A stretch of 64,000 nt of DNA from an uncultured Bacillales bacterium. Its GTDB lineage: Bacteria > Bacillota_I > Bacilli_A > RF39 > UBA660. The translations under genes and the position numbers were made by a program. Of the stretch, positions 1-64,000 are shown piece by piece. The notes beneath the pieces are model-generated. The model was not told the origin of the DNA, made no database searches, and saw only the letters and a program-made list of their open reading frames with translations. Numbering within the stretch: position 1 is the first letter of the stretch; every line of letters starts with the position of its first letter. The stretch covers positions 1,025 through 65,024 of the forward strand of contig CAMNHK010000005.1 in NCBI GenBank assembly GCA_946539445.1. Reading direction: 5' to 3'.

Positions 1-512
1 ATTTCTTGATAAGCTCTTTTGATTTCACTGGATAAATAAAACTTATCCCCTAAGAGAAATGCATGAAGATAAGGATTATGGTGCATTCGATTGATTAATA
101 TTTGTTTGACGCTGTAGTAAGGATTATGATTTTTGGATAGTACTTCGATGGAATCTATTTGAAGAAAATAAAATATATTTTGATGATTTAAATAGTCTTG
201 ATAATCCCAGAGAATAGGATCATTGGTGGAGTTTGGTTTTTGAAATCTTCCTTTGATTTTAACTTTGTCTCCTAATTGAATAGAAGTTGTATTACTAGAA
301 GTTGCGATGACAATTTCCTTATTTTTCACATAGTAATATTCTTTTCCTTTTTTTTCTTTTATTTGAATCACTCTTCCCGTAAAGGAAGAGGAATTCTCTG
401 TATAATTGGATGTCTTTGGATGTAGAATGATATATCCTACTGCCAGCAAAGAAAAAAGAAGCAATGCATAATATAAAGCATTACACAGTAATATTTTCCT
501 TAATGTTAGCAA
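1..512 (-). CDS. comEC: ComEC/Rec2-like competence channel protein, N-terminal fragment (continues beyond window start)
   Basis: Open minus-strand frame with no stop down to position 1; not in the ORF track. Hand translation gives ...LLFSLLAVGYIILHPKTS...GRVIQIKEKKGKEYYYVKN...GDKVKIKGRFQKPNSTNDPILWDYQDYLNHQNIFYFL.... This is a TM helix followed by the G-x-V...NP-x-x-(F/W)DY-x-x-YL pattern typical of ComEC N-termini, directly downstream of comEA. Start uncertain: there is an in-frame TTG at 512..510 overlapping the comEA end. Confidence 0.5.
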   Translation of the reverse strand, partial: MLTLRKILLCNALYYALLLFSLLAVGYIILHPKTSNYTENSSSFTGRVIQIKEKKGKEYYYVKNKEIVIATSSNTTSIQLGDKVKIKGRFQKPNSTNDPILWDYQDYLNHQNIFYFLQIDSIEVLSKNHNPYYSVKQILINRMHHNPYLHAFLLGDKFYLSSEIKRAYQE

Positions 513-1152
513 AAAGGGATTCTCCTATTCCAGGAACATTTTTTAACTCTTCAATGGATTGAAATGGACCATTTGCTTCCCGATAGTGGATAATATCTTT
601 TGCTTTTGATTCCCCTATTCCTGGTAACGTTTTTAATTCTTCTATCGTGGCAGTATTAAGGGAAATTTTACCGGATGAATTATTATTGGACGAAATACAA
701 GCATCATTTTGCAACTCATTTTCATTTGCTTGTTGGCATCTTTCTTGAACTAAAGCTTCTATCTCTTTCGTTTTTTGAAAGTTTTCTACTTCTTCCCGAC
801 TGTAGATAATAATCACCATTTCATCCTCTATCTTTTTACTTAAATTAATGACCGAAGTATCTGCCCATTCGGTTAATCCACCTGCTTTTTCGATGACATC
901 TACAACCCTAGAATCTTTTGGTAATGAATAGATCCCTGGGAAGGATATTTGTCCTTTTATATCTACTTTTAAGAGTATTTCTTCTTTTGTTTGTTCTTCT
1001 ATTTTTTCAACTACTACTTCTTTTTCTTTTGTTTTTTTCTTTTTGGTAGAATTTGGTTTGTAATACAAAATGGTGGAAATGATTCCAATTCCTAGAATTA
1101 GTAGAATGAGTCCTAAACGTATTTGCTTTCGATAACGGTATTGAAATGTCAT
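481..1152 (-). CDS. comEA: ComEA-like DNA receptor (SLBB domain plus tandem helix-hairpin-helix)
   Basis: N-terminal TM helix. SLBB-like VDIKGQISFPGIYSLPKDSRVVDVIEKAGG. C-terminal duplicated HhH motifs (LKTLPGIGESKAKDII ... LKNVPGIGESLFANI). Confidence 0.8.
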   Translation of the reverse strand: MTFQYRYRKQIRLGLILLILGIGIISTILYYKPNSTKKKKTKEKEVVVEKIEEQTKEEILLKVDIKGQISFPGIYSLPKDSRVVDVIEKAGGLTEWADTSVINLSKKIEDEMVIIIYSREEVENFQKTKEIEALVQERCQQANENELQNDACISSNNNSSGKISLNTATIEELKTLPGIGESKAKDIIHYREANGPFQSIEELKNVPGIGESLFANIKENITV

Positions 1153-1205
1153 CTTATCACCTCTTTTGTATTATTCGAAAAAAAAAGAAAAGTTTTGAGA
1201 CTTTT

Positions 1206-2306
1206 CTAATCTTTTTTAAAAATTGATTTCGGTTTAATCTGTTTTAATTTTATAATAGGAGGCTCTTCTATGATATCTTCTTCTTCTGAGAATCCAAGAG
1301 ATACTTTATCCATTAATTCTTGCTCTACTGCAAAGATATCTTGAGATTTAATTCTTCCTCCTGCACTTTGAGCATTTCCGCCACCTTGCATTTCTTGCAT
1401 AATTTTACCAACATTTACTTTTTTTCCACCACGAGCAGAAATATGGATGGTGTCTTCATCGACAAATCCAAGAGCAAAGGCTGCATCTAATCCTTTAAAC
1501 TTCATCATTCGATCGGCTGCTTTGGCATAATCTTCTTTTAAATAGATTTGTCTAGGATTATTGCGATTTAAAGTAAAGGATACTTGAATTGGAGCTAAAG
1601 ACTCACTATATTTTTTAATAATCGTTCCATTGATAATTAAGTTACTAATTCGACAATAACTTTCAAACTCTTCTAAAAATAGATTATTCACATAGTCAAT
1701 GTCCGCTCCATTATCTATTAACTTTTCGGCAACATCGTGTGTTTTGGATGTTGTATTATGTTTAAAGCGTTTGGTATCTAAGGAAATACCAGCTAGCAAA
1801 TAATTGGCAACATTCGCGGAATATTTTATATGAAAGCTAGTTAATAGTCTAGCCACTAGTTCACAAGCACTGGATGTTTCTAGATTGATAAATCGATAAG
1901 GAGTTTGAATCGTATTTTCATCTTCCGCATGATGATCAATTACTATGATTCTACGAAATGCATCTAAATAATCTTTTACGGAAATCATATAATCTTTATT
2001 AACATCGGCAACAATCAAAGTAGCTTTTGGATTATATAGTTCTTTAAATTCTTTATTGGTGATGATATGAAATTTTTCTCGATTTTCATCAATTATTTTT
2101 TTGACACCTGGTTCTATTTTTGATTCCTCATCATCTACAATAATATAAGATTTTTTGCCAAGAGCATCCGTTAATACTTGAAGTCCAATACAAGCTCCGA
2201 TGGAATCAAAATCTGGACTAGTATGTCCTGTGATAAAAACAATTGAACTTTTACTGATTTCCGATTCAATAATGCTTTTTAATTCTTTCAGGTCATGAGA
2301 ACTCAT
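1206..2306 (-). CDS. DHH/DHHA1 family phosphoesterase (NrnA/Pde2-like)
   Basis: Motifs GHTSPDFDSIGA, VIDHH, and a DHHA1 GGG-box (GGGNAQSAGG). The usual GGGH histidine is Asn here. Confidence 0.7.
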   Translation of the reverse strand: MSSHDLKELKSIIESEISKSSIVFITGHTSPDFDSIGACIGLQVLTDALGKKSYIIVDDEESKIEPGVKKIIDENREKFHIITNKEFKELYNPKATLIVADVNKDYMISVKDYLDAFRRIIVIDHHAEDENTIQTPYRFINLETSSACELVARLLTSFHIKYSANVANYLLAGISLDTKRFKHNTTSKTHDVAEKLIDNGADIDYVNNLFLEEFESYCRISNLIINGTIIKKYSESLAPIQVSFTLNRNNPRQIYLKEDYAKAADRMMKFKGLDAAFALGFVDEDTIHISARGGKKVNVGKIMQEMQGGGNAQSAGGRIKSQDIFAVEQELMDKVSLGFSEEEDIIEEPPIIKLKQIKPKSIFKKD

Positions 2307-2392
2307 TTTCGATTCTTCCTTTCGGTTAAAACAGCATTACTATAACATAACTCCTTTAAAAAAGCAAATGAAAGGACATTCCTTAGAATGTC

Positions 2393-3529
2393 CTATTTTT
2401 TCTTTTCTTGAAGAAGACCGTTTTCTACACTTACTCGTTGTACAATTGCAAGTGCTGCGATTAAACAGATGGTAAAACTTCCTCCATAACTCATAAATGG
2501 TAGAGGAACTCCTGTTAGAGGCATTAATCCCATAATACCTAGTAAGTTAATCGCAATATGTAAGAATATATATACGGCTATTCCATAACATAATACCGCT
2601 CCTCTATTATTGGGACTTTTACGACCAATTAAAAGAATTCGGAATAGAATAAAGATATACATTAGAATAATAAATACTCCGGTAATAACTCCTAATTCTT
2701 CTACTATAATTGCAAAGATAAAATCCGTATATGGTTCAGGTAAATATAAATACTTTTGGGTAGAATTTCCTAACCCTACTCCTGTTAATCCACCATTGTT
2801 AATCGCAATATAACAGTTACATACTTGACTACCATTTTCTAATATTTTGTCGCATGGATTGGAATAATCAAAACGTTCCATTTGTCTTTCTAGAAGTAGT
2901 CCTTTTCCAGTTCCTAGTAAGACCATTACTGCTAAAAACAATAATCCACAACTAATGAAAATAGTTTTAAACTTTATTTCTTTTTGAATGGGTTCTACTA
3001 AAAAGATTAAGCCTACAATAGCTACATAAATAATCGTTGTTCCAAGGTCTGGTTGAATAAAGATTAATCCAGCTACTAAGGCACAAACCGCAATTGGAAA
3101 TAAGGTTTTTCCCCAAGAAGACAAACGATCTTTACCGGTATCATAATAATTGGCTAGAAAGACAACGGTAATTACTTTAGCAAATTCACTGGGTTGAATA
3201 CTAATCGGTCCTAAATCAAACCAACTGATTGCTTTATTTTTGGCTGCTCCAATAAACAAAACTAACACTAAACTAGCAATCGACAGTAACAATAATCCCC
3301 AAGAAAAAACTCCATAGGATTTCGTATTAAATTTTAGAATAAAAAAGAATAAGATGAAGCCTATTAACAAAAAGGCAGCTTGTTTTAAAAAGTAATTGTA
3401 GGGACTTACAGCATGAGACATATAAGCCGTAACATTACTTGCGGAAAAAACCATGATAAGACCTAAGATAAATAATATCATGGATGCAAAAAATAATGGT
3501 TTGTCCATATATTTTAGAATCTTTCTCAT
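2393..3529 (-). CDS. FtsW/RodA/SpoVE family peptidoglycan glycosyltransferase
   Basis: About 10 TM helices and SEDS-type motifs (SIQPSEFAKV, LPEPYTDFIFA, GVPLPFMSYGGS). Confidence 0.85.
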   Translation of the reverse strand: MRKILKYMDKPLFFASMILFILGLIMVFSASNVTAYMSHAVSPYNYFLKQAAFLLIGFILFFFILKFNTKSYGVFSWGLLLLSIASLVLVLFIGAAKNKAISWFDLGPISIQPSEFAKVITVVFLANYYDTGKDRLSSWGKTLFPIAVCALVAGLIFIQPDLGTTIIYVAIVGLIFLVEPIQKEIKFKTIFISCGLLFLAVMVLLGTGKGLLLERQMERFDYSNPCDKILENGSQVCNCYIAINNGGLTGVGLGNSTQKYLYLPEPYTDFIFAIIVEELGVITGVFIILMYIFILFRILLIGRKSPNNRGAVLCYGIAVYIFLHIAINLLGIMGLMPLTGVPLPFMSYGGSFTICLIAALAIVQRVSVENGLLQEKKK

Positions 3530-3653
3530 AGAATTCTCCTTTCTATACTAACTATAGCACAAATCTTCTCTAATTCCCAAAAGAATACACTTTAAAATGC
3601 ACAAAAATTGTAAAGTAACATACGTTATAGTAGATTTGCAAAGGAGGGGTTTT

Positions 3654-3791
3654 ATGTACTACTATGGTGGATGTAATTCTTGCTATCCTAATCAAACTTA
3701 TTACTATCCTACTCATAATTCCAATTATGCTGTTGTCTTAGTCTTATTCATTTTATTAGTTATTGTTATTGGAACTAGATGGTCTAATTAG
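3654..3791 (+). CDS. Tiny Tyr/Cys-rich membrane protein (YjcZ-like tiny-TM family?)
   Basis: RBS AAAGGAGGGG lies 4 nt before the ATG at 3654. MYYYGGCNSCYPNQTYYYPTHNSNYAVVLVLFILLVIVIGTRWSN. The C-terminal VVLVLFILLVIVIG resembles the tiny-TM sporulation-associated family. The track ORF from 3597 is probably over-extended. Confidence 0.35.
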   Translation: MYYYGGCNSCYPNQTYYYPTHNSNYAVVLVLFILLVIVIGTRWSN

Positions 3792-3853
3792 AAAAAGAAC
3801 TTTGTTCTTTTTTTTTACACTCTTTTTCGGTATAATACTTCCTAGGTGGTTCG

Positions 3854-4822
3854 ATGGAAGAAAATTATTTAAAAGCCAAACAGATTGTTTTAGAACGTTT
3901 TTCAACGGATTATCCCTATTATCCTATGTTGGTATTAGGTGTTTTTGCGTTACTGAATCAATATCCTACCTATGAAGAGTTAATACGTTCTTTATTTTTA
4001 GAATTACGTCTTATTATTGAACCAGAATCTATGCTTACCATCGTCAAAAAATATCAGTTAGATTTTGCTGATTTTGCGGAAGAAGAAGAAAAAATAGAAG
4101 GTAGTTCTCAAGCTACTTTTGGAGTTTCTTCTCCGGGTAAATTCTTCACGATTGAGAATCAACATTTTCAAGAATCCATTGATCAACCTACTCTAATACT
4201 TAGTAGTCTATGCCGTTATGAAGTATTACTAAATATTTTTGTTCATGAAATGAATCATTTAATGAAGAGTCGTATCAACGCCTATGAAATCAAACAAGAA
4301 GGAGACACGGAAACTTGTTCCGTGCGTAGTGGAATTCATGTTACTATTTATGAGTATTATCCAGAAAGAGATACCGTTTCCGAGTTAGATGGTTATAGTA
4401 TTTTAGAAGAAGCAATTAACACGGTTCAAACGACCGAAATGATGCATTCCATTCTAGCCTTTGATGGAATCTATCCGGATCAAGAAGTACAAGATTATTT
4501 GGATCATTGTTCTAAAAAGAATTTAGGAAAAGATTTTGGCTATGACCGAATTGTCAAACTATTCCGTCCTTTATGGGAAGTTCCTAAATTTCGAACGTTA
4601 GTAGAAGAAAATCTAGTAGAAGGAAATCTTTCTCCTATTTGGCAACATTATGATTCTGTTATGGGGAAAGAGGAATTTGAATACCTAGCCGATTTATTGG
4701 ATGAACTGGATGAAGTGGAATGTTCTAGTGGTAGTATCAAAAGACTTCTTTCTATTCAATATCAAATAAAAAATAAAATACGTGAGTATTGTAAAAGAAT
4801 GAGTTATGTATATAAGAAATAG
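3854..4822 (+). CDS. Hypothetical protein with HExxH motif (possible zinc metallopeptidase-like)
   Basis: 322-aa ORF. Contains FVHEMNHLMKS. No other family signature recognised. Confidence 0.35.
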   Translation: MEENYLKAKQIVLERFSTDYPYYPMLVLGVFALLNQYPTYEELIRSLFLELRLIIEPESMLTIVKKYQLDFADFAEEEEKIEGSSQATFGVSSPGKFFTIENQHFQESIDQPTLILSSLCRYEVLLNIFVHEMNHLMKSRINAYEIKQEGDTETCSVRSGIHVTIYEYYPERDTVSELDGYSILEEAINTVQTTEMMHSILAFDGIYPDQEVQDYLDHCSKKNLGKDFGYDRIVKLFRPLWEVPKFRTLVEENLVEGNLSPIWQHYDSVMGKEEFEYLADLLDELDEVECSSGSIKRLLSIQYQIKNKIREYCKRMSYVYKK

Positions 4823-4879
4823 ATTTTTCTTTTCAAAATCTATTTTTTTTGTTAAAATATGTTTGTTGAGGTGGTACTA

Positions 4880-5443
4880 GTGTTAAAAACAAAAGATATC
4901 TTAGATGAAAAAGATAAAAGACTTCATACCGTTAGTAAGGAAGTAGAATTTCCATTAACCCAAAAAGATAAAGAATTAATTGATACTATGATTGAGTATC
5001 TTCATGATAGTCAAATCGATGAGTTATCTGAAAAATATAATTTACGTCCTGGTATGGGACTTTCGGCTATTCAATTGGGAGTTGCTAAAAGATTCTTTGT
5101 AGTTGTCTATGAACTTAGTAATCCAGAAGATGAGGAAAAAGAATTTGAAACTTATATTTTAATTAATCCTAAGATGATTAGTAATTCTGTAGAACAGATT
5201 TATGTAGAAGAAGGAGAAGGATGCTTATCGGTTAATCGACCAGTGGAAGGAATTGTTCCAAGATATGCTAGGGTTACTTTTGAAGCTTATGATATGGAAG
5301 GTAGAAAAATTCATGTTCGTGCAAGAGAAGATTTAGCTATTTGTTTTCAACATGAATTAGATCATTTAAATGGTATATTATTTACGGATCATATTGATCC
5401 CAAAAATCCATTCAAAGGAAAAGACCAGATGCGAGGCATCTAG
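4880..5443 (+). CDS. def: Peptide deformylase
   Basis: Motifs GLSAIQLG, EGCLS, HELDH. The GTG at 4880, preceded by GAGGTGG, gives the typical ~187-aa size; the track ATG at 4859 is probably too far upstream. Confidence 0.9.
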   Translation: MLKTKDILDEKDKRLHTVSKEVEFPLTQKDKELIDTMIEYLHDSQIDELSEKYNLRPGMGLSAIQLGVAKRFFVVVYELSNPEDEEKEFETYILINPKMISNSVEQIYVEEGEGCLSVNRPVEGIVPRYARVTFEAYDMEGRKIHVRAREDLAICFQHELDHLNGILFTDHIDPKNPFKGKDQMRGI

Positions 5444-5516
5444 TCTTTTTTTATGTCTTTTGTAAAATCATCTGTAGAATTCATATAACCAGTTGACGTA
5501 AAAAAAGAAGTATTTT

Positions 5517-8489
5517 TTACAATACTTCTTCATGATTTTCTAATCGTACACTGACTAATTTTGATACACCAGATTCTTGCATCGTTATACCATATAAAGT
5601 ATTGGCATATTCCATGGTTTTCTTTTTATGGGTAATGATTAAGAATTGAGTTTTGTCTTTATAATGATTTAAGTATTCTCCAAATCCTGCTACATTGGCT
5701 TCATCTAGAGCCGCTTCTACTTCATCAAAGATACAGAATGGTACGGTTCTAACATTTAAAATAGCAAATAATAAACTGATTGCCGTTAAGGTTTTTTCTC
5801 CTCCACTTAGTAAAGAAATAGTGGTTAGTTTTTTTCCTGGAGGGGATGCGATGATATCGACTCCTGTTGTTAGTAAATCTTCTGGATTGGTTAGTTTTAG
5901 ATCTGCATGTCCTCCATTAAATAATTCTTTGAACACTTTTTGGAATTCTTTTTGAATTTGTTCAAAGGTTGTTTGGAATTCTTCTTTCATAACCGCATCC
6001 ATCTCATTCATAATTTCTAATAGAGTTTCTTCAGCATGAAGTAAGTCTTCTCTTTGATTGGTTAAGAATTCATATCTTGTGTTTACTTTTTCATATTCTT
6101 CAATGGCATCTAAATTAACCATTCCAATTCTTTTGATATTCGCACGATATACATTTACTTTCTTACGAGCTTCTTCTGGTTCAATATCTAAGACGTATTC
6201 ATCTCTTGCTCTTTCATACGTTAATTCATATTCTGTATTTAGTGTTTCTAACATATTTTCTAGTTTCACTTCAAAACGATTGATAGAAATTTCCAAATCT
6301 TTGGCTTCTTTTTCTAAGTTATGTAAGTTACTTCGTTCTAATTTCTCATCGGCTTGATTTCTCTCTATGGTTGTTTTTAATTCACTGATGTCTTTTAGTA
6401 AACTATTTAATTTCTTTTCAATTTGTTCTTTTTCCGTTGTTTTTTCATGATATTCTTTGATTAATTCTTCTTCTTTTTGACTGATAGAATTGTGATGAAT
6501 TAAATCAAGAGATTCATATTCTTTTTGAATGCCTGCTAGACGTTCTTGAAGAGCTCTATATTCTTGTTTCTTAGCTTCTTGTTGTTCTTTTAAAGTTACT
6601 CGTTCTTTGGATATTTCAAATAGACGTTCCTCTACTTTATTATTTTCTTCATTTAACGCTAATATTTCTCTTTCGATTTCTTCTTGTTCTTGTTTTAGAA
6701 GTTTGGCTTTTTCTTCTAAATTCATTACTTCTTGTTTTAAAAGAATGGTGCTTTTTCCATTATAAGTAGATCCTCCTGATAGAGATCCTCCTACATTTAC
6801 AACGTCTCCCTCTAAAGTTACCATTTTGTATTTTGCTTTTGTCATATGAGATAGACGAGTTGCGGCATCAATATCGGTTACGACTACGACAATTCCTAAT
6901 TGGTTTTTAATAATAGAGTCATAATCTCGATTGTAGGTTACTAAATCGGATAATACTCCTAAATAGTCGGTACTATTCTTTAAAATATTAAGGGTTTCAG
7001 CATCTACATAGCGCTCTTTAATTACATCCATTGGAAAGAAAGTAGCTCTTCCAAAGTGATTATCTTTTAAGTAATTAATGGCTCTTTTGGCTGAATCTTC
7101 ATCTTTGGTAATAATGAAGTTTTTATTGGAAGCAATGGCAGTGTTTAAGGCCTTTATATATTTTTCTTCGGTACTTAAAATATTTCCAATTGTATTATGA
7201 ATTCCCGTTAAGGAAGTGTTTCTTAATACTTTTCGTACACTATTTGGCATATCTCCATTTTGATCGATTTCTATTTTTAAATTATCGATTTGATGTCTAG
7301 TGGAAATATACTCTTGATTATGAGTGGAATAATCATTGTTTAAGATATTCTTCTTTAATTTTATATTTTGAATTTCTCTTTCCACATCCATAATAGAAGC
7401 ATCTTTTTCACTGACTTTTTTATCAATGGTTTTCGTTTCTTCTTCTAGTATTTTAATCTGTCCTGTTAACTTTTCTTTTTCATTTACTAAGGTACGTATT
7501 TCTTCTTTTAATTCATTTTCTTCTTTGGTTGTTTTACTACGTTCTTTTAATAAATTTCTTTCTCCATCAATCTTTTCTTTGGCTTCCGTTACTAATACTA
7601 GTTTTCGTTGTAATTCATTTTTTTCTTCTTCTAGTTTGGCTAGTTTATTACTGTCTTCTAAATACTTGGCATCGGTTTTACTGGTACGATTGGAAATCGT
7701 TACCATTTCATTTTCTATTTTTTCTTTTCGACGTTTGTTGTTTTCTAAACTTTGATGGATATTTTCAATATCATAGGCTAATAAAGCAACTTCATACGTA
7801 TCGAGTCCTTTTTTATTTTCTAAGTATTCTTTGGCTTTTATACTTTGTTCTTTTAAGGGACCTACTTGCATCTCTAACTCGGTAATAATATCGTTTACAC
7901 GATCTAGGTTATTATGTGTTCTATCTAATTTTCGAAGAGCTTCTTCTTTTCTTTTCTTATATTTTAAAATACCGGATGCTTCTTCAAAAATCGTTCTTCG
8001 GTCATAAGCCGAATTACTTAGTATTTTATCGACTTCTCCTTGGGAAATAATATTGAAAGATTCTTTTCCCATACCAGTATCCATTAATAAATTAGTGATA
8101 TCTTTTAGTCGACATTTTTCATTGTTTAAATAATATTCATTTTCTCCACTACGATAGGCTCTCCTTTTTATGGATATTTCCGTATAGGGAATATTTAAAT
8201 AGTGATCATTATTATCAAAAATCAATTCTACGCTAGCTACATTCAATGGATTCCTAGTTTTTGATCCTGAGAATATAACATCGGCCATAGAACCTTCTCC
8301 ACGAAGAGATTTGATAGATTGTTCTCCTAATACCCAGCGAACAGCATCTACTACATTACTTTTCCCAGATCCATTTGGTCCTACAATACAAGTGGTACGA
8401 CCATCTAATTTTATTTCTAATTTATCGGCAAATGATTTAAAACCACTTGTGACGATTTCTTTTAAGTACATACTCTTCACCCTACTCAT
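5517..8489 (-). CDS. smc: Chromosome segregation protein SMC (short, ~985-990 aa)
   Basis: N-terminal Walker A (GPNGSGKSN), long coiled coils, hinge, C-terminal signature LSGGEKTLTAISLLFAI and Walker B FCIFDEVEAALD. The canonical start MYLKEI... would be at 8471. Confidence 0.9.
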   Translation of the reverse strand: MSRVKSMYLKEIVTSGFKSFADKLEIKLDGRTTCIVGPNGSGKSNVVDAVRWVLGEQSIKSLRGEGSMADVIFSGSKTRNPLNVASVELIFDNNDHYLNIPYTEISIKRRAYRSGENEYYLNNEKCRLKDITNLLMDTGMGKESFNIISQGEVDKILSNSAYDRRTIFEEASGILKYKKRKEEALRKLDRTHNNLDRVNDIITELEMQVGPLKEQSIKAKEYLENKKGLDTYEVALLAYDIENIHQSLENNKRRKEKIENEMVTISNRTSKTDAKYLEDSNKLAKLEEEKNELQRKLVLVTEAKEKIDGERNLLKERSKTTKEENELKEEIRTLVNEKEKLTGQIKILEEETKTIDKKVSEKDASIMDVEREIQNIKLKKNILNNDYSTHNQEYISTRHQIDNLKIEIDQNGDMPNSVRKVLRNTSLTGIHNTIGNILSTEEKYIKALNTAIASNKNFIITKDEDSAKRAINYLKDNHFGRATFFPMDVIKERYVDAETLNILKNSTDYLGVLSDLVTYNRDYDSIIKNQLGIVVVVTDIDAATRLSHMTKAKYKMVTLEGDVVNVGGSLSGGSTYNGKSTILLKQEVMNLEEKAKLLKQEQEEIEREILALNEENNKVEERLFEISKERVTLKEQQEAKKQEYRALQERLAGIQKEYESLDLIHHNSISQKEEELIKEYHEKTTEKEQIEKKLNSLLKDISELKTTIERNQADEKLERSNLHNLEKEAKDLEISINRFEVKLENMLETLNTEYELTYERARDEYVLDIEPEEARKKVNVYRANIKRIGMVNLDAIEEYEKVNTRYEFLTNQREDLLHAEETLLEIMNEMDAVMKEEFQTTFEQIQKEFQKVFKELFNGGHADLKLTNPEDLLTTGVDIIASPPGKKLTTISLLSGGEKTLTAISLLFAILNVRTVPFCIFDEVEAALDEANVAGFGEYLNHYKDKTQFLIITHKKKTMEYANTLYGITMQESGVSKLVSVRLENHEEVL

Positions 8490-8527
8490 GATTATACTAT
8501 AAAAAAAGGGGTTTGAGCAAATATTTT

Positions 8528-9358
8528 CTATTCGGATAGTAAGTCTTTTAATAAGACCATCTTATAGCCTTTACGTTTTAAGTAATAAATGGTATTGGAT
8601 AATTCTTTGGAAAGATACGAAGAATATGGAAAAGATAGAATCATGGCATTCTCAATTTTTTCCTTTACTTCTTCATAGGCATTCTTTTTTAATACAAGGG
8701 TTGGTAAAATGGTATGAAGTTTTTCTTCCTTACAAAAAGAGAGTATTTCTTTTTGTTCTTCTTCTGTATAGCAATATCTAGCAGGTGCTTTTTGAATGGT
8801 TTCTAAGTAAGAAATGGAGGTCCTCCATAAATCTTTTTTTGTTTCATTTTGGTATCCTAGTATTTCCCATTCCATAGATGGATTCTTTCGTATAAGTGAA
8901 CTATTTCTTTCTAAGTGTGTTCCATCGATAAAAAAGGTTCCTGGTATGTCTTCTGTCTTTAATACTTCTAATATTTCTTGAAAGCTTTCATCTTGGCGAA
9001 TGGGAAAAATGAGAGCAATTTCTTTTTTTTCAGGATTTCCTCTTTGGATATATTTATCATAATAATTATCAATTGATATTTCTGGTTTAACTTCTTTCAC
9101 TACCATTTGAGTTTCATTATAGGTTCCGTAGCGTTTCATTTTTTGATAGGTTTTCTTAACATCTAGTTTTCTTCCTTTTTTTCCACAAGTAAGAGTGTTT
9201 TCTTCTATTAAGGCGTTTTTAGGAGATACATAGTAATTGTTTTCTACTTCTTTTATTTTTTGATATATTGGATCTTGTTTTTCTTGGTTCATAAAGTATT
9301 GATTCGTTGTATAAAAACAAAAAAAGGATATTACTCCTAGAACGATATATTTTTTCAT
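8528..9358 (-). CDS. NodB/polysaccharide-deacetylase-like protein, apparently catalytically degenerate
   Basis: Signal/TM N-terminus. The layout EIALIFPIRQD...ILEVLKTEDIPGTFFIDG...EWEILGYQN mirrors NodB motifs (TFDDG / ATFF / GHEIGNH), but the Asp-Asp and His residues are replaced. Confidence 0.35.
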   Translation of the reverse strand: MKKYIVLGVISFFCFYTTNQYFMNQEKQDPIYQKIKEVENNYYVSPKNALIEENTLTCGKKGRKLDVKKTYQKMKRYGTYNETQMVVKEVKPEISIDNYYDKYIQRGNPEKKEIALIFPIRQDESFQEILEVLKTEDIPGTFFIDGTHLERNSSLIRKNPSMEWEILGYQNETKKDLWRTSISYLETIQKAPARYCYTEEEQKEILSFCKEEKLHTILPTLVLKKNAYEEVKEKIENAMILSFPYSSYLSKELSNTIYYLKRKGYKMVLLKDLLSE

Positions 9359-9408
9359 CTTATCACCTATTTATGTATATGAAAAAAAAGGTTCTATTTG
9401 AACCTTTT

Positions 9409-9723
9409 TTATTCCATTTGTTTTTTCGTCTTTAAAATGTATACAGAACCGGCTGATACGATTAGAACTCCTATCCATGCCGTTACCCCTGGTGTTGTTG
9501 CGGTATCTACAGCATCAATCACTAATACTCGATCTTCTTCTCTCGTTGGTTGAATAGGATCTTCGATGGTAACTGGTTCTTGTTCTTTAATTTCTACTTT
9601 TTCTTTTGGATTTACTTTTTTAGCTTCATTTTTCGTAGCGAGATGAATGACTAACCAAACTACAAAGACAACCACTAATACCAATAGAATCCATTTAATA
9701 ATACTTCTTAAAAAATCACCCAT
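9409..9723 (-). CDS. Small bitopic membrane protein, unknown function
   Basis: N-terminal and C-terminal hydrophobic helices and a basic C-terminal tail (KTKKQME). Confidence 0.4.
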   Translation of the reverse strand: MGDFLRSIIKWILLVLVVVFVVWLVIHLATKNEAKKVNPKEKVEIKEQEPVTIEDPIQPTREEDRVLVIDAVDTATTPGVTAWIGVLIVSAGSVYILKTKKQME

Positions 9724-9775
9724 ATCCGATATCCTCCCTACGGCTATTATAGCATATTCTACGAAAAAAAGAAGA

Positions 9776-11980
9776 TTATTCTTCGGAACTTTCTTCTTTT
9801 TCTTCTACTTTTTCTTCTTTTTCTTTCTTTTCTTTCTTCTTAGGAGCTGGTAGAGCATCTTTTCTTGAGAAGTTTTGTCTACCTTTTTTGTCAGTACCTA
9901 GTGCTTTTACTATAATTTCATCTCCTACAGAAACGACGTCTCCCGCTTTTTCTACTCTTTCATGAGCAAGTTGAGATACGTGAACTAATCCTTCACATCC
10001 TGGCCATAATTGTACGAAGCATCCGAAGTCTTCTACTTTTACTACTTTTGCTTCATAAATCTTACCAACTTCTACTTCTCTTACGATTTCTTCAATCATA
10101 GCACGTGTACGATCAATGATTTCTTGGTTAGAGTGATAAATGATAACTCTTCCATCATCTTCTAATTCTACTTTAACGGCATTAATATTGGTTACTTCCG
10201 TTACGTTAGAAGCTTCACAAATAATCTTTGTGATCGTTTCTCCACCTTTACCAATAACGTCCTTGATCTTAGCAGGATTAATTTGGAAAGTAACCATCTT
10301 AGGAGCATATTTTGATACTTCTTTACGTGGTTCTTTAATTTGTTTTGCAATTACATTTAAGATTTCCATACGAGCCTTTTTTGCTTGAGCTAACGCTTCT
10401 TTTAAAATTTGTTCCGTAATTCCACTAATCTTAATATCCATTTGTAGAGCGGTAATTCCGTTAGCCGTTCCAGCTACTTTGAAATCCATATCTCCTAAAT
10501 GGTCTTCCATTCCTTGGATATCCGTTAGAATTGTATAATCTTTTCCATGAGTAATTAGACCCATAGCAATTCCGGCAACGGGAGCTTTAATTGGAACTCC
10601 GGCAGCCATTAGAGACATACATCCAGCACAAATACTTGCTTGAGAACTTGATCCATTTGATTCTAGAATTTCCGATACAACTCTTATGGTATATGGGAAT
10701 TCTTCTTCACTTGGAATTACTTGAGCAAGAGCTTTTTCTCCTAAAGCACCGTGACCAATTTCACGTCTTCCTGGTGCTCCATATCTTCCGGTTTCTCCTA
10801 CTGAAAATTGTGGGAAGTTATAGTGAAGCATAAATCTCTTTTGATCTTCCATACTTAATCCATCAATGATTTGATGTTCGTTTAAGGCTCCTAATGTAGT
10901 AATGGATAATGCTTGTGTTTCTCCACGAGTAAATAAAGCAGACCCATGAGTTCTTGGTAATAAATCAATGTCCGTTGATAATGGTCGAATTTCATCCATC
11001 TTACGTCCATCCGAACGAATTCCTTCTTTTACTACAATACTTCTGAATAATTCATATTCGATGTCTGATACAACCATTCCAACTTTTACAAGAAGTTCTT
11101 TTAGTTCTTCTTCTTTCATGGTATCTTCATTTTCTTTGGTGAATAATTCATTCATTTCTTCTTTGATTTCATCAATTGCAGCATATTTCTTTAGCTTATC
11201 TTTGATACGAAGAGCTTTATCCATTTTTTTCGTAATTAATTTTTCGATTCTTTCTCTTAGTTCTGGTTCTGGAGTTAGAGTTTCATATTCCATTTTCTCC
11301 TCACCAATTTCTTTGATGATTTTCTCTTCGAATTTGATTAATTCTTTTACAGCTTTGTGTCCAAACATTAAAGCTTCTAGCATTACTTCTTCTGATACTT
11401 GTTTGGCACTAGACTCTACCATGTTAATAGCGTCTTTGGTTCCAGCAACGGTTAATTCTAATTCAGATACTTCTAATTCTTCTGGGGTTGGGTTAATAAT
11501 AAACTTACCATCTACTCTACCAACTTTTACTCCAGCGATAGGTCCATTAAATGGAATCTTAGAAATAGATACTGCTAGAGAAGAAGCAAGCATTGCGGTT
11601 AATTCTGGAGAACAATCTTGATCTACTGATAAAACCGTAGAAATGATTTGAACTTCATTTTTAAATCCTTCTGGGAATAATGGTCTCATTGGGCGATCAA
11701 TCATACGAGCCGCAAGAGTTGCTGCATCACTTGGACGTCCTTCTCTTTTGATAAAGCCACCTGGAATTTTTCCAACAGAATATAGTTTTTCTTGATAATT
11801 AACTGTTAATGGAAAGAAATCCGATAACAAGTTCACATTTTTAGAAACAACAGCGGCTGTTAAAATAACGGTATCATTATATCGTACTAAGACAGCTCCA
11901 TCTGCTTGTTTGGCTAATTCTCCATGTTCTACAATTATTTTTCGACCATGAAAGTCTAATTCGAATGTTTTCTTTTTCAT
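9776..11980 (-). CDS. pnp: Polyribonucleotide nucleotidyltransferase (PNPase) with Lys/Glu-rich C-terminal tail
   Basis: Two RNase PH domains, KH and S1 domains ([20 protein letters not shown]). Follows rpsO. Confidence 0.95.
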
Positions 11981-11995
11981 TTTTACCTCTCAATT

Positions 11996-12028
11996 CTAAA
12001 AAAAATAGACACTGAAAAAACGTGTCTA
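11996..12028 (-). terminator. Rho-independent terminator/attenuator between rpsO and pnp
   Basis: Minus strand: TAGACAC-9 nt-GTGTCTA hairpin overlapping the rpsO stop, followed by a T-run. Confidence 0.6.
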
Positions 12029-12295
12029 CTTTCTTAATCCTAATTTTTTAATTACTTCACGATAACTTTGGATATCTTTCTTAGCTAGATATTGTAACAT
12101 ATTTCTACGTTGTCCAACTTTCTTAAGAAGTCCTCTACGTGAATGATAATCGTGAGTGTGTACTTTTAAATGTTCTGTTAAATCGTTGATTTCTTTTGTT
12201 AGAATAGCGATTTGTACTTCTGCAGAACCAGTATCTTTTTCACTCTTGGCAAATTCTTTAATTAATGTTTGTTTTTCTTCTTTTGTTAATGCCAT
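12026..12295 (-). CDS. rpsO: 30S ribosomal protein S15
   Basis: 89 aa. [11 protein letters not shown]...[16 protein letters not shown]. Confidence 0.95.
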
Positions 12296-12423
12296 GACTC
12301 AACACTTCCTTTCTTGTAGATTCGCCTAAACCCGGGGTAAGTCGGAAATTCTTACTCTGAGAAAAGGTATTCCGAATTTCTCGGAATCAAATGTATTATA
12401 CTATAATCCTTTTTATTATGCAA
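12296..12423 (-). promoter_or_regulatory. rpsO promoter plus structured 5' leader (possible S15 autoregulatory element)
   Basis: Minus strand: TTGCAT (12423..12418), 17 nt, TATAAT (12400..12395). The ~90-nt leader contains the hairpin ATTCCGA-GAAA-TTCGGAAT and a G/C-rich segment (CCCCGGG). Confidence 0.5.
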
Positions 12424-12433
12424 GTTTTTTCTT

Positions 12434-13276
12434 TTACTCTATTGTGATTTCACTTAATCCATAACTACCATCACTTTGTTTTTTAAATACAAACTTCGTA
12501 ATTGGTAATTGATCTTTTATACGGTTATATACAGGACTATAATCTCTTCCATTATCTAATATTTCCTCTTCGGAAATATCGGTTACTTTGTTACTATCAT
12601 CAAATGGATAGGCTTTGTAAGCATTTGTTTGTGGTCCACAAGTTCCTCCACAATAGCCTGTATATAGTATTTGTGTATTTAAGGTAATGGTATCTTTGGT
12701 AGCTTCTTGATCTAGGTAAAATATATGAAGATTCGCTATTCCTATGCCATCATGCCCATGTCGTCCAGTAAAGGAATACTCATCTGTTTCGGCATTATAC
12801 TGATAAAGAATTCCATCATTTTTTACGAAACAATTAATATCTTCTAATTGGTAGTGAAAATCCTTTCCAAATAGACTTTCAATATAATCTGAAACGTCTT
12901 TTCCAAAGAACTTTCCGTTCGTACTTTTTACTCTTTGTGAAGCAAATAATAAAACATCTTGATTGGTAAGTTCTGCTGTTTTTATTGGCAAGTGTCTGGC
13001 ATGTAATCCTACTAATAAATCTAATTTTTCTATTAGGGAATCACTTACTTCTATCGTATCATTATTTTGTTCTTCCCCCTCTTTTTCTGTTATTTCTTCT
13101 TTTTCCGAAACTTCTTCTTGTTGTTTTGTATTGTCTTCTGGATGATTTGTGTCAATTAATTTGTCATAGGCAATATAGCCAATTAATAAAGCAATAATCA
13201 CACATAGAATTATTACTAGAACCGAATTCCCCTTCTTTTCTTTTTTTGTTTCTTCTATTCTTTCTTTTTCTTCCAT
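12434..13276 (-). CDS. Membrane-anchored hypothetical protein
   Basis: Acidic N-terminus, one TM helix (VLVIILCVIIALLIGYIAY), and an extracytoplasmic domain with CGGTCGP. No family recognised. Confidence 0.4.
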   Translation of the reverse strand: MEEKERIEETKKEKKGNSVLVIILCVIIALLIGYIAYDKLIDTNHPEDNTKQQEEVSEKEEITEKEGEEQNNDTIEVSDSLIEKLDLLVGLHARHLPIKTAELTNQDVLLFASQRVKSTNGKFFGKDVSDYIESLFGKDFHYQLEDINCFVKNDGILYQYNAETDEYSFTGRHGHDGIGIANLHIFYLDQEATKDTITLNTQILYTGYCGGTCGPQTNAYKAYPFDDSNKVTDISEEEILDNGRDYSPVYNRIKDQLPITKFVFKKQSDGSYGLSEITIE

Positions 13277-13368
13277 TTCTATTCCTCCATCTTTTTCATC
13301 CTATCACTTTTAAAGGGAATGGTCTATCTTTTTCTTTTTATTTATGATATCTTTAAGTTGGTGATAGT

Positions 13369-14070
13369 ATGAAATCTTTAAAAAAAATACCGAGACAAAC
13401 AAAAATGATTATACGAGGGGTTCTTGTTTTCTTACTTTTTTGGTTTAGTTCCCTATTTCAGTATATTCCTATTTCTTTTTTTCATTGGGATACGAAAACC
13501 TTAACTCCTCAACAAATTGTTTTATTATCTGTGTTTTCTAGTTTAATCATTACTTTTATTTTATTCTTTGTTTATCGAAGGGAATTAAAAAAGGAATTTC
13601 TTATTTATAAAAAGAATTTCGCTGAAAACTTTGATATCGGTTTTAAGTATTGGATGATTGGTTTTCTTATTATGATGGTTTCCAATGCTATTTTAGTTTT
13701 TCTTTTGAAAGCAGGAAGTGCTGGTAATCAACAAATTGTTCAAAAGATGGTCGATGCTCTTCCTTGGCTTATGTTAATTGATACCGCTATTATTGCTCCT
13801 TTTAATGAAGAAATTGTTTTCCGTAAAACTATTAAAGATGCTGTCTCTTCTAAATGGTTATTTGTTGCGATATCCTTTGTTTTATTTGGAGGAGCTCATG
13901 TGATTAGTACGGCATCTAGTTTTTTAGATTACCTTTACATTATTCCTTATGGAGCCTTAGGTGGTGCTTTTGCTCTTGCCTATTGGGATACGGATAGCGT
14001 ATTCACTTCTATGGTTATGCATATGATTCATAATTCTGTTTTAACCATTGGTATGATTTTTTTCTTATAA
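13369..14070 (+). CDS. CPBP (CAAX/Abi) family intramembrane metalloprotease
   Basis: Polytopic. Motif 1 NEEIVFRK, motif FGGAH, motif HMIHN. Confidence 0.8.
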   Translation: MKSLKKIPRQTKMIIRGVLVFLLFWFSSLFQYIPISFFHWDTKTLTPQQIVLLSVFSSLIITFILFFVYRRELKKEFLIYKKNFAENFDIGFKYWMIGFLIMMVSNAILVFLLKAGSAGNQQIVQKMVDALPWLMLIDTAIIAPFNEEIVFRKTIKDAVSSKWLFVAISFVLFGGAHVISTASSFLDYLYIIPYGALGGAFALAYWDTDSVFTSMVMHMIHNSVLTIGMIFFL

Positions 14071-14095
14071 GATACTGTCTAGTATCTTTTTTTTT
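14070..14095 (+). terminator. Rho-independent terminator after the CPBP gene
   Basis: AGATACT-GTCT-AGTATCT hairpin followed by T9. Confidence 0.65.
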
Positions 14096-14127
14096 GTAAA
14101 GTTTTTTGAAAAACATTGTAAATCTAT

Positions 14128-14156
14128 TTGCCTAGTTTTACATCCTATGATATATT
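14128..14156 (+). promoter_or_regulatory. Candidate sigma-A promoter of the family A1/B1 operon
   Basis: TTGCCT (14128..14133), 17 nt, TATATT (14151..14156). Overlaps the 10-nt CCTATGATAT motif also found upstream of the WXG100 genes. Confidence 0.4.
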
Positions 14157-14215
14157 GAATACAAGATAGGTGGAAATTTTTATTCCACTCTTTTGTGGAA
14201 AGGAGATGTAAAGAA

Positions 14216-14944
14216 ATGGATTTAACTTCTAAATTTACATTGAATACTAGTAATTATACGAACACTTTAAAAATGAATGATGTTATCAGTGGAAATGTTC
14301 CTCATACTGAAAATGTTTTGTATGTTCCAGGAATTGATAAAGCCGCTTTTATGGCAGCTTTAAAGGCATTAAAAGAAAATGTTTCTGCTACTGTAGAAAC
14401 AACAGATGAAATGATTCATACCATTGATAATGGTCTTGCAGAAACGAATTCGAATCGTTTTTATCGAAATGGCGATGCGGTAAAACAAGTAACCAATATG
14501 AATACTTTATCAAGCGATATGAAAGGTTTGATGGAATTATTCGGACAAATCAGTGAGGACCGTATTGCTGCTGCCATTGATTCTTATAATTCTTCTTTAG
14601 GAGCATTAAAGAGAACTACTAGAAAAGAACTATTAGAAGATGCTGCACAAGAAGCAAATGGACAAAAATGTAAAAAGACTGAAACATCTCGTGCATTTTA
14701 TCCAAATGATGGAGCTAACCATTCATACTATAATGAAGAAAAAAATGGGACTACTAAGGTTGTAACGAAACGTTATAAATCTGGCGTTGTTAGTTCCGAT
14801 GGAAAAATTGAATATATTACCAAAGTAGAAACATATACATGGATTCAATGTAGTGATAATGTATCAATTACAGAACATCGTTTCCGTGAAGTTGGCATTG
14901 ATTTGCCATATAGTCCTAGTAAAATTGTGGATATTGATTTATAG
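14216..14944 (+). CDS. Uncharacterised protein, family A copy 1 (paralog of 16740..17462), WXG100-locus associated
   Basis: RBS GGAAAGGAG lies 10 nt before the ATG at 14216; the track GTG at 14195 is probably spurious. Shares VLY-x-P-x-IDK, NSNRFYR, YN-x-x-L-x-x-LKR-x-TRK-x-L-x-x-AAQ-x-x-NG and a C-terminal LPY...IVD with copy 2. Confidence 0.7.
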   Translation: MDLTSKFTLNTSNYTNTLKMNDVISGNVPHTENVLYVPGIDKAAFMAALKALKENVSATVETTDEMIHTIDNGLAETNSNRFYRNGDAVKQVTNMNTLSSDMKGLMELFGQISEDRIAAAIDSYNSSLGALKRTTRKELLEDAAQEANGQKCKKTETSRAFYPNDGANHSYYNEEKNGTTKVVTKRYKSGVVSSDGKIEYITKVETYTWIQCSDNVSITEHRFREVGIDLPYSPSKIVDIDL

Positions 14945-14955
14945 GAGGCGTATTT

Positions 14956-15849
14956 ATGAGTGAACTAAAAAAATATGATGATAATTTCTTATCAGAATCT
15001 ATTTCTAATTCTTCTACCATAGGAAGTAATGCAGATTCTATTTCGAGTGATATTCAACATTTCTTACATTCTGTTGATCCAAGGGTTTTGGGCTATTTTG
15101 ATGCAGATGTTACTACTAAACTTAATCAATACTCTACTACTATGGAAAACGATTCCGATAATATGCAGCATTTTGGGCAATGGTTAAATGATACTTATGA
15201 TGATTATGTTCAAACGGTTACTAAGGTAAAGGAAATTGCTAATTCTATGGACTTTAATAAAGTGGATAGTACTATTAATGGAGTTCATGGAACGGAAGGA
15301 AAACCAAAAGAAGAGGAAGAAAAGAAAGAGGAAGAAGAAGTACTAGTTCTTACTCCAGAGGAAGAGGAAGAAAGAAAAAGAAAAGGCCTTATTGGAAGAA
15401 GAGGTTCCGATGGTGGAGAACAAAATGCATTTGCTGAAGGCGGAAATGGTTCAATCGGTGGACTACAAAACAATGCCGCTTCCATTTCTCGTGGTAGTGG
15501 AAATAATACAGGAAGCTATGCAAGTTTAGTTGGACTTGGAGTTGCCAGTGTATTAGAAGGTGTTGGAGCTTTAGTAGAAGAAGCCAAAGAAAAGAAGGAA
15601 GCTCAAGAAAGAATGGCTGATGAAACACTAGTAGAGGAAGAAAAGAAATCTTCTAATGATAAAGATGACAGCAAAGAGAAAGAGGAGAAAAATGATAATG
15701 TTCTTCTAGGTATGGGAATTGGTCTTGCTGCGGCAGCTGCTGCCGGTAAATTCGTTTTATCCGATGATGATAAGGATGAAGATGAAGAAAAAGCAATTCA
15801 AAAATATATGCCACAAGATTTTTCTAACTCCGATGAAAACAAAGCGTAA
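14956..15849 (+). CDS. Uncharacterised protein, family B copy 1 (paralog of 17505..19076): helical N-domain, KE-rich linkers, two Gly/Ala-zipper helices, acidic tail
   Basis: RBS TAGGAGG before the ATG. N-terminus is homologous to B2 (SI-x-NS...D-x-RVL-x-Y...DNM-x-x-FG-x-WL). Hydrophobic G/A segments YASLVGLGVASVLEGVGALV (15517..15576) and VLLGMGIGLAAAAAAGKFVL (15697..15759), then SDDDKDEDEE.... Confidence 0.7.
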   Translation: MSELKKYDDNFLSESISNSSTIGSNADSISSDIQHFLHSVDPRVLGYFDADVTTKLNQYSTTMENDSDNMQHFGQWLNDTYDDYVQTVTKVKEIANSMDFNKVDSTINGVHGTEGKPKEEEEKKEEEEVLVLTPEEEEERKRKGLIGRRGSDGGEQNAFAEGGNGSIGGLQNNAASISRGSGNNTGSYASLVGLGVASVLEGVGALVEEAKEKKEAQERMADETLVEEEKKSSNDKDDSKEKEEKNDNVLLGMGIGLAAAAAAGKFVLSDDDKDEDEEKAIQKYMPQDFSNSDENKA

Positions 15850-15853
15850 AAGA

Positions 15854-15880
15854 AATGTGTAAATCACATTCTTTTTTTTT
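15854..15880 (+). terminator. Rho-independent terminator after family B1 gene
   Basis: AATGTG-TAAAT-CACATT hairpin followed by C+T9. Confidence 0.55.
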
Positions 15881-15894
15881 GTCAAAATTTGACA
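15880..15894. promoter_or_regulatory. Perfect 15-nt palindrome TGTCAAA-A-TTTGACA (candidate operator)
   Basis: Read directly from the sequence, between the B1 terminator and the WXG100 genes. Confidence 0.3.
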
Positions 15895-16005
15895 AAAACT
15901 GTTTTTTTATTTACTCCCCTTTTCTACCTATGATATGATTATATTGTAACAGGGTAAGGTTACTTGCATATGTTATATGTATTATTTGAAAGGTGGTGTA
16001 AAAAT

Positions 16006-16290
16006 ATGGTAAGACAAGATAGTGGTGAATTAAGATCTATCGCTGCTGAAATTGATGAAAAAGGAACTGAATTCTTAAATGCTAAAACTGCAATGTTTGA
16101 TGAGATGGAAGCAAAATTAAAAGCATCTGAGGATACTGGAGCTGCTTGGTATGGTCCTAAAGCTGCAGCTTTCTTAGCTGAATTTAAGGCAAAAGAAGAT
16201 GACTTTACTAACGCTTATAACAATATCGTTCAAATGGCTGAGAACCTAAAAGCTCAAGCTGAAGCTTGGGAAAACTTCGAAAACGTTTAA
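16006..16290 (+). CDS. WXG100 family (ESAT-6/EsxA-like) protein
   Basis: 94 aa from the ATG at 16006 (RBS AAAGGTGG). Helix-turn-helix layout with a central W-Y-G motif (TGAAWYGPKAAAFLAEF). Confidence 0.8.
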   Translation: MVRQDSGELRSIAAEIDEKGTEFLNAKTAMFDEMEAKLKASEDTGAAWYGPKAAAFLAEFKAKEDDFTNAYNNIVQMAENLKAQAEAWENFENV

Positions 16291-16337
16291 TTCTGATATT
16301 ATATCAGTCGTATTTCAATTATAGGAGGTGAATACTT

Positions 16338-16649
16338 ATGGCAGTTCAATCAGGAATGAACTACGGAGAAGTAGATAACTTAGTTAAATTTTTAGATAAT
16401 AAAAAAGAAGAAATTATTGCTGTATTTGAAGAACTTCAAACAAGTACTCCAAGTAGAATCGCAGCTGCTTATGATGGTAATGCAGCAGAAGCTTATAAAC
16501 AAACTTTAGCTGCACAATCTAAAAAAATGAGTGAAACAATCGATACTATGATTGCTTCTTTAAAACAAGAGACTGCACAACAACAAGCTGATTATCAAGC
16601 TCAAGATCAAAGAATGCAAAACTCTATTGAAGCAGCTAGAGGAAATTAG
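16338..16649 (+). CDS. WXG100-like protein with degenerate motif (Y-D-G)
   Basis: 103 aa, RBS TAGGAGGTG. IAAAYDGNAAEAYKQTL and the Q-rich C-helix (QADYQAQDQRMQNSI) parallel firmicute EsxA (IAANWEGQAF...QEQDQQLS). Confidence 0.65.
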   Translation: MAVQSGMNYGEVDNLVKFLDNKKEEIIAVFEELQTSTPSRIAAAYDGNAAEAYKQTLAAQSKKMSETIDTMIASLKQETAQQQADYQAQDQRMQNSIEAARGN

Positions 16650-16658
16650 TTTTTTAAG

Positions 16659-16723
16659 GAATTACGTTTGTAATTTCTTATTAGTGCGGATTAAGTTTTT
16701 TAGTCCCTACTAATAAGAAATTA
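16659..16723 (+). promoter_or_regulatory. Two mutually exclusive RNA hairpins between the WXG100 pair and family A2
   Basis: Hairpin 1: 16659..16666 pairs with 16671..16678 (8 bp, GTTT loop). Hairpin 2: perfect 14-bp stem AATTTCTTATTAGT (16673..16686) with ACTAATAAGAAATT (16710..16723), 23-nt loop. The arms overlap at 16673..16678. Confidence 0.45.
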
Positions 16724-16739
16724 ATAAGGAGGGATTTAA

Positions 16740-17462
16740 ATGGCAGTTGTTGCGGATTCTGGGGTAGCAGGAGGAACTTTATGTACGATGGAGAGTGTTT
16801 TAAACGAAAGTTGCCCTATGGTAGCTGGAGTTTTGTATACTCCTAAAATTGACAAAGGAGCTGTTATTGGTTCTATCAGTACTTTAAAGCAAGATATTGA
16901 TTCAAATCGTTCTTCTGCAGAAGCATTAATATCGGATATTAATGGTGTTTTATCGGCTAGTAATTCTAACCGCTTTTATCGTGGAACTACTGCTACTACT
17001 CAACTTGCTACTTTAGATGATATTACCAATGATATTACTACTTTATTAGGAGTTTTATCCAATATCGATGTTTCTAAAATAGGAAATGCAGTTGATCGAT
17101 ATAATGCCAAACTTGCTAAATTAAAACGAGATACTAGAAAGAAATTAGCTTATGAGGCGGCTCAAGCTATTAATGGAAAAGTTATCAGTTCTGAATATCT
17201 TTCTACTAGTTGTGATTTGTATTGGACTCCTCCTGAACGAATAGAGCATTGCGGTGATAAAATTCATGCTTATCATTATTATAATTATGTTATGACTGAT
17301 AAAAATGATGACTATGCTTTAGCCGATTATAGTTATACAAAAGACTATATTGTTGCTATTCAATATACTAGATTTAGTATACTAGACTTAGAAGCTGCTA
17401 TTACATCTGTCGGTGGTAGTTTGCCTTACAATGTAGGCGCTATCGTTGATTACGAAGAATAA
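16740..17462 (+). CDS. Uncharacterised protein, family A copy 2 (paralog of 14216..14944)
   Basis: RBS AAGGAGGG. Motif sharing as listed for copy 1. Confidence 0.7.
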   Translation: MAVVADSGVAGGTLCTMESVLNESCPMVAGVLYTPKIDKGAVIGSISTLKQDIDSNRSSAEALISDINGVLSASNSNRFYRGTTATTQLATLDDITNDITTLLGVLSNIDVSKIGNAVDRYNAKLAKLKRDTRKKLAYEAAQAINGKVISSEYLSTSCDLYWTPPERIEHCGDKIHAYHYYNYVMTDKNDDYALADYSYTKDYIVAIQYTRFSILDLEAAITSVGGSLPYNVGAIVDYEE

Positions 17463-17504
17463 AGTGATATTATTTTTTAAATAGATAAAAAAGGAGGACT
17501 CCTA

Positions 17505-19076
17505 ATGGATCAAGGATTAGTTACTTATGATTTAGCGGGAATTGATCAAAGTATTACCAATTCTGCTAGTGTCAGAGATTATATGGAAAGTATTTCCGGT
17601 AATATTTCTACCTTTTTAGGTTCTTGTGATAATCGTGTATTATCCTATTATAGTGGTGATTTTACTTCTGCCCTACGTGGTTGCAAGAGTTCTTTTAATA
17701 ATGACTATGACAACATGGATTTATTTGGAAAGTGGCTAGCTGAACAAAATTCAGATTTAAATGTTACGAACCAAAATGTCAATGGAATTGCTAATTCTAT
17801 TAATCCTGAAACTATTAATAGTGAGATTGGGACGGTTGCTACTTCTCCTAAAGATGCTTCTTCTCTTGATTTAAGTTGTGTAGTTGGAACTCTTGGAGAT
17901 GTTCCAACGAATCCAGCAGATGTGGCTGCCTTAGGATTACATTTTATAAACCCGGAGGCTTTTCAAGCATTACCATCTGAAGTGCAAGATGCTGTAAAAG
18001 CCGCTCTTAAAAATGTAGGATATGATGATAATACAATTGCTGATATCGTGGGAGGAAAAATTGGAATTAAGGCTTGTGTCTTAGATACTGTTTCTGATAC
18101 CTTAGAAAGTGTTTTATCGGAACATCCTGACCTTCGCAAGACTGTTATTGATTTGTATGGATTTGATCCTTTCGATGACGAAGGACACGTTAACGATGAT
18201 TTATTAACCGCTATTTTACTAATTGATGCTAAAGACCCTAATGATCAATATGATATTATTAAACTATTGCATGATCAATATGGTGTGGATATTGTGGATC
18301 CTGTTCAGTTATCTACTTTAACTGGTCAGTTAGAAAGTGTTATTTCTGCTCATCCGGATATCCGAGCTATGTTATTACAAAAATATGGATTTGATATTTT
18401 TAATGCGGATGGAACTATTAACAAGAGTCGTTTAGCTATCGCTATGATTATGGATAAAGCTAGTGGTGAGGACAGTTTTGATTTATTAGCTTTCTTAAAA
18501 GCTTATAATGCCAATTCTTTAGCAGGAATTCAAAACCATCTTATCAATCCTACGATTCAAACTACTACTGGAACATCTGATATTTCTTCAAATGTTTTAA
18601 CAAACGTAGGAGCTGGTTTAGGAAACCGTTCAAAAGCTACCAGTTTAGGGGGAACTCTTCTTGGTGCTACTCATAATGTTTCATCTAACTCTACCCTTTC
18701 AGAAGAGCAACAAAAACAATTATTCCAAAACTATGTTGAAAGGGTTCAACCTACTGCCGCTAATAGTGAAGCTAAGAGACAAAACACAGCTGCTATTGCC
18801 TTAGGACTTGGTAGTCTGGGAGCTCTTGGTGTTACTGGTGGTGGAATTGCTGCTAACAAGAAGGAAAAAGAAGAGAAAGAAGAAAAAGAAGAAGTAATTA
18901 CCAAAGAGGAATTTGATTTGTTCCGTACAGGAGACGGTATTGAAAATAAAGAAGATAGTAAAAAAGACTGGTTGTATGGTCTTGGTATTGGACTAGCTGC
19001 TGCCGCTGGAGTTGGAAAAGCTCTCAGTGATGATGAAGAGGATGACGAGCAAGAATCGGATGCCTTTCAATTATAA
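17505..19076 (+). CDS. Uncharacterised protein, family B copy 2: B-type N-domain, internal tandem repeat, two Gly/Ala-zipper helices, acidic tail
   Basis: RBS AAAGGAGG. N-terminus homologous to B1. Repeats at about aa 196-268 and 271-340. G/A helices at 18786..18854 and 18969..19022. Tail SDDEEDDEQESDAFQL. Confidence 0.7.
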   Translation: MDQGLVTYDLAGIDQSITNSASVRDYMESISGNISTFLGSCDNRVLSYYSGDFTSALRGCKSSFNNDYDNMDLFGKWLAEQNSDLNVTNQNVNGIANSINPETINSEIGTVATSPKDASSLDLSCVVGTLGDVPTNPADVAALGLHFINPEAFQALPSEVQDAVKAALKNVGYDDNTIADIVGGKIGIKACVLDTVSDTLESVLSEHPDLRKTVIDLYGFDPFDDEGHVNDDLLTAILLIDAKDPNDQYDIIKLLHDQYGVDIVDPVQLSTLTGQLESVISAHPDIRAMLLQKYGFDIFNADGTINKSRLAIAMIMDKASGEDSFDLLAFLKAYNANSLAGIQNHLINPTIQTTTGTSDISSNVLTNVGAGLGNRSKATSLGGTLLGATHNVSSNSTLSEEQQKQLFQNYVERVQPTAANSEAKRQNTAAIALGLGSLGALGVTGGGIAANKKEKEEKEEKEEVITKEEFDLFRTGDGIENKEDSKKDWLYGLGIGLAAAAGVGKALSDDEEDDEQESDAFQL

Positions 19077-19077
19077 T

Positions 19078-19108
19078 AAAAAAAGCACTCATTATTAGTG
19101 CTTTTTCT
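19078..19108. terminator. Bidirectional terminator shared by convergent genes
   Basis: A-run, AGCACT-7 nt-AGTGCT, T-run. Overlaps the stop of the 19095..20000 gene. Confidence 0.7.
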
Positions 19109-20000
19109 TTTGGTAAACAACGGCTCCATCTTGCATAGAATTATTTCTCTCTAAATCACTTAATCCTGGAAAGAATAAATAATCATAGTCACTTGGGAAG
19201 TATGGAAATACTCCGCTTGGATCTAATAAATATTCACTAGGATTCTTACGATTTTGACATTCAAACATGTAATATAACAAAACAATTCCATCTTCTTTTA
19301 GACTATCCAACATATTTCGGATAGGAGCTTTGGCATTTATTTTTTTTATAAAATCGAAGATATTGGATAAGAAAATAACATCATATTGATTGGGGAAAGA
19401 CTCCGTACTGATATCTCCCGTATGAAAAGAGACTTTCGTATTCTTTATTTGCTCTTTTGCTTTTTCATACGAGGTATCGGTTGCTAAATAAGGGTTTATC
19501 TTTTCTAGAATTTCTTTTCCTTCTTCATCCGAAAAGAATAGTCTTTGTCTTACTAATTGTGAATTTTCTTCTAATAATTCTTTCCAAAATTGATAGGACT
19601 CTTTATTTTCTTCGAATAGTGTCTCCTCTATTCTTTCCCATATTTTTTTCGAAAAAGCATCTATGTTTCTTTTTCTTCCAACCCAACTAAAAAATTGAAA
19701 AAATTCTTCTCTAGATAGTTTTAAAAGAGCTGACTTCTTTAAATAATAGTATTCTTCGGTAAAAGGACAAACATCTAATACCGTAATATTCTTACATCCT
19801 TTTAAAGATGCATTTAAGGTCTGATCTGCAGAAGATCCGACTGTTAGAAGGGATTTACCCTCTAAATCAAAATTATCGATATATCCGGCTATATTTTCGG
19901 TTGCAAAAGGATATAGTTTTTGAAAGTTTGTTTTTTGAAAAATATTAGGTCGTTTCCCTACTATTTTTTTCGCTAATTGTATTTTTTCTTGTATCTCCAT
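19095..20000 (-). CDS. Class I SAM-dependent methyltransferase-fold protein (DUF3419/BtaA-like)
   Basis: LLTVGSSADQTLNASLKGCKNITVLDVCPFTEEYYYLKKSALLKLSREEFFQFF matches my recollection of the DUF3419 N-terminal pattern. Also DVIFLSNIFD. Confidence 0.45.
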   Translation of the reverse strand: MEIQEKIQLAKKIVGKRPNIFQKTNFQKLYPFATENIAGYIDNFDLEGKSLLTVGSSADQTLNASLKGCKNITVLDVCPFTEEYYYLKKSALLKLSREEFFQFFSWVGRKRNIDAFSKKIWERIEETLFEENKESYQFWKELLEENSQLVRQRLFFSDEEGKEILEKINPYLATDTSYEKAKEQIKNTKVSFHTGDISTESFPNQYDVIFLSNIFDFIKKINAKAPIRNMLDSLKEDGIVLLYYMFECQNRKNPSEYLLDPSGVFPYFPSDYDYLFFPGLSDLERNNSMQDGAVVYQKKKH

Positions 20001-20058
20001 AGTAATCCCCTTTTTCTTGGTTCCCTATTATATCACATTTTATTCAAAAAGAAAAGAA

Positions 20059-20625
20059 CTATCGTTCTTTTTGGTCTAATATTATTAAAAGGAAACTTAC
20101 TATTGTTTGAAATAGAATGGTGGTAGAGACCATTCGAACAAGATAAGAAAATGTCATTCCATCTGTATATTGTAGCAATTGAAAAAATACGAAAATAATA
20201 CAAGATAGAATATAACATCCTAATTGCCATCCTATATTTTTATGATTCTTTAGAATATATAAATATATCAATAAGTTTATAAATTGACTGACTACATATC
20301 CACAAAAATCTCCTGCTAAAGAGAGAAGAATCAAATCACTATTCATTATAAAAGATAAGATAGAAGTAAAACTGACAAATATTACAGAAGAGATAGCAAT
20401 AGCAGATACTCCTTTTTTATAATCAAATCTTTTGGTAATAAAGTTTATAATATAATAGGAAAATGGTAAAAGAAATAGAGAAAAAGAAAATCTAGTTCCC
20501 CAGAATGGAAATGTATAACTCTTGATGGATTGATATAAAATCATCAAGGTTGTTACAAATAAAACATATTCTCCACTATCTTCTTTTTTATTTCTTTTTT
20601 TCATCCTTTCTTCTCCTTTTGACAT
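20059..20625 (-). CDS. Polytopic membrane protein, unknown function
   Basis: 5-6 predicted TM helices. Start uncertain because it overlaps the upstream gene. No confident family assignment. Confidence 0.4.
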   Translation of the reverse strand: MSKGEERMKKRNKKEDSGEYVLFVTTLMILYQSIKSYTFPFWGTRFSFSLFLLPFSYYIINFITKRFDYKKGVSAIAISSVIFVSFTSILSFIMNSDLILLSLAGDFCGYVVSQFINLLIYLYILKNHKNIGWQLGCYILSCIIFVFFQLLQYTDGMTFSYLVRMVSTTILFQTIVSFLLIILDQKER

Positions 20626-21289
20626 TATCCATTAAACTATAGATAGCTAGACAAATAACACATCCTAACATAACGGTTATGACAATTAAGTAACCGCCTA
20701 CTCCTGCTGATGTTGGGATAGGTTCTAACACACTTTCTTGTTTATCCTTATTTAAGGTATAATCACTATTTAAATTATAGGTATACCATAAGTTATAAGT
20801 TCCTGGTGTTTCCGTTTCTTCTAGAACACAGCCAAATGTTTCACTGATATCCGTGTAGTGAAAAGGGATTTGATAAGTCATACTACTCTGTATTTTTTTC
20901 TCTAATTGCACTTCGTCATAATAGTTATCCATATCATAAGGAGAATTGGATAAGTTTTCTAAAATAGAATATAAATAAAAAGATTCAATATTATTCTCAA
21001 TGATCGGAATAGTAGGATTTTCTCCCATCATAATTACTCGTCCGGAACCAAAATAAAGTTTATTATCTCTCCATTGATAAGGAATCGATACAAGACGAGA
21101 ATCGGAACCTTCTAACTGTACTTCAATGGTGGTATCTTGCATTTTTACATGCGTTATTTTGATATTTTCATCCACTACTGTATTTTCAATTTTATTGATC
21201 ACTTGTATTACCTCTTCTTGAGTATCAAGAGCAAGTATTTGGATAGGAAAAAGGCAAATAATAAGTAATAGATATAGGTATTTTTTCAT
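20588..21289 (-). CDS. Secreted protein with C-terminal membrane anchor, unknown function
   Basis: Signal peptide MKKYLYLLLIICLFPIQILA. C-terminal TM helix plus basic tail KRRRKDEKKK. Confidence 0.45.
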   Translation of the reverse strand: MKKYLYLLLIICLFPIQILALDTQEEVIQVINKIENTVVDENIKITHVKMQDTTIEVQLEGSDSRLVSIPYQWRDNKLYFGSGRVIMMGENPTIPIIENNIESFYLYSILENLSNSPYDMDNYYDEVQLEKKIQSSMTYQIPFHYTDISETFGCVLEETETPGTYNLWYTYNLNSDYTLNKDKQESVLEPIPTSAGVGGYLIVITVMLGCVICLAIYSLMDNVKRRRKDEKKK

Positions 21290-21366
21290 ATCATCACCTA
21301 TCCTTTATATTATTATTTTACCATACTAAAAAATAGAAGAAAAGAAAAAGATTGAATTCCTCAATC

Positions 21367-21714
21367 TTATTTTTCTTTTTCTTTTATTTCTTCAATCATT
21401 TTTTCAATATGTTCTCCATATTCTATGGAATTATCATATAGAAATTTTAATTCAGGAGTATGTCTAACTTCCACTCTTTCTGCTAATTTGCTGCGAATGA
21501 AAGGAGATGCTTTTTGTAAAGCTTCCGCCGTTTCTTTTTGTCTTTCACGATTTAAAACGGTGTAATAGACTTTTGCATAACTTAAATCACTGGATGTTTC
21601 TACTCCTGTTATCGTTACAAATTTAATATCTTCGTCTTTAATCTCACGCATAAGTATTACACTTATTTCTTCTTGAAATGCATGATTTAAACGTTCAATT
21701 TTAATACTAGCCAT
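21367..21714 (-). CDS. rbfA: Ribosome-binding factor A
   Basis: 115 aa, typical RbfA sequence (RLNHAFQEEISVIL...VTITGVETSSDLSYAKVYY). Position after infB. Confidence 0.9.
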   Translation of the reverse strand: MASIKIERLNHAFQEEISVILMREIKDEDIKFVTITGVETSSDLSYAKVYYTVLNRERQKETAEALQKASPFIRSKLAERVEVRHTPELKFLYDNSIEYGEHIEKMIEEIKEKEK

Positions 21715-21728
21715 ATTACTCCTTTCGT

Positions 21729-22118
21729 TTATTTTATTTCATAAACTAAATATTTATTTAATGGTTGATTTGGAAATTTTTTTTGATAAGCCATTGCTAG
21801 AAAATCACATTCTTCAAAATTATGTTCTGATAAATAATAAAGTCTTTCTAGTTGCATTCCTTTTTCTGTTCTCTTAAAAATAGCAATTGTATCTTGGGAT
21901 TCATTGATTTGTAATCCTCTATCTAAAAAATCTTCAAATTCTTCTATAGGAACTGCCTTTAACAAATGATCTTTTATGCTATTCGTTGCTGTATCTATAA
22001 AGCGAACACTTATATCGATTCCATTGGGACTAGCTATATATTGAAGAAGAGAATTATCTTCTATCATATCCTCTTTTATTACAATTCTACTTCTTTCTTC
22101 TCTTATACTTTTTTTCAT
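21729..22118 (-). CDS. Hypothetical protein (occupies the ylxP position between infB and rbfA)
   Basis: 129-aa ORF in an operon context. No DUF503-like features recognised. Confidence 0.4.
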   Translation of the reverse strand: MKKSIREERSRIVIKEDMIEDNSLLQYIASPNGIDISVRFIDTATNSIKDHLLKAVPIEEFEDFLDRGLQINESQDTIAIFKRTEKGMQLERLYYLSEHNFEECDFLAMAYQKKFPNQPLNKYLVYEIK

Positions 22119-22128
22119 ATTCTAATAC

Positions 22129-24279
22129 TTATCGTTTTACTTCTACTAATTCGTATACTTCGATAATGTCTCCTTCTTTATAATCTTGACAGTTTTCTAA
22201 AGTAATACCACAATCCATATCTTTTTTTATTTCTTTTACTTGCTCTTTTTCATGTTGTAGAGTATTAACAGCTCCATTATATACTACTATATCATCACGA
22301 ATAATACGAGCTTTACTATTATTTTTAACAATACCACTTGTTACATGGCATCCAGCGATTAATCCTACTTTTGAGAACTTGAAGATTTGACGAATTTCTG
22401 CTGTTCCGATTACTTTTTCTTCGAATTCTGGATCTAGTAATCCTTTCATAGCATTTTCCATATCTTCTACTGCTTTATAAATAATGTCATACGTTTTAAT
22501 CTCAATACCATATTGTTTGGCGATATCCGCTGCGGATGATGAAGCACGTACATTGAATCCAATAATAATAGCATGAGATGCAGATGCTAGAACGACATCG
22601 CTTTCGGTAATAGCTCCGACTCCTCCACGGATAACGGATACTTTTACTCCTTCTACATCTATTTTTTCTAACGCATTACGAACGGCTTCTAAGGAACCAT
22701 TTACATCGGCTTTTAAGACAACATTTATTTCTTTTTGTCCTTCTTTAATGCGACCAAATAAATCTTCTAAGGTCATACCACTAAAGTTCGTATCTTGTTC
22801 TTTGGAACGAAGAGCACGGGATGCAGCAATGTCTTTGGCTTGTTTTTCAGATTCAAATGCCATAAATTTGTCTCCAGCACTTGGTACTTCTGAAATACCT
22901 GTTACTTCTACTGGAGTAGATGGACCTGCTTCTACGATATTTTGTCCTTTATCGTTTTTTAGTGTTCTAACTTTTCCAGCATAGTTTCCGATAACAATTG
23001 GATCTCCTAAGCGAAGAGTACCATTTTGAATTAATAATGTTGCGATAGAACCAACTTTTGAATCTTTCTTAGCTTCTACTACCGCTCCTGTTGCATAACG
23101 AGATGGATTGGCTTTGTATTCTTGCATTTCGGCTACTAGCAAGATATTTTCTAATAGGTTTTCTACTCCTTCTCCTGTTTTGGCAGAAATCTTGTTTACA
23201 ATGATATCTCCACCCCATTCTTCTGGAGTTAAGCCATTTTCTACTAAACCAGTCATAATACGTTCAATGTTCGCTTCTGGTTTATCAATTTTGTTAATAG
23301 CTACAATAATTGGTACTCCAGCGGCTTTGGCATGATCGATAGCTTCTCTTGTTTGAGGCATAATTCCATCATCTGCTGCGACTATAATAATTACAATATC
23401 GGTTATTTGAGCTCCACGAGCACGCATTTCGGTAAAGGCTGCATGTCCTGGTGTATCAATAAACGTAATTACTTTGTCTTTGCAGGTTACTGAATAAGCA
23501 CCAATTGCTTGGGTAATTCCTCCGGCTTCTCCACTTACTACGTTACTATTACGAATGTAGTCTAATAGAGTTGTTTTTCCATGGTCAACGTGTCCCATAA
23601 TGGTTACTACTGGAGGACGTTCTACTAAATCTTCTGGACGATCTTCTATTTCATATTGTTCAAAATTAGAGATATCTGCGGTTTCTTCTTTCTTTAATAC
23701 TTTGTCATAATCCGAAGAGATTACTTCTGCTGTATCATAATCAAGAGATTGATTTAGGGAAGCCATAACTCCTAGTGCCATACATTTTTTTACTAGTTCT
23801 ACAGGAGCTACTTCTAATATATTAGCTAAATCTGTAACGGTCATTCCTTCTTTATAAAGAATTACGTTTTCATCTTGAGGAGTTTCATTACTTTGTAATT
23901 TTTCACGATGTTTGTAGATTTTTTTTCTTTCTTTTAAGAAATCTTTCTTATTGTTATCCGTTTTCTTAGCTTGTTTATTTTGTTTTACTTTTGTAAAATT
24001 TTGTTCATTATCCATATCAATTTTGGTGGAATAAGCTAATTCTTCGGCTTTATCTTCTACTTCTTCTTCTAATCGTCTTTCTTCATAATCCGGAGTATCC
24101 TCCTCTTTTTCTGCTGTCTCTTCAGCCAATTGATTGTCTAATAGAGTAATGCTAATATCATCTAGTAATGTGTTTTCATCTTCGTAATGAATTCCTACTT
24201 TATCACATATGGCTTTTATTTCTTCTACGGATTTGCCAACGTCTAAAGCATAATCTTCTAATGTCATCATGATGACCAC
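22129..24279 (-). CDS. infB: Translation initiation factor IF-2
   Basis: G-domain (GHVDHGKTTLLD, DTPGH, NKID), charged N-terminal region, conserved C-terminal domains. Confidence 0.95.
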   Translation of the reverse strand: MVIMMTLEDYALDVGKSVEEIKAICDKVGIHYEDENTLLDDISITLLDNQLAEETAEKEEDTPDYEERRLEEEVEDKAEELAYSTKIDMDNEQNFTKVKQNKQAKKTDNNKKDFLKERKKIYKHREKLQSNETPQDENVILYKEGMTVTDLANILEVAPVELVKKCMALGVMASLNQSLDYDTAEVISSDYDKVLKKEETADISNFEQYEIEDRPEDLVERPPVVTIMGHVDHGKTTLLDYIRNSNVVSGEAGGITQAIGAYSVTCKDKVITFIDTPGHAAFTEMRARGAQITDIVIIIVAADDGIMPQTREAIDHAKAAGVPIIVAINKIDKPEANIERIMTGLVENGLTPEEWGGDIIVNKISAKTGEGVENLLENILLVAEMQEYKANPSRYATGAVVEAKKDSKVGSIATLLIQNGTLRLGDPIVIGNYAGKVRTLKNDKGQNIVEAGPSTPVEVTGISEVPSAGDKFMAFESEKQAKDIAASRALRSKEQDTNFSGMTLEDLFGRIKEGQKEINVVLKADVNGSLEAVRNALEKIDVEGVKVSVIRGGVGAITESDVVLASASHAIIIGFNVRASSSAADIAKQYGIEIKTYDIIYKAVEDMENAMKGLLDPEFEEKVIGTAEIRQIFKFSKVGLIAGCHVTSGIVKNNSKARIIRDDIVVYNGAVNTLQHEKEQVKEIKKDMDCGITLENCQDYKEGDIIEVYELVEVKR

Positions 24280-24280
24280 C

Positions 24281-24544
24281 TCACTTTTCTATACAATTTT
24301 TTATTTTTTCATAGACTTCATCATCTATTTTTACTTCTAAGCGTTTTTCCAAAATATTGGATTTACGAGCTTTTTCTAAGACCTCAAGGTCCTTTTTAAT
24401 ATATGCTCCTCTTCCATTTAATTTTCCTGTTTCATCGACTTCAATATCTCCTTCTGGAGTACGAACGATTCTTAATAATTCTTTCTTAGGAAGAGATTCT
24501 TTGGTTACCACACAGGTACGTAGTGGAATCTTCTTTTGTTTCAT
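24281..24544 (-). CDS. ylxR: YlxR/RnpM family RNA-binding protein (DUF448)
   Basis: PLRTCVVTKE...ELLRIV...GRGAYI. Lies between nusA and infB. Confidence 0.85.
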   Translation of the reverse strand: MKQKKIPLRTCVVTKESLPKKELLRIVRTPEGDIEVDETGKLNGRGAYIKKDLEVLEKARKSNILEKRLEVKIDDEVYEKIKNCIEK

Positions 24545-24555
24545 AGGATTCCTCC

Positions 24556-25764
24556 TTATCTAAAGTTTATTCCAGCCTCTCTGGCTTGTTCTGATGTTTT
24601 AATATCAATCTTCTTAAACTTCGTTAATTTGGTTGCTAGACGGGCATTTTGTCCTTTTTTACCAATGGCTAATGAGAAGTTATCTCCATCGGCTATTACC
24701 ATAGCTTCTAACTTTTTAGGGTCTGTGATTGCTACTGTTAATTCTTTTGCAGGAGACAAGGCATTTTCAATAAAGACAGCTGGATCTGGATCATATTTAA
24801 CAACGTCTAATTTTTCTCCATGTAATTCATTAATAATTCTTGCAATACGAGATCCTTTTTCTCCAATACATGCTCCTATTGGATCTACATTTGGATTTTC
24901 AGAATAAACCGCTACTTTACTTCTGTTTCCTGCGTCTCTTGCAACACTATAAATCATAACCGTTCCATCATTGATTTCTGGTATTTCTAATTCAAATAAA
25001 CGTTTTACAAATCCATAATGAGATCTACTTAATAAGATTAATAAATTTTTTCCATTATTATCTACTTTCGAAACATAAACTTTTATTTGAGAACCCATTT
25101 CAATTGTTTCTCCTGGAATGATATCTTTCTTTGGTAAAATTCCATTTGTTCTTCCTAAATCAATAAAATAATTATCGGTGTCTTCTAGGGCAACGGTACC
25201 AATTAATAATTCATCTTGTTTGTCTCCAAATTCTTCCATGATGCTATTTCTTTCCGCTTCACGAATCTTTTGAACAACTACTTGTTTGGCAGTAGATGCT
25301 GCTACACGTCCAAAGTCTTTTGGTGTTACTTCGGTATCAATCGTGTCTCCTATTTCAAGAGATTTATCAATTTTCTTGGCGTCGCTTAATTTGATTTCTG
25401 TTTCTGGATTGAAGAAAGTCATTTGTGGTTTTTCTTCTTCAGATGCTTCTTCTGTTGTTTCCTCTCCTTCTTCTGTCTCTTCTGGTTTTGTATCTAATTC
25501 ATCATCTTCTGCATATTTTTCAAATAGATCATCATCATATTCTTCTTTCGTCATTTTGTCATCTGGTACAACGGTTAAGAAAGAGTATACTTTGATTTCT
25601 CCTGTTACTCGATCAAATAATACTTTTACATTTGTTTTTGAATTAAAATTCTTTTTGTAAGCAGATGTTAAGGCTAATTCCATAGCACTGTATACTACTT
25701 CTGGATCAATATCTTTTTCCGCTACAATGTTATCCAATGCTTTTTTAAATTCTTTTCCATTCAT
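24556..25764 (-). CDS. nusA: Transcription termination/antitermination factor NusA (with acidic insertion)
   Basis: N-terminal domain, S1 and two KH domains (GACIGEKGSRIARI, AIGKKGQNARLA). An extra ~45-aa D/E-rich insert sits at about aa 70-118. Confidence 0.9.
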   Translation of the reverse strand: MNGKEFKKALDNIVAEKDIDPEVVYSAMELALTSAYKKNFNSKTNVKVLFDRVTGEIKVYSFLTVVPDDKMTKEEYDDDLFEKYAEDDELDTKPEETEEGEETTEEASEEEKPQMTFFNPETEIKLSDAKKIDKSLEIGDTIDTEVTPKDFGRVAASTAKQVVVQKIREAERNSIMEEFGDKQDELLIGTVALEDTDNYFIDLGRTNGILPKKDIIPGETIEMGSQIKVYVSKVDNNGKNLLILLSRSHYGFVKRLFELEIPEINDGTVMIYSVARDAGNRSKVAVYSENPNVDPIGACIGEKGSRIARIINELHGEKLDVVKYDPDPAVFIENALSPAKELTVAITDPKKLEAMVIADGDNFSLAIGKKGQNARLATKLTKFKKIDIKTSEQAREAGINFR

Positions 25765-25765
25765 T

Positions 25766-26023
25766 TTATTCTTCTCCCTTCTCTTTTGAGAAAATGTCTA
25801 ACTCATCGGCATCTTCCATAACACTTTCATTCTCATCCATTATTTTATTAATAATTCTAGATGCTTCTGTAATTTTATTTAAATCAATTACTTCCTCACT
25901 ATCTAATACAATGTTAAAACGTTTCTTTCCTTCTTCTGTATCTATAAATGCATCACTTACAAAGACATTTAAATCTTTGATAGCTTCGTTTACTAGATTC
26001 TCTACGGTTTCTTTCATAAACAC
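25766..26023 (-). CDS. rimP: RimP-like ribosome maturation factor, N-terminal domain only (85 aa)
   Basis: Position immediately upstream of nusA. N-domain-like sequence that ends where SPG plus the C-terminal barrel would normally follow. Confidence 0.55.
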   Translation of the reverse strand: MFMKETVENLVNEAIKDLNVFVSDAFIDTEEGKKRFNIVLDSEEVIDLNKITEASRIINKIMDENESVMEDADELDIFSKEKGEE

Positions 26024-26106
26024 CTCCCAAATAATAAGAGTGGGACTTTTTCTTTCCCACTCCTTTCTGTTTGTATTATAACATATTTTTTTATTTTTAC
26101 AAGTAT

Positions 26107-27201
26107 TTATCGTTTAACTATATTATTTTCTGTTATATTATTATATTCTTGCATCGTAATAAAATGAGGAACTCTTAAATCTTCTGAAAATAGAATATAG
26201 TTTCCATTCATCCAAGTAATAGATCCTTCATTTAAAGTCATAAGAGTATCAATATCTGTTTCATACATTCTCGTAATGTCTTCTAAGCTTTGATTTCCTA
26301 CTTTGATAGTATAAGTATAATACATTAAATCCTCTTCTGGAATGGTATATGGAATACGGATGTGATCTCCTGCATATATCGTGGTTCCATGAATGTGATT
26401 GATATCTTGTATTTCTTCGATAGGAGTTCTAGCATTTTCAGATATTTCTGATAAAGTATCTCCTTTGGGAATTCTATAATTTCTCATTAAGGTATACGTT
26501 TTATTTTCTTCTCTCGATACTGTTTCTACTTGTTCTTCCACAATCGGTGTTGCTTCTGGTATATATCCTAGTTCTGTTGGTTCTTTGCCTTTTATACTAG
26601 CAGCTGTTATCAAAGTTCCTGCTACTAGAATTCCCCCTATTAATCCTCGATTTCTGAGAACAAATCTTGGAAAATTATCTTTGGTAATATAACCAAGTTT
26701 TCGAATTTGATATAGGGCCTCTCCGAATACATGAACGGTTCCTTGTCCCATACGAAAGGCTACTTCTTTGGGAAATGAATCTACTTTTCCTTCAAATTCA
26801 TGACGGAATAACTGATTGAAGGCTGTGTGCCGTGAGATAAAATCATAAGATTGTTCGTCTTGACGAACTTCTTTATAGGCTTGAGTCCAACTATTTTGTC
26901 TCTTTTTTTCTTCTTGGGCTCTTTGGAAAGCTTCCTCTTCTTGTCTTACTTCTTCTAAATAACGCGCGTATAATTTATCATATTCTTCTCTTTTTTCTTG
27001 AGAAGATAATGTTTCATAGGCTTTGGATGCTATTTTAAACTTTTGAGTTAAGGTTGCTTTTTCTTCATTGGATAATATTTTTCCAATTGCAATATCTGGA
27101 TGATATTGTTTTAACTTGTTGTAGTAAGCTTCCATAATTTCTTCTTTGGTGGCTTTGGAATCTACACCTAATATTTTATAGTAGTTTTGCATTAGCATCA
27201 C
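26107..27201 (-). CDS. J-domain / TM helix / double LysM protein
   Basis: J-domain YYKILGV...YHPD. TM helix GLIGGILVAGTLITAASI. Two LysM-like repeats (YRIPKGDTLSEISE...IYAGDHIRIP; YTIKVGNQSLEDITRMY...). Confidence 0.7.
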   Translation of the reverse strand: MMLMQNYYKILGVDSKATKEEIMEAYYNKLKQYHPDIAIGKILSNEEKATLTQKFKIASKAYETLSSQEKREEYDKLYARYLEEVRQEEEAFQRAQEEKKRQNSWTQAYKEVRQDEQSYDFISRHTAFNQLFRHEFEGKVDSFPKEVAFRMGQGTVHVFGEALYQIRKLGYITKDNFPRFVLRNRGLIGGILVAGTLITAASIKGKEPTELGYIPEATPIVEEQVETVSREENKTYTLMRNYRIPKGDTLSEISENARTPIEEIQDINHIHGTTIYAGDHIRIPYTIPEEDLMYYTYTIKVGNQSLEDITRMYETDIDTLMTLNEGSITWMNGNYILFSEDLRVPHFITMQEYNNITENNIVKR

Positions 27202-27210
27202 TCCTCTACT

Positions 27211-28095
27211 TTATGATTCTATTATATCTTTCTTTTTCTCAGAAGCAAAGTTTTTCCACACTTTTAATTCTTGATTTTCTACTTCATAAATTCCCAACAA
27301 TTCGTTTTCAAAGGAACGAAATATTACTTTATCCTCAATTTCCCAATCATTTGATATTCTTACTCCGTTACGAATTTTCTTTTCTAACTCATTTGTCACC
27401 GGAACAATAGGATATGGTAAAACGTCTTCTATCGAGTAAACTTTGTAATTTCCTTTTTCTAATTCTTCTAAGGTATAAGCTTCTTCTATGGAAACATTTC
27501 CTTGTTTGGTACGAACTAGAGATGTCATCACTGCCCCGGTTCCTAGGGACTTTCCTATCTCATGAATGAGACTACGGATATAACACCCTTTGGTAACTTT
27601 TGTATGAAATAGAAAAGTATTGTCTTTCTTTTCTATTAATTGAATTTCTTTGATGGTTACTTCTTTTTTTGGCAATTCTACTTCTTGATGGTTTCTTGCA
27701 TACTCGTATAGTTTTTTACCATTTACTTTTACAGCGGAATAGATAGGAACTTCTTGAAGGTATGTTTTTTGAAATGAGTGAAGTGTTTCTTCTATTGGTA
27801 AGTTTTTAGGAACTTCTTTGTTCTCTAATACTTCTCCTTCTATATCATAAGTGTCTGTTTCAATTCCTAGTTGAACACCTGCTGTATACTCTTTATCCGT
27901 TGCGGTTAATAATTCGACAATTTTAGTTGCTTTTCCTAAGCAAATGATTAAGACTCCTTCTGCCATAGGATCGAGTGTTCCCGTATGTCCTACTTTTTTG
28001 GTATGAAAATACTTGCTTACTTGTCGTACTACATCAAAGGAAGTAATTCCTTTCGGTTTGTTGATTACAATGACTCCATCCATTTCTATCACCAA
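27211..28095 (-). CDS. truB: tRNA pseudouridine(55) synthase
   Basis: GVIVINKPKGITSFDVV...VGHTGTLDPMAEGVL. Probable start at 28083. Confidence 0.9.
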   Translation of the reverse strand: MVIEMDGVIVINKPKGITSFDVVRQVSKYFHTKKVGHTGTLDPMAEGVLIICLGKATKIVELLTATDKEYTAGVQLGIETDTYDIEGEVLENKEVPKNLPIEETLHSFQKTYLQEVPIYSAVKVNGKKLYEYARNHQEVELPKKEVTIKEIQLIEKKDNTFLFHTKVTKGCYIRSLIHEIGKSLGTGAVMTSLVRTKQGNVSIEEAYTLEELEKGNYKVYSIEDVLPYPIVPVTNELEKKIRNGVRISNDWEIEDKVIFRSFENELLGIYEVENQELKVWKNFASEKKKDIIES

Positions 28096-28144
28096 TTTTA
28101 TTATATCATAAAAAAGAACATCCTTAGATGTTCCTTTTTGTTTC

Positions 28145-29206
28145 TTATTGATTGACAGATTTTACTAATAGATTTACGTAGATTCCAAGTCCAACGGTAA
28201 GAGAGATAAATCCTACTAAGCCACCTAAGACAGGAATTAATTCTACTAGGAAAATTGCTAGTAAAGAAACTGTTAGTAATAAGTAATCATTTTTAATTTT
28301 ATCTTTTAGAATCCATTTACCAAAATAGTAAGCAGTTGGAATGGCAGAAAGATAAATTAGTACTCCATATAGCATTAACGTAAGAACACTAAGTGGGATT
28401 CCAATTACTGTGATCATAACGATAATTGCCATAATAGGAGCTGCTACTAAAGTAAGGAATCCAGTACCAAATAATTTTAATACTTCCATTCCTTCTTTTT
28501 TTGTTTTGTCTATCTTCTTATAAAGATCTTTTCTTAATAGTAATAGTAATAAAGCGATTAATAATAGACTTAAGAAAGACATCATTTTAGAGAAGATTCT
28601 AGCATATGGAGATGGATGATAATCAATCTCTACTACTCCATCACTAGATTTATACGTTTCTTTCTTTCCAATTTCGGCTTTTGAATGAATGACTGGTTTT
28701 ACCTCTTTTGGATATTTGAAAGTACCCGTAATAACCGCATTTTCTCCTAATTCAATATCTTCTCCCGCAACCACTACATCTCCTTCAATTTTGGAATTGA
28801 TGAAAATCGTATTTCCAGCAAGATAAGCATTACGAGAAATATCGGATGCGATTTCAATTGTTTCTGCTGCAGCGTATAAATCACGAATCGTAGAAGATTC
28901 TATTGTTATGTCATTTCCGGCTACAAAAGCATCTTTCGTCTCAATATCTTTCAAATACACACTGTTTCCAGCAGCAAACAAATAATCTTGTTTACTAGAA
29001 ATGCTAATCTTGTTTCCAGCAACAAAGTTAATTCCATCAATCTCAGATGCTGTTTTCACATGATTTCCGGCTACAAAATTGGTTGCTGCAATATTCTTTT
29101 CTAACGTAACATTATTATCTGCTGTTAGGTTTTCCTCTAAAGCAAATACTGGCATTGCTAAAATGGTTACTAAAATTACTAATAAAACACTAATTTTCTT
29201 TTTCAT
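28145..29206 (-). CDS. Secreted beta-helix-type repeat protein with polytopic C-terminal membrane domain
   Basis: Signal peptide. Repeated F-V/A-AGN-x-(I/V) units (six or more). C-terminal half has about 4 TM helices. Confidence 0.45.
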   Translation of the reverse strand: MKKKISVLLVILVTILAMPVFALEENLTADNNVTLEKNIAATNFVAGNHVKTASEIDGINFVAGNKISISSKQDYLFAAGNSVYLKDIETKDAFVAGNDITIESSTIRDLYAAAETIEIASDISRNAYLAGNTIFINSKIEGDVVVAGEDIELGENAVITGTFKYPKEVKPVIHSKAEIGKKETYKSSDGVVEIDYHPSPYARIFSKMMSFLSLLLIALLLLLLRKDLYKKIDKTKKEGMEVLKLFGTGFLTLVAAPIMAIIVMITVIGIPLSVLTLMLYGVLIYLSAIPTAYYFGKWILKDKIKNDYLLLTVSLLAIFLVELIPVLGGLVGFISLTVGLGIYVNLLVKSVNQ

Positions 29207-29226
29207 ATTTCCTCCTTCTATTTATC

Positions 29227-29262
29227 ATTATAACAAAAAAGAAACTGTATGACTACAATTTC
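29227..29262 (-). promoter_or_regulatory. Terminator-like hairpin abutting an extended -10 promoter (TGTTATAAT) for the 28145..29206 gene
   Basis: Minus strand: GAAATTGTA-GTCA-TACAGTTTC (one mismatch), T6, then TGTTATAAT (29235..29227), about 20 nt before the RBS GAAGGAGG. Confidence 0.4.
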
Positions 29263-29485
29263 TATTTTCTTATATTAATTTATTCTTCTAAAAGATTTGA
29301 GATATTTCATATTTAAAATATTATGAATTCTATATATCCATTTAAACTATTGAAGATATCATCTTTATTAGCATCTTATTCAATACATCACTAATCTATG
29401 ATTAACACTTGGCATTCAAGTATTAATTACTATATCGGTATTTTTTTCATCTCTTTCATATTAAAACAGATAAAATGATACAGTA

Positions 29486-30775
29486 TTAAGCAATCCGGAA
29501 AGCTGGCGAAACCCCGTGAGTAGCAGTAGAATCGGTGTTACCCCAATTACCATTATTTTTCACGTAGCTGAAAAACGCGTTATGATTGGAGTGAGCCGAG
29601 CGCAGCCACCAATTAGCGTTTATACCATTTCTTTGCTTAATTGCTCCTGAACAATTTGATGTTGTAATATTTAATCCTGCATAGTAGTCTAATTGTCTTG
29701 TATTATTATAAGATGAATCATAATAATCTATGCCAATACTTGGATTTCCATCTGCCTCTTCCCATACTTCATGGGTAGATAATAAATATAGTTTATCAGT
29801 TGAAGTAAAATTAGTCTCTCCTGTAGTTGAACCATGTCCTGATACTACTGTTGTGTCAATAATGGCATTCTTAATTACTGTTGGTAAGGCATTATAAATA
29901 TCATTATTTACATATGTCCTTAATTCTCTAGCAGGCCATCCTCCAACATTTGTAGCAGGACTATTCATATTATGCATTGTAATAATGTCTGCAAATTCTA
30001 ATACTACTCCACAGGCTGTTTGACTAAATCCTGTTGTTGCACATTCACTAGGAGTAGACATATTTGCTATTCTCAAAGTATGAGTACCTAAACTATTTCC
30101 TAACTCTACTGTCTTCGTATCACCAACATTATAGGTATCAAATAATCCTCTTTTAGCTGCACACACAACAGTTTCCCAACTATCAGTAGAAAAATCACTT
30201 GGAGAACATACTTCAACAGCATTCTCATCTGCTTGGACATAAGTTACACTAAAACTAAATGTTTTGTTTTGTGTTTGTGCTGGTAAGTCACTAGCGTTAA
30301 TGTTCGCTTTATAACCAATACGTACTTTATAGGTTTCTGTCTCTCCGGTTTTTAAGTATTGATTAGGAGCTAATTCTATTCCATCACTATAAGTAACAGA
30401 ATACTCCATATAAGCAGGTAATGTCGTTATTTCTACTCCGTTCATTTTACTAGTAACGGATTCTACCATTCCATCGATGGTACCTTTATTTACGGCATCG
30501 ACCGTGAATTCATAGAAGTCTCCGGGTTCCTTTAAAGTAATGGCATAGGTCACTTCTGTTGTGGATTCTGATATTGTCGCAGCCGTATTTCCACTAGATA
30601 GTTCTACACTATTGGGATTAACCACTAAATTATTAAAGTGAATATTCCAATTTGCTCCCAAAAAATCTGCGGTACCATTAATTTGCAATTCTGTTTGTAA
30701 AAATGCGTATCCTATTCCTAAAAAACACATCAATACAAATAAAGCTAAATACATTTTCCTACTATTTCTTTTCAT
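29486..30775 (-). CDS. Secreted protein with DUF6273-like C-terminal domain
   Basis: N-terminal signal/anchor. C-terminal NWWLRSAHSNHNAFFSYV...GVSPAFRI matches the WWLRS...GVRPA signature I associate with DUF6273. The 3' end is markedly G+C-richer than its surroundings. Confidence 0.55.
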   Translation of the reverse strand: MKRNSRKMYLALFVLMCFLGIGYAFLQTELQINGTADFLGANWNIHFNNLVVNPNSVELSSGNTAATISESTTEVTYAITLKEPGDFYEFTVDAVNKGTIDGMVESVTSKMNGVEITTLPAYMEYSVTYSDGIELAPNQYLKTGETETYKVRIGYKANINASDLPAQTQNKTFSFSVTYVQADENAVEVCSPSDFSTDSWETVVCAAKRGLFDTYNVGDTKTVELGNSLGTHTLRIANMSTPSECATTGFSQTACGVVLEFADIITMHNMNSPATNVGGWPARELRTYVNNDIYNALPTVIKNAIIDTTVVSGHGSTTGETNFTSTDKLYLLSTHEVWEEADGNPSIGIDYYDSSYNNTRQLDYYAGLNITTSNCSGAIKQRNGINANWWLRSAHSNHNAFFSYVKNNGNWGNTDSTATHGVSPAFRIA

Positions 30776-30863
30776 TATTCCACTCCCATTTTATAGCTTA
30801 AGGATAATATAGCTTTAATATTTTTGTCAATAAATCTCAACACTGTCATTTTTTTGTTTACGT

Positions 30864-30897
30864 AAATAAAAAAGAATGTAGACTTTCCTACATTCTT
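30864..30897 (-). terminator. Rho-independent terminator after polC
   Basis: Minus strand: AGAATGTAG-6 nt-CTACATTCT (9 bp) followed by a T-run. Confidence 0.75.
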
Positions 30898-33800
30898 TAG
30901 AATAATGTTAACTGATTGGAATCTGGTAATCCTTCAAAGATTCCCATTTCTTTCATTTTATCAATTAATGTTTGAGATACTTTGGCTCTTTTTTGTACAT
31001 CTTCGATACTAATAAAGTTTCCTTTTTCTCTTTCGGCTACAATGTTTTTGGCTACAGTATCCCCTAAGCCATCAATGGCATTAAATGGTGGGTAGATTTC
31101 GGTATCACTTTTTACCACCCAGACAGTAGCATCGCTTTTGTATAAATCTACTGGCAAGAATTTCATTCCTCTAGCAGTGGCTTCAAGAGCTACTTTTAAA
31201 GATTCGGATTGACCATTTTCTTTGTTGGATGCTTCAAATCCTTTTTCTTGAATGTCTTCGATTCTTGCCTTAATGGTATTATATCCTTTTACCATACTAT
31301 CTAAATCGATATCCGTTGCTTTGGAAGATAGCCAAGATGCATAGAAATAAACAGGCATATGCACTTTATACCAAGCAATACGGAATGCGGAAATAACATA
31401 AGCAGCTGCGTGAGCTTTGGGGAACATATATTTAATTTTGGCACAAGAATTAATAAACCATTCTGGAATATTGGCTTCTTGCATTGTCTTAACATGTTCT
31501 TGCCAAGCTTCTGGTTCTTTGGAGGCTTTTCCTTTACGAACAAACTCCATTATTTTAAAGGCTTTTAATGGTTTTACTCCATTGTACATTAAATACACCA
31601 TAATATCGTCACGACAGCCTATTGTATCTTTAAAAGGAACAATATTATTTTGAATTAATTCTTGGGCATTTCCAAGCCATACATCGGTACCATGAGAAAG
31701 ACCTGAAATCTTAATTAATTCTCCAAAAGTTGTAGGCTTGGTATCCTCTACTAATTTAATGGTAAAGGAAGTACCAAATTCTGGGATTCCAAGTGTCCCC
31801 GTATTACACATAATTTGTTCTTTGGTTACTCCTAAGGCTTCCGTTGAAGTAAAGATACTCATCGTCGCTTTATCATCTAATGGTACTTTTAGAATATCCG
31901 TTCCAGATTGATTTTGAATTAAACGTAATTGAGTTGGATCTGAATGTCCTAAAATATCTAGTTTTAATAAACACTGATCAATCGAATGGTAATCAAAGTG
32001 AGTCGTTTTCCATTCAGCCGTTGCATCTTCGGCTGGAAATTGGTATGGAGTAAAATCGGATACATCTTTATAATCGGGAATAACGACAATTCCACCTGGA
32101 TGTTGTCCCGTTGTTCTCTTTACTCCTGTACAACCAATTGCTAGACGTTCTACCTCGGCGGTACGCATATCTCCTAATCCTTTTTCTTCACAGTATCCTT
32201 TGACGAATCCAAAGGCGGTTTTATCGGCTACGGTACCAATGGTTCCCGCACGATAGACATTGTTTTCTCCGAACAATACTTTTGTATAAGCATGCGCACT
32301 GGCTTGATTTAAATCTGAAAAGTTCAAGTCAATATCAGGAACTTTATCGGCATTAAATCCTAAGAATGTAGCAAATGGCATATCTTGCCCGTCTTTAATC
32401 ATCGGTATATGGCAATTAGGACAGTCTTTATCTGGTAAATCAAAACCAGAAGAGTAATCGGCTCCATATGGTTTTCCATTTTCATCTTCAAATATACTTA
32501 ACTTACATTTTTCACAACGATAGTGAGCTGCTAGTGGATTAACCTCAGTAATTCCCATCATCGTTGCGACAAAGCTTGATCCTACGGACCCACGGGAACC
32601 TACTAAATATCCTTCATCATTCGAGTGTTTTACCAAACGTTGGGCAATTAAGTAAATTGGATCGAATCCTCCTCCAATAACTCCTCCTAACGCTTTTTTG
32701 GTAGCTTTTTCTAATCCTTTTTCATCTAGTTCTTCTTCGGATGTCCGTTTTACATACTCTTTTACATACTCTACTACTTTATCTTTTCCTTGAAGAATAA
32801 TATCATGAAGTTTTTTATGGGATTGTTTTTGAAATTCTTCATCTGATAAGTTTTCTTTTTGTAATTCTTCTGTTACAATTCGATAAACAATATCTCCATA
32901 CAATTCGGTTGCGATTCTTTCTTCAATGGCATAGGGAAGTGGATCTCCATACCAGTCGGCTACTTTTGTATATACAAGGTCGGTTACAACTACTGGACAG
33001 TCTAGGTAAGATTCTCCATCATCACTTTTAACTCTTGGAGAGAATGGGATACCACCGGTATCTGGTATAACTTCCACAATGTCACACATATCGGCTATTT
33101 TATTGGTATTTTCTACTACAATTTCATACGCTTTTTCGGCCCCTAAGAATTGGAAATCTTCGAGCATTTCATTGGTCGTACGGAAATGGTTGGATGGAAT
33201 TTCTTTAATTCCATTTCTGGCGAGTGGATGTCTTCCTCCTCCAGGAACTTTTTGATTTACAATAATCTCACGATAGATTTTGTCATCTCTTTTAATATGA
33301 TGAACATCTCCTGTTGCCACAATAATCTTTCCAGCTTCTTCGGTAACTCTAACAACCTTTTCGATATTCGCAGCTACTTCTACTCTCGTTGCAAAATCCC
33401 CCGTTTGAATTAAGTGATCATAGCATTCCATTGGTTGTACTTCTACATAATCATAGAATCGAATAATATTTGATAATTCATCATCACTTTTGGATTTTGC
33501 TTCGTTAAATACTTCTCCTTCATAGCAACCACTACCAATTAATAGACCTTCTCGATATTCTTCTACTACGCTTCTTAAAATTCTTGGTGTTTTATATAGA
33601 TACGTTGTATTAGCAAGGGATATTAATTGAAATAAGTGTTTTAAACCAATTTGATTTTTTACTAAAATATTGATGTGATGAGCACGTCCATATTTATGAA
33701 TTTCTTCTTTGCTAACTAAACGATCTAAATCAGACATTTTTTCAATGTTACGATTGGATAATTTCTTTAGCATTTTATGGAAGACTAGAGCGGTTCCTTC

Positions 33801-35525
33801 GGCATCATAATCTCCTCTATGATGAGCATCTTCATCCCATGGTACTTCATACCGTTTTACTAAGGCTGACAAGGAATGTCTAGCATAGGTATTATCTAAT
33901 GTTCTTGATAATTCTAGGGTATCGATTACAGGATTTTGAAACGTTCCTAAATTATATTTTTTATAAGCCATTTCTAGGAAGGAAGTATCAAATTTGGCGT
34001 TATGAGCCACCATTGGGCAATCACCAAACCATTCGATAAAGCGTTTTACGGCATTTTCTTCGTTGTCTTTTCCTTCTAACATAGCATCGGTAATATTGGT
34101 TAATTCTACTATTTTTTCTGGTAATGGTCTTCCTGGATTGATTAATTCATCATATCTTTCTAGGATTTCTCCATTTTTAATTTTTACGGCTCCTATTTCG
34201 ATGATGGAATCCGCTCCACCGGCATTAAAACCAGTCGTTTCAAAGTCAAAAACCACATAGGTTTGATCTAACATAATTTCATCGTTTGGACGAACGACTA
34301 TATTAACCGAATCGTCAATCATGGTTAATTCTGCTCCATAGATGGCTTTAAATGGTTCTTGTCCTTCTTCTAATTTTTTATTATTACTCGTTACCATATT
34401 AAAGACATGTGGAAATCCTTGTACTCCATTGTGATCGGTAATAGCTACGGCTTTCATACCAAACTTCATAGCTGTTTTCACAATATCGGTTTCATCGGCC
34501 ACTCCGTCCATTTGACTCATTTTGGTATGACAATGTAATTCTACTCTTTTTACTTCGGCTGTATCTTTTACAGTTGTTTCTTCTTTTTCAATCGCAATAA
34601 TATCTCTAGCATTTAATACTAATTCTTTGGCAAAGGTATCATTTTTGGTATATCCTCGAATTTTATACCAATTTCCTTCTTTCAATTCTTTGCATAGTCT
34701 TTTGTATTCCTCTTCTTCTCTTACAAAAACTTTGCAATAAATACTATCTGAAAAATCCGTTATTTTTAAGGTAATAATTTTAAAATCGGTTTTACTGGAT
34801 TCAAAGTAATCTACTCCAAATACTTTGGCTTCTACTACGACATTATTATCTTCTCCTAATAATGTCTTTATCTTAATCGGATCTTCTTTAATTCCTCTTC
34901 CTATGATACTGTTTGGATCTTTCGCCTCTCGATGATATTTTTTCTTTTCTCCTGTTGTTGCCTCTTCGGTGGAAGTTTTTTTCTTTTTCTCTACTACTGG
35001 CATTTCATAATTATTTAATTCTTGCTGAATCTCTTCTAGTATATTTTTATCTTGATGTATCTTTACTTCTATATTAAAGGCATATCCTAATTGTTTATAA
35101 AAACGATTTATTTTATCTAGACATTTTTCTATTTTTTCTTTTTCTAATTCATTGGATACAAATAATACTAAAAAGTCATCTTCTATTTGAAGAGAATCTT
35201 CATATAATTCTAATACCTTTAAATCTTCTTTTAATTGTTTTAATAAGTATGGATAATAGGATTGAAATAATTCTAATGGTTTTTCTTCTGGATTCCAATA
35301 AAATTCTATTTTACTGGCATTTTTATCTAGAGCCATTTTTTTCTCTTGTAATTCTTCAAATACTTCTATTGGTGGCAATTTATCTATATCTATCATTACT
35401 TGCCAACTATCTACTTTGGAATTTACTTTAATTTTAGGAATTTTGGCCGCAGAAAAGTATTGATAAGAGTTCTCATCAATACTTATTTTGTCTAACAATA
35501 CTTTTATTTTCTCGTCCATTTTCAT
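30897..35525 (-). CDS. polC: DNA polymerase III alpha subunit, PolC type
   Basis: 1542 aa. PHP domain (VELHCHTKMSQMDG), embedded DEDD exonuclease (YVVFDFETTG...HNAKFDTSFL), Zn-finger CEKC...CPNC, polymerase core. Confidence 0.95.
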   Translation of the reverse strand: MKMDEKIKVLLDKISIDENSYQYFSAAKIPKIKVNSKVDSWQVMIDIDKLPPIEVFEELQEKKMALDKNASKIEFYWNPEEKPLELFQSYYPYLLKQLKEDLKVLELYEDSLQIEDDFLVLFVSNELEKEKIEKCLDKINRFYKQLGYAFNIEVKIHQDKNILEEIQQELNNYEMPVVEKKKKTSTEEATTGEKKKYHREAKDPNSIIGRGIKEDPIKIKTLLGEDNNVVVEAKVFGVDYFESSKTDFKIITLKITDFSDSIYCKVFVREEEEYKRLCKELKEGNWYKIRGYTKNDTFAKELVLNARDIIAIEKEETTVKDTAEVKRVELHCHTKMSQMDGVADETDIVKTAMKFGMKAVAITDHNGVQGFPHVFNMVTSNNKKLEEGQEPFKAIYGAELTMIDDSVNIVVRPNDEIMLDQTYVVFDFETTGFNAGGADSIIEIGAVKIKNGEILERYDELINPGRPLPEKIVELTNITDAMLEGKDNEENAVKRFIEWFGDCPMVAHNAKFDTSFLEMAYKKYNLGTFQNPVIDTLELSRTLDNTYARHSLSALVKRYEVPWDEDAHHRGDYDAEGTALVFHKMLKKLSNRNIEKMSDLDRLVSKEEIHKYGRAHHINILVKNQIGLKHLFQLISLANTTYLYKTPRILRSVVEEYREGLLIGSGCYEGEVFNEAKSKSDDELSNIIRFYDYVEVQPMECYDHLIQTGDFATRVEVAANIEKVVRVTEEAGKIIVATGDVHHIKRDDKIYREIIVNQKVPGGGRHPLARNGIKEIPSNHFRTTNEMLEDFQFLGAEKAYEIVVENTNKIADMCDIVEVIPDTGGIPFSPRVKSDDGESYLDCPVVVTDLVYTKVADWYGDPLPYAIEERIATELYGDIVYRIVTEELQKENLSDEEFQKQSHKKLHDIILQGKDKVVEYVKEYVKRTSEEELDEKGLEKATKKALGGVIGGGFDPIYLIAQRLVKHSNDEGYLVGSRGSVGSSFVATMMGITEVNPLAAHYRCEKCKLSIFEDENGKPYGADYSSGFDLPDKDCPNCHIPMIKDGQDMPFATFLGFNADKVPDIDLNFSDLNQASAHAYTKVLFGENNVYRAGTIGTVADKTAFGFVKGYCEEKGLGDMRTAEVERLAIGCTGVKRTTGQHPGGIVVIPDYKDVSDFTPYQFPAEDATAEWKTTHFDYHSIDQCLLKLDILGHSDPTQLRLIQNQSGTDILKVPLDDKATMSIFTSTEALGVTKEQIMCNTGTLGIPEFGTSFTIKLVEDTKPTTFGELIKISGLSHGTDVWLGNAQELIQNNIVPFKDTIGCRDDIMVYLMYNGVKPLKAFKIMEFVRKGKASKEPEAWQEHVKTMQEANIPEWFINSCAKIKYMFPKAHAAAYVISAFRIAWYKVHMPVYFYASWLSSKATDIDLDSMVKGYNTIKARIEDIQEKGFEASNKENGQSESLKVALEATARGMKFLPVDLYKSDATVWVVKSDTEIYPPFNAIDGLGDTVAKNIVAEREKGNFISIEDVQKRAKVSQTLIDKMKEMGIFEGLPDSNQLTLF

Positions 35526-35542
35526 TCCCCCTGTACTTCTTG

Positions 35543-36376
35543 TTATACGGCTACGTTTTTTTCTTCCTTCGTTTCTCGAATCATGTATCGTTTGTTACGA
35601 ATGCAGAATTCAATAAACTCTTCTATGTCCATTTTCTTTAATTCTTTTTCATAAGCATATTTATTTGCTTCAAATACGATCTTATCTCGCATCATATATT
35701 GTTCAAATTCTTCTTTAGGAACGCCTAAATACATTAACCAATATGGATAAATACATCTTTTTAATGGTAATAGTGAAGGGCTTCCACTTTGGTAGCAGCT
35801 TCTACCGCTAATTCTCGTTGCATATTCATTTAAAACAGCCAATTCTAAGATTGCTTTTTTAAAATCTTCGTATTCTTCTTTGTATCTTTTTATATTATTT
35901 TTGATAATTACCATATTCATTTCTAATAATAGTTTTAATGGTTCTTTTTTGTCCATTTCTTTTCCTACAATTAGATTGTGTTCTTCCGTATGATCAATTA
36001 TATTTAATTCTTTGTTCACAATAAAAACAGAATAATCTGGTATTTTTTTACGAATCATATTTTTGTATAAATGATCTGTTTCTTTTTTATTTTTATCCCA
36101 AATTCGCATCACTTCGATACGATATTTATCGGCTTGTTTTCTTAGTTTTTCATAATCTTTACTATCTAATACTATGTTATAGACGGTATCGTCATTTGGT
36201 ATAAAATTTTTATAGTCTTTCATTATTTGGGATTTGTCTTTGAAACTTTCATTATATTCATTTTTATAAGTATCCCAAATTCTTTGTTTTAATTTATATA
36301 TAGGTTCTGAAATGGAAGCTCCAAATAATAAATTCCAGATCAAAACATAATCATCTACTATGAAGTTTGTGTTCAT
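35543..36376 (-). CDS. Hypothetical cytoplasmic protein
   Basis: 277-aa ORF tightly following the upstream gene. No motif recognised. Confidence 0.4.
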   Translation of the reverse strand: MNTNFIVDDYVLIWNLLFGASISEPIYKLKQRIWDTYKNEYNESFKDKSQIMKDYKNFIPNDDTVYNIVLDSKDYEKLRKQADKYRIEVMRIWDKNKKETDHLYKNMIRKKIPDYSVFIVNKELNIIDHTEEHNLIVGKEMDKKEPLKLLLEMNMVIIKNNIKRYKEEYEDFKKAILELAVLNEYATRISGRSCYQSGSPSLLPLKRCIYPYWLMYLGVPKEEFEQYMMRDKIVFEANKYAYEKELKKMDIEEFIEFCIRNKRYMIRETKEEKNVAV

Positions 36377-36442
36377 ATTCTTCCATCACCCATATCTATC
36401 ATATCAAAAAAAAAGAGAAAGTTGAACATAAACTTTTCCCTT

Positions 36443-37333
36443 TTAAAAAAATCTTTGATAGATATAAATTCCGGCTAATGAAAGCACGACAACCACTAAG
36501 AAAAACAACAATAATTTGATCCATAATGGAAGTGTTTTATCTTTAAATTCATCACTCATATCGAAGTCTTTATCGGATAAATCCATACTTCTGGTATAAA
36601 AATCTGTATCTTTTTCTACTTTGGAGTTTTCTTTCGTTTCTTCGATTTTTGTTGGTTCTTTTTCTTCTGATATTTCTTCTTGTGGTTTCTTTTCTTCTGT
36701 TTCTTCTACCACTTCTTCCTTGATTTCAGGATTTTCTTTGGTTGGAGCAACTTTATCTAGCATATTAGTTGCCATTAAGTCACTTAAAAGATCCACTGTG
36801 GTTTCTTTATCTAATTCTCCTGCTAGTGTCTTAGAAGCAATGGTATCAATTAAATCTCGGATTTCTTCTTCTTCGGGAGTTAATATTTTTTTTCTTTTTT
36901 CTTCTCGATATTTTTCTAGTTCTTCTTTGTTTACTCCCGATAAGATATTATAAGCATTGTTCTTTAGTTTTCTCTTTTCTTCTAATTCATCTTTATCGGA
37001 ACGATTTTTTCTAGCATTTTCTAGGACACTATTTATATCATATACTTTATTTTCTCTTTTTTGATATAGGTGATTATAATCTTCTAATTCTTTTTTCTCT
37101 GGTGAAATTGGTTCAAAGTTTTTAAACTTTTGCATTTGTTGATAAGACTCTCGTGATTGATGAGCAGAAGAGGTTTCTTTGCCAATTTCAAAAGCATTGG
37201 CGTTTGTTACATCCGTAATATTGGTATAAATAGCGTTATTTGATACGTCTTGATATAAGTTTTGATTTTTTTCTACTCTACTAAGACGATTGGTCGTTTC
37301 ACTATAGCGATCCATTCTCTTCATACTACTCAC
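36443..37333 (-). CDS. Hypothetical protein with charged coiled region and C-terminal TM anchor
   Basis: 296 aa. C-terminal LWIKLLLFFLVVVVLSLAGIYIY. Confidence 0.4.
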   Translation of the reverse strand: MSSMKRMDRYSETTNRLSRVEKNQNLYQDVSNNAIYTNITDVTNANAFEIGKETSSAHQSRESYQQMQKFKNFEPISPEKKELEDYNHLYQKRENKVYDINSVLENARKNRSDKDELEEKRKLKNNAYNILSGVNKEELEKYREEKRKKILTPEEEEIRDLIDTIASKTLAGELDKETTVDLLSDLMATNMLDKVAPTKENPEIKEEVVEETEEKKPQEEISEEKEPTKIEETKENSKVEKDTDFYTRSMDLSDKDFDMSDEFKDKTLPLWIKLLLFFLVVVVLSLAGIYIYQRFF

Positions 37334-37488
37334 CTTCTATTATCATTTTAGCACACTAACTATAAAAACAAAAGAGATTATCGGGGCCTTTACGTCAAAG
37401 AGAATTTGGAAACCCTACTTTTCTGTTCTCTATCTCTTTACCTTCTATTTTTTTTCCGGTATAATAGTTTATGAAAGGAAAGATGTAC

Positions 37489-37680
37489 ATGAAAGTTAAA
37501 GTAAATCAAGAAGCATGTATTGGATGTGGAGCTTGCCTTGCTATTGCAGAAGAACTATTCGAAATTAATGAAGATGGAGTATCTCAAACTAAAGTAGATG
37601 TTGTTCCAGAAGATAAAAAAGATAAAGCAAAAGAAGCTATTGAAAGTTGCCCAACAGGAGCTATCCAAGAAGCTGAATAA
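37489..37680 (+). CDS. Ferredoxin (single [4Fe-4S]/[3Fe-4S] type)
   Basis: CIGCGAC...CP motif. RBS AAAGGAAAG before the ATG at 37489. Candidate promoter TTTACC-17-TATAAT upstream. Confidence 0.8.
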   Translation: MKVKVNQEACIGCGACLAIAEELFEINEDGVSQTKVDVVPEDKKDKAKEAIESCPTGAIQEAE

Positions 37681-37712
37681 AAAAAGAACTACTTTGATAG
37701 TTCTTTTTTTTG
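37678..37712. terminator. Bidirectional terminator between ferredoxin and rluB
   Basis: A-run, AAGAACTA-6 nt-TAGTTCTT, T-run. Confidence 0.7.
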
Positions 37713-38432
37713 TGTCTTTTTCAAGTTATAGATGGTTGCTACTTCTTTTGGAGTTAATTTTCGATATTCTCCAGAAGCTAAGTGATCTACGGTGAAGATT
37801 CCTACTCTTTCTCTTGTTAATTTATCTACTAGGAAACCAACTTTTTCAAACATTCTCTTTACTTGATGATTCTTTCCTTCATGAATGGTTATTTCTACCA
37901 TACAGGTATTATTCTCTTTGTTTACTTTTTTTAGTTTTACACGAGAAGCTTTCACCATAGTATCATCTAATAGAATTCCTTCTTTTAATGCTTCAATTTG
38001 TTCTACTTTAATAATACCTTTTAGTTTGGCAAGATATACTTTATCAATTTCATTTCCTGGATGCATCAACAGATTTGCAAAATCTCCATCGTTTGTTAGT
38101 AGTAAAACTCCTGTTGTGTCATAGTCTAGTCTTCCAACCGGATATATTCTTGCGTTTGTATCGATGAAATCAACCACTGTTTTTCGTCCTTTTTCATCTT
38201 TGGTTGTTGTGACTACTCCTCTTGGTTTATTTAGTAAGTAATATTCTTTTTCTTCTTTGGCTAATAGATTTCCATCTACTTCAATTTCTTCTTTTCCGGT
38301 TACTTTTGTTCCTAATTCTTTTATTACTATGCCATTTACTTTCACTTTTCCGGCTAAAATCATTTCTTCTGCTTTTCTTCTAGAAGTAATTCCCGATGCA
38401 GCTATTACTTTTTGTAATCGTTCCATATTCAT
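37689..38432 (-). CDS. rluB: rRNA pseudouridine synthase (RluB/RsuA family, S4 domain)
   Basis: S4 domain RLQKVIAASGITSRRKAEEMI. Catalytic GRLDYDTTGVLLLTNDG. The start is taken at the internal Met (38432 or 38426); the track start at 38522 looks over-extended. Confidence 0.85.
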   Translation of the reverse strand: MNMERLQKVIAASGITSRRKAEEMILAGKVKVNGIVIKELGTKVTGKEEIEVDGNLLAKEEKEYYLLNKPRGVVTTTKDEKGRKTVVDFIDTNARIYPVGRLDYDTTGVLLLTNDGDFANLLMHPGNEIDKVYLAKLKGIIKVEQIEALKEGILLDDTMVKASRVKLKKVNKENNTCMVEITIHEGKNHQVKRMFEKVGFLVDKLTRERVGIFTVDHLASGEYRKLTPKEVATIYNLKKTQKKELSK

Positions 38433-38545
38433 CCCTCTTTTTATACAAGTTTTCAACTGATGCTCATTATAACATATTTTTTTTCTCTTGACTAGGGAAT
38501 AACGATTTTTTTCTTTTTTCATACATTATAGTAAAGGAGGTTTTT

Positions 38546-38788
38546 ATGTATTCCAATTATTCTCCTATGAGGAGCAATTCCACTACTACCACTTCTTATT
38601 ATCCAGAAGAAGATCGGTTCTTTTTGGCACCATTTTTGGTTGGAGGTTTAGCTGGAACGGCCTTGGGATATGGATTAGCGAATAATCAATATAATAGTCC
38701 TGGTTATTATCCAATCCCTATGTATCCAGTTTATTCACCTTATCCAATTTATCCAACTTATTCTAGTAATAATAATTACTACTATTAA
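38546..38788 (+). CDS. Small Tyr/Pro-rich protein with central Gly-rich hydrophobic segment
   Basis: RBS AAAGGAGG. 80 aa ending in ...YPVYSPYPIYPTYSSNNNYYY. Central FLAPFLVGGLAGTALGYGL. Confidence 0.45.
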   Translation: MYSNYSPMRSNSTTTTSYYPEEDRFFLAPFLVGGLAGTALGYGLANNQYNSPGYYPIPMYPVYSPYPIYPTYSSNNNYYY

Positions 38789-38797
38789 AAAGTCTTT

Positions 38798-39406
38798 TTA
38801 GACTTTTTCTTTTGGCAAACGAATTAATACTTTCGTTCCTAAATTTATTTTGGACTCTAATATCATTTTCCCACCATGAGATTCAATGACTTTTCGAATG
38901 AAAGGGATTCCTAAGCCTGTTCCATGTTTTTTGGTGGTATAGTGCCCTTTTTGAACTTTACTCATGACTTCTTCTGACATTCCACAGCCATTATCCACTA
39001 TGGAAATCTCATAGGAATCTTTTTTAGAAATAGTCTTAATCACCACAATTAGTTTTTGATTATTTTTTGCTTCAAAGGCATTTTTTAAGATATTTAATAA
39101 TGCTTGTTTTAGTTTTTCATAATCTCCTTGAATATAGTATTCTCCTTCATTCAACATTATGATTTCACTATTGTTTTTTTGAAATAAGTCTTCTAATACT
39201 TCTGTACTGTCTTCAATTAGTAAGTTTAAATCCAATTCTTCTTTTTTCATTTGAGCAGAGTTCCAAGTTTGTATCAATGACAAACTACGATTGATTTCTT
39301 CTTCTAGGATTTGATAATGATTCGGCAAATCCATTTCGATATAGCCTTTACAAATTGCTAAAGAATTCTTTATTTCATGTAATAAGTCATTTATTGTATG
39401 TTCCAT
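38798..39406 (-). CDS. Minimal orphan histidine kinase (DHp plus HATPase_c only)
   Basis: RBS AGGTGA before the ATG at 39406. H-box LLHEIKNSL, N-box LLNILKNAFEA, G-boxes DNGCGM and GTGLGIPF. No TM or sensor domain and no adjacent response regulator. Confidence 0.7.
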   Translation of the reverse strand: MEHTINDLLHEIKNSLAICKGYIEMDLPNHYQILEEEINRSLSLIQTWNSAQMKKEELDLNLLIEDSTEVLEDLFQKNNSEIIMLNEGEYYIQGDYEKLKQALLNILKNAFEAKNNQKLIVVIKTISKKDSYEISIVDNGCGMSEEVMSKVQKGHYTTKKHGTGLGIPFIRKVIESHGGKMILESKINLGTKVLIRLPKEKV

Positions 39407-39454
39407 TTTTTTCACCTTTTTTAGTATATAAAATGGATTCTGAAAAAATTGTCG

Positions 39455-39485
39455 AAAAAAGAAAAAAATGACATAAATGTCATTT
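39455..39485 (-). terminator. Terminator after the EIIB-like gene
   Basis: Minus strand: AATGACA-loop-TGTCATT hairpin followed by T7. Confidence 0.5.
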
Positions 39486-39794
39486 AATTTCATCAATATA
39501 TTTTTTTAATTGCTTGGAATCGGATCCTAAAATAATTTTCAATTGATTATCAATTTCTACTATTCCTTTGGCTCCTAATTTTTGAATGCCTTCTTTATTT
39601 GCTAGAGAAACATCTTTTAACGTTACTTTGAAACGAGACATATTTGTCTCTGTATTTATGATATTATCTTTTCCTCCTAATAATTCTACTAGTTTATTGA
39701 AATCTAGACCAGCATCTTTTTTCGTTGCTTTTAAGATAGCTAGTAAAATTACTAATAAAACTAAGGCAATAATTCCATACTCTAAATAATCCAT
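39480..39794 (-). CDS. Membrane-anchored PTS EIIB-like domain protein lacking the active-site Cys
   Basis: TM helix followed by LVELLGGKDNIINTETNMSRFKVTLKD. This aligns to the EIIB(Glc) pattern lGG-x-NI...hC-x-TRLR-x-x-v-x-D with Cys replaced by Met. Confidence 0.55.
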   Translation of the reverse strand: MDYLEYGIIALVLLVILLAILKATKKDAGLDFNKLVELLGGKDNIINTETNMSRFKVTLKDVSLANKEGIQKLGAKGIVEIDNQLKIILGSDSKQLKKYIDEIK

Positions 39795-39842
39795 ATCATC
39801 ACCAATACCATTATATATTACTTTTCTTAAAAAGAAAAGTTT

Positions 39843-40586
39843 TTATTTTTGATTCAATTGGTTAATCTTCTTCAAAAAATCTTTACTTTTAATATATAAT
39901 CCGGTAAATCTTTCATAATAATCATCTAAGAATTCATTTATCTCATCGGTTATTTCTTTTTTTACTTCTAGTTTTGTTATATTTTTGATATCTACATAAT
40001 AATACATGCGAATCATCTTAATAGTTTTATCGGATACCAAAGGTTCATTGTTATAGCAGTCTTTACAAACATATCCACCAGCATCACTCGATAAGGTTAC
40101 AATTTGTTTATTACTGCCACAATGAGCACAACAATCGATACTTGGAGAGACTCCTAAATAATCTAATAGTTTTAGTTCTAAAATATTCGTTAAAACGATA
40201 GGGTCCAGTCCTTCTTCTATTTTTAAAAGGGTATCTTTTAGCAATTCAAATATTCCTTCTTCTTCGGTTTGTCTTACCACTTGAAGAACCAAATCTAAGA
40301 GAAAGGAAGAATAGGATATTTTTTCCAAATCCATCATGGTTTTGGAAAAAGAGTTTTTTACATCCACTCCAATTAAAGTGGATAAACCATTTTCTTTATA
40401 GTAAATATGAAATGTTCCATATACGAGTTTTCTGCTTACTCCTCTTAATTTGCTTTTTAGATTACGACATCCTTTTGACATAACTCCTATGAGTCCGTGT
40501 TCTTGAGTTAAAACATTTAATATTTTACTCGATTCACTATAATTGGTCTCACTTAGAACAATTCCTTCTACGCTTTCAATTTTCAT
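39843..40586 (-). CDS. recO: DNA repair protein RecO
   Basis: OB-fold N-terminus, Zn-finger CAHCG...CKDC, position after era. Confidence 0.85.
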   Translation of the reverse strand: MKIESVEGIVLSETNYSESSKILNVLTQEHGLIGVMSKGCRNLKSKLRGVSRKLVYGTFHIYYKENGLSTLIGVDVKNSFSKTMMDLEKISYSSFLLDLVLQVVRQTEEEGIFELLKDTLLKIEEGLDPIVLTNILELKLLDYLGVSPSIDCCAHCGSNKQIVTLSSDAGGYVCKDCYNNEPLVSDKTIKMIRMYYYVDIKNITKLEVKKEITDEINEFLDDYYERFTGLYIKSKDFLKKINQLNQK

Positions 40587-40718
40587 CCTATCACTTCTTT
40601 TTTATTTGCATTAATAAATTATAATATCGAATATCTCCTGTTTTTTGAAATAAATACCATAATAGTTTTAAATTCATAAAATCACCTCTACTTTTATAGT
40701 GGTGATTTTTTCTTTTTT

Positions 40719-41609
40719 TTATTCATCTTCTTCTTTTAAACCTAATTCCAAGAAATACTTTTCTTCATCTCTCCAGTTTTTTAGAGTTTTTACATAGGTT
40801 TCTAAGAATACTTTTTTCCCTAGAAAATCTTCCATATCTTTTCTAGCTCTCATACCAATTTCTTTCAACAAAGCGCCTTGTTTTCCAATAATAATCTTTT
40901 TTAAATTATCTCGGTCTACTACAATTAGTACTTGAATATGAACTACATTTTTCTTTTCTTCATAATTTTCCACATAACAAGTTACGGTATGAGGTATTTC
41001 ATCATGGGTTAATTCTAGTATTTTTTCACGGACAAATTCGGCCATTATGAAGCGCGTTGAAACATTGGTTAATTCTTCTTCCGAAAAGATTTGTTCGCTT
41101 TCTGGTAGTTGTTTTTTGATACATTGTAGTAATAAATCTATATTATCTTTTTTTTCTGCAGAGATTGGAATAATTTCTGCAAAATCATATAGATTTTTTA
41201 TTTCATCAATATCTTTCAGTAATTTTTCTTTATTTTTAACAAGATCAATTTTATTTAATAATAGGAAAACTGGTATATCTTTTTCTTTTAGACGATCTAA
41301 GATAAATTGATCTCCTCTACCAAATCCTTTTGAAATATCGATTAGGAATAAAATTACATCTACTCCTTCGGTGTTATTATAGGCTTTTTTATTCATCAAA
41401 CTTCCTAGTTTATTACTAGGTTTATGAATTCCTGGTGTATCGACAAATACTATTTGAGAATCTTCGTCATTATAAATCCCTTGAATCACATTTCTAGTAG
41501 TTCCACTGACATTCGATGTAATGGCTAGTTTCATTCCTAGAATACTATTTAACAAGGTACTTTTTCCAACATTGGGTCTTCCTACTAAACTAACAAATCC
41601 ACATTTCAT
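40719..41609 (-). CDS. era: GTPase Era
   Basis: GRPNVGKSTL, DTPG, NKID, C-terminal KH domain. The start at 41609 (MKCGFVSLVG) overlaps the cdd stop. Confidence 0.9.
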   Translation of the reverse strand: MKCGFVSLVGRPNVGKSTLLNSILGMKLAITSNVSGTTRNVIQGIYNDEDSQIVFVDTPGIHKPSNKLGSLMNKKAYNNTEGVDVILFLIDISKGFGRGDQFILDRLKEKDIPVFLLLNKIDLVKNKEKLLKDIDEIKNLYDFAEIIPISAEKKDNIDLLLQCIKKQLPESEQIFSEEELTNVSTRFIMAEFVREKILELTHDEIPHTVTCYVENYEEKKNVVHIQVLIVVDRDNLKKIIIGKQGALLKEIGMRARKDMEDFLGKKVFLETYVKTLKNWRDEEKYFLELGLKEEDE

Positions 41610-41992
41610 TTTAAATCTTCCTCTCCAAATGGATAAGGGCATATTTGAGATACCGTGTAATCTTCTATTTTGCCATCTATTGTTACACAATGAATCATGC
41701 AATCTTTGTCAAATAATTCTGAAATTACTTGTCTGCATAGAAAGCATGGCATTCCTACTTTTTCGGAAGAAACCATGACGTATAATTCTTTAAAATCTCC
41801 TTTGTGATATCCATTACTAATAGCGGAAAGAATGGCACTTCTTTCGGCACAAATGGTTGCTCCATAGGAAGCATTTTCTACATTAACTCCTACGAATTCT
41901 CTTCCATCTTTCATAACGGCAATGGCACTTACTTTATAATGGGAATAAGGACTATAACTATTGTTTTGTAATTCTCTTAATTTTTCTATCAT
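41606..41992 (-). CDS. cdd: Cytidine deaminase
   Basis: CAERSA and PCFLCRQ zinc motifs. The ATG at 41992 forms an ATGA overlap with the dgkA stop, with GGAGAA as RBS. Confidence 0.9.
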   Translation of the reverse strand: MIEKLRELQNNSYSPYSHYKVSAIAVMKDGREFVGVNVENASYGATICAERSAILSAISNGYHKGDFKELYVMVSSEKVGMPCFLCRQVISELFDKDCMIHCVTIDGKIEDYTVSQICPYPFGEEDLK

Positions 41993-42441
41993 ATGATTTC
42001 TCCTATCCATTCTACTATTTTTGGAATAAAGATAATGAGACCAATAATAGCGGAAATAATGGCCATCATTAACACTCCTGCACTAGCGGTATCTTTCGCT
42101 GCTTTGGCTAATGGATGAATCTTAGGACTTGCTAAATCCACGACATATTCGATTGCGGTATTAAAAAATTCAGCCATTAACACTAAACCGATTAGTACTA
42201 AACAAACGAGCCATTCTACGTAATTTATATTTAGTAAAAAACCAAATATCACTACTAAAACCGCCATTACAGTATGAATCTTTAAGTTTTGTTCTCCTTT
42301 ATAAGACTGAACAATTCCTTGAAAAGCATATTTAAAACTGTTCACTAATCGTTTTTCATCAATCCCTATTTTTTTCTTTACTTTATTTCTAACTTTCTCT
42401 TCTAATTCCATAAGCTTCAAGCACCTCCTCTTGTTTTCCAA
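41989..42441 (-). CDS. dgkA: Diacylglycerol/undecaprenol kinase (DgkA family)
   Basis: 3 TM helices. EFFNTAIEYVVDL motif. Start may be at 42411. Confidence 0.85.
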   Translation of the reverse strand: MENKRRCLKLMELEEKVRNKVKKKIGIDEKRLVNSFKYAFQGIVQSYKGEQNLKIHTVMAVLVVIFGFLLNINYVEWLVCLVLIGLVLMAEFFNTAIEYVVDLASPKIHPLAKAAKDTASAGVLMMAIISAIIGLIIFIPKIVEWIGEII

Positions 42442-42844
42442 ACATCACTTTTTCTTCTTCTGGAGTTGCATGATCGTATCCTAATAAATGATAAAAGCCA
42501 TGTACTGCTAGGAATGATAATTCTCTTAATAAGGAATGTCCATATTCTTCTGCTTGTTGTTTGGCTTTGTCAATGGAAATATAAATATCTCCTAATATTC
42601 GCTCTTCGGAAGGTAAAACAAGGGTATCTTCATCTTCTAAAGCAAATGTTATAACATCTGTTTCCCGATCTATCTTACGGTACATTCTATTTAATTCATG
42701 AATATAAGAATTATCCACAATGATTAGATTAAAGGAAACGTTTTCTAGATTTTCTTTTTCAATGGCACTATAAAGTACTTTTTCTACGGTTTCTAATTCT
42801 TTTATTTCTTCTTCTACTTGTACAAATACTTCTATTTTACTCAT
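42389..42844 (-). CDS. ybeY: rRNA maturation endoribonuclease YbeY
   Basis: HGFYHLLGYDH zinc motif. Start taken at MSKIEVF (42844). Confidence 0.9.
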   Translation of the reverse strand: MSKIEVFVQVEEEIKELETVEKVLYSAIEKENLENVSFNLIIVDNSYIHELNRMYRKIDRETDVITFALEDEDTLVLPSEERILGDIYISIDKAKQQAEEYGHSLLRELSFLAVHGFYHLLGYDHATPEEEKVMFGKQEEVLEAYGIRRES

Positions 42845-42852
42845 AACTTCTC

Positions 42853-43500
42853 CTATATTAAAACAATCATGATTAATGCTATCAATACTAAGATGGATAA
42901 AACATCCAAAAACCATTCTTTATGGCAAAAGGCTGGTAGTTTTTGACTAATAATTCGTAATAGATTATAGATTCCAAATCCTAAAATGCTTCCAACAATA
43001 TTTAATATTAAATCATCTACGTCAAATACTCTTCCTATCAGCATTTGAACTACTTCAATAGATATGGAAGCAATTACGGTTAATAAAAGTGGCAAATATA
43101 TTTTTTCCACTTTTAAATAATAACTTGTAAAAAATCCAAATGGTAGAAACATAATCATATTTCCTAAAACATTTTTTATAAATAAACGACTGGTAATATG
43201 ATATCTTAATATTTCACGAAATGGGATAAAATTATTACTGGCCCAAGCTGTATCATCTTGAAAGGTTACCACTTGGAATAAACATAGAATATAAACACCA
43301 AATATTAACATCGATAATTCTTTGTAAATTACAATTCTTTCTTTGTTTTTTATTAAATAACAAATTCGGAAAGATATCATAATAACCATTGAAATAACTA
43401 TCATTGGCCAAGTAAAATGAATAACTCCTTGGATGGTGCTAGAAATTGGGTTTTGCATCTCTTCATCCCCTTTCTCATTCTGTTTTTTCTGGAAGGTCAC
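42853..43500 (-). CDS. VanZ family membrane protein
   Basis: 4-5 TM helices. NFIPFREI and GNMIMFLPFGF motifs. Confidence 0.7.
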   Translation of the reverse strand: MTFQKKQNEKGDEEMQNPISSTIQGVIHFTWPMIVISMVIMISFRICYLIKNKERIVIYKELSMLIFGVYILCLFQVVTFQDDTAWASNNFIPFREILRYHITSRLFIKNVLGNMIMFLPFGFFTSYYLKVEKIYLPLLLTVIASISIEVVQMLIGRVFDVDDLILNIVGSILGFGIYNLLRIISQKLPAFCHKEWFLDVLSILVLIALIMIVLI

Positions 43501-44629
43501 TATAGTCTGTTATATCTTCCTTCACACGCAAAAAAACTTCTACTTCTATTTTACTATTTTTTTGTTGTTTTTTCAAAACTTTTTTCTCTAGGATCTGTTC
43601 TTCTTTTGATAGATTTTGTCGCATTTTATCCGCTGCTATTTTACATGCTATGGAATCGACGTTTTTTGTAGAATAGTTTTTTTCAATTGTGCTTGTTTTT
43701 TGATATTTTCCTATAGCTATTCTAAACGGCAGAATAGAACTATCTAATATATTATACACATCTTTTTTATAGGTCGACCATCGACTATTCCAATCAAACT
43801 CTTTCGTTCCTAACTGAAGATTGATTCCATAGGATGTTTTAGAATCTAATTTTTCTTTTGTTATGGTATTGGGAATTAATACTTTTACAAGATACCATGT
43901 TTCTCCATAAATCTGTCCAGTAGCACATTGACTTGCTACTATTTCTTCTTTGTTGTGAATCCAGCCACTGATTAGTATTTCCCCTTTTTCTACATAGTCT
44001 CCCTTTTTTTTCATTACTTCTCCACTTGATGCATGAATTTCTAGTATATTGGCTTTTTTCTTGGCCACCACATTTCGACCTATACATTCTTCCTTTGGTA
44101 TTTCTTTTTTCTTTTCTTCTATCTGAATCATGTATTTACAGCCAACTCTTTCTATTTCTATCCATTCTACTATGTTTTTTTCTTTTTCCAATATGGTCTT
44201 TTTTATGGCGTTTTCTTTTTCTTTGGATGGCTTCCAATTATATTTTTTTATTCCCAGCTCCGCTAAGTCTTTCTGAATGATTTTCTTCATTGATTCTTTT
44301 GGGTGATGAATTTCTATGCCCCAAATGAATTGTGATAGTCCTATATTTATTCCGATTCCTAGTAAGAATAGTCCTACCCAAATTCGATAATTCCAACCTA
44401 GTTGTTTCCATTTTTCCCAACCATAGTGATGAATAATATGCATTTTGTAAATGGTAGGAATGGATTGTAATTTTTTCCAGTCTTTTTTGGATATGCGAAT
44501 CACCATGGAATGTTTTTTTAAATCCAAGAAATATATATTAATATTATGATAGAGTATTTTTTTTAAGAAGTATTTAGGATTATGTCCCTTTATTTCTACG
44601 TCAATTAGACTTTTCATTTTGAACCTCAA
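43475..44629 (-). CDS. yqfD: Sporulation protein YqfD (stage IV)
   Basis: Size, single central TM helix and conserved position after yqfC. Sequence pattern IEIHHP...GIKKYNW... Confidence 0.75.
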   Translation of the reverse strand: MRFKMKSLIDVEIKGHNPKYFLKKILYHNINIYFLDLKKHSMVIRISKKDWKKLQSIPTIYKMHIIHHYGWEKWKQLGWNYRIWVGLFLLGIGINIGLSQFIWGIEIHHPKESMKKIIQKDLAELGIKKYNWKPSKEKENAIKKTILEKEKNIVEWIEIERVGCKYMIQIEEKKKEIPKEECIGRNVVAKKKANILEIHASSGEVMKKKGDYVEKGEILISGWIHNKEEIVASQCATGQIYGETWYLVKVLIPNTITKEKLDSKTSYGINLQLGTKEFDWNSRWSTYKKDVYNILDSSILPFRIAIGKYQKTSTIEKNYSTKNVDSIACKIAADKMRQNLSKEEQILEKKVLKKQQKNSKIEVEVFLRVKEDITDYSDLPEKTE

Positions 44630-44849
44630 TCGTAGATATTATACCTTCTATTAATAGTTCTTTTTCTAATATTTTTTTTAGGACAAAGAGAGAACCTTTT
44701 ATCGTGTATTTTTGATTTTTGGTTTGGAAGGTTATCCTATTTTCTTCTAAAGAAATAATTCTAGTAAAATTCATAATATGTATTTTATTTTCAAAAATGG
44801 TAAAGCGAAATTCTAAATCATTAATATAATGATTCATTCTGTCTAACAT
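44601..44849 (-). CDS. yqfC: Sporulation protein YqfC
   Basis: 82 aa with a YabP/YqfC-like pattern (ISLEENRITFQT...YTIKGSLFVLKKI). Lies upstream of yqfD. Confidence 0.75.
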   Translation of the reverse strand: MLDRMNHYINDLEFRFTIFENKIHIMNFTRIISLEENRITFQTKNQKYTIKGSLFVLKKILEKELLIEGIISTIEVQNEKSN

Positions 44850-44919
44850 ATACTCACCTATTTAACTATATGTTTTTTTTCCATAAAAAAAACATTAATC
44901 TTATGATTAATGCTTCTCT

Positions 44920-45357
44920 TTATTGTAGTTTTCCACGAATGATTGTGGATACTTCTTTCATGTCTGCTTTTCCTTTTAATTTTGCTTGAGCAAGTCCCAT
45001 TACTTTTCCCATATCTTTTGGTCCTTCTGGTTTTACTTCTGCAAAAATTTCATCAATGATTTTTTCCACTTCTTCTTGGGATAATTGTTCTGGCAAGTAA
45101 GCTAAAAGTACCTTGATTTCTTCTTGTGTTTTATCGATTAAATCTTGTCGATTTCCTTTTTCAAATTCTGCTATAGAATCTTTTCTCATTTTGATTTGTT
45201 TATTTACAACATCTATTAATAATTCATCATTGATTTCTTTTTTATGATCGATTTGTTCTTGTTTTAAAGAAGCTTTTACCATACGGATAACAGTTAATCG
45301 ATCTTTTTCTTTATTTTTCATGGCTTCTATCATATCTTTATCTAATTTTTCAATCAT
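44920..45357 (-). CDS. yqeY: GatB/YqeY domain protein
   Basis: MIEKLDKDMIEAMKNKEKDRLTVIRMVKASL...DMGKVMG. The track ORF is over-extended into rpsU. Confidence 0.85.
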   Translation of the reverse strand: MIEKLDKDMIEAMKNKEKDRLTVIRMVKASLKQEQIDHKKEINDELLIDVVNKQIKMRKDSIAEFEKGNRQDLIDKTQEEIKVLLAYLPEQLSQEEVEKIIDEIFAEVKPEGPKDMGKVMGLAQAKLKGKADMKEVSTIIRGKLQ

Positions 45358-45442
45358 ATTCTCATCTCCTGCTACTATTATATATTTTTTTTGTTTATTA
45401 TTCAATGAAAAAATAGTACCCAATTGGATACTATTTGAACTT

Positions 45443-45646
45443 TTAATAATCTTTGCTACGATTTGCACGATCTCTTTTTCTGGAATTTTTAATTCCTTCT
45501 TTCTTTGCTGCTCTTCTTCTAACTCCTGGCTTATCGTAAGCTTCTCTTTTTTTCCATTCAGAAGGGACACCGTCTCTTGCTACTTTTTGTTTGAACTTTC
45601 TTAGAGCTTGATCTAAATTTCCTCTAACAGTTACTTTAGTTGCCAT
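45443..45646 (-). CDS. rpsU: 30S ribosomal protein S21
   Basis: 67 aa. LDQALRKFKQKVARDG...REAYDKPGVRRR. Confidence 0.95.
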   Translation of the reverse strand: MATKVTVRGNLDQALRKFKQKVARDGVPSEWKKREAYDKPGVRRRAAKKEGIKNSRKRDRANRSKDY

Positions 45647-45681
45647 CTACTTTTTCCCTCCCTTCGCTTTAACTAAAATGA

Positions 45682-45710
45682 ATTATATCAAATGTTTTTT
45701 TCATTTTCAA
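45682..45710 (-). promoter_or_regulatory. Near-consensus sigma-A promoter of rpsU
   Basis: Minus strand: TTGAAA (45710..45705), 17 nt, TATAAT (45687..45682). Confidence 0.65.
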
Positions 45711-45717
45711 CCGTTTT

Positions 45718-45870
45718 TTAAGAAAAAACAACGAAAAAATACAAATTTCGTAAAAAAACACCAATATATACACCTAAATTAAAAACAAATCGAATGAGAA
45801 TGGGTAAAATCATTATTATGAAAAGAATAAGGATTCCTATCAGTATTTGTTTGACTATTTTAACGGACAT
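45718..45870 (-). CDS. 50-aa double-TM ORF, candidate bacteriocin immunity protein
   Basis: Hand translation: MSVKIVKQILIGILILFIIMILPILIRFVFNLGVYIGVFLRNLYFFVVFS. Its ATG overlaps the 3' end of peptide B. Below the ORF-track cut-off. The SD is weak. Confidence 0.4.
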   Translation of the reverse strand: MSVKIVKQILIGILILFIIMILPILIRFVFNLGVYIGVFLRNLYFFVVFS

Positions 45871-46028
45871 AACTGATCTTCACTAATTCGTCTTATTCCA
45901 GAGCCAACTGCATATCCTGCATCCTTTATTAATGTGAAAATATCTACTAAAGCATTTAAAATGGTTCCTGTTATGGTACTGGTTCCACCCTTTATTTGAT
46001 TTAGAGATTCTTTCTTTATTCGTTTCAT
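45855..46028 (-). CDS. Double-glycine-leader bacteriocin-like peptide B (57-aa precursor)
   Basis: Hand translation: MKRIKKESLNQIKGG/TSTITGTILNALVDIFTLIKDAGYAVGSGIRRISEDQLCPLK. SD AAGGTG lies 6 nt upstream. The ATG overlaps the peptide A stop (ATGA). Confidence 0.7.
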   Translation of the reverse strand: MKRIKKESLNQIKGGTSTITGTILNALVDIFTLIKDAGYAVGSGIRRISEDQLCPLK

Positions 46029-46180
46029 TCATTACACCTTTCTGGATTCACGATTCCTTCTATGACCCCGGCTATAAAGATAATCAAGGCCGCTATGGCA
46101 ACTCCAACCCATATTGGGGCGCTTGTTCCCCCTTTTATACTTTCTAGTGCTTCTGTATTTAAAACTCTAATGCTAATCAC
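46025..46180 (-). CDS. Double-glycine-leader bacteriocin-like peptide A (51-aa precursor)
   Basis: Hand translation: (GTG)MISIRVLNTEALESIKGG/TSAPIWVGVAIAALIIFIAGVIEGIVNPERCNE. GTG is the only possible start after an in-frame TAA. It overlaps the accessory-gene stop (GTGATTAG), and the SD is poor, suggesting translational coupling. Confidence 0.6.
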   Translation of the reverse strand: MISIRVLNTEALESIKGGTSAPIWVGVAIAALIIFIAGVIEGIVNPERCNE

Positions 46181-46601
46181 CTTCCCATATTATTTTAAAA
46201 ATTTTTATTAATTGTATATTATTTTTATGAATGGATATTTCTATCATATCCTGTATTTTATAGTCGGTTGATTTCTTTAAATGAATCCATAATTCTCGAT
46301 ATTCTTGATTCTTTTTTGTGACAATTTTACCTCTATCCTCTTCGATTTCAAAAGGTATTTTTTTGTTCTTTATATATAAATTTTTGTTTTGTTGAAATAA
46401 CTTTGCTTCTTCTTGATTCACAATAATTGCTGCTAAGTCCTTTCTAACTATTACTCCTCCTATTTTTTGAAATGTTTCGATTTTTATTTGAGTTAATAAA
46501 AAAATAGTAACTCCTTGTGATAGGATTAGTATTATAGCTAATAGTTGAATGAGGGATTGTCTTTCATAATTTCTAATTTTCATATACTCTCCCGTTGGCA
46601 A
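46173..46601 (-). CDS. Small single-TM protein, candidate minimal bacteriocin-export accessory factor
   Basis: N-terminal TM helix (LIQLLAIILILSQGVTIFLL) followed by a ~100-aa beta-rich domain. Sits between the C39-ABC exporter and the peptides, where an HlyD/LcnD-type protein usually lies, but is far shorter. Confidence 0.35.
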   Translation of the reverse strand: MPTGEYMKIRNYERQSLIQLLAIILILSQGVTIFLLTQIKIETFQKIGGVIVRKDLAAIIVNQEEAKLFQQNKNLYIKNKKIPFEIEEDRGKIVTKKNQEYRELWIHLKKSTDYKIQDMIEISIHKNNIQLIKIFKIIWEGD

Positions 46602-48645
46602 TTTTTATGGTTCGATCAAATAAAAACTGATTATTAAAGCGATGAGATATCACTATGATGGTCTTATCCGATAAATAGTTAAATATATTCTTTAGTATTT
46701 TCTTTTCCTTTGAAATGTCGATTCCTGTTAGTGCTTCATCTAAAATATAGATGTTACTTTTTTTGATGATACTTCTTGCGAGAATAATTCGTTGTCTTTC
46801 TCCATGACTATAATTAAAACCATTTTCTTCTATTACCATATCATACCCTGTGATTCCTTTTTTTAGTAGTTCATCTACATAACATATTTTACATACTGTT
46901 TGAAACTCTTCCTCTGAATATTCTTTAAATAATTCTATATTGTTTCTTAACGTATCCGTAAATAAATATTCATCACTTGTGACATAGGTAATATTCGAAC
47001 GAATATTTTCTAAATGATAATGATTGATATCAATATTAGAGATGGATATTATCCCATAGTCTACTTCTATGTATCGTAAAAGCATTTTCAATAATGTACT
47101 TTTCCCAATTCCACTACTTCCTGTTAATAAAATTTTACTTCCTTTTTTTATTTCTAAATTGAGGTTACGAAATAATACTTTACTGCCAATAGTATAATTT
47201 AAGTTTTTTATTCGAATATCCCCATCTAATTGATAAGGAAGATAGAAGTAGTTGTTTTGAAAATTATCTTCTTCTATCATAAATAATTCTTCCACTCTGT
47301 CTAGAGAGATTTTATAGGAATTGTATTCTTCTATCACCGCTAGAATATGATTGAAACAAGTTGAAAAGTATGAAAAAAAGGTTTGATATACAATGAGACT
47401 ACTTAATGTTAGTTCTTCTTGAATTACATAGAATGCTCCGATTCCATAAATACATACTAATACCCAATCATTTATATTATTTTTTAGATAATAGTAGATT
47501 TCTTCCCAGGTTGTCCATTGATATACTTTTTCTAAAAAGGAGCGATAGTTTAGAGAAAATTTATCAATCATCCTTTTTTCTAAATGACTGCCTTTCATCG
47601 TATCTACATTACTTATTCCTTGGATGATATAAGAATTAATTGTATCTTCTCCTTTCACTATTTCTTGTTTTTTTTGTTTTTTTCTCTTTTGAAAAACGAT
47701 GGTTAAAATCGTGATGACTCCAAAAAGAATCATTAGAATGATGGTTAATTCTTTTTGAAAACGAAATAAGAATATGAGAAAAATACCGGCATTTAAAATA
47801 TCGGTTGAGACTACACAAAATAGATTACTAATATAAGATCGAACTCTATTCAAATCTTTGAATCTAGAAACAACCTCTCCTGTTGTCCTATTTTTATAAT
47901 ATAAATATGGAAGTAAAAGAATTTGTTTATAAGTAAGAGTGGTTGTTTCATAGTCAAAGATCATAGTCCATTTATATAGTAAAATATTTCTTACGAAAAT
48001 ATTTGAATTTTTTAAAAGATAGAAACTAATCATCATGTAACTAAGAATGATTAAATTATTTTGATTATTATTATCTATTGAATATTCAAGAATGTATTTA
48101 AAATGAAATGAGGTTATTAAATTTATAATAAAATAAGAGAATGTTAATAGAACAATTAACCATAGTAATTTATGATTTGATTGAATTAGTTTTTTACTAT
48201 TCTGATAGATAATATTTTTCTTCTTCATGATGGGAAGTTTCTTGAATGGTTTTAATAATAAGTAGTTGGAACTTGATAATAGATGAAACTCTGAAAAAGA
48301 AATTGTTTTTTTCCCTTTTGATGGATCCATAATCGTTACTTTCTTTTTTCTTTTGTGTATTTCATAAATAACGACAAAATGATGAATATTTTTATGAATT
48401 ACAATATGAGCAATACAGGGTAAGTTATTTACTTCTATGTTTTCTAGTGATCCTGTAACGCCTATCGAATCCAAACCTATTCTTTTTGCTCCTTCCATTA
48501 AATTATAGAAGGAGGTACCTTCTTTTGTAGTATGGGTTATTTCTCTTAAAAATTCTTTCGATACTTCTCCTCCATAAAATCGAATAATTGATAAAAGACA
48601 ACAAATACCACAATCTTTTATTCCATCCTGTAGGACAATTTTCAC
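46573..48645 (-). CDS. Bacteriocin-processing ABC transporter with N-terminal C39 peptidase domain
   Basis: C39 motifs (QDGIKDCGICCL, HHFVVIYEI), 6-TM domain, Walker A GSSGIGKST, signature SHGERQR, Walker B IYILDEAL. GTG start with RBS AGGAGGTG. Confidence 0.85.
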   Translation of the reverse strand: MKIVLQDGIKDCGICCLLSIIRFYGGEVSKEFLREITHTTKEGTSFYNLMEGAKRIGLDSIGVTGSLENIEVNNLPCIAHIVIHKNIHHFVVIYEIHKRKKKVTIMDPSKGKKTISFSEFHLLSSSNYLLLKPFKKLPIMKKKNIIYQNSKKLIQSNHKLLWLIVLLTFSYFIINLITSFHFKYILEYSIDNNNQNNLIILSYMMISFYLLKNSNIFVRNILLYKWTMIFDYETTTLTYKQILLLPYLYYKNRTTGEVVSRFKDLNRVRSYISNLFCVVSTDILNAGIFLIFLFRFQKELTIILMILFGVITILTIVFQKRKKQKKQEIVKGEDTINSYIIQGISNVDTMKGSHLEKRMIDKFSLNYRSFLEKVYQWTTWEEIYYYLKNNINDWVLVCIYGIGAFYVIQEELTLSSLIVYQTFFSYFSTCFNHILAVIEEYNSYKISLDRVEELFMIEEDNFQNNYFYLPYQLDGDIRIKNLNYTIGSKVLFRNLNLEIKKGSKILLTGSSGIGKSTLLKMLLRYIEVDYGIISISNIDINHYHLENIRSNITYVTSDEYLFTDTLRNNIELFKEYSEEEFQTVCKICYVDELLKKGITGYDMVIEENGFNYSHGERQRIILARSIIKKSNIYILDEALTGIDISKEKKILKNIFNYLSDKTIIVISHRFNNQFLFDRTIKIANGRVYEN

Positions 48646-48689
48646 TTATAATTCTTTCACCTCCTACTAGATTATTCTCTTTATTTTGA

Positions 48690-48727
48690 AAAAAAAACAA
48701 AAAAAAGAAGAGAAAACTCTTCTTTTT
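48690..48727 (-). terminator. Terminator after the 48851..49534 gene
   Basis: AAGAAGAG-AAAA-CTCTTCTT hairpin flanked by long A/T runs. Structurally bidirectional. Confidence 0.65.
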
Positions 48728-48850
48728 GGGATAAACTCTTAACCAAACGCGTGATAATGATTAAAAATTATAGAAAACAAAATTATCTATATTTCCATCC
48801 CATTATCATTTTAGCATATTTTCTTTTTAATATCAATGGTTGGTAATCTC

Positions 48851-49534
48851 TTACTTGTTCTTCTTTTTTAGAACTACGAAAGTAAAAGTTAAAATAGATA
48901 GTAAAACTCCGATTAATACACCAAATACAATAGGAATTAAGAAACTTCCTTTGTCTTTGTCTTTTTCTTTTGTTTTGTCTAACGCATTTGGCGTTTCTAC
49001 TTCCTCTTCTTCTACTTCCGTTTTTGTTTCTGGTTCATAGGCTGAATCTGCTTCTTGATTATCTTCATTATTGTTTATTGTTATTTCCTCTGCTGCTTCT
49101 TCCACTTCCGTTCCTTCTCTATATATATTTTGAGAAGGGATAATTAGGGCACTTCCTGTAAATGATTCATAAGCCAAAGGCTTAGGAGCTTTAATGCTTA
49201 AAGATCCATTTCCTGTAAATGTTACTTTGCTTGAAATATCAATTCCGACATCAGAGGCAGTTATAGAGTTTTCTCCTTCTAATTCTATAATAAATACCAT
49301 ATCGGATTGTCCTGTTCCATAGCAAACTAATTGTAAGCCTGTTCCATTATAGTTGTTCAATTTTAAAGTAACTGTTTTCCCATCTTTTTCTAGACTGGCA
49401 GTACCAGCTTGGTTTGGTTGTCCAACATTGATGTGTTCCTCTCCTGATACCCATTCATATGGTACACTTGCTGCTTGGGCATATGGTAGTAAAAGTCCTA
49501 ATACTAATATTAATAATCCTTTTAATTTTTTCAC
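48851..49534 (-). CDS. Secreted protein with C-terminal membrane anchor, unknown function
   Basis: Signal peptide (LLPYAQA/AS), acidic linker, C-terminal TM helix plus KKKNK tail. No LPXTG. Confidence 0.45.
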   Translation of the reverse strand: MKKLKGLLILVLGLLLPYAQAASVPYEWVSGEEHINVGQPNQAGTASLEKDGKTVTLKLNNYNGTGLQLVCYGTGQSDMVFIIELEGENSITASDVGIDISSKVTFTGNGSLSIKAPKPLAYESFTGSALIIPSQNIYREGTEVEEAAEEITINNNEDNQEADSAYEPETKTEVEEEEVETPNALDKTKEKDKDKGSFLIPIVFGVLIGVLLSILTFTFVVLKKKNK

Positions 49535-49589
49535 TTATTTTCACCTCTATTTTCATTTTATCATAAATCAATATAAATTCAATTAGAAA

Positions 49590-49613
49590 TAAAAAAAAGA
49601 CTTTAAAAGTCTT
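49590..49613 (-). terminator. Terminator after tRNA-Ala
   Basis: Minus strand: AAGACTT-loop-AAGTCTT hairpin followed by T8. Confidence 0.6.
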
Positions 49614-49625
49614 CTCATTTCTTAA

Positions 49626-49701
49626 TGGTGGAGCATAGGAGGATCGAACTCCTGACCTCCACGGTGCAAACGTGGCGCTCTCCCAGCTGAGCTAATGCCC
49701 C
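49626..49701 (-). tRNA. tRNA-Ala (anticodon UGC), CCA encoded
   Basis: Minus strand: GGGGCATTAGCTCAGCTGGGAGAGCGCCACGTTTGCACCGTGGAGGTCAGGAGTTCGATCCTCCTATGCTCCACCA. Folds as a cloverleaf, has the G3:U70 alanine identity pair, and the anticodon loop is TTTGCAC. Confidence 0.9.
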
Positions 49702-49773
49702 AAAAACTAACTTTTTCTCACAGCCAGTAATTGAATTATAGCAAAGCCAGTTCGTAAAGTCAACTATTTTTTA

Positions 49774-50511
49774 TTAGTTTTCAAACTTTTTGCGCAAATA
49801 CTCTTCTTCTAGATAATAGTTTTTATCTTGTTCAATTATATGTTTTTTTCCCCGAAAAAAATGGTTCCTATTATGAATAATCTTTGTTTTTTTATAATTA
49901 TATTTATGAAGATATCGTTCTAATAGAAATTTATGATAAATTCTTTCTGTTTTTTGTTGTTCTTTAAAAATGATGATTCCTAATACAATCGTTAAAATCC
50001 AGATGTTTCCTAGTTTATTTGGATGATTCCATAAAAGAAAAAGAATCATACTATAACTTATCATAATAACGATTTTGAAACTTATTTTGAAGGGAAGAAT
50101 TCTCTCTATCAAAATCTTTATCATTTTACCACCATCTAATGGATAAATCGGTAGTAAATTAAAAATCAAAATACTTTCATGATAGAGTTTAATCATTGCT
50201 TGTTTTTCTGGAAAAAGATTTATTAAGAGATAATAAGCAATTGTCTGAAAAAATGGACCAAACCAAAGTATAATCCATTCTTTCCAAGCTTCGATATTAT
50301 AATCCATTACTAGTTTGGAAATTCCTCCTACTGGATATATTTCAACTTCTTGAACGGGTATATGAAAAAAATGGGCTGCTAGACAATGTCCTATCTCGTG
50401 AATTCCTATTAATGAATAAATTACTATGATTTGATAAAAAGATCCTGTTAGAACGGATACTAAGGCAAATAAATAAGTGCTTATATGTATTTTACATATA
50501 CTGCTTATAAT
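49774..50511 (-). CDS. spoIVFB: Site-2 (M50) intramembrane metalloprotease, SpoIVFB-like; probable non-canonical ATT start
   Basis: NLLPIYPLDGG in the track ORF. The HEIGH motif and first TM helix (KIHISTYLFALVSVLTG...IGIHEIGH) lie in the same frame upstream of the first ATG. The frame opens right after a TAG, with ATT at 50511 and GGAGAG 7 nt upstream. Confidence 0.7.
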   Translation of the reverse strand: MISSICKIHISTYLFALVSVLTGSFYQIIVIYSLIGIHEIGHCLAAHFFHIPVQEVEIYPVGGISKLVMDYNIEAWKEWIILWFGPFFQTIAYYLLINLFPEKQAMIKLYHESILIFNLLPIYPLDGGKMIKILIERILPFKISFKIVIMISYSMILFLLWNHPNKLGNIWILTIVLGIIIFKEQQKTERIYHKFLLERYLHKYNYKKTKIIHNRNHFFRGKKHIIEQDKNYYLEEEYLRKKFEN

Positions 50512-51037
50512 CTAGATACTCTCCATTCTTTTGAAATGTTAGATATAAATAGTCTTCCTCCATCGAACCTATTATTTCGCCTTTTTCTACATAGTCATAT
50601 AGTTTTTTTGAGGAGTTTATGTTTTGATAGGCAACTTCTACTCCATTTACTTGTTCTACAATCATCATATGGTTTTTCAAATATACAATTACTCCTGTTT
50701 CTAAACTAGATACAGGACTTGATATTCCTAGTTTTATACGTACTCCTTCTCCACTTTCTTCGATATTTTGAAATCCGGTTTCTTCCGATAAAACTGGTTC
50801 TAGTGAGGTGTTTCCTATGGATAATACATTTCCAAAATATTGGTTATATAATTTACTTATAGAAGGAAATGATAGACTTCTTTCGTATAATACTTTGTGA
50901 AACGTTTCTTTGTATTTTTCTTGCTCTTTTACTAAGATCATACCTACTAATAAAATAATAATGGATATTAAACATTTACTAAAAAAAATTTTAATTTTTG
51001 GTTTTAATACTAGTCTTTTTTCTATTCTTTTATTCAT
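50492..51037 (-). CDS. spoIVFA: SpoIVFA-like protein (TM helix plus degenerate LytM/M23 domain)
   Basis: N-terminal TM helix. C-terminal M23-like fold pattern without the catalytic His residues. Position between mreD and spoIVFB as in Bacillus. Confidence 0.6.
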   Translation of the reverse strand: MNKRIEKRLVLKPKIKIFFSKCLISIIILLVGMILVKEQEKYKETFHKVLYERSLSFPSISKLYNQYFGNVLSIGNTSLEPVLSEETGFQNIEESGEGVRIKLGISSPVSSLETGVIVYLKNHMMIVEQVNGVEVAYQNINSSKKLYDYVEKGEIIGSMEEDYLYLTFQKNGEYLDYKQYM

Positions 51038-51081
51038 ATAATTCTCCTTACTTCAATATATGAATAAAAAAAATAAGTATG

Positions 51082-51588
51082 TTAATTTATACTTATTTTT
51101 TTATATTTTTTGGGAATCCATTTCATAATCAAATAAATGATTTCTGTATAAAGAATATTTAAAATCAGACTATGCATTATTTTATAAATAACTTTTGGTA
51201 TGGTAATTGGTACCATTTGAAATATCCACAAGATTAGTGCATAACAAGATTCATATAAGATAATAATTATCGCAATATATAAAATGTTTCTAATAAAAGT
51301 TATTTCGTAATTCTTATAGATCCATTTCGTAAAGATTGCAATTGCTAAAAATAATACTCCATTTAGAAATAAAAGATTGGTATAAAACAAATCATATAAG
51401 AGGCCTATTATAAAGGCAATCCAATAATACTTTTTCTCTTGTTTTCGAAAAAATGGATAAATAATAAAAATGGATACTAAGGTTAATAAAGGAGTAAAGA
51501 GTGATAATTGATTTACTAAAAATGGTAAATAGTTTGTTAGAATTCCATCCAAAAGAAATGACACTATTACAATGATAATTGGGATCAT
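51082..51588 (-). CDS. mreD: Rod shape-determining protein MreD
   Basis: 168-aa protein with about 5 TM helices, overlapping the mreC stop. Confidence 0.75.
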   Translation of the reverse strand: MIPIIIVIVSFLLDGILTNYLPFLVNQLSLFTPLLTLVSIFIIYPFFRKQEKKYYWIAFIIGLLYDLFYTNLLFLNGVLFLAIAIFTKWIYKNYEITFIRNILYIAIIIILYESCYALILWIFQMVPITIPKVIYKIMHSLILNILYTEIIYLIMKWIPKKYKKISIN

Positions 51589-52388
51589 GCTTTCACCTTC
51601 AATACGGTGACATAGTGTATATCATTAAAGTTTTGATAGGTTTTTATATAAAGAGTTTTACTCAAATTGTATTTATCATTCTCTATCTCTTCTACGGTAC
51701 CTATATATATTCCTCCTGGGAATTTCTCTCCTAATCCACTAGTAAGTACAACATCTCCTCGAATAATTTCGGTTGTTTTATCAATTCCTGTAACTTTCAA
51801 TAAACCTGTTTCTTTATCATATCCATTCAAGATAGCATAGTGGTCGATTTCATTTGTTTTGATTGCTACACTTACTTTAAAATGTATATCATCTGAAGTA
51901 ATTAACTTTACTTCACTAGAATTATCCGATACTTTTGATATCTTCCCTACTAAACCATTTTTGGTAATCACTGCCATATTGGTCTCTATTCCAGAGGAAG
52001 AACCTTTATCAATCGTGATGGTATTAAACCAGTAACTTTTATTTCGCGATAGAATCGTTGCATTAATAGGAGTATACTCTGTTAGAGTCTTATTTAATTC
52101 TAGAGATTCCTTTAATTCTTGTATTTCTTTTTCAAGAGATGAATTCACGTTTTTTTGAATCAAGTAACTTTCCGTTTGTGTTTGATTTTTTTCTTTATTT
52201 AAAGATGTAAAAGGAGCCATTACGATTTTATTGACCATCATCGTAACGTCTTTTAAAATGTTTTCTACTCTTCCTACTTTACGATTGGTTGCAAGCATCG
52301 AGATCCCTAGCAACATAATAATCAAAATAGGGCTTAGAAATAGCAAAACCTTCTTATTTTTTCTTTTGGATTTATACATCTTCATCAT
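51585..52388 (-). CDS. mreC: Rod shape-determining protein MreC
   Basis: N-terminal TM helix, coiled coil and beta-barrel domains (GLVGKISKV...GDVVLTSGLGEKFPGGIYIG). Confidence 0.85.
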   Translation of the reverse strand: MMKMYKSKRKNKKVLLFLSPILIIMLLGISMLATNRKVGRVENILKDVTMMVNKIVMAPFTSLNKEKNQTQTESYLIQKNVNSSLEKEIQELKESLELNKTLTEYTPINATILSRNKSYWFNTITIDKGSSSGIETNMAVITKNGLVGKISKVSDNSSEVKLITSDDIHFKVSVAIKTNEIDHYAILNGYDKETGLLKVTGIDKTTEIIRGDVVLTSGLGEKFPGGIYIGTVEEIENDKYNLSKTLYIKTYQNFNDIHYVTVLKVKA

Positions 52389-52435
52389 CTCAATTCTATT
52401 ATAGTATATTTTTTTTTCGGATACAATTATTGATT

Positions 52436-53110
52436 CTATAATTTATGATCATAAAAACTATAAAATCCGTTTTCTCCTACAATAATATGATCCACTACTG
52501 GAATTCCTTGTATTTCTCCTGTTTGAAATAAATGGTTTGTAAATTCCTGATCTGCTTGACTAGGAGTTGTATCGTTCGATGGATGATTGTGCAAACAAAC
52601 AATATAAGAAGCACTTACTTGATAAGCTTGACGAAATATCTCTCTGGTATGAGTACTTGCTTGATTGATGGTTCCAATAAAGATTCTCTTTCTTAGAATC
52701 AATTGTTGTTTGTGATTAAAATAATATCCATAAAAATATTCTTGCTTTAATCCCCAAAACCAATACTTGGCATCTTCCCAAATTTGTTTTGGATTATCCA
52801 TTTTTACGAGTTCTTTTGAATGACGTAGAAAAATCCTTTTCCCCATTTCTATTGAAGCTAATAATTCAATTGCTTTTACTTCTCCTATTCCTTTTATTTT
52901 CATTAAGTCATAGATACTTATTTCTTGTAATTCTTCCCATGAATATTTTTTTAGTAATTCTGTTGCGAGGGAAAATACATTTTTATCTTTCGTCCCTGTT
53001 TTTAAAATAATGGATAATACTTCTATATCGGAAAGGTTTTCTCCCCCTACTTCTTTTAATCTTTCCCTTGGACGTTCTGATAATGGAATTTCCTTCATTT
53101 TGTAGCTCAT
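52436..53110 (-). CDS. radC: RadC-like JAB domain protein
   Basis: HhH region (ELLASIEMGKR) and JAMM motif HNHPS...PSQAD. Confidence 0.85.
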   Translation of the reverse strand: MSYKMKEIPLSERPRERLKEVGGENLSDIEVLSIILKTGTKDKNVFSLATELLKKYSWEELQEISIYDLMKIKGIGEVKAIELLASIEMGKRIFLRHSKELVKMDNPKQIWEDAKYWFWGLKQEYFYGYYFNHKQQLILRKRIFIGTINQASTHTREIFRQAYQVSASYIVCLHNHPSNDTTPSQADQEFTNHLFQTGEIQGIPVVDHIIVGENGFYSFYDHKL

Positions 53111-53136
53111 TCTATCCCTTTTTATTATTCTCCTTT

Positions 53137-53589
53137 TTAGGAATTTTTACTACTTCTTTTTATCATTTCTTCATAACTTGCTAGAACCACTTCTTCAATT
53201 GTTAAGATTTGTTCTTCTTCCTCTGTGTCTTTAATCAATAAGTCAAATTGATCCACATTGGTTGAGAATTCTTCAGAAGATAAAACTCGCTGTACTGGAT
53301 AAATAGAGAATCCTTTTTTTTCATATATTTTTTGAATCTTTTCCGCTATGTCTTTGTCTTTTGTTATTCCTACATAGACGTAGTATTTATTATCTCTTTT
53401 ATCAATGATCTTTTTCGATATTTTGACTAAAGATTTTTTTAAAGTGTCTTCATCGGAATATATTCCTTCTTGAAGAAAAAAATAAGTTGCGGTATTTTTC
53501 TTCCCTATTGGGAGATTGGTAAGAATCCCTTTTCCAAATCCAAAACTTACTGTCAATAAGATTATCAGTCCTACGATTCCTTTTTTCAT
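53137..53589 (-). CDS. Membrane-anchored SPOR-like domain protein (SpoIIB position)
   Basis: TM helix followed by YFFLQEGIYSDEDT...YYVYVGITKDKDIAEKIQKIYEKKGF, resembling a SPOR repeat. Lies upstream of radC, where B. subtilis has spoIIB-maf. Confidence 0.45.
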   Translation of the reverse strand: MKKGIVGLIILLTVSFGFGKGILTNLPIGKKNTATYFFLQEGIYSDEDTLKKSLVKISKKIIDKRDNKYYVYVGITKDKDIAEKIQKIYEKKGFSIYPVQRVLSSEEFSTNVDQFDLLIKDTEEEEQILTIEEVVLASYEEMIKRSSKNS

Positions 53590-53659
53590 AGTATCACCAT
53601 GTTTACTATATCAAGTGTTTTCCACTGTTTTTGTCGAAAAAAAAGAATACCAGATGGTA

Positions 53660-55912
53660 TTACTTTTTATTGGTTTCTTTGTATGTTACAAATCCTATGA
53701 TAGCAAGTCCTCCAATTAATAGATATAACCAGAATGGAATTGTTTCCCATAAATCTCGTAATTGGATTAAGATATTTAATATAGTAATAATAATTCCTGT
53801 CACAAAGAAGGATTTCAATTCCTTTAAATGGTATCCTAATAAAATGACAATAATTCCTACAATTCCAATATAGATTCCTATTGTTACATTTGTTTCAAAC
53901 ATTACTTCTATTATGGCAACTATTACTCCAATTAAACCTACTATATTCTTACTATCCGAAGTTTTACATAGGAATTTAACGATTATGAATGTCAAATATA
54001 GTAGTAAAATACTGATCATAATCATTTTATAAGTTATGTTGAAGTCAAAATAATTTATGATACCTAATAATGGAATTATGATAGCAAAATAATTTGTCTT
54101 TTTTACTATTTCATTATTCCATAATAATATTGTGGATACTAATATTCCAAGGAAAATAAGATCTATTGCTACATCTGAAATTACTAAAATATTAATGTTT
54201 TTCAACAAATTGTAAATACTAATTAATAAAATGATATAAGAAATGGTAAACCATGCTTTTTTTGTATTATTGTTTTGATATTCTTGATAACTAGTTAATG
54301 TTGAAACAGTTGTAGGTACTAATACTAATAATGCTGGTAAAACTTCTTTGTCTATATTAATTTGAATGCTGGCAATTGTTCCTATTAAGGCTGCCATTAA
54401 ATATAATTTTTTGATATTGTTTTCTTTATAGAAATAATAGCAAACAATATAAACAATAGTGGCTATTGCAAAAATCATGGAAAAACTTATTTCCCAATTT
54501 AATTCCTTTATTTTGAAGAAGGCAGCTAGAGAAATTAGAATGGCTACTGGTTCTATATAGCTAGCATATTTTACAACATGAGATTTTTCTATTCTTTGAG
54601 ATGCTAATATATTCATGAATAAAAATCCTAAAGAAATAATGAAACCTACTATAGAATCTTCTGCTGTACTTACGACAAAAATTATTAGAGAAGCAATACT
54701 AAATAATCCATAATTAATATTGTTCAATAATTTAAAGTGTTCTTTTGTATTAATTTTTATTAATAATGTATAGACACATAATACGCAGAACAATAGAATA
54801 CTTGCATAAGAACTCGTACTGAAATTATAAACAGAAAAGAATAATAATATATAAGTAATGCCAATCATAAAGATGGATTCTAGTGTATCGTCTGATCGAT
54901 ACATTAAGTATACTAAAGTTGCTATATTAAGGATGGAAGCAAGTAGAATCCATACTTCATTATAGCCATTGATACTTCGAATGATGAAAACAAACATAAT
55001 CATAGATAATAATTTCGAAGTTTGAAATAAGGTGGAATCTTTTTTTGAAAAGATAGTAACTCCTAGTAAAATACTAGATAAAATAATCATTACAATGGAT
55101 TCATCGATTGGAAAATAAGCTAAAAAATTATAGATTACTAAAAAGGCACTTCCATAAAATCCAAATAACAAATACTCTTTTGATAGTTTTAAATAACTTG
55201 CATAACATAATCCAGCAACCGTGAAGCAAGTAATGGCATAAGCTAATTTTGAACTTACTCCATCATAAGATAAGGAACCTAAGACTCCAAAATATAATAA
55301 AGCTATAATCGAAAATAAATAAAATGACATACTTACTATCCAGTACATATAAGAACTACGATATAGTTTTAATTTTATTTCTGTAAATAAAGATAAACAT
55401 AGGAATAAACTACCAAATACTAATAAGAAAATAGCTTTGGCGGCATCAGAAACAAATGACCAAGATGTGGTAGCAAATAGAATTCCTGATATTAAAACCA
55501 TTCCTACTCCGAGTTTTAATAGAATATCAATTCTACGCATTTCCGGATTCACGACTTTTTTCACTCTTACTGGCGGTCCATTAATCGGATTGATACTATC
55601 TTCTCCATTCGATAAATTAGAATAAGCTAAAAAGACAAAAATACTGGCAATAAAGTTTATAAATATTTGAGAAAATGCCAAAAGGAAGACTCCTACGTTA
55701 TAATTATGTAGTTCTTCTTCGGACATATTACTTAGATGCCATAATACTATTGCACTAACGATTCCTATCAAACTGTAATAGTTAAAAAAAAGGATAGAGG
55801 AACTAATTAAATTTAGTATTGCTGCTATCCTAAAAAATCTTTGATACTTTTTCATATCAGTCACCTCTATTATTCTATTATCATTATAAAGGAATCTATA
55901 TTTTTTGTCCAT
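53660..55912 (-). CDS. Large polytopic membrane protein (~20 TM helices), unknown function
   Basis: 750 aa, almost entirely hydrophobic helices. Its start overlaps the rel stop by 17 nt. Confidence 0.5.
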   Translation of the reverse strand: MDKKYRFLYNDNRIIEVTDMKKYQRFFRIAAILNLISSSILFFNYYSLIGIVSAIVLWHLSNMSEEELHNYNVGVFLLAFSQIFINFIASIFVFLAYSNLSNGEDSINPINGPPVRVKKVVNPEMRRIDILLKLGVGMVLISGILFATTSWSFVSDAAKAIFLLVFGSLFLCLSLFTEIKLKLYRSSYMYWIVSMSFYLFSIIALLYFGVLGSLSYDGVSSKLAYAITCFTVAGLCYASYLKLSKEYLLFGFYGSAFLVIYNFLAYFPIDESIVMIILSSILLGVTIFSKKDSTLFQTSKLLSMIMFVFIIRSINGYNEVWILLASILNIATLVYLMYRSDDTLESIFMIGITYILLFFSVYNFSTSSYASILLFCVLCVYTLLIKINTKEHFKLLNNINYGLFSIASLIIFVVSTAEDSIVGFIISLGFLFMNILASQRIEKSHVVKYASYIEPVAILISLAAFFKIKELNWEISFSMIFAIATIVYIVCYYFYKENNIKKLYLMAALIGTIASIQINIDKEVLPALLVLVPTTVSTLTSYQEYQNNNTKKAWFTISYIILLISIYNLLKNINILVISDVAIDLIFLGILVSTILLWNNEIVKKTNYFAIIIPLLGIINYFDFNITYKMIMISILLLYLTFIIVKFLCKTSDSKNIVGLIGVIVAIIEVMFETNVTIGIYIGIVGIIVILLGYHLKELKSFFVTGIIITILNILIQLRDLWETIPFWLYLLIGGLAIIGFVTYKETNKK

Positions 55913-57344
55913 TTAATTGTTTAATTTTTTGTTTTGCCGTGGAAGTCGTTGCGAAAGATTCCCAATGTTCGTGATTGATAATACCATTGGTTAAAATTTG
56001 TACTCGATCATTGTTCTTTAAGACAGAATTTAAAGGTACTTCTTTTCCGTTTACGAGGATTCCTGTCATACGATCTAATTGATTGGGAAATACTTGACAA
56101 GCAAAATCTAAGGCGGTAGAACCTTTTGGCAATTCAATAATATCCCCATTATGACTATAAGCATATACATGATCGGTTAATAATTCTCGATTAATTTGAG
56201 CAATAAAGTCAGCATTATCGGTAAAAGATTCATCTAATTCTATTAATTTTTTGGCAAATTGACATTTTTCCACTAAATCTGCTTGCGTTTCTTCTTTGGT
56301 TTTTCCTCCTTTAATATTCCAAAGAGCTGGAATTCCAAAGGCAGCTACTTTATCCATATCAAAGGTTCTTATTTTTACTTTTACTAATTTACCATTATCA
56401 GAAACGGTAGTATGAAGAGATTGATACATATTGGTTTTGGGATTAAAAATATAATCTTTAAATCTTCCATTAATAGGAGGATGATTTTGATGAACGACAC
56501 ATAATGTTTGATAACACTCTTCTATTTGATCTACTAATATTTTTAAATAGAATAAGTCATAAATATTTTCTAGTTTGTACCCTTTTTTCATTTTTTTATA
56601 AATACTACAGATAGTTTGACTACGGAAAATCATTTCATTTGGAATGTCTTTTTGAGTTAAAATGGCTTGTATTTTTTGACTAATTTCTTGAATATAAGAA
56701 GCTTCTGTTAATTGAAGAAGCGATTTTGCTTCCTGTATTCTTTTATATTCTTCTGGTTCAATATATTGTAAGGATAAATCTTCTAATTCATTTTTGATTC
56801 GATATGCCCCTATCGTTAAAGCTAATGGAACAAATAATTGCATTGTTTCTATCGCATTTTCTCTTTGTTTTTCTGGACTTTTAAATTGTAGAGTTTGCAT
56901 ATTATGTAGACGGTCTGCAAGTTTTATTAATATAATTCGAACATCTTTGGTTAAACCATTAATAATTTTTCTAGTATTAGCTAGTGTTTGATCCTTTTTT
57001 GTATAAAAGTTCATTCGTCTCATTTTAGTAACCCCATCTACTAATTCTGCCACTTCTGGATTAATTAGTGAGGCTACGTCTTCTTTGGTAAAATCTTCTT
57101 CCGCATCCTCAATGGTATCGTGTAATAATGCCGCACTAATGGTATCTGGATCATATACTTCCATCTTAAGCAAGTTATTGGCTACATTTAATGGATGAAT
57201 AATATATGGTTCTCCGCTTTGTCTTGTTTGATTCTTATGAATACTTTCAGCAATTCTATAACTCTTCTCTACTTCTTGTATTTTTTCTTCAGAAATATTA
57301 TGTTCTCTTAAGCAACTTGTAATAGTATCTATTGTTATCATCAA
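55896..57344 (-). CDS. RelA/SpoT homolog: HD hydrolase, divergent synthetase and TGS domains; lacks the C-terminal ZFD/ACT region
   Basis: Hydrolase motifs are intact (HPLNVA, LLHDTIEDA, KLADRLHNMQTL). The synthetase region GRFKDYIFNPKTNMYQSLHTTV is present, but the canonical E-x-Q-IRT reads VKVKIRT. TGS domain (ELPKGSTALDFA). The protein ends after 482 aa. Confidence 0.75.
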   Translation of the reverse strand: MMITIDTITSCLREHNISEEKIQEVEKSYRIAESIHKNQTRQSGEPYIIHPLNVANNLLKMEVYDPDTISAALLHDTIEDAEEDFTKEDVASLINPEVAELVDGVTKMRRMNFYTKKDQTLANTRKIINGLTKDVRIILIKLADRLHNMQTLQFKSPEKQRENAIETMQLFVPLALTIGAYRIKNELEDLSLQYIEPEEYKRIQEAKSLLQLTEASYIQEISQKIQAILTQKDIPNEMIFRSQTICSIYKKMKKGYKLENIYDLFYLKILVDQIEECYQTLCVVHQNHPPINGRFKDYIFNPKTNMYQSLHTTVSDNGKLVKVKIRTFDMDKVAAFGIPALWNIKGGKTKEETQADLVEKCQFAKKLIELDESFTDNADFIAQINRELLTDHVYAYSHNGDIIELPKGSTALDFACQVFPNQLDRMTGILVNGKEVPLNSVLKNNDRVQILTNGIINHEHWESFATTSTAKQKIKQLNGQKI

Positions 57345-57518
57345 ATTACCTCCTAATTAAAAAACGACCCAATTAATGCCTAATGGAATCGTTATGCGAT
57401 TTACTCGTTCTGTGGGGATATAATAATATTATTTTCTTTGAAATACTCTTTTTCATACTTCACCTCACGTTTGTTAGTTACACTTATATCAAATTTTTAG
57501 AAAGAAGTCAAATTTATA

Positions 57519-57550
57519 GCAAAAAACTCTAGTTTTTCCACTAGAGTTTT
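57519..57550 (-). terminator. Rho-independent terminator after valS
   Basis: AACTCTAGT-6 nt-ACTAGAGTT hairpin flanked by A/T runs. Overlaps the valS stop. Confidence 0.75.
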
Positions 57551-60077
57551 ATTTTGTTAATTCTTCTAACTTTTTCTTTTCTTCCACTAATTTTTGACGG
57601 TCCATTTCTACGATGTTTGCAGGAGCTTTCTTGACATAGTTTTCATTAGATAATAATCCCTCTCTACGTTTAATGGAAGCTTCTAATAATTTGATTTGAG
57701 CTTCTTTGGCTGCTTTTTCTGCTTCTGATTCTATTTTTTCAAAGAAGATAGTAGCTTTGATACGATTAGAGAATACTTTGTATGCTTTTTTTCCTAATGG
57801 TTCTTTGACAATGCTTTCATCTAGTTTCAACATTTTAACGATTAATTCATTATCATCTTCTGTATCAAACATTACTTTTAATTCTTTGGTCATATTGTTT
57901 TCTGCTTTTATATTACGGAAGTTTTTGATAAATTCAACGGCATCATCTACTGCATATTCTTCTTTTTCAAATACATATTTTTTATTATATTTTGGATATT
58001 CGGAAATCATGATAGACTCTGCATCTTTTACTGGTAACTTTGAATAAATCTCTTCTGTTACAAATGGCATAAATGGATGTAACATTTTTAATATTCCGGT
58101 AAGTACAAAACATAATGTTGATTTCGTTGCCATAGAGTCTAGTGAATATTTTGCCATTTCAATGTAATAATCACAGAAATAATTCCAAGCAAAATTGTAA
58201 ATCTCAGACCCTGCTAAATTAAATTCATATTTATCCATATGTTTGGTTACGGATTTAACTACATGTTCATATTTGGATATAATCCATTTATCTTCTGGTT
58301 TTAAATACTCTAATTTAATATCTTTGATATCTTCCATATTCATTAAGGCAAATCGGGAAGCATTCCAAATTTTGTTGATGAAATTCCAAGTTGCAGTTAA
58401 TTTTACTTCATCAAAACGTAAATCCATTCCCATAGAACCATCCGTTGTTAGATAGTAACGAAGAGAGTCTGCTCCATACTTATCTACCATATCAAATGGA
58501 TCTACTCCATTTCCTAATGATTTTGACATTTTTCTTCCTTGTTTATCACGAATTAATCCATGGATTACACAATCTTTAAATGGACGTGCTCCTAAAGTAT
58601 ATTCGGTTTGGAATGCCATTCTCGCAACCCAGAAGAAGATAATATCATATCCTGTTACGAGACAGTCGGTTGGAAAATAGCGTTCGAAGTCTTTCGTTTT
58701 TTCTGGCCAACCTAGTGTTGAGAATGGCCATAGAGCACTACTAAACCAAGTATCTAGTACATCCTCATCTTGCGTCCAGCCTTCTCCTTCTGGGGCTTCC
58801 ATTCCAACATAGGTTTCATCTCCTCTATACCAAGCTGGAATTCTATGTCCCCACCATAATTGACGTGATATGCACCAGTCATAAGAAATATCCATCCAGT
58901 GTCTCAATACTTTTTCAAAACGTTTTGGAACAAAGTTAATTTTCTTTTCTTTATCATCTTGAAATTCTAAAACCGTTCTTGCAAGTGGCTCCATTCTAAC
59001 AAACCATTGTTTTTTAATCATTGGTTCTACCATAACTCCCGTTCTCTCACTATGTCCAACTTCATGAACTAATGGTTCTATTTCAAGTAATAGTCCTTGT
59101 TCTTTTAAATCTTCTATTACTTTTTCACGGCATTCTTCTCTTGTTAATCCGGTATATCCTGGAGCATTTTCATTCATTGTTGCATCGTCATTCATAATAA
59201 CGATTCTTTCTAGATTATGACGATTTCCAACTTCAAAGTCGTTAGGGTCATGAGCTGGTGTAATTTTAACAACACCGGTTCCTTTTTCCATATCCGCATG
59301 TTCATCGGTTATGACAGGAATAGGCTTATTTACTAATGGTAAAATAACATTTTTCCCAACAAATTTTTTGTAACGTTCATCTGCTTCATTTACAGCTACT
59401 GCTGTATCACCAAAAAGTGTTTCTGGACGTGTCGTTGCTACATCTAGGAAATCTTCAGAGTCTTCTAATTTATATTTTATATGATAGAAGGCACTCTTTT
59501 CTGATTTATAGATAACTTCTTCATTGGATAGTGCTGTTTGAGCGGCTGGATCCCAGTTAATAATTTTTTCTCCACGATAAATTAATCCTTTGTTATAGTA
59601 ATCAACAAATATTTTTCTTACCGCTTTGTTTAAGTCTTCATCCAAAGTAAATCTTTCTCTTGTATAATCTACTGATAATCCAAGTGCTGCCCATTGAGAA
59701 CGAATACTATCTCCATATTCATGAGTCCAATCCCAGCAAGCCTCTAAGAATTTATCTCTACCATACTCATATTTGTCAATTCCTTGATCTTTTAGTTTTT
59801 TAACAACTTTTGCTTCTGTAGCAATGGCAGCATGATCCATTCCTGGTAACCATAAGGTATCAAATCCTTGCATTCTTTTGTATCGAACGATAGCATCTTG
59901 AATGGCTGTATCATAAGCATGCCCAATGTGTAGTTTTCCGGTAACATTTGGAGGTGGAATTACGATACAAAAAGGAGTTTTATCGGATGTATTATCGGCC
60001 TTAAAATATCCTTTTTCTTTCCATATATTATATTTTCCTTGTTCTGTTTCTTTATGATTATATTTTTTTTCTAACAT
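57549..60077 (-). CDS. valS: Valine--tRNA ligase
   Basis: HIGH motif (PPPNVTGKLHIGHA), KMSKS, editing domain, C-terminal coiled coil. Confidence 0.95.
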   Translation of the reverse strand: MLEKKYNHKETEQGKYNIWKEKGYFKADNTSDKTPFCIVIPPPNVTGKLHIGHAYDTAIQDAIVRYKRMQGFDTLWLPGMDHAAIATEAKVVKKLKDQGIDKYEYGRDKFLEACWDWTHEYGDSIRSQWAALGLSVDYTRERFTLDEDLNKAVRKIFVDYYNKGLIYRGEKIINWDPAAQTALSNEEVIYKSEKSAFYHIKYKLEDSEDFLDVATTRPETLFGDTAVAVNEADERYKKFVGKNVILPLVNKPIPVITDEHADMEKGTGVVKITPAHDPNDFEVGNRHNLERIVIMNDDATMNENAPGYTGLTREECREKVIEDLKEQGLLLEIEPLVHEVGHSERTGVMVEPMIKKQWFVRMEPLARTVLEFQDDKEKKINFVPKRFEKVLRHWMDISYDWCISRQLWWGHRIPAWYRGDETYVGMEAPEGEGWTQDEDVLDTWFSSALWPFSTLGWPEKTKDFERYFPTDCLVTGYDIIFFWVARMAFQTEYTLGARPFKDCVIHGLIRDKQGRKMSKSLGNGVDPFDMVDKYGADSLRYYLTTDGSMGMDLRFDEVKLTATWNFINKIWNASRFALMNMEDIKDIKLEYLKPEDKWIISKYEHVVKSVTKHMDKYEFNLAGSEIYNFAWNYFCDYYIEMAKYSLDSMATKSTLCFVLTGILKMLHPFMPFVTEEIYSKLPVKDAESIMISEYPKYNKKYVFEKEEYAVDDAVEFIKNFRNIKAENNMTKELKVMFDTEDDNELIVKMLKLDESIVKEPLGKKAYKVFSNRIKATIFFEKIESEAEKAAKEAQIKLLEASIKRREGLLSNENYVKKAPANIVEMDRQKLVEEKKKLEELTK

Positions 60078-60862
60078 TTTACTTTCTCCTCTATATAGTT
60101 TTCAATTGTTTTACGAATTTCTTCTAGTTGTTTTTGCATTTTCTCATTTTGATTTCTTTCTTTATATATGTCAATCACTCGATTAAAGTAATCTTTTTCT
60201 TTTAAAATTCGAAAACTTTCTGGATAGTTAATATCAAAGGCAAATCCTAAAGCAACGGATAAGATATCTCCTTTGGTTTTTAAGTTTTCCTTTAATATTT
60301 CTTTTTTGTGAATCAAATTCTCATATACTTGATCACTAAATGGTTCGTTTTTTAAATCTAGTTTAATGTCATCGGTTGTATATAAGTATAAAATATCAAT
60401 TTTATCGGCATCACGAACAATATTACAAAATACTTTTTCCTTTTCGGTTAAGCCTTCTTTGATTTTAAATTTATTATGATAACGAATACTATTCATTACG
60501 ATATCATAAATCGATTCTTCTGTGAAATACTTCTTATAATAATCCTTTGTATTTAATATTTGAATTCCTAATTCTGCATGATCTTCACTTTTAGAATCTT
60601 CAAATGTTTGATACTTTTTCCACTGCTCAAAACGACCAATATCATGCAATAGTCCACATAATTCTGCTACTTCTATTTCTTTTTTTGATAAAGATAAAGA
60701 TTTAGCAATTTGTTTGCATAAGGCCTCGACTCGAAATGTATGATTGATTTTTAAGACACATCTTTCGCCTACTTTTCGATAAGGATCGGTATATTGTAAA
60801 AATTCTTGTTTTGCATTTTCTAAATTCATCTGATTCACCTCTACATAAAAAAAGTAATTCAT
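60071..60862 (-). CDS. HD-domain phosphohydrolase, function unknown
   Basis: H...HD...D pattern (NHTFRV, LLHDIGRFEQ, VRDADKIDIL). Overlaps the valS start by 7 nt. Confidence 0.65.
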   Translation of the reverse strand: MNYFFYVEVNQMNLENAKQEFLQYTDPYRKVGERCVLKINHTFRVEALCKQIAKSLSLSKKEIEVAELCGLLHDIGRFEQWKKYQTFEDSKSEDHAELGIQILNTKDYYKKYFTEESIYDIVMNSIRYHNKFKIKEGLTEKEKVFCNIVRDADKIDILYLYTTDDIKLDLKNEPFSDQVYENLIHKKEILKENLKTKGDILSVALGFAFDINYPESFRILKEKDYFNRVIDIYKERNQNEKMQKQLEEIRKTIENYIEEKVKC

Positions 60863-61070
60863 CCAAAAGGACGAATTACTCGTGGTACCACCTTAGTTTC
60901 TATCAAATTGATAGCTTATTTGGATAACGGGATTTTCCCGGAATTTCTTAAAGTTATTTTCAGAAATTATGCTCCTCTGCTACCTTCTTTATTCTTTTTT
61001 ATTCATTTTCACCAACCATGAACTCTCTTAAAAAAAAGATATAAATACTCCTCAGATTCCTCGCATCTGT
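60848..61070 (-). promoter_or_regulatory. T-box riboswitch leader, probable Val (GUA) specifier
   Basis: Minus strand: stem I with GA/K-turn elements and AGAGA...GGTGAAA. Specifier loop GAAG-GUA-G (GUA at 60983..60981). T-box sequence AAGGTGGTACCACG (about 60880..60895). Terminator AGTAATTC-12 nt-GAATTACT plus T7 (60848..60880). Confidence 0.8.
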
Positions 61071-61075
61071 ATGTA

Positions 61076-61104
61076 ATTATATCTTATTGTTCCTTATTTT
61101 TCAA
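61076..61104 (-). promoter_or_regulatory. Near-consensus sigma-A promoter driving the T-box leader
   Basis: Minus strand: TTGAAA (61104..61099), 17 nt, TATAAT (61081..61076). The -35 element lies within the 3' end of the DUF4176 gene. Confidence 0.65.
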
Positions 61105-61375
61105 TACTTTTATGATTTCTTATTTTTAAATTTTCTAAAAATTCTCTTTCTTCATAATTCATAAATCCTTGAAAGATTACTTCTTTTATTTCAGAATGAT
61201 TAAAAACACAAATGGTATCGGAGCGAATGGTTCCTTCTGGATACATACATCCGCAGTAATCAAATATGTGGTCTGGATACTCTGGTGTACTGACGGAATA
61301 TCCTGTAATCATTAATTTCTTTTTTCCACTATTTAATATTACAATACTACCTAATGGTAAATAATTATTTGTCAT
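61094..61375 (-). CDS. DUF4176 family protein (T7SS-locus-associated small protein)
   Basis: MTNNYLPLGSIVILNSGKKKLMITGY...FDYCGCMYPEGTIRSD...FNHSEIKEVIFQGF matches the DUF4176 pattern as I recall it. The ATG at 61375, with RBS GAGGAGGAA, overlaps the upstream gene's end. Confidence 0.7.
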   Translation of the reverse strand: MTNNYLPLGSIVILNSGKKKLMITGYSVSTPEYPDHIFDYCGCMYPEGTIRSDTICVFNHSEIKEVIFQGFMNYEEREFLENLKIRNHKSIEK

Positions 61376-62534
61376 CGTCTGATTCCTCCTCGAATAAATA
61401 AGATTCTCCATAGAATTTATTTAGAACTTCTCGATCTCTCTCGGCTTGATAAGGAACTGGATCATAATCGTCTAACATAAACTCTGTATTGTTGTGATGC
61501 TCTATTGGTTGATAGTTATCTTCCTCATTCGATATAGGTTCCTTATAATCTTCTAATTTGAAATTCTTTTTGGATTTTTGCTCGCTAGCTACTACAGCAG
61601 CAATGGATCCAGCAATGCCGGCGGCTCCAATCCCAATTCCAATCGGAACGGTATTTATGTCATTAGACGTTTCCGTTGGAGTCTCTGGGGTTGGGATAAC
61701 AGTCGTTTGTGTTTCATTATTTCCATAATTATTTAATTCTCTTAAAACTTTATTTCCTATTTCTCCCAATCTCTTTTTTGTTTCTTCTACTTTTATAAAT
61801 GATTCGGTTGCGGATTCTTCATATTGATTTTGGATGGTTGCTAGTCTAGTAGCCTCTTCTCTTGTGACTCCATATTTTGTTTGATATTCTTCCCGAATTA
61901 GATTTATATTGTTTTGCTCTTTGGCAAAATTCGAAGAAGCTAAACTGGTTACAGAAGCCCCTGTTCTTTCTTGTCTCCAAATAGCCATATCTTGATTTAC
62001 TTTGTTCATTTTTTCCAATTCATCTAGTTGTGGATATTTTTTTTCTAATTCTTCTGCCCATTCCTCTAATGAATGATAATTATCTGGGTAATCGGTTAAA
62101 TTATTATTGATCATATAGTTTTGAATGGTATCATCTATATTTTCTCGATAAGTATCTACACTTTGAGATATTTGAATTTCCCCACTAGGTAAGACTACTT
62201 CTTTCTTAGGAGAATATAGTTTCATAATACTTTTCAAATCTTCTTTTCCTAGAGAATCCGTACTATAATCCCGTATTGTTTTTGTAAGAGATTCTTCCAA
62301 TTCTAATACTTTTCTTTCTACTGAGTCCAACAAACTAAATATAGAATCCATAGAGTCTTTATAATCATTTAAACAGTTGTTGTGTTCAAAGTTGATATCT
62401 TTTATTACGCTTTCTATCTCTAAAAAGATTCCTGATAGGTCTCTTGTTTCTAAGCATCCTTCGATAGAGGATAAGGTTTCGATGGAGGTGGTTAAGCGAT
62501 CTACATCGATACAACAAGTATATCCATTAGCCAT
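61365..62534 (-). CDS. Uncharacterised protein: helical N-domain, Gly-zipper TM helix (61584..61649), acidic C-tail
   Basis: 389 aa. VPIGIGIGAAGIAGSIAAVVA followed by a 70-aa D/E/Y-rich tail. Same end architecture as family B proteins and the partial ORF at 63485..64000. Confidence 0.65.
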   Translation of the reverse strand: MANGYTCCIDVDRLTTSIETLSSIEGCLETRDLSGIFLEIESVIKDINFEHNNCLNDYKDSMDSIFSLLDSVERKVLELEESLTKTIRDYSTDSLGKEDLKSIMKLYSPKKEVVLPSGEIQISQSVDTYRENIDDTIQNYMINNNLTDYPDNYHSLEEWAEELEKKYPQLDELEKMNKVNQDMAIWRQERTGASVTSLASSNFAKEQNNINLIREEYQTKYGVTREEATRLATIQNQYEESATESFIKVEETKKRLGEIGNKVLRELNNYGNNETQTTVIPTPETPTETSNDINTVPIGIGIGAAGIAGSIAAVVASEQKSKKNFKLEDYKEPISNEEDNYQPIEHHNNTEFMLDDYDPVPYQAERDREVLNKFYGESYLFEEESDDDK

Positions 62535-62545
62535 ATTATCCCCTC

Positions 62546-63058
62546 CTATATTGAACGAATCGCATCTAAGCGTTCTTTTAACTTATTAATGCGATTATTG
62601 GTATCATCAATAATATCATCCAAACGTAATTGTTGAACATTTTTTATATTTCCATTTTGATTCATTTTATCTCGTAGTAATAAGGTATTATTTAAAATTT
62701 TTTCTTCTTCTAATATTTTGGAACCTAAGGCTTCCATCAACTGTTCTTTCTCTATTTGTTTTTGAATGGTGGAATCCTTTATTATTTTTTTCTTTAATGA
62801 ATCATATTCTCTTTGAATTGCTTCAATTTCTTCTAATATTTCTTTTGCTTTCTCATGCGCAGGAGATGTTCCCATAATATTTAAAGAAAGAGTATCTAGT
62901 CCTCCATAAAACATTTCTTGTTTGATTCCTTCGGCTATTACGGAATTCATATAGGTATGATACGTTTGAAATTGATCTTCTATTTTTTCCACTACTTTCG
63001 TTGGATTTATAAGATCATTTCCTTCTGTTTTCCATGTTATCCAATCTACTTTCGGCAT
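62546..63058 (-). CDS. Helical (coiled-coil) protein, unknown function, first gene of a three-gene unit
   Basis: 170 aa from the ATG at 63058 (RBS TAGGAG). Heptad-rich C-terminal half. Confidence 0.5.
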   Translation of the reverse strand: MPKVDWITWKTEGNDLINPTKVVEKIEDQFQTYHTYMNSVIAEGIKQEMFYGGLDTLSLNIMGTSPAHEKAKEILEEIEAIQREYDSLKKKIIKDSTIQKQIEKEQLMEALGSKILEEEKILNNTLLLRDKMNQNGNIKNVQQLRLDDIIDDTNNRINKLKERLDAIRSI

Positions 63059-63087
63059 ATTTACCAACTCCTACTATTCTATAGTAT

Positions 63088-63116
63088 ATTATATCTTTTT
63101 TTTTTAGAGAAAGCAA
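63088..63116 (-). promoter_or_regulatory. Sigma-A promoter inside the DUF4176 locus
   Basis: Minus strand: TTGCTT (63116..63111), 17 nt, TATAAT (63093..63088). Confidence 0.6.
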
Positions 63117-63120
63117 ACGA

Positions 63121-63150
63121 TAAAAAAAGAAGGTTATTTCTAACCTTCTT
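63121..63150 (-). terminator. Terminator after the upstream DUF4176 gene
   Basis: Minus strand: AGAAGGTTA-GAAA-TAACCTTCT (9 bp) followed by T7. Overlaps the stop codon. Confidence 0.7.
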
Positions 63151-63466
63151 GTTGTTGTCTTAATTCAGCTAATCCACCATTTAATACTTTAGAAATCTCT
63201 TTTTGATTATCGGTTTCATAACCCTTAAAGCAAACTTTATCAATTCTATCGTGATTAAAAGCAAATACTTGATCACTTGTAATCATACCTTCTGGATAGA
63301 AGCAAGCTCCATAGTCAAATATTTGACCATCGATTTCAACTTTTCCGTTTTTGTCATAAACTTCTCCCGTTGGCATAATGCAATAACTTGTAATCATTAA
63401 TTCTCTTTTACCACCTTTTAATAATACTACTGTACCGATAGGTAAAAATTTGTCATCCATTTCCAT
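63140..63466 (-). CDS. DUF4176 family protein, second copy
   Basis: FLPIGTVVLLKGGKRELMITSY...FDYGACFYPEGMITSDQVFAFNHDRIDKVCFKGY. RBS AAGGGAGGAA. Confidence 0.7.
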   Translation of the reverse strand: MEMDDKFLPIGTVVLLKGGKRELMITSYCIMPTGEVYDKNGKVEIDGQIFDYGACFYPEGMITSDQVFAFNHDRIDKVCFKGYETDNQKEISKVLNGGLAELRQQQEG

Positions 63467-63484
63467 TCTAATTCCTCCCTTTTA

Positions 63485-64000
63485 TTATAAATCGGTTAAT
63501 TCGTCGTTGCCTCTAGCAACGTAACCATCATTTTCAATTGCTTGATAACTGAAATCGTCTTCATCTTCTAAATAGTTTTCTTTATCAGCTTCTGATGTAT
63601 CTTCATAAGAGAATTCCATATCGTTTTCTTCGTCTCCGTCCCACTCTTCTGTGTAGATATCATCATCTCCACCATTATCACTATTCTTCTTACGATCTAT
63701 GTATGCTTTAGCTCCTATTCCGGCAGCTGCTGCAGCACTTAATCCGGCTGCAATTGGAATTACTGCGCTACCTCCACTTCTACTTGTTGGAGAAAGTGGG
63801 GTTGAAGATGTAGGAACTTTTGAATATTTATTTCCTTTAATAATATCATCAATTGATGTGGTTGAACCATCCACTAAATCTGCTAAATCAACATCATCAT
63901 ATGGTGAACTTGGTGTATATCCTTCACCACTATATCCGCCACCACCATGGTTGTTATTAGTTGGTGATTCTGGATTAACTCCTGGATTAAATGGTGTTGT
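63485..64000 (-). CDS. C-terminal part of a larger protein (continues past window end): Gly/Ala-zipper TM helix (63701..63766) plus acidic tail
   Basis: The frame stays open from 64000 (…TTPFNPGVNPESPTNNNHGGGGYSGEGYTPSSPYDDVDLADLVDG…). The track 'M' at 63874 is an internal GTG. VIPIAAGLSAAAAAGIGAKAYI is followed by a D/E-rich tail. Confidence 0.6.
   Translation of the reverse strand, partial: TTPFNPGVNPESPTNNNHGGGGYSGEGYTPSSPYDDVDLADLVDGSTTSIDDIIKGNKYSKVPTSSTPLSPTSRSGGSAVIPIAAGLSAAAAAGIGAKAYIDRKKNSDNGGDDDIYTEEWDGDEENDMEFSYEDTSEADKENYLEDEDDFSYQAIENDGYVARGNDELTDL

Follow-up and report, generated by a model that had tools for sequence, protein, structure and literature searches.

A probable type VIIb substrate locus pairing small DUF4176 proteins with two substrate-like proteins that lack a detectable LXG domain

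Main

[quoted passage not shown] They include a small class of 70-130 aa that has the C-lobe only (PMC12478183). One such protein, MQE10_09270 of Streptococcus intermedius GC1825 (PDB 9DCS), stabilises TelD and is needed for its export (PMC12478183). The Ltc model for the larger chaperones holds that they bind a middle region of the client, between its targeting and C-terminal domains. The 2025 structural study left the binding target of the small DUF4176 proteins open, and Gkragkopoulou et al., who reported that the small genes occur among immunity genes of membrane-depolarising toxins, speculated that these proteins bind membrane-inserting helices. DUF4176 proteins are also required for TelE and LXG1-CT3; the toxicity of TelE, a protein of 514 aa, requires its glycine zipper at residues 458-480.

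Here we describe a locus at the end of a 64,000-nucleotide stretch of bacterial DNA (the window, by which we mean the whole stretch analysed). We consider it likely that the locus forms the distal portion of a T7SSb substrate operon with two modules, each composed of a partner, a substrate and a DUF4176 gene.

Results

Gene content and layout of the locus

On the minus strand, the locus runs from the C-terminus of a large protein (B3) through a first DUF4176 gene (D1), a terminator, a gene for a 170-aa protein (CC170) and a gene for a 389-aa protein (B4) to an overlapping second DUF4176 gene (D2). This is the full gene set that the preliminary description of this DNA had read from the sequence. 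The features are as follows.

63485..64000, minus strand: B3, C-terminal 171 aa of a large protein that runs past the window edge
63140..63466, minus strand: D1, small DUF4176 protein of 108 aa, with Pfam PF13780 and PDB 9DCS matches
63127..63150, minus strand: terminator-like hairpin with a 10-bp stem, a GAAA loop and a T-run; contains the D1 stop codon
63088..63116, minus strand: possible internal promoter, TTGCTT-17-TATAAT, read from the sequence
62546..63058, minus strand: CC170, predicted all-helical partner protein of 170 aa (alignment, synteny and single-sequence AF2)
61365..62534, minus strand: B4, putative secretion substrate of 389 aa (homologue alignment and AF2)
61875..62123, minus strand: B4 residues ~138-220 (NIDD..LTDYP..W..MAIWRQERTGASVTSLA), candidate chaperone-dependent segment
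61584..61646, minus strand: B4 small-xxx-small helix, residues 297-317, PIGIGIGAAGIAGSIAAVVAS, hydrophobic and glycine/alanine-zipper-like
61368..61583, minus strand: B4 C-terminal tail, aa 318-389, a K-rich flank and then an acidic stretch
61094..61375, minus strand: D2, small DUF4176 protein of 93 aa, with Pfam DUF4176 and PDB 9DCS matches

The terminator proposed after the first DUF4176 gene is present as a 10-bp-stem hairpin with a T-run (63150..63127) at the end of D1, and the region as a whole holds five terminator-like hairpins (1.4 expected). The T-box leader of valS follows D2. The internal promoter fared less well: its hexamers exist at 63116..63088 and the -10 is perfect, but the -35 matches TTGACA at only 3/6 positions, the site is absent from the output of a consensus promoter scan of the region, and promoter-like sites are not enriched there (16 versus 14.7 in shuffles).

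By sequence comparison, D1 and D2 are clear members of DUF4176 (PF13780), with 84 bits (E 7.6e-24) and 86.8 bits (E 1e-24), respectively, against a cutoff of 25. Both match the small chaperone 9DCS directly in phmmer searches (E 1.6e-7 for D1 and 9.3e-13 for D2), whereas D2 matches the large DUF4176 forms only weakly (E 0.75-0.87), and their lengths place them in the small, C-lobe-only class. The family assignment of the two proteins made in the preliminary description thus stands, and the chaperone role that it had mentioned as a proposal is experimentally established for T7SSb toxins, including the small member 9DCS with TelD (PMC12478183). D1 begins 18 nt downstream of B3 and has its own ribosome-binding site, AGGGAGG. 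The D2 gene, its ATG preceded by a GAGGAGG site, starts within B4 and shares 11 nt with the end of that gene, an arrangement that indicates translational coupling, as had been suggested, and that is kept in relatives (for example, 11221 versus 11224 in L002).

Substrate-like proteins B3 and B4 and the partner CC170

B4 begins with a conserved helical domain (aa 1 to ~110), which is followed by a variable middle region, the small-xxx-small helix and, at the C-terminus, an acidic tail. The AF2 model (overall pLDDT 60.8) predicts an N-terminal helix-turn-helix of helices 11-50 and 58-90 (pLDDT 80-89), with a conserved NFEHxNC motif at the turn. This hairpin is similar in size to WXG100 proteins, but Foldseek gives no significant match. 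The C-terminal helix, residues 297-317, is 21 residues long and carries the ladder G301-A305-G309-A313-S317; I298, G299, I302, A304 and G306 are invariant in the family alignment. The 72-aa tail has a net charge of -13 and opens with the K-rich flank EQKSKKNFK; a P-Y-x-A-x-R-x(6)-K-F-Y motif within it is conserved. Five K/R residues fall within the 15 positions after the helix and none within the 15 before it. B4 matches no Pfam, NCBIfam or PDB family; its profile found nothing below E 0.6 among PDB sequences and its model nothing below E 2 in the PDB (Foldseek). The family is rare, with only 110 representatives among 1.84 billion proteins, and is restricted to uncultured Bacilli of the gut and rumen.

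The B3 fragment could be lengthened. An identical metagenome scaffold (L001) adds 418 nt, which takes B3 to 310 aa, and ends there; three independent assemblies (L001, and the nearest-relative contigs L027 and the P0003-bearing contig) break inside this gene, and the genome of the window itself could not be followed further past position 64000. A homologue search with the B3 C-terminus likewise returned only eight contig-end fragments. The features of this C-terminus are a linker rich in PT/G, the stretch 'KVPTS..P', the helix VIPIAAGLSAAAAAGIGA, a flank rich in K/R and an acidic tail of 74 aa, which has a net charge of -22 and ends ..Y-V-A-R-G-N-D-E-L-T-D-L. At about 18-20 residues the helix is short; it is rich in alanine and has two ladders, A223-S227-A231-G235 and G225-A229-G233, and K/R residues number four in the 15 positions after it and one in the 15 before. 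The GxxxG-type ladders of the B3 and B4 C-terminal helices are thus mixtures of glycine, alanine and serine, not pure glycine. Full-length homologues of B3 in relatives span 476-1395 aa, with great length variation between and within genomes and with paralogues, yet their C-terminal module is nearly invariant, as is the terminal motif ELADLQ. Long PT-rich linkers lie on the N-terminal side of the helix; such linkers are typical of extracellular segments. B3 likewise has no match among Pfam, NCBIfam and PDB families, and a Sec signal peptide is absent from both B3 and B4.

CC170 is predicted to be all-helical in a single-sequence AF2 model (helices 19-50, 66-134 and 140-169), and its N-terminal KVDWITWKT motif is invariant in the alignment. 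It matches no family in Pfam, NCBIfam or the PDB, fold searches gave only generic helical hairpins, Pfam detected no Lap family in 18 CC170 members, and no FxxxD motif was identified as conserved for CC170-B4.

The preliminary description had held that the proteins beside the DUF4176 genes lack a recognisable LXG domain. Indeed, the Pfam LXG model finds none in B4, in the B3 fragment, in 10 family members from the representative search or, in a lenient scan at E up to 5, in 13 B3-family N-termini. Likewise, the WXG100 models (PF06013 and TIGR03930) match neither the B4 N-terminal hairpin nor CC170. Because no LXG, WXG100 or Lap match was found for B3, B4 or CC170 by HMM, PDB-sequence profile search or Foldseek, the argument for a targeting-domain role draws on context and predicted helicity.

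The same description had linked the locus to a second one at 14-19 kb through a common protein ending. Tested as B3/B4 homologues, the 14-19 kb proteins were rejected (hhalign 5.7% at full length, and 7% or 26% for the C-termini); the likeness is one of architecture and composition, without demonstrable homology. The C-termini of B3 and B4, in contrast, align with each other at 74.6% (hhalign, E 2.7e-5), and judging from these profile comparisons a homologous C-terminal module is probably common to these two proteins only. Homology of B4 to the B3 N-terminus was rejected (hhalign 0.6%).

Conservation of the locus and proximity to EssC

We compared 26 related loci, which all come from uncultured Bacilli of gut, rumen or bioreactor origin. 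CC170 lies immediately upstream of B4 in 26/26, and B3 and DUF4176 genes lie upstream of the CC170-B4 pair in most loci that extend far enough; the gene arrangement is therefore not due to chance. Its position beside valS is fixed across the lineage. D1 homologues stand after or before B3-type genes, and because their pairing with B3 is not one-to-one in L015, L016 and L026, D1 has no clean assignment to any one part of B3.

An EssC in one relative indicates that the lineage possesses a T7SSb. In L025, an EssC equivalog (TIGR03928, 927 bits; cutoff 778) and a small YukD-sized gene both lie ~4.3 kb from the CC170-B4 pair, and L022 and L023 carry EssC-like ORFs near the locus, so that EssC is found within 4-10 kb in three relatives. 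The place that the preliminary description had predicted for a T7SS core, if present, just beyond position 64000, is not borne out: L002 and L009, the relatives with full upstream context, have no EssC within 10 kb upstream of B3. Instead, upstream of B3 both carry a gene for a helical partner, a pair of WXG100-sized genes, CotZ-like genes, ftsW and housekeeping genes; the two WXG100-sized genes head the operon, and one weakly matches TIGR03930 (E 0.0025). Within the 64-kb window, tblastn with the relatives' EssC found no homologue, and a WXG100-like pair at 16 kb scores below cutoff. Two long ORFs considered as EssC were rejected, one of 1542 aa at 30897..35525 being PolC and one of 990 aa being SMC.

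Natural deletions in B4 and the presence of D2

The related loci differ in whether B4 retains residues ~141-219. Where the segment is kept (11 loci, 8 distinct sequences), a coupled DUF4176 gene follows B4 in 11/11; where it is missing (15 loci), no DUF4176 gene lies downstream in 15/15. By pattern match, the helix motif persists in 14/15 and the tail motif in 12/15 of these DUF4176-less loci, and so neither helix nor tail goes with the chaperone. Two individual loci illustrate the pattern. L012 has a precise B4 deletion of residues 141-219 and no DUF4176 gene, and is among the closest relatives, its CC170 being 69% identical to that of the window (the highest value among the aligned loci). 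L005 keeps residues 141-219 and the DUF4176 gene, with about 229-275 missing. On a neighbour-joining tree of ValS, which carries no support values, loci of the two states are intermingled in three places. From this co-occurrence we newly infer a link between D2 and the segment, and the alignments suggest that D2 serves the internal segment ~138-220 of B4 and not the glycine/alanine-rich membrane helix. This pattern agrees with the published Ltc model.

Discussion

Gene content, the DUF4176 membership of D1 and D2, synteny, the co-occurrence pattern and the EssC of a relative are direct observations. Beyond these, we infer the following course of pairing, chaperoning, export and membrane insertion. 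The source lineage would belong to the uncultured, low-GC, spore-forming gut Bacilli, and each module would consist of a small helical partner gene, a substrate gene and a small DUF4176 gene, with the partner of B3 expected beyond the window edge. The N-terminal helical domains of B3 and B4 may pair with their partners (CC170 for B4) into an elongated helical bundle that would be recognised by the EssC-type machine, much as an LXG-Lap or WXG100 pair would, without detectable membership of those families. A DUF4176 dimer would bind and stabilise the substrate in the producer cytoplasm until export and then stay behind, the chaperone-dependent element of B4 being presumably residues ~138-220 and not the glycine/alanine-rich C-terminal helix. 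After export, the C-terminal module (a proline-rich stretch, a 21-residue small-xxx-small helix in B4, a basic flank and an acidic tail) could insert into a membrane, either that of the producer or that of a target cell.

Which membrane is meant divides the possible functions. B3 and B4 might be T7SSb-exported surface proteins anchored in the producer membrane, with a conserved envelope, adhesion or sporulation-linked role instead of one in antagonism, the N-terminal part outside and the acidic tail cytoplasmic. The positive-inside rule fits this reading (K/R after versus before the helix, 5 versus 0 in B4 and 4 versus 1 in B3), as do the N-terminal placement of the PT-rich linkers in B3, the absence of both a signal peptide and an immunity gene, the near-invariant C-terminal helix and terminal motifs (ELADLQ in B3, PYxAxR..KFY in B4) and the fixed syntenic position near ftsW, CotZ-like genes and valS. 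We nevertheless regard this anchoring as doubtful: the topology comes from a rule of thumb, the B3 helix is short and alanine-rich, toxicity is compatible with all the data and, to our knowledge, lateral release into the membrane of the producer has not been demonstrated for any T7SSb substrate. A specific form of the idea, which we hold to be unlikely, is that T7SSb itself places B3 and B4 in the producer's own membrane by N-terminus-first export, the C-terminal helix acting as a stop and the cytoplasmic acidic tail docking EssC. If so, no Sec signal would be used, the terminal motifs of B3 and B4 would be EssC docking sites, small DUF4176 proteins would be recruited only when the extra internal segment is present, and B3 and B4 would not be toxins but a new class of surface proteins that depend on type VII secretion and are anchored at the C-terminus.

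It is rather unlikely, in our judgement, that B3 and B4 act as antibacterial toxins like TelE, EsxX and TspA, secreted to permeabilise the membranes of target cells through a pore-forming zipper that DUF4176 shields in the producer. The hydrophobic helix near the C-terminus, with its glycine/alanine ladder, resembles that of TelE and EsxX, small DUF4176 genes sit among the immunity genes of membrane-depolarising toxins with helix binding proposed, and B3 is highly variable in length and has paralogues. However, the chaperone does not track the helix, which is retained in loci whose B4 has no DUF4176 gene after it. Moreover, no immunity-like gene follows D1 (a terminator does) or D2 (the valS T-box leader), most relatives similarly lack an immunity-like gene, and no conserved downstream gene is seen among them. 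Conservation here is highest in the C-terminal module, whereas polymorphic toxins vary at this end, and the locus keeps one fixed chromosomal position beside valS. Very improbable is a locus unrelated to type VII secretion, in which B3 and B4 would be ordinary membrane proteins, whether tail-anchored or not, and DUF4176 a general holdase for them. The window has no core T7SS gene, the three proteins match no T7SS family and L002 and L009 lack EssC in the nearest 10 kb upstream, as such a locus might; against this stand the T7SSb role of every DUF4176 protein studied by experiment, the EssC genes 4-10 kb from the locus in L022, L023 and L025, and the WXG100-sized pairs that head the operon in relatives, with a second WXG100-like pair at 16 kb in the window.

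Comparison with known systems

The closest counterpart of D1 and D2 is 9DCS, which acts on TelD: they match it in Pfam family, size class (93 and 108 aa versus 104 aa) and direct sequence comparison, and in each case the chaperone gene lies downstream of its client, not upstream. In contrast to TelD, the predicted clients here do not belong to the LXG proteins, their genes are not separated from the chaperone gene by an immunity gene of the DUF443 or any other type, and D2 is translationally coupled to its predicted client. LtcA and LtcB, with TelA and TelB of S. intermedius B196, offer a parallel for B4, as the proposed site of chaperone action is an internal stretch that separates the N-terminal targeting domain from the C-terminal one, and a segment-less client has no chaperone (TelC in the literature and short-form B4 here). 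Ltc proteins differ in being 200-250 aa long, with an extra N-lobe, and in having their genes placed between those for the Lap proteins and the toxin, whereas D1 and D2 are C-lobe-only and downstream of the client.

TelE of S. gallolyticus, EsxX of S. aureus ST398 and LXG1-CT3 of S. suis are, like B3 and B4, helical at the N-terminus and carry a hydrophobic, glycine-rich helix close to the C-terminal end. These toxins, however, have a Pfam LXG domain, two upstream Lap genes and downstream immunity genes, none of which was found here, and in B3 and B4 a basic flank and a conserved acidic tail of 72-74 aa come after the helix. LXG-Lap systems (Lap1/Lap2, DUF3130/DUF3958; Lap3/Lap4, DUF5082/DUF5344) resemble the CC170-B4 pair in having a small helical gene just upstream that always co-occurs, but the substrate here has one partner gene instead of two, and no HMM or structural similarity of CC170 to Lap families was detected. 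The locus has a single partner, CC170, in place of two upstream Lap-family genes, and it carries neither the variable C-terminal toxin domain nor the adjacent immunity gene of LXG polymorphic toxins.

These comparisons point to a wider client range for DUF4176 proteins, which have so far been tied to LXG toxins and here accompany two client families with no detectable relation to LXG. The natural deletion variants point to an ~80-residue segment as the target of a small DUF4176 protein, away from the membrane-inserting helix, and the conserved module in which a basic flank and an acidic tail follow the helix may represent an undescribed secretion or anchoring signal.

Organization of the DUF4176 locus

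Two small genes on the minus strand between 64000 and 61094 encode DUF4176 proteins, here called D1 and D2, which scored 84 and 86.8 bits, respectively, against a cutoff of 25, as the preliminary description had proposed. D1 follows B3, a large protein cut by the window edge, and D2 follows B4, a putative secretion substrate preceded by CC170, a helical partner protein. Minus-strand reading of this stretch, in a window of 31% G+C, bore out the rest of the described layout apart from the promoter; the original finding is real and its reading mostly correct. The features, in the order in which they are read, are as follows.

Entering from beyond 64000, stop at 63485 (-): B3, open frame
63140..63466 (-): D1, 108 aa, 18 nt after B3 and preceded by an AGGGAGG site
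63150..63127 (-): terminator, a 10-bp hairpin and T-run spanning the D1 stop codon
ATG at 63058 (-): CC170, 170 aa
61365..62534 (-): B4, 389 aa
61094..61375 (-): D2, 93 aa, starting 11 nt ahead of the end of B4, after a GAGGAGG site
60864..61070 (-): full-length T-box leader (Rfam, 141.9 bits), directly after D2

The T-box leader heads two minus-strand genes, one for an HD-domain protein (60071..60862) and valS (57549..60077), the former running at its end into the latter, and the locus therefore ends at D2. The 3' end of D2 also carries part of a near-consensus promoter-like site, TTGAAA-17-TATAAT (61104..61076, minus strand), which together with the T-box heads the HD-domain gene and valS. 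The internal promoter proposed earlier, TTGCTT-17-TATAAT, is present at 63116..63088, but only 3 of the 6 bases of its -35 hexamer agree with the consensus and the region shows no excess of promoter-like sites; it is an unverified candidate.

A metagenome scaffold identical to the window (L001) runs only 418 nt further, which brings B3 to 310 aa at the scaffold's end. Contigs of three independent assemblies, L001 (1..934) and those of the two nearest relatives (including L027, 3..1103), break inside B3, in or near PT/G-rich repeats, and the conserved C-terminal module of B3 is common to paralogues. The repeats and this shared module probably explain why the window ends at 64000.

Architecture of B3 and B4

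The four parts of B4 run from a conserved N-terminal domain through a variable middle and a hydrophobic helix to a tail. In the AF2 model, the N-terminal domain comprises helices at 11-30, 34-50 and 58-90 (pLDDT 80-89), with an N-F-x-H-x-x-C motif, invariant in the alignment, at its turn. The hydrophobic helix, PIGIGIGAAGIAGSIAAVVAS (aa 297-317), carries a ladder of small residues (G301-A305-G309-A313-S317), and in the tail a K-rich flank gives way to 72 aa with a net charge of -13, which bear a conserved P-Y-x-A-x-R..K-F-Y. The C-terminal module of B3 comprises 'KVPTS..P', the helix VIPIAAGLSAAAAAGIGA, a DRKK flank and a tail of 74 aa that carries a net charge of -22; it is nearly invariant across species and paralogues, including the terminal ..ELADLQ. 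By profile-profile comparison (74.6%, E 2.7e-5, 48 columns), the two modules are probably homologous. Neither protein has an N-terminal signal peptide, and long PT- or PS-rich linkers are present in B3 homologues.

B3, B4 and CC170 matched no Pfam or NCBIfam model and no PDB sequence, and Foldseek returned nothing significant for any of the three. The B4 family is small: it accounts for 39 of the 90%-identity clusters in a set of 5.8 billion proteins and for 110 of the 50%-identity representatives in a set of 1.84 billion.

Related loci and their gene order

Relatives of B4 were found at 26 loci, 20 in genomes and six on metagenome contigs (one from a bioreactor metagenome). All 20 genome loci are from uncultured MAGs assigned to Bacilli, Bacillales, Erysipelotrichaceae or Mollicutes, or unclassified ('uncultured bacterium', 'bacterium'), and their readable source names include human gut (Hadza, UMGS), rumen, sheep duodenum and rabbit. 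CC170 lies directly ahead of B4 in every locus (26/26), with valS downstream of the pair in relatives. Upstream, B3-type and DUF4176 genes are present on all contigs of sufficient length except L022 and L025, which have the CC170-B4 pair alone.

The whole operon is available in two loci, L002 and L009, where the order is two WXG100-sized genes (96 and 91 aa; TIGR03930 matches one of them weakly, E 0.0025), a 168-aa partner, B3 (822-848 aa), DUF4176, CC (143 aa), B4 (407-415 aa) and DUF4176. Upstream are CotZ-like genes, ftsW and housekeeping genes. The cysteine-rich genes just upstream, two on the opposite strand in each (L002 4328..5122, L009 4462..5204), include one that matches Pfam Spore-coat_CotZ and another with no more than a faint match; as YqfD is encoded in the window too (43475..44629), the lineage probably sporulates.

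Several loci carry further genes beside these. In L025, a 2300-aa ORF with no signal peptide (10728..17630) follows the short-form B4 gene. Proteins encoded directly 3' of short-form B4 in L014 (10865..11875, 336 aa, with a hydrophobic-looking N-terminus) and L020 (2180..3400, 406 aa) are the only candidates for immunity-like genes seen in the family. DUF4176 and client are arranged differently in L022 (3747..7448), a member of the same lineage: three tandem DUF4176 genes (109, 111 and 138 aa) lie directly ahead of an 856-aa protein with no family match and have a partial EssC-like ORF and a YukD-sized gene as neighbours.

Elsewhere in the window, 46573..48645 (-) encodes an ABC transporter that carries a C39 peptidase domain at its N-terminus (E 1.9e-29); transporters of this type export double-glycine bacteriocins. 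A 750-aa protein with no Pfam match is encoded at 53660..55912 (-). A similar-sized gene follows relA in relatives too (732 aa in L012, 729 aa in L021; copies in L014 and L016 are cut by the locus end), and the N-termini of these copies look membrane-embedded.

EssC in the lineage

The lineage has a type VIIb secretion system (T7SSb), as a 1524-aa protein in L025 exceeds the TIGR03928 EssC equivalog cutoff (927 bits versus 778) and EssC-like ORFs lie close to the locus in L022 (partial) and L023 (1487 aa). After the L025 essC gene, which ends 4.3 kb from CC170-B4, comes a YukD-sized gene of 92 aa. The expectation that essC would lie just beyond 64000 did not hold in L002 and L009, the loci with full upstream context, which have no EssC within 10 kb upstream. 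The 64-kb window itself has no EssC homologue, its large ORFs being PolC, SMC, IF-2 and similar.

A plus-strand locus had been linked to B3 and B4 by a shared family ending.

14195..19076 (+): helical-protein locus encoding X1 (249 aa), B1 (297 aa), two weak WXG100-like genes, X2 (240 aa) and B2 (523 aa)
15964..16290 (+): WXG100-like gene, TIGR03930 E 9.5e-4, under cutoff
16338..16649 (+): WXG100-like gene, TIGR03930 E 1.4e-5, under cutoff

Two pairs, X1/B1 and X2/B2, surround the WXG100-like genes, X1 being paralogous to X2 and B1 to B2. Among 5.8 billion proteins, just 6 clusters belong to the B1 family, and the locus contains no DUF4176 gene. B1 and B2 end in a glycine/alanine-rich stretch with acidic residues, but this stretch is only about 15 residues long and has charged residues on either side. 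Aligned with B4 or B3 by hhalign, they reached a probability of 5.7% over the full length and of 7% and 26% over the C-termini, which argues against the proposed relationship; judged by sequence, the two loci thus have a common theme, not a common family.

D2 tracks an internal segment of B4

Homologues of B4 fall into long (351-432 aa) and short (213-307 aa) forms. The long form, found at 11 loci (8 distinct sequences), keeps a segment at about 141-219 and is followed by an overlapping or adjacent DUF4176 gene; at the 15 short-form loci, both the segment and the DUF4176 gene after B4 are absent. Pattern matching found the helix motif in 14 of 15 short-form loci and the tail motif in 12 of 15, so neither goes with the chaperone. 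L012 is among the closest relatives: of the loci aligned, it has the CC170 most similar to that of the window (69% identity). The deletion in its B4 removes precisely residues about 141-219; about 220-275, the helix and the tail are retained, and there is no DUF4176. Conversely, the L005 B4 retains 141-219 and its DUF4176 and lacks about 229-275. On a neighbour-joining ValS tree, the state with segment and chaperone is scattered over three separate positions, with lineages lacking it in between, and the association thus reflects more than one inherited event.

From the deletion series and the tree, we infer that D2 serves the B4 segment at about 138-220 (NIDD..LTDYP..W..MAIWRQERTGASVTSLA), which AF2 models as two confident helices (156-166 and 172-191) flanked by low-confidence stretches. 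Pairing of D1 with B3 is less clean: in several relatives a single DUF4176 accompanies two B3 paralogues, or the DUF4176 gene lies upstream instead of downstream.

A putative substrate operon and its relation to known systems

Family membership, synteny, co-occurrence and the EssC of a relative, all observed directly, suggest that the locus is probably a T7SSb substrate operon of two modules, each with a partner, a substrate and a DUF4176 chaperone; from them we infer every mechanistic step. The partner and the N-terminal hairpin of the substrate would form an export-competent helical bundle, DUF4176 would hold an internal segment of the substrate until export, and the C-terminal module would next enter a membrane.

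What the substrates do could be read in two ways. The absence of an immunity gene, the conserved C-terminus, the fixed chromosomal position, the PT-rich linkers and the basic flank after the helix would all suit surface proteins that anchor themselves, a reading we hold only tentatively. The glycine ladder and the variability of B3 point instead to toxins of the TelE/EsxX type, which we consider rather doubtful. That the locus is unconnected to type VII secretion is very unlikely.

The role of DUF4176 proteins as toxin-specific T7SSb chaperones is already known (PMC12478183; review PMC13492133). The large forms LtcA and LtcB bind the disordered middle region of TelA and TelB, and TelC has neither that region nor a chaperone; TelD needs the small form MQE10_09270 (PDB 9DCS) for stability and export, and small forms were speculated to bind the helices that depolarising toxins insert into membranes (PMC12478183; PMC13492133). 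D1 and D2 match 9DCS directly in sequence (E 1.6e-7 and 9.3e-13, respectively). The substrate operon proposed here would add client families that are non-LXG and unannotated, a layout with a downstream, translationally coupled chaperone and no immunity gene, and a conserved module of helix, basic flank and acidic tail. It also provides comparative evidence that a small DUF4176 tracks an internal segment instead of a membrane helix: service of B4 138-220 by D2 would fit the Ltc model and argue against helix shielding for the D2-B4 pair.
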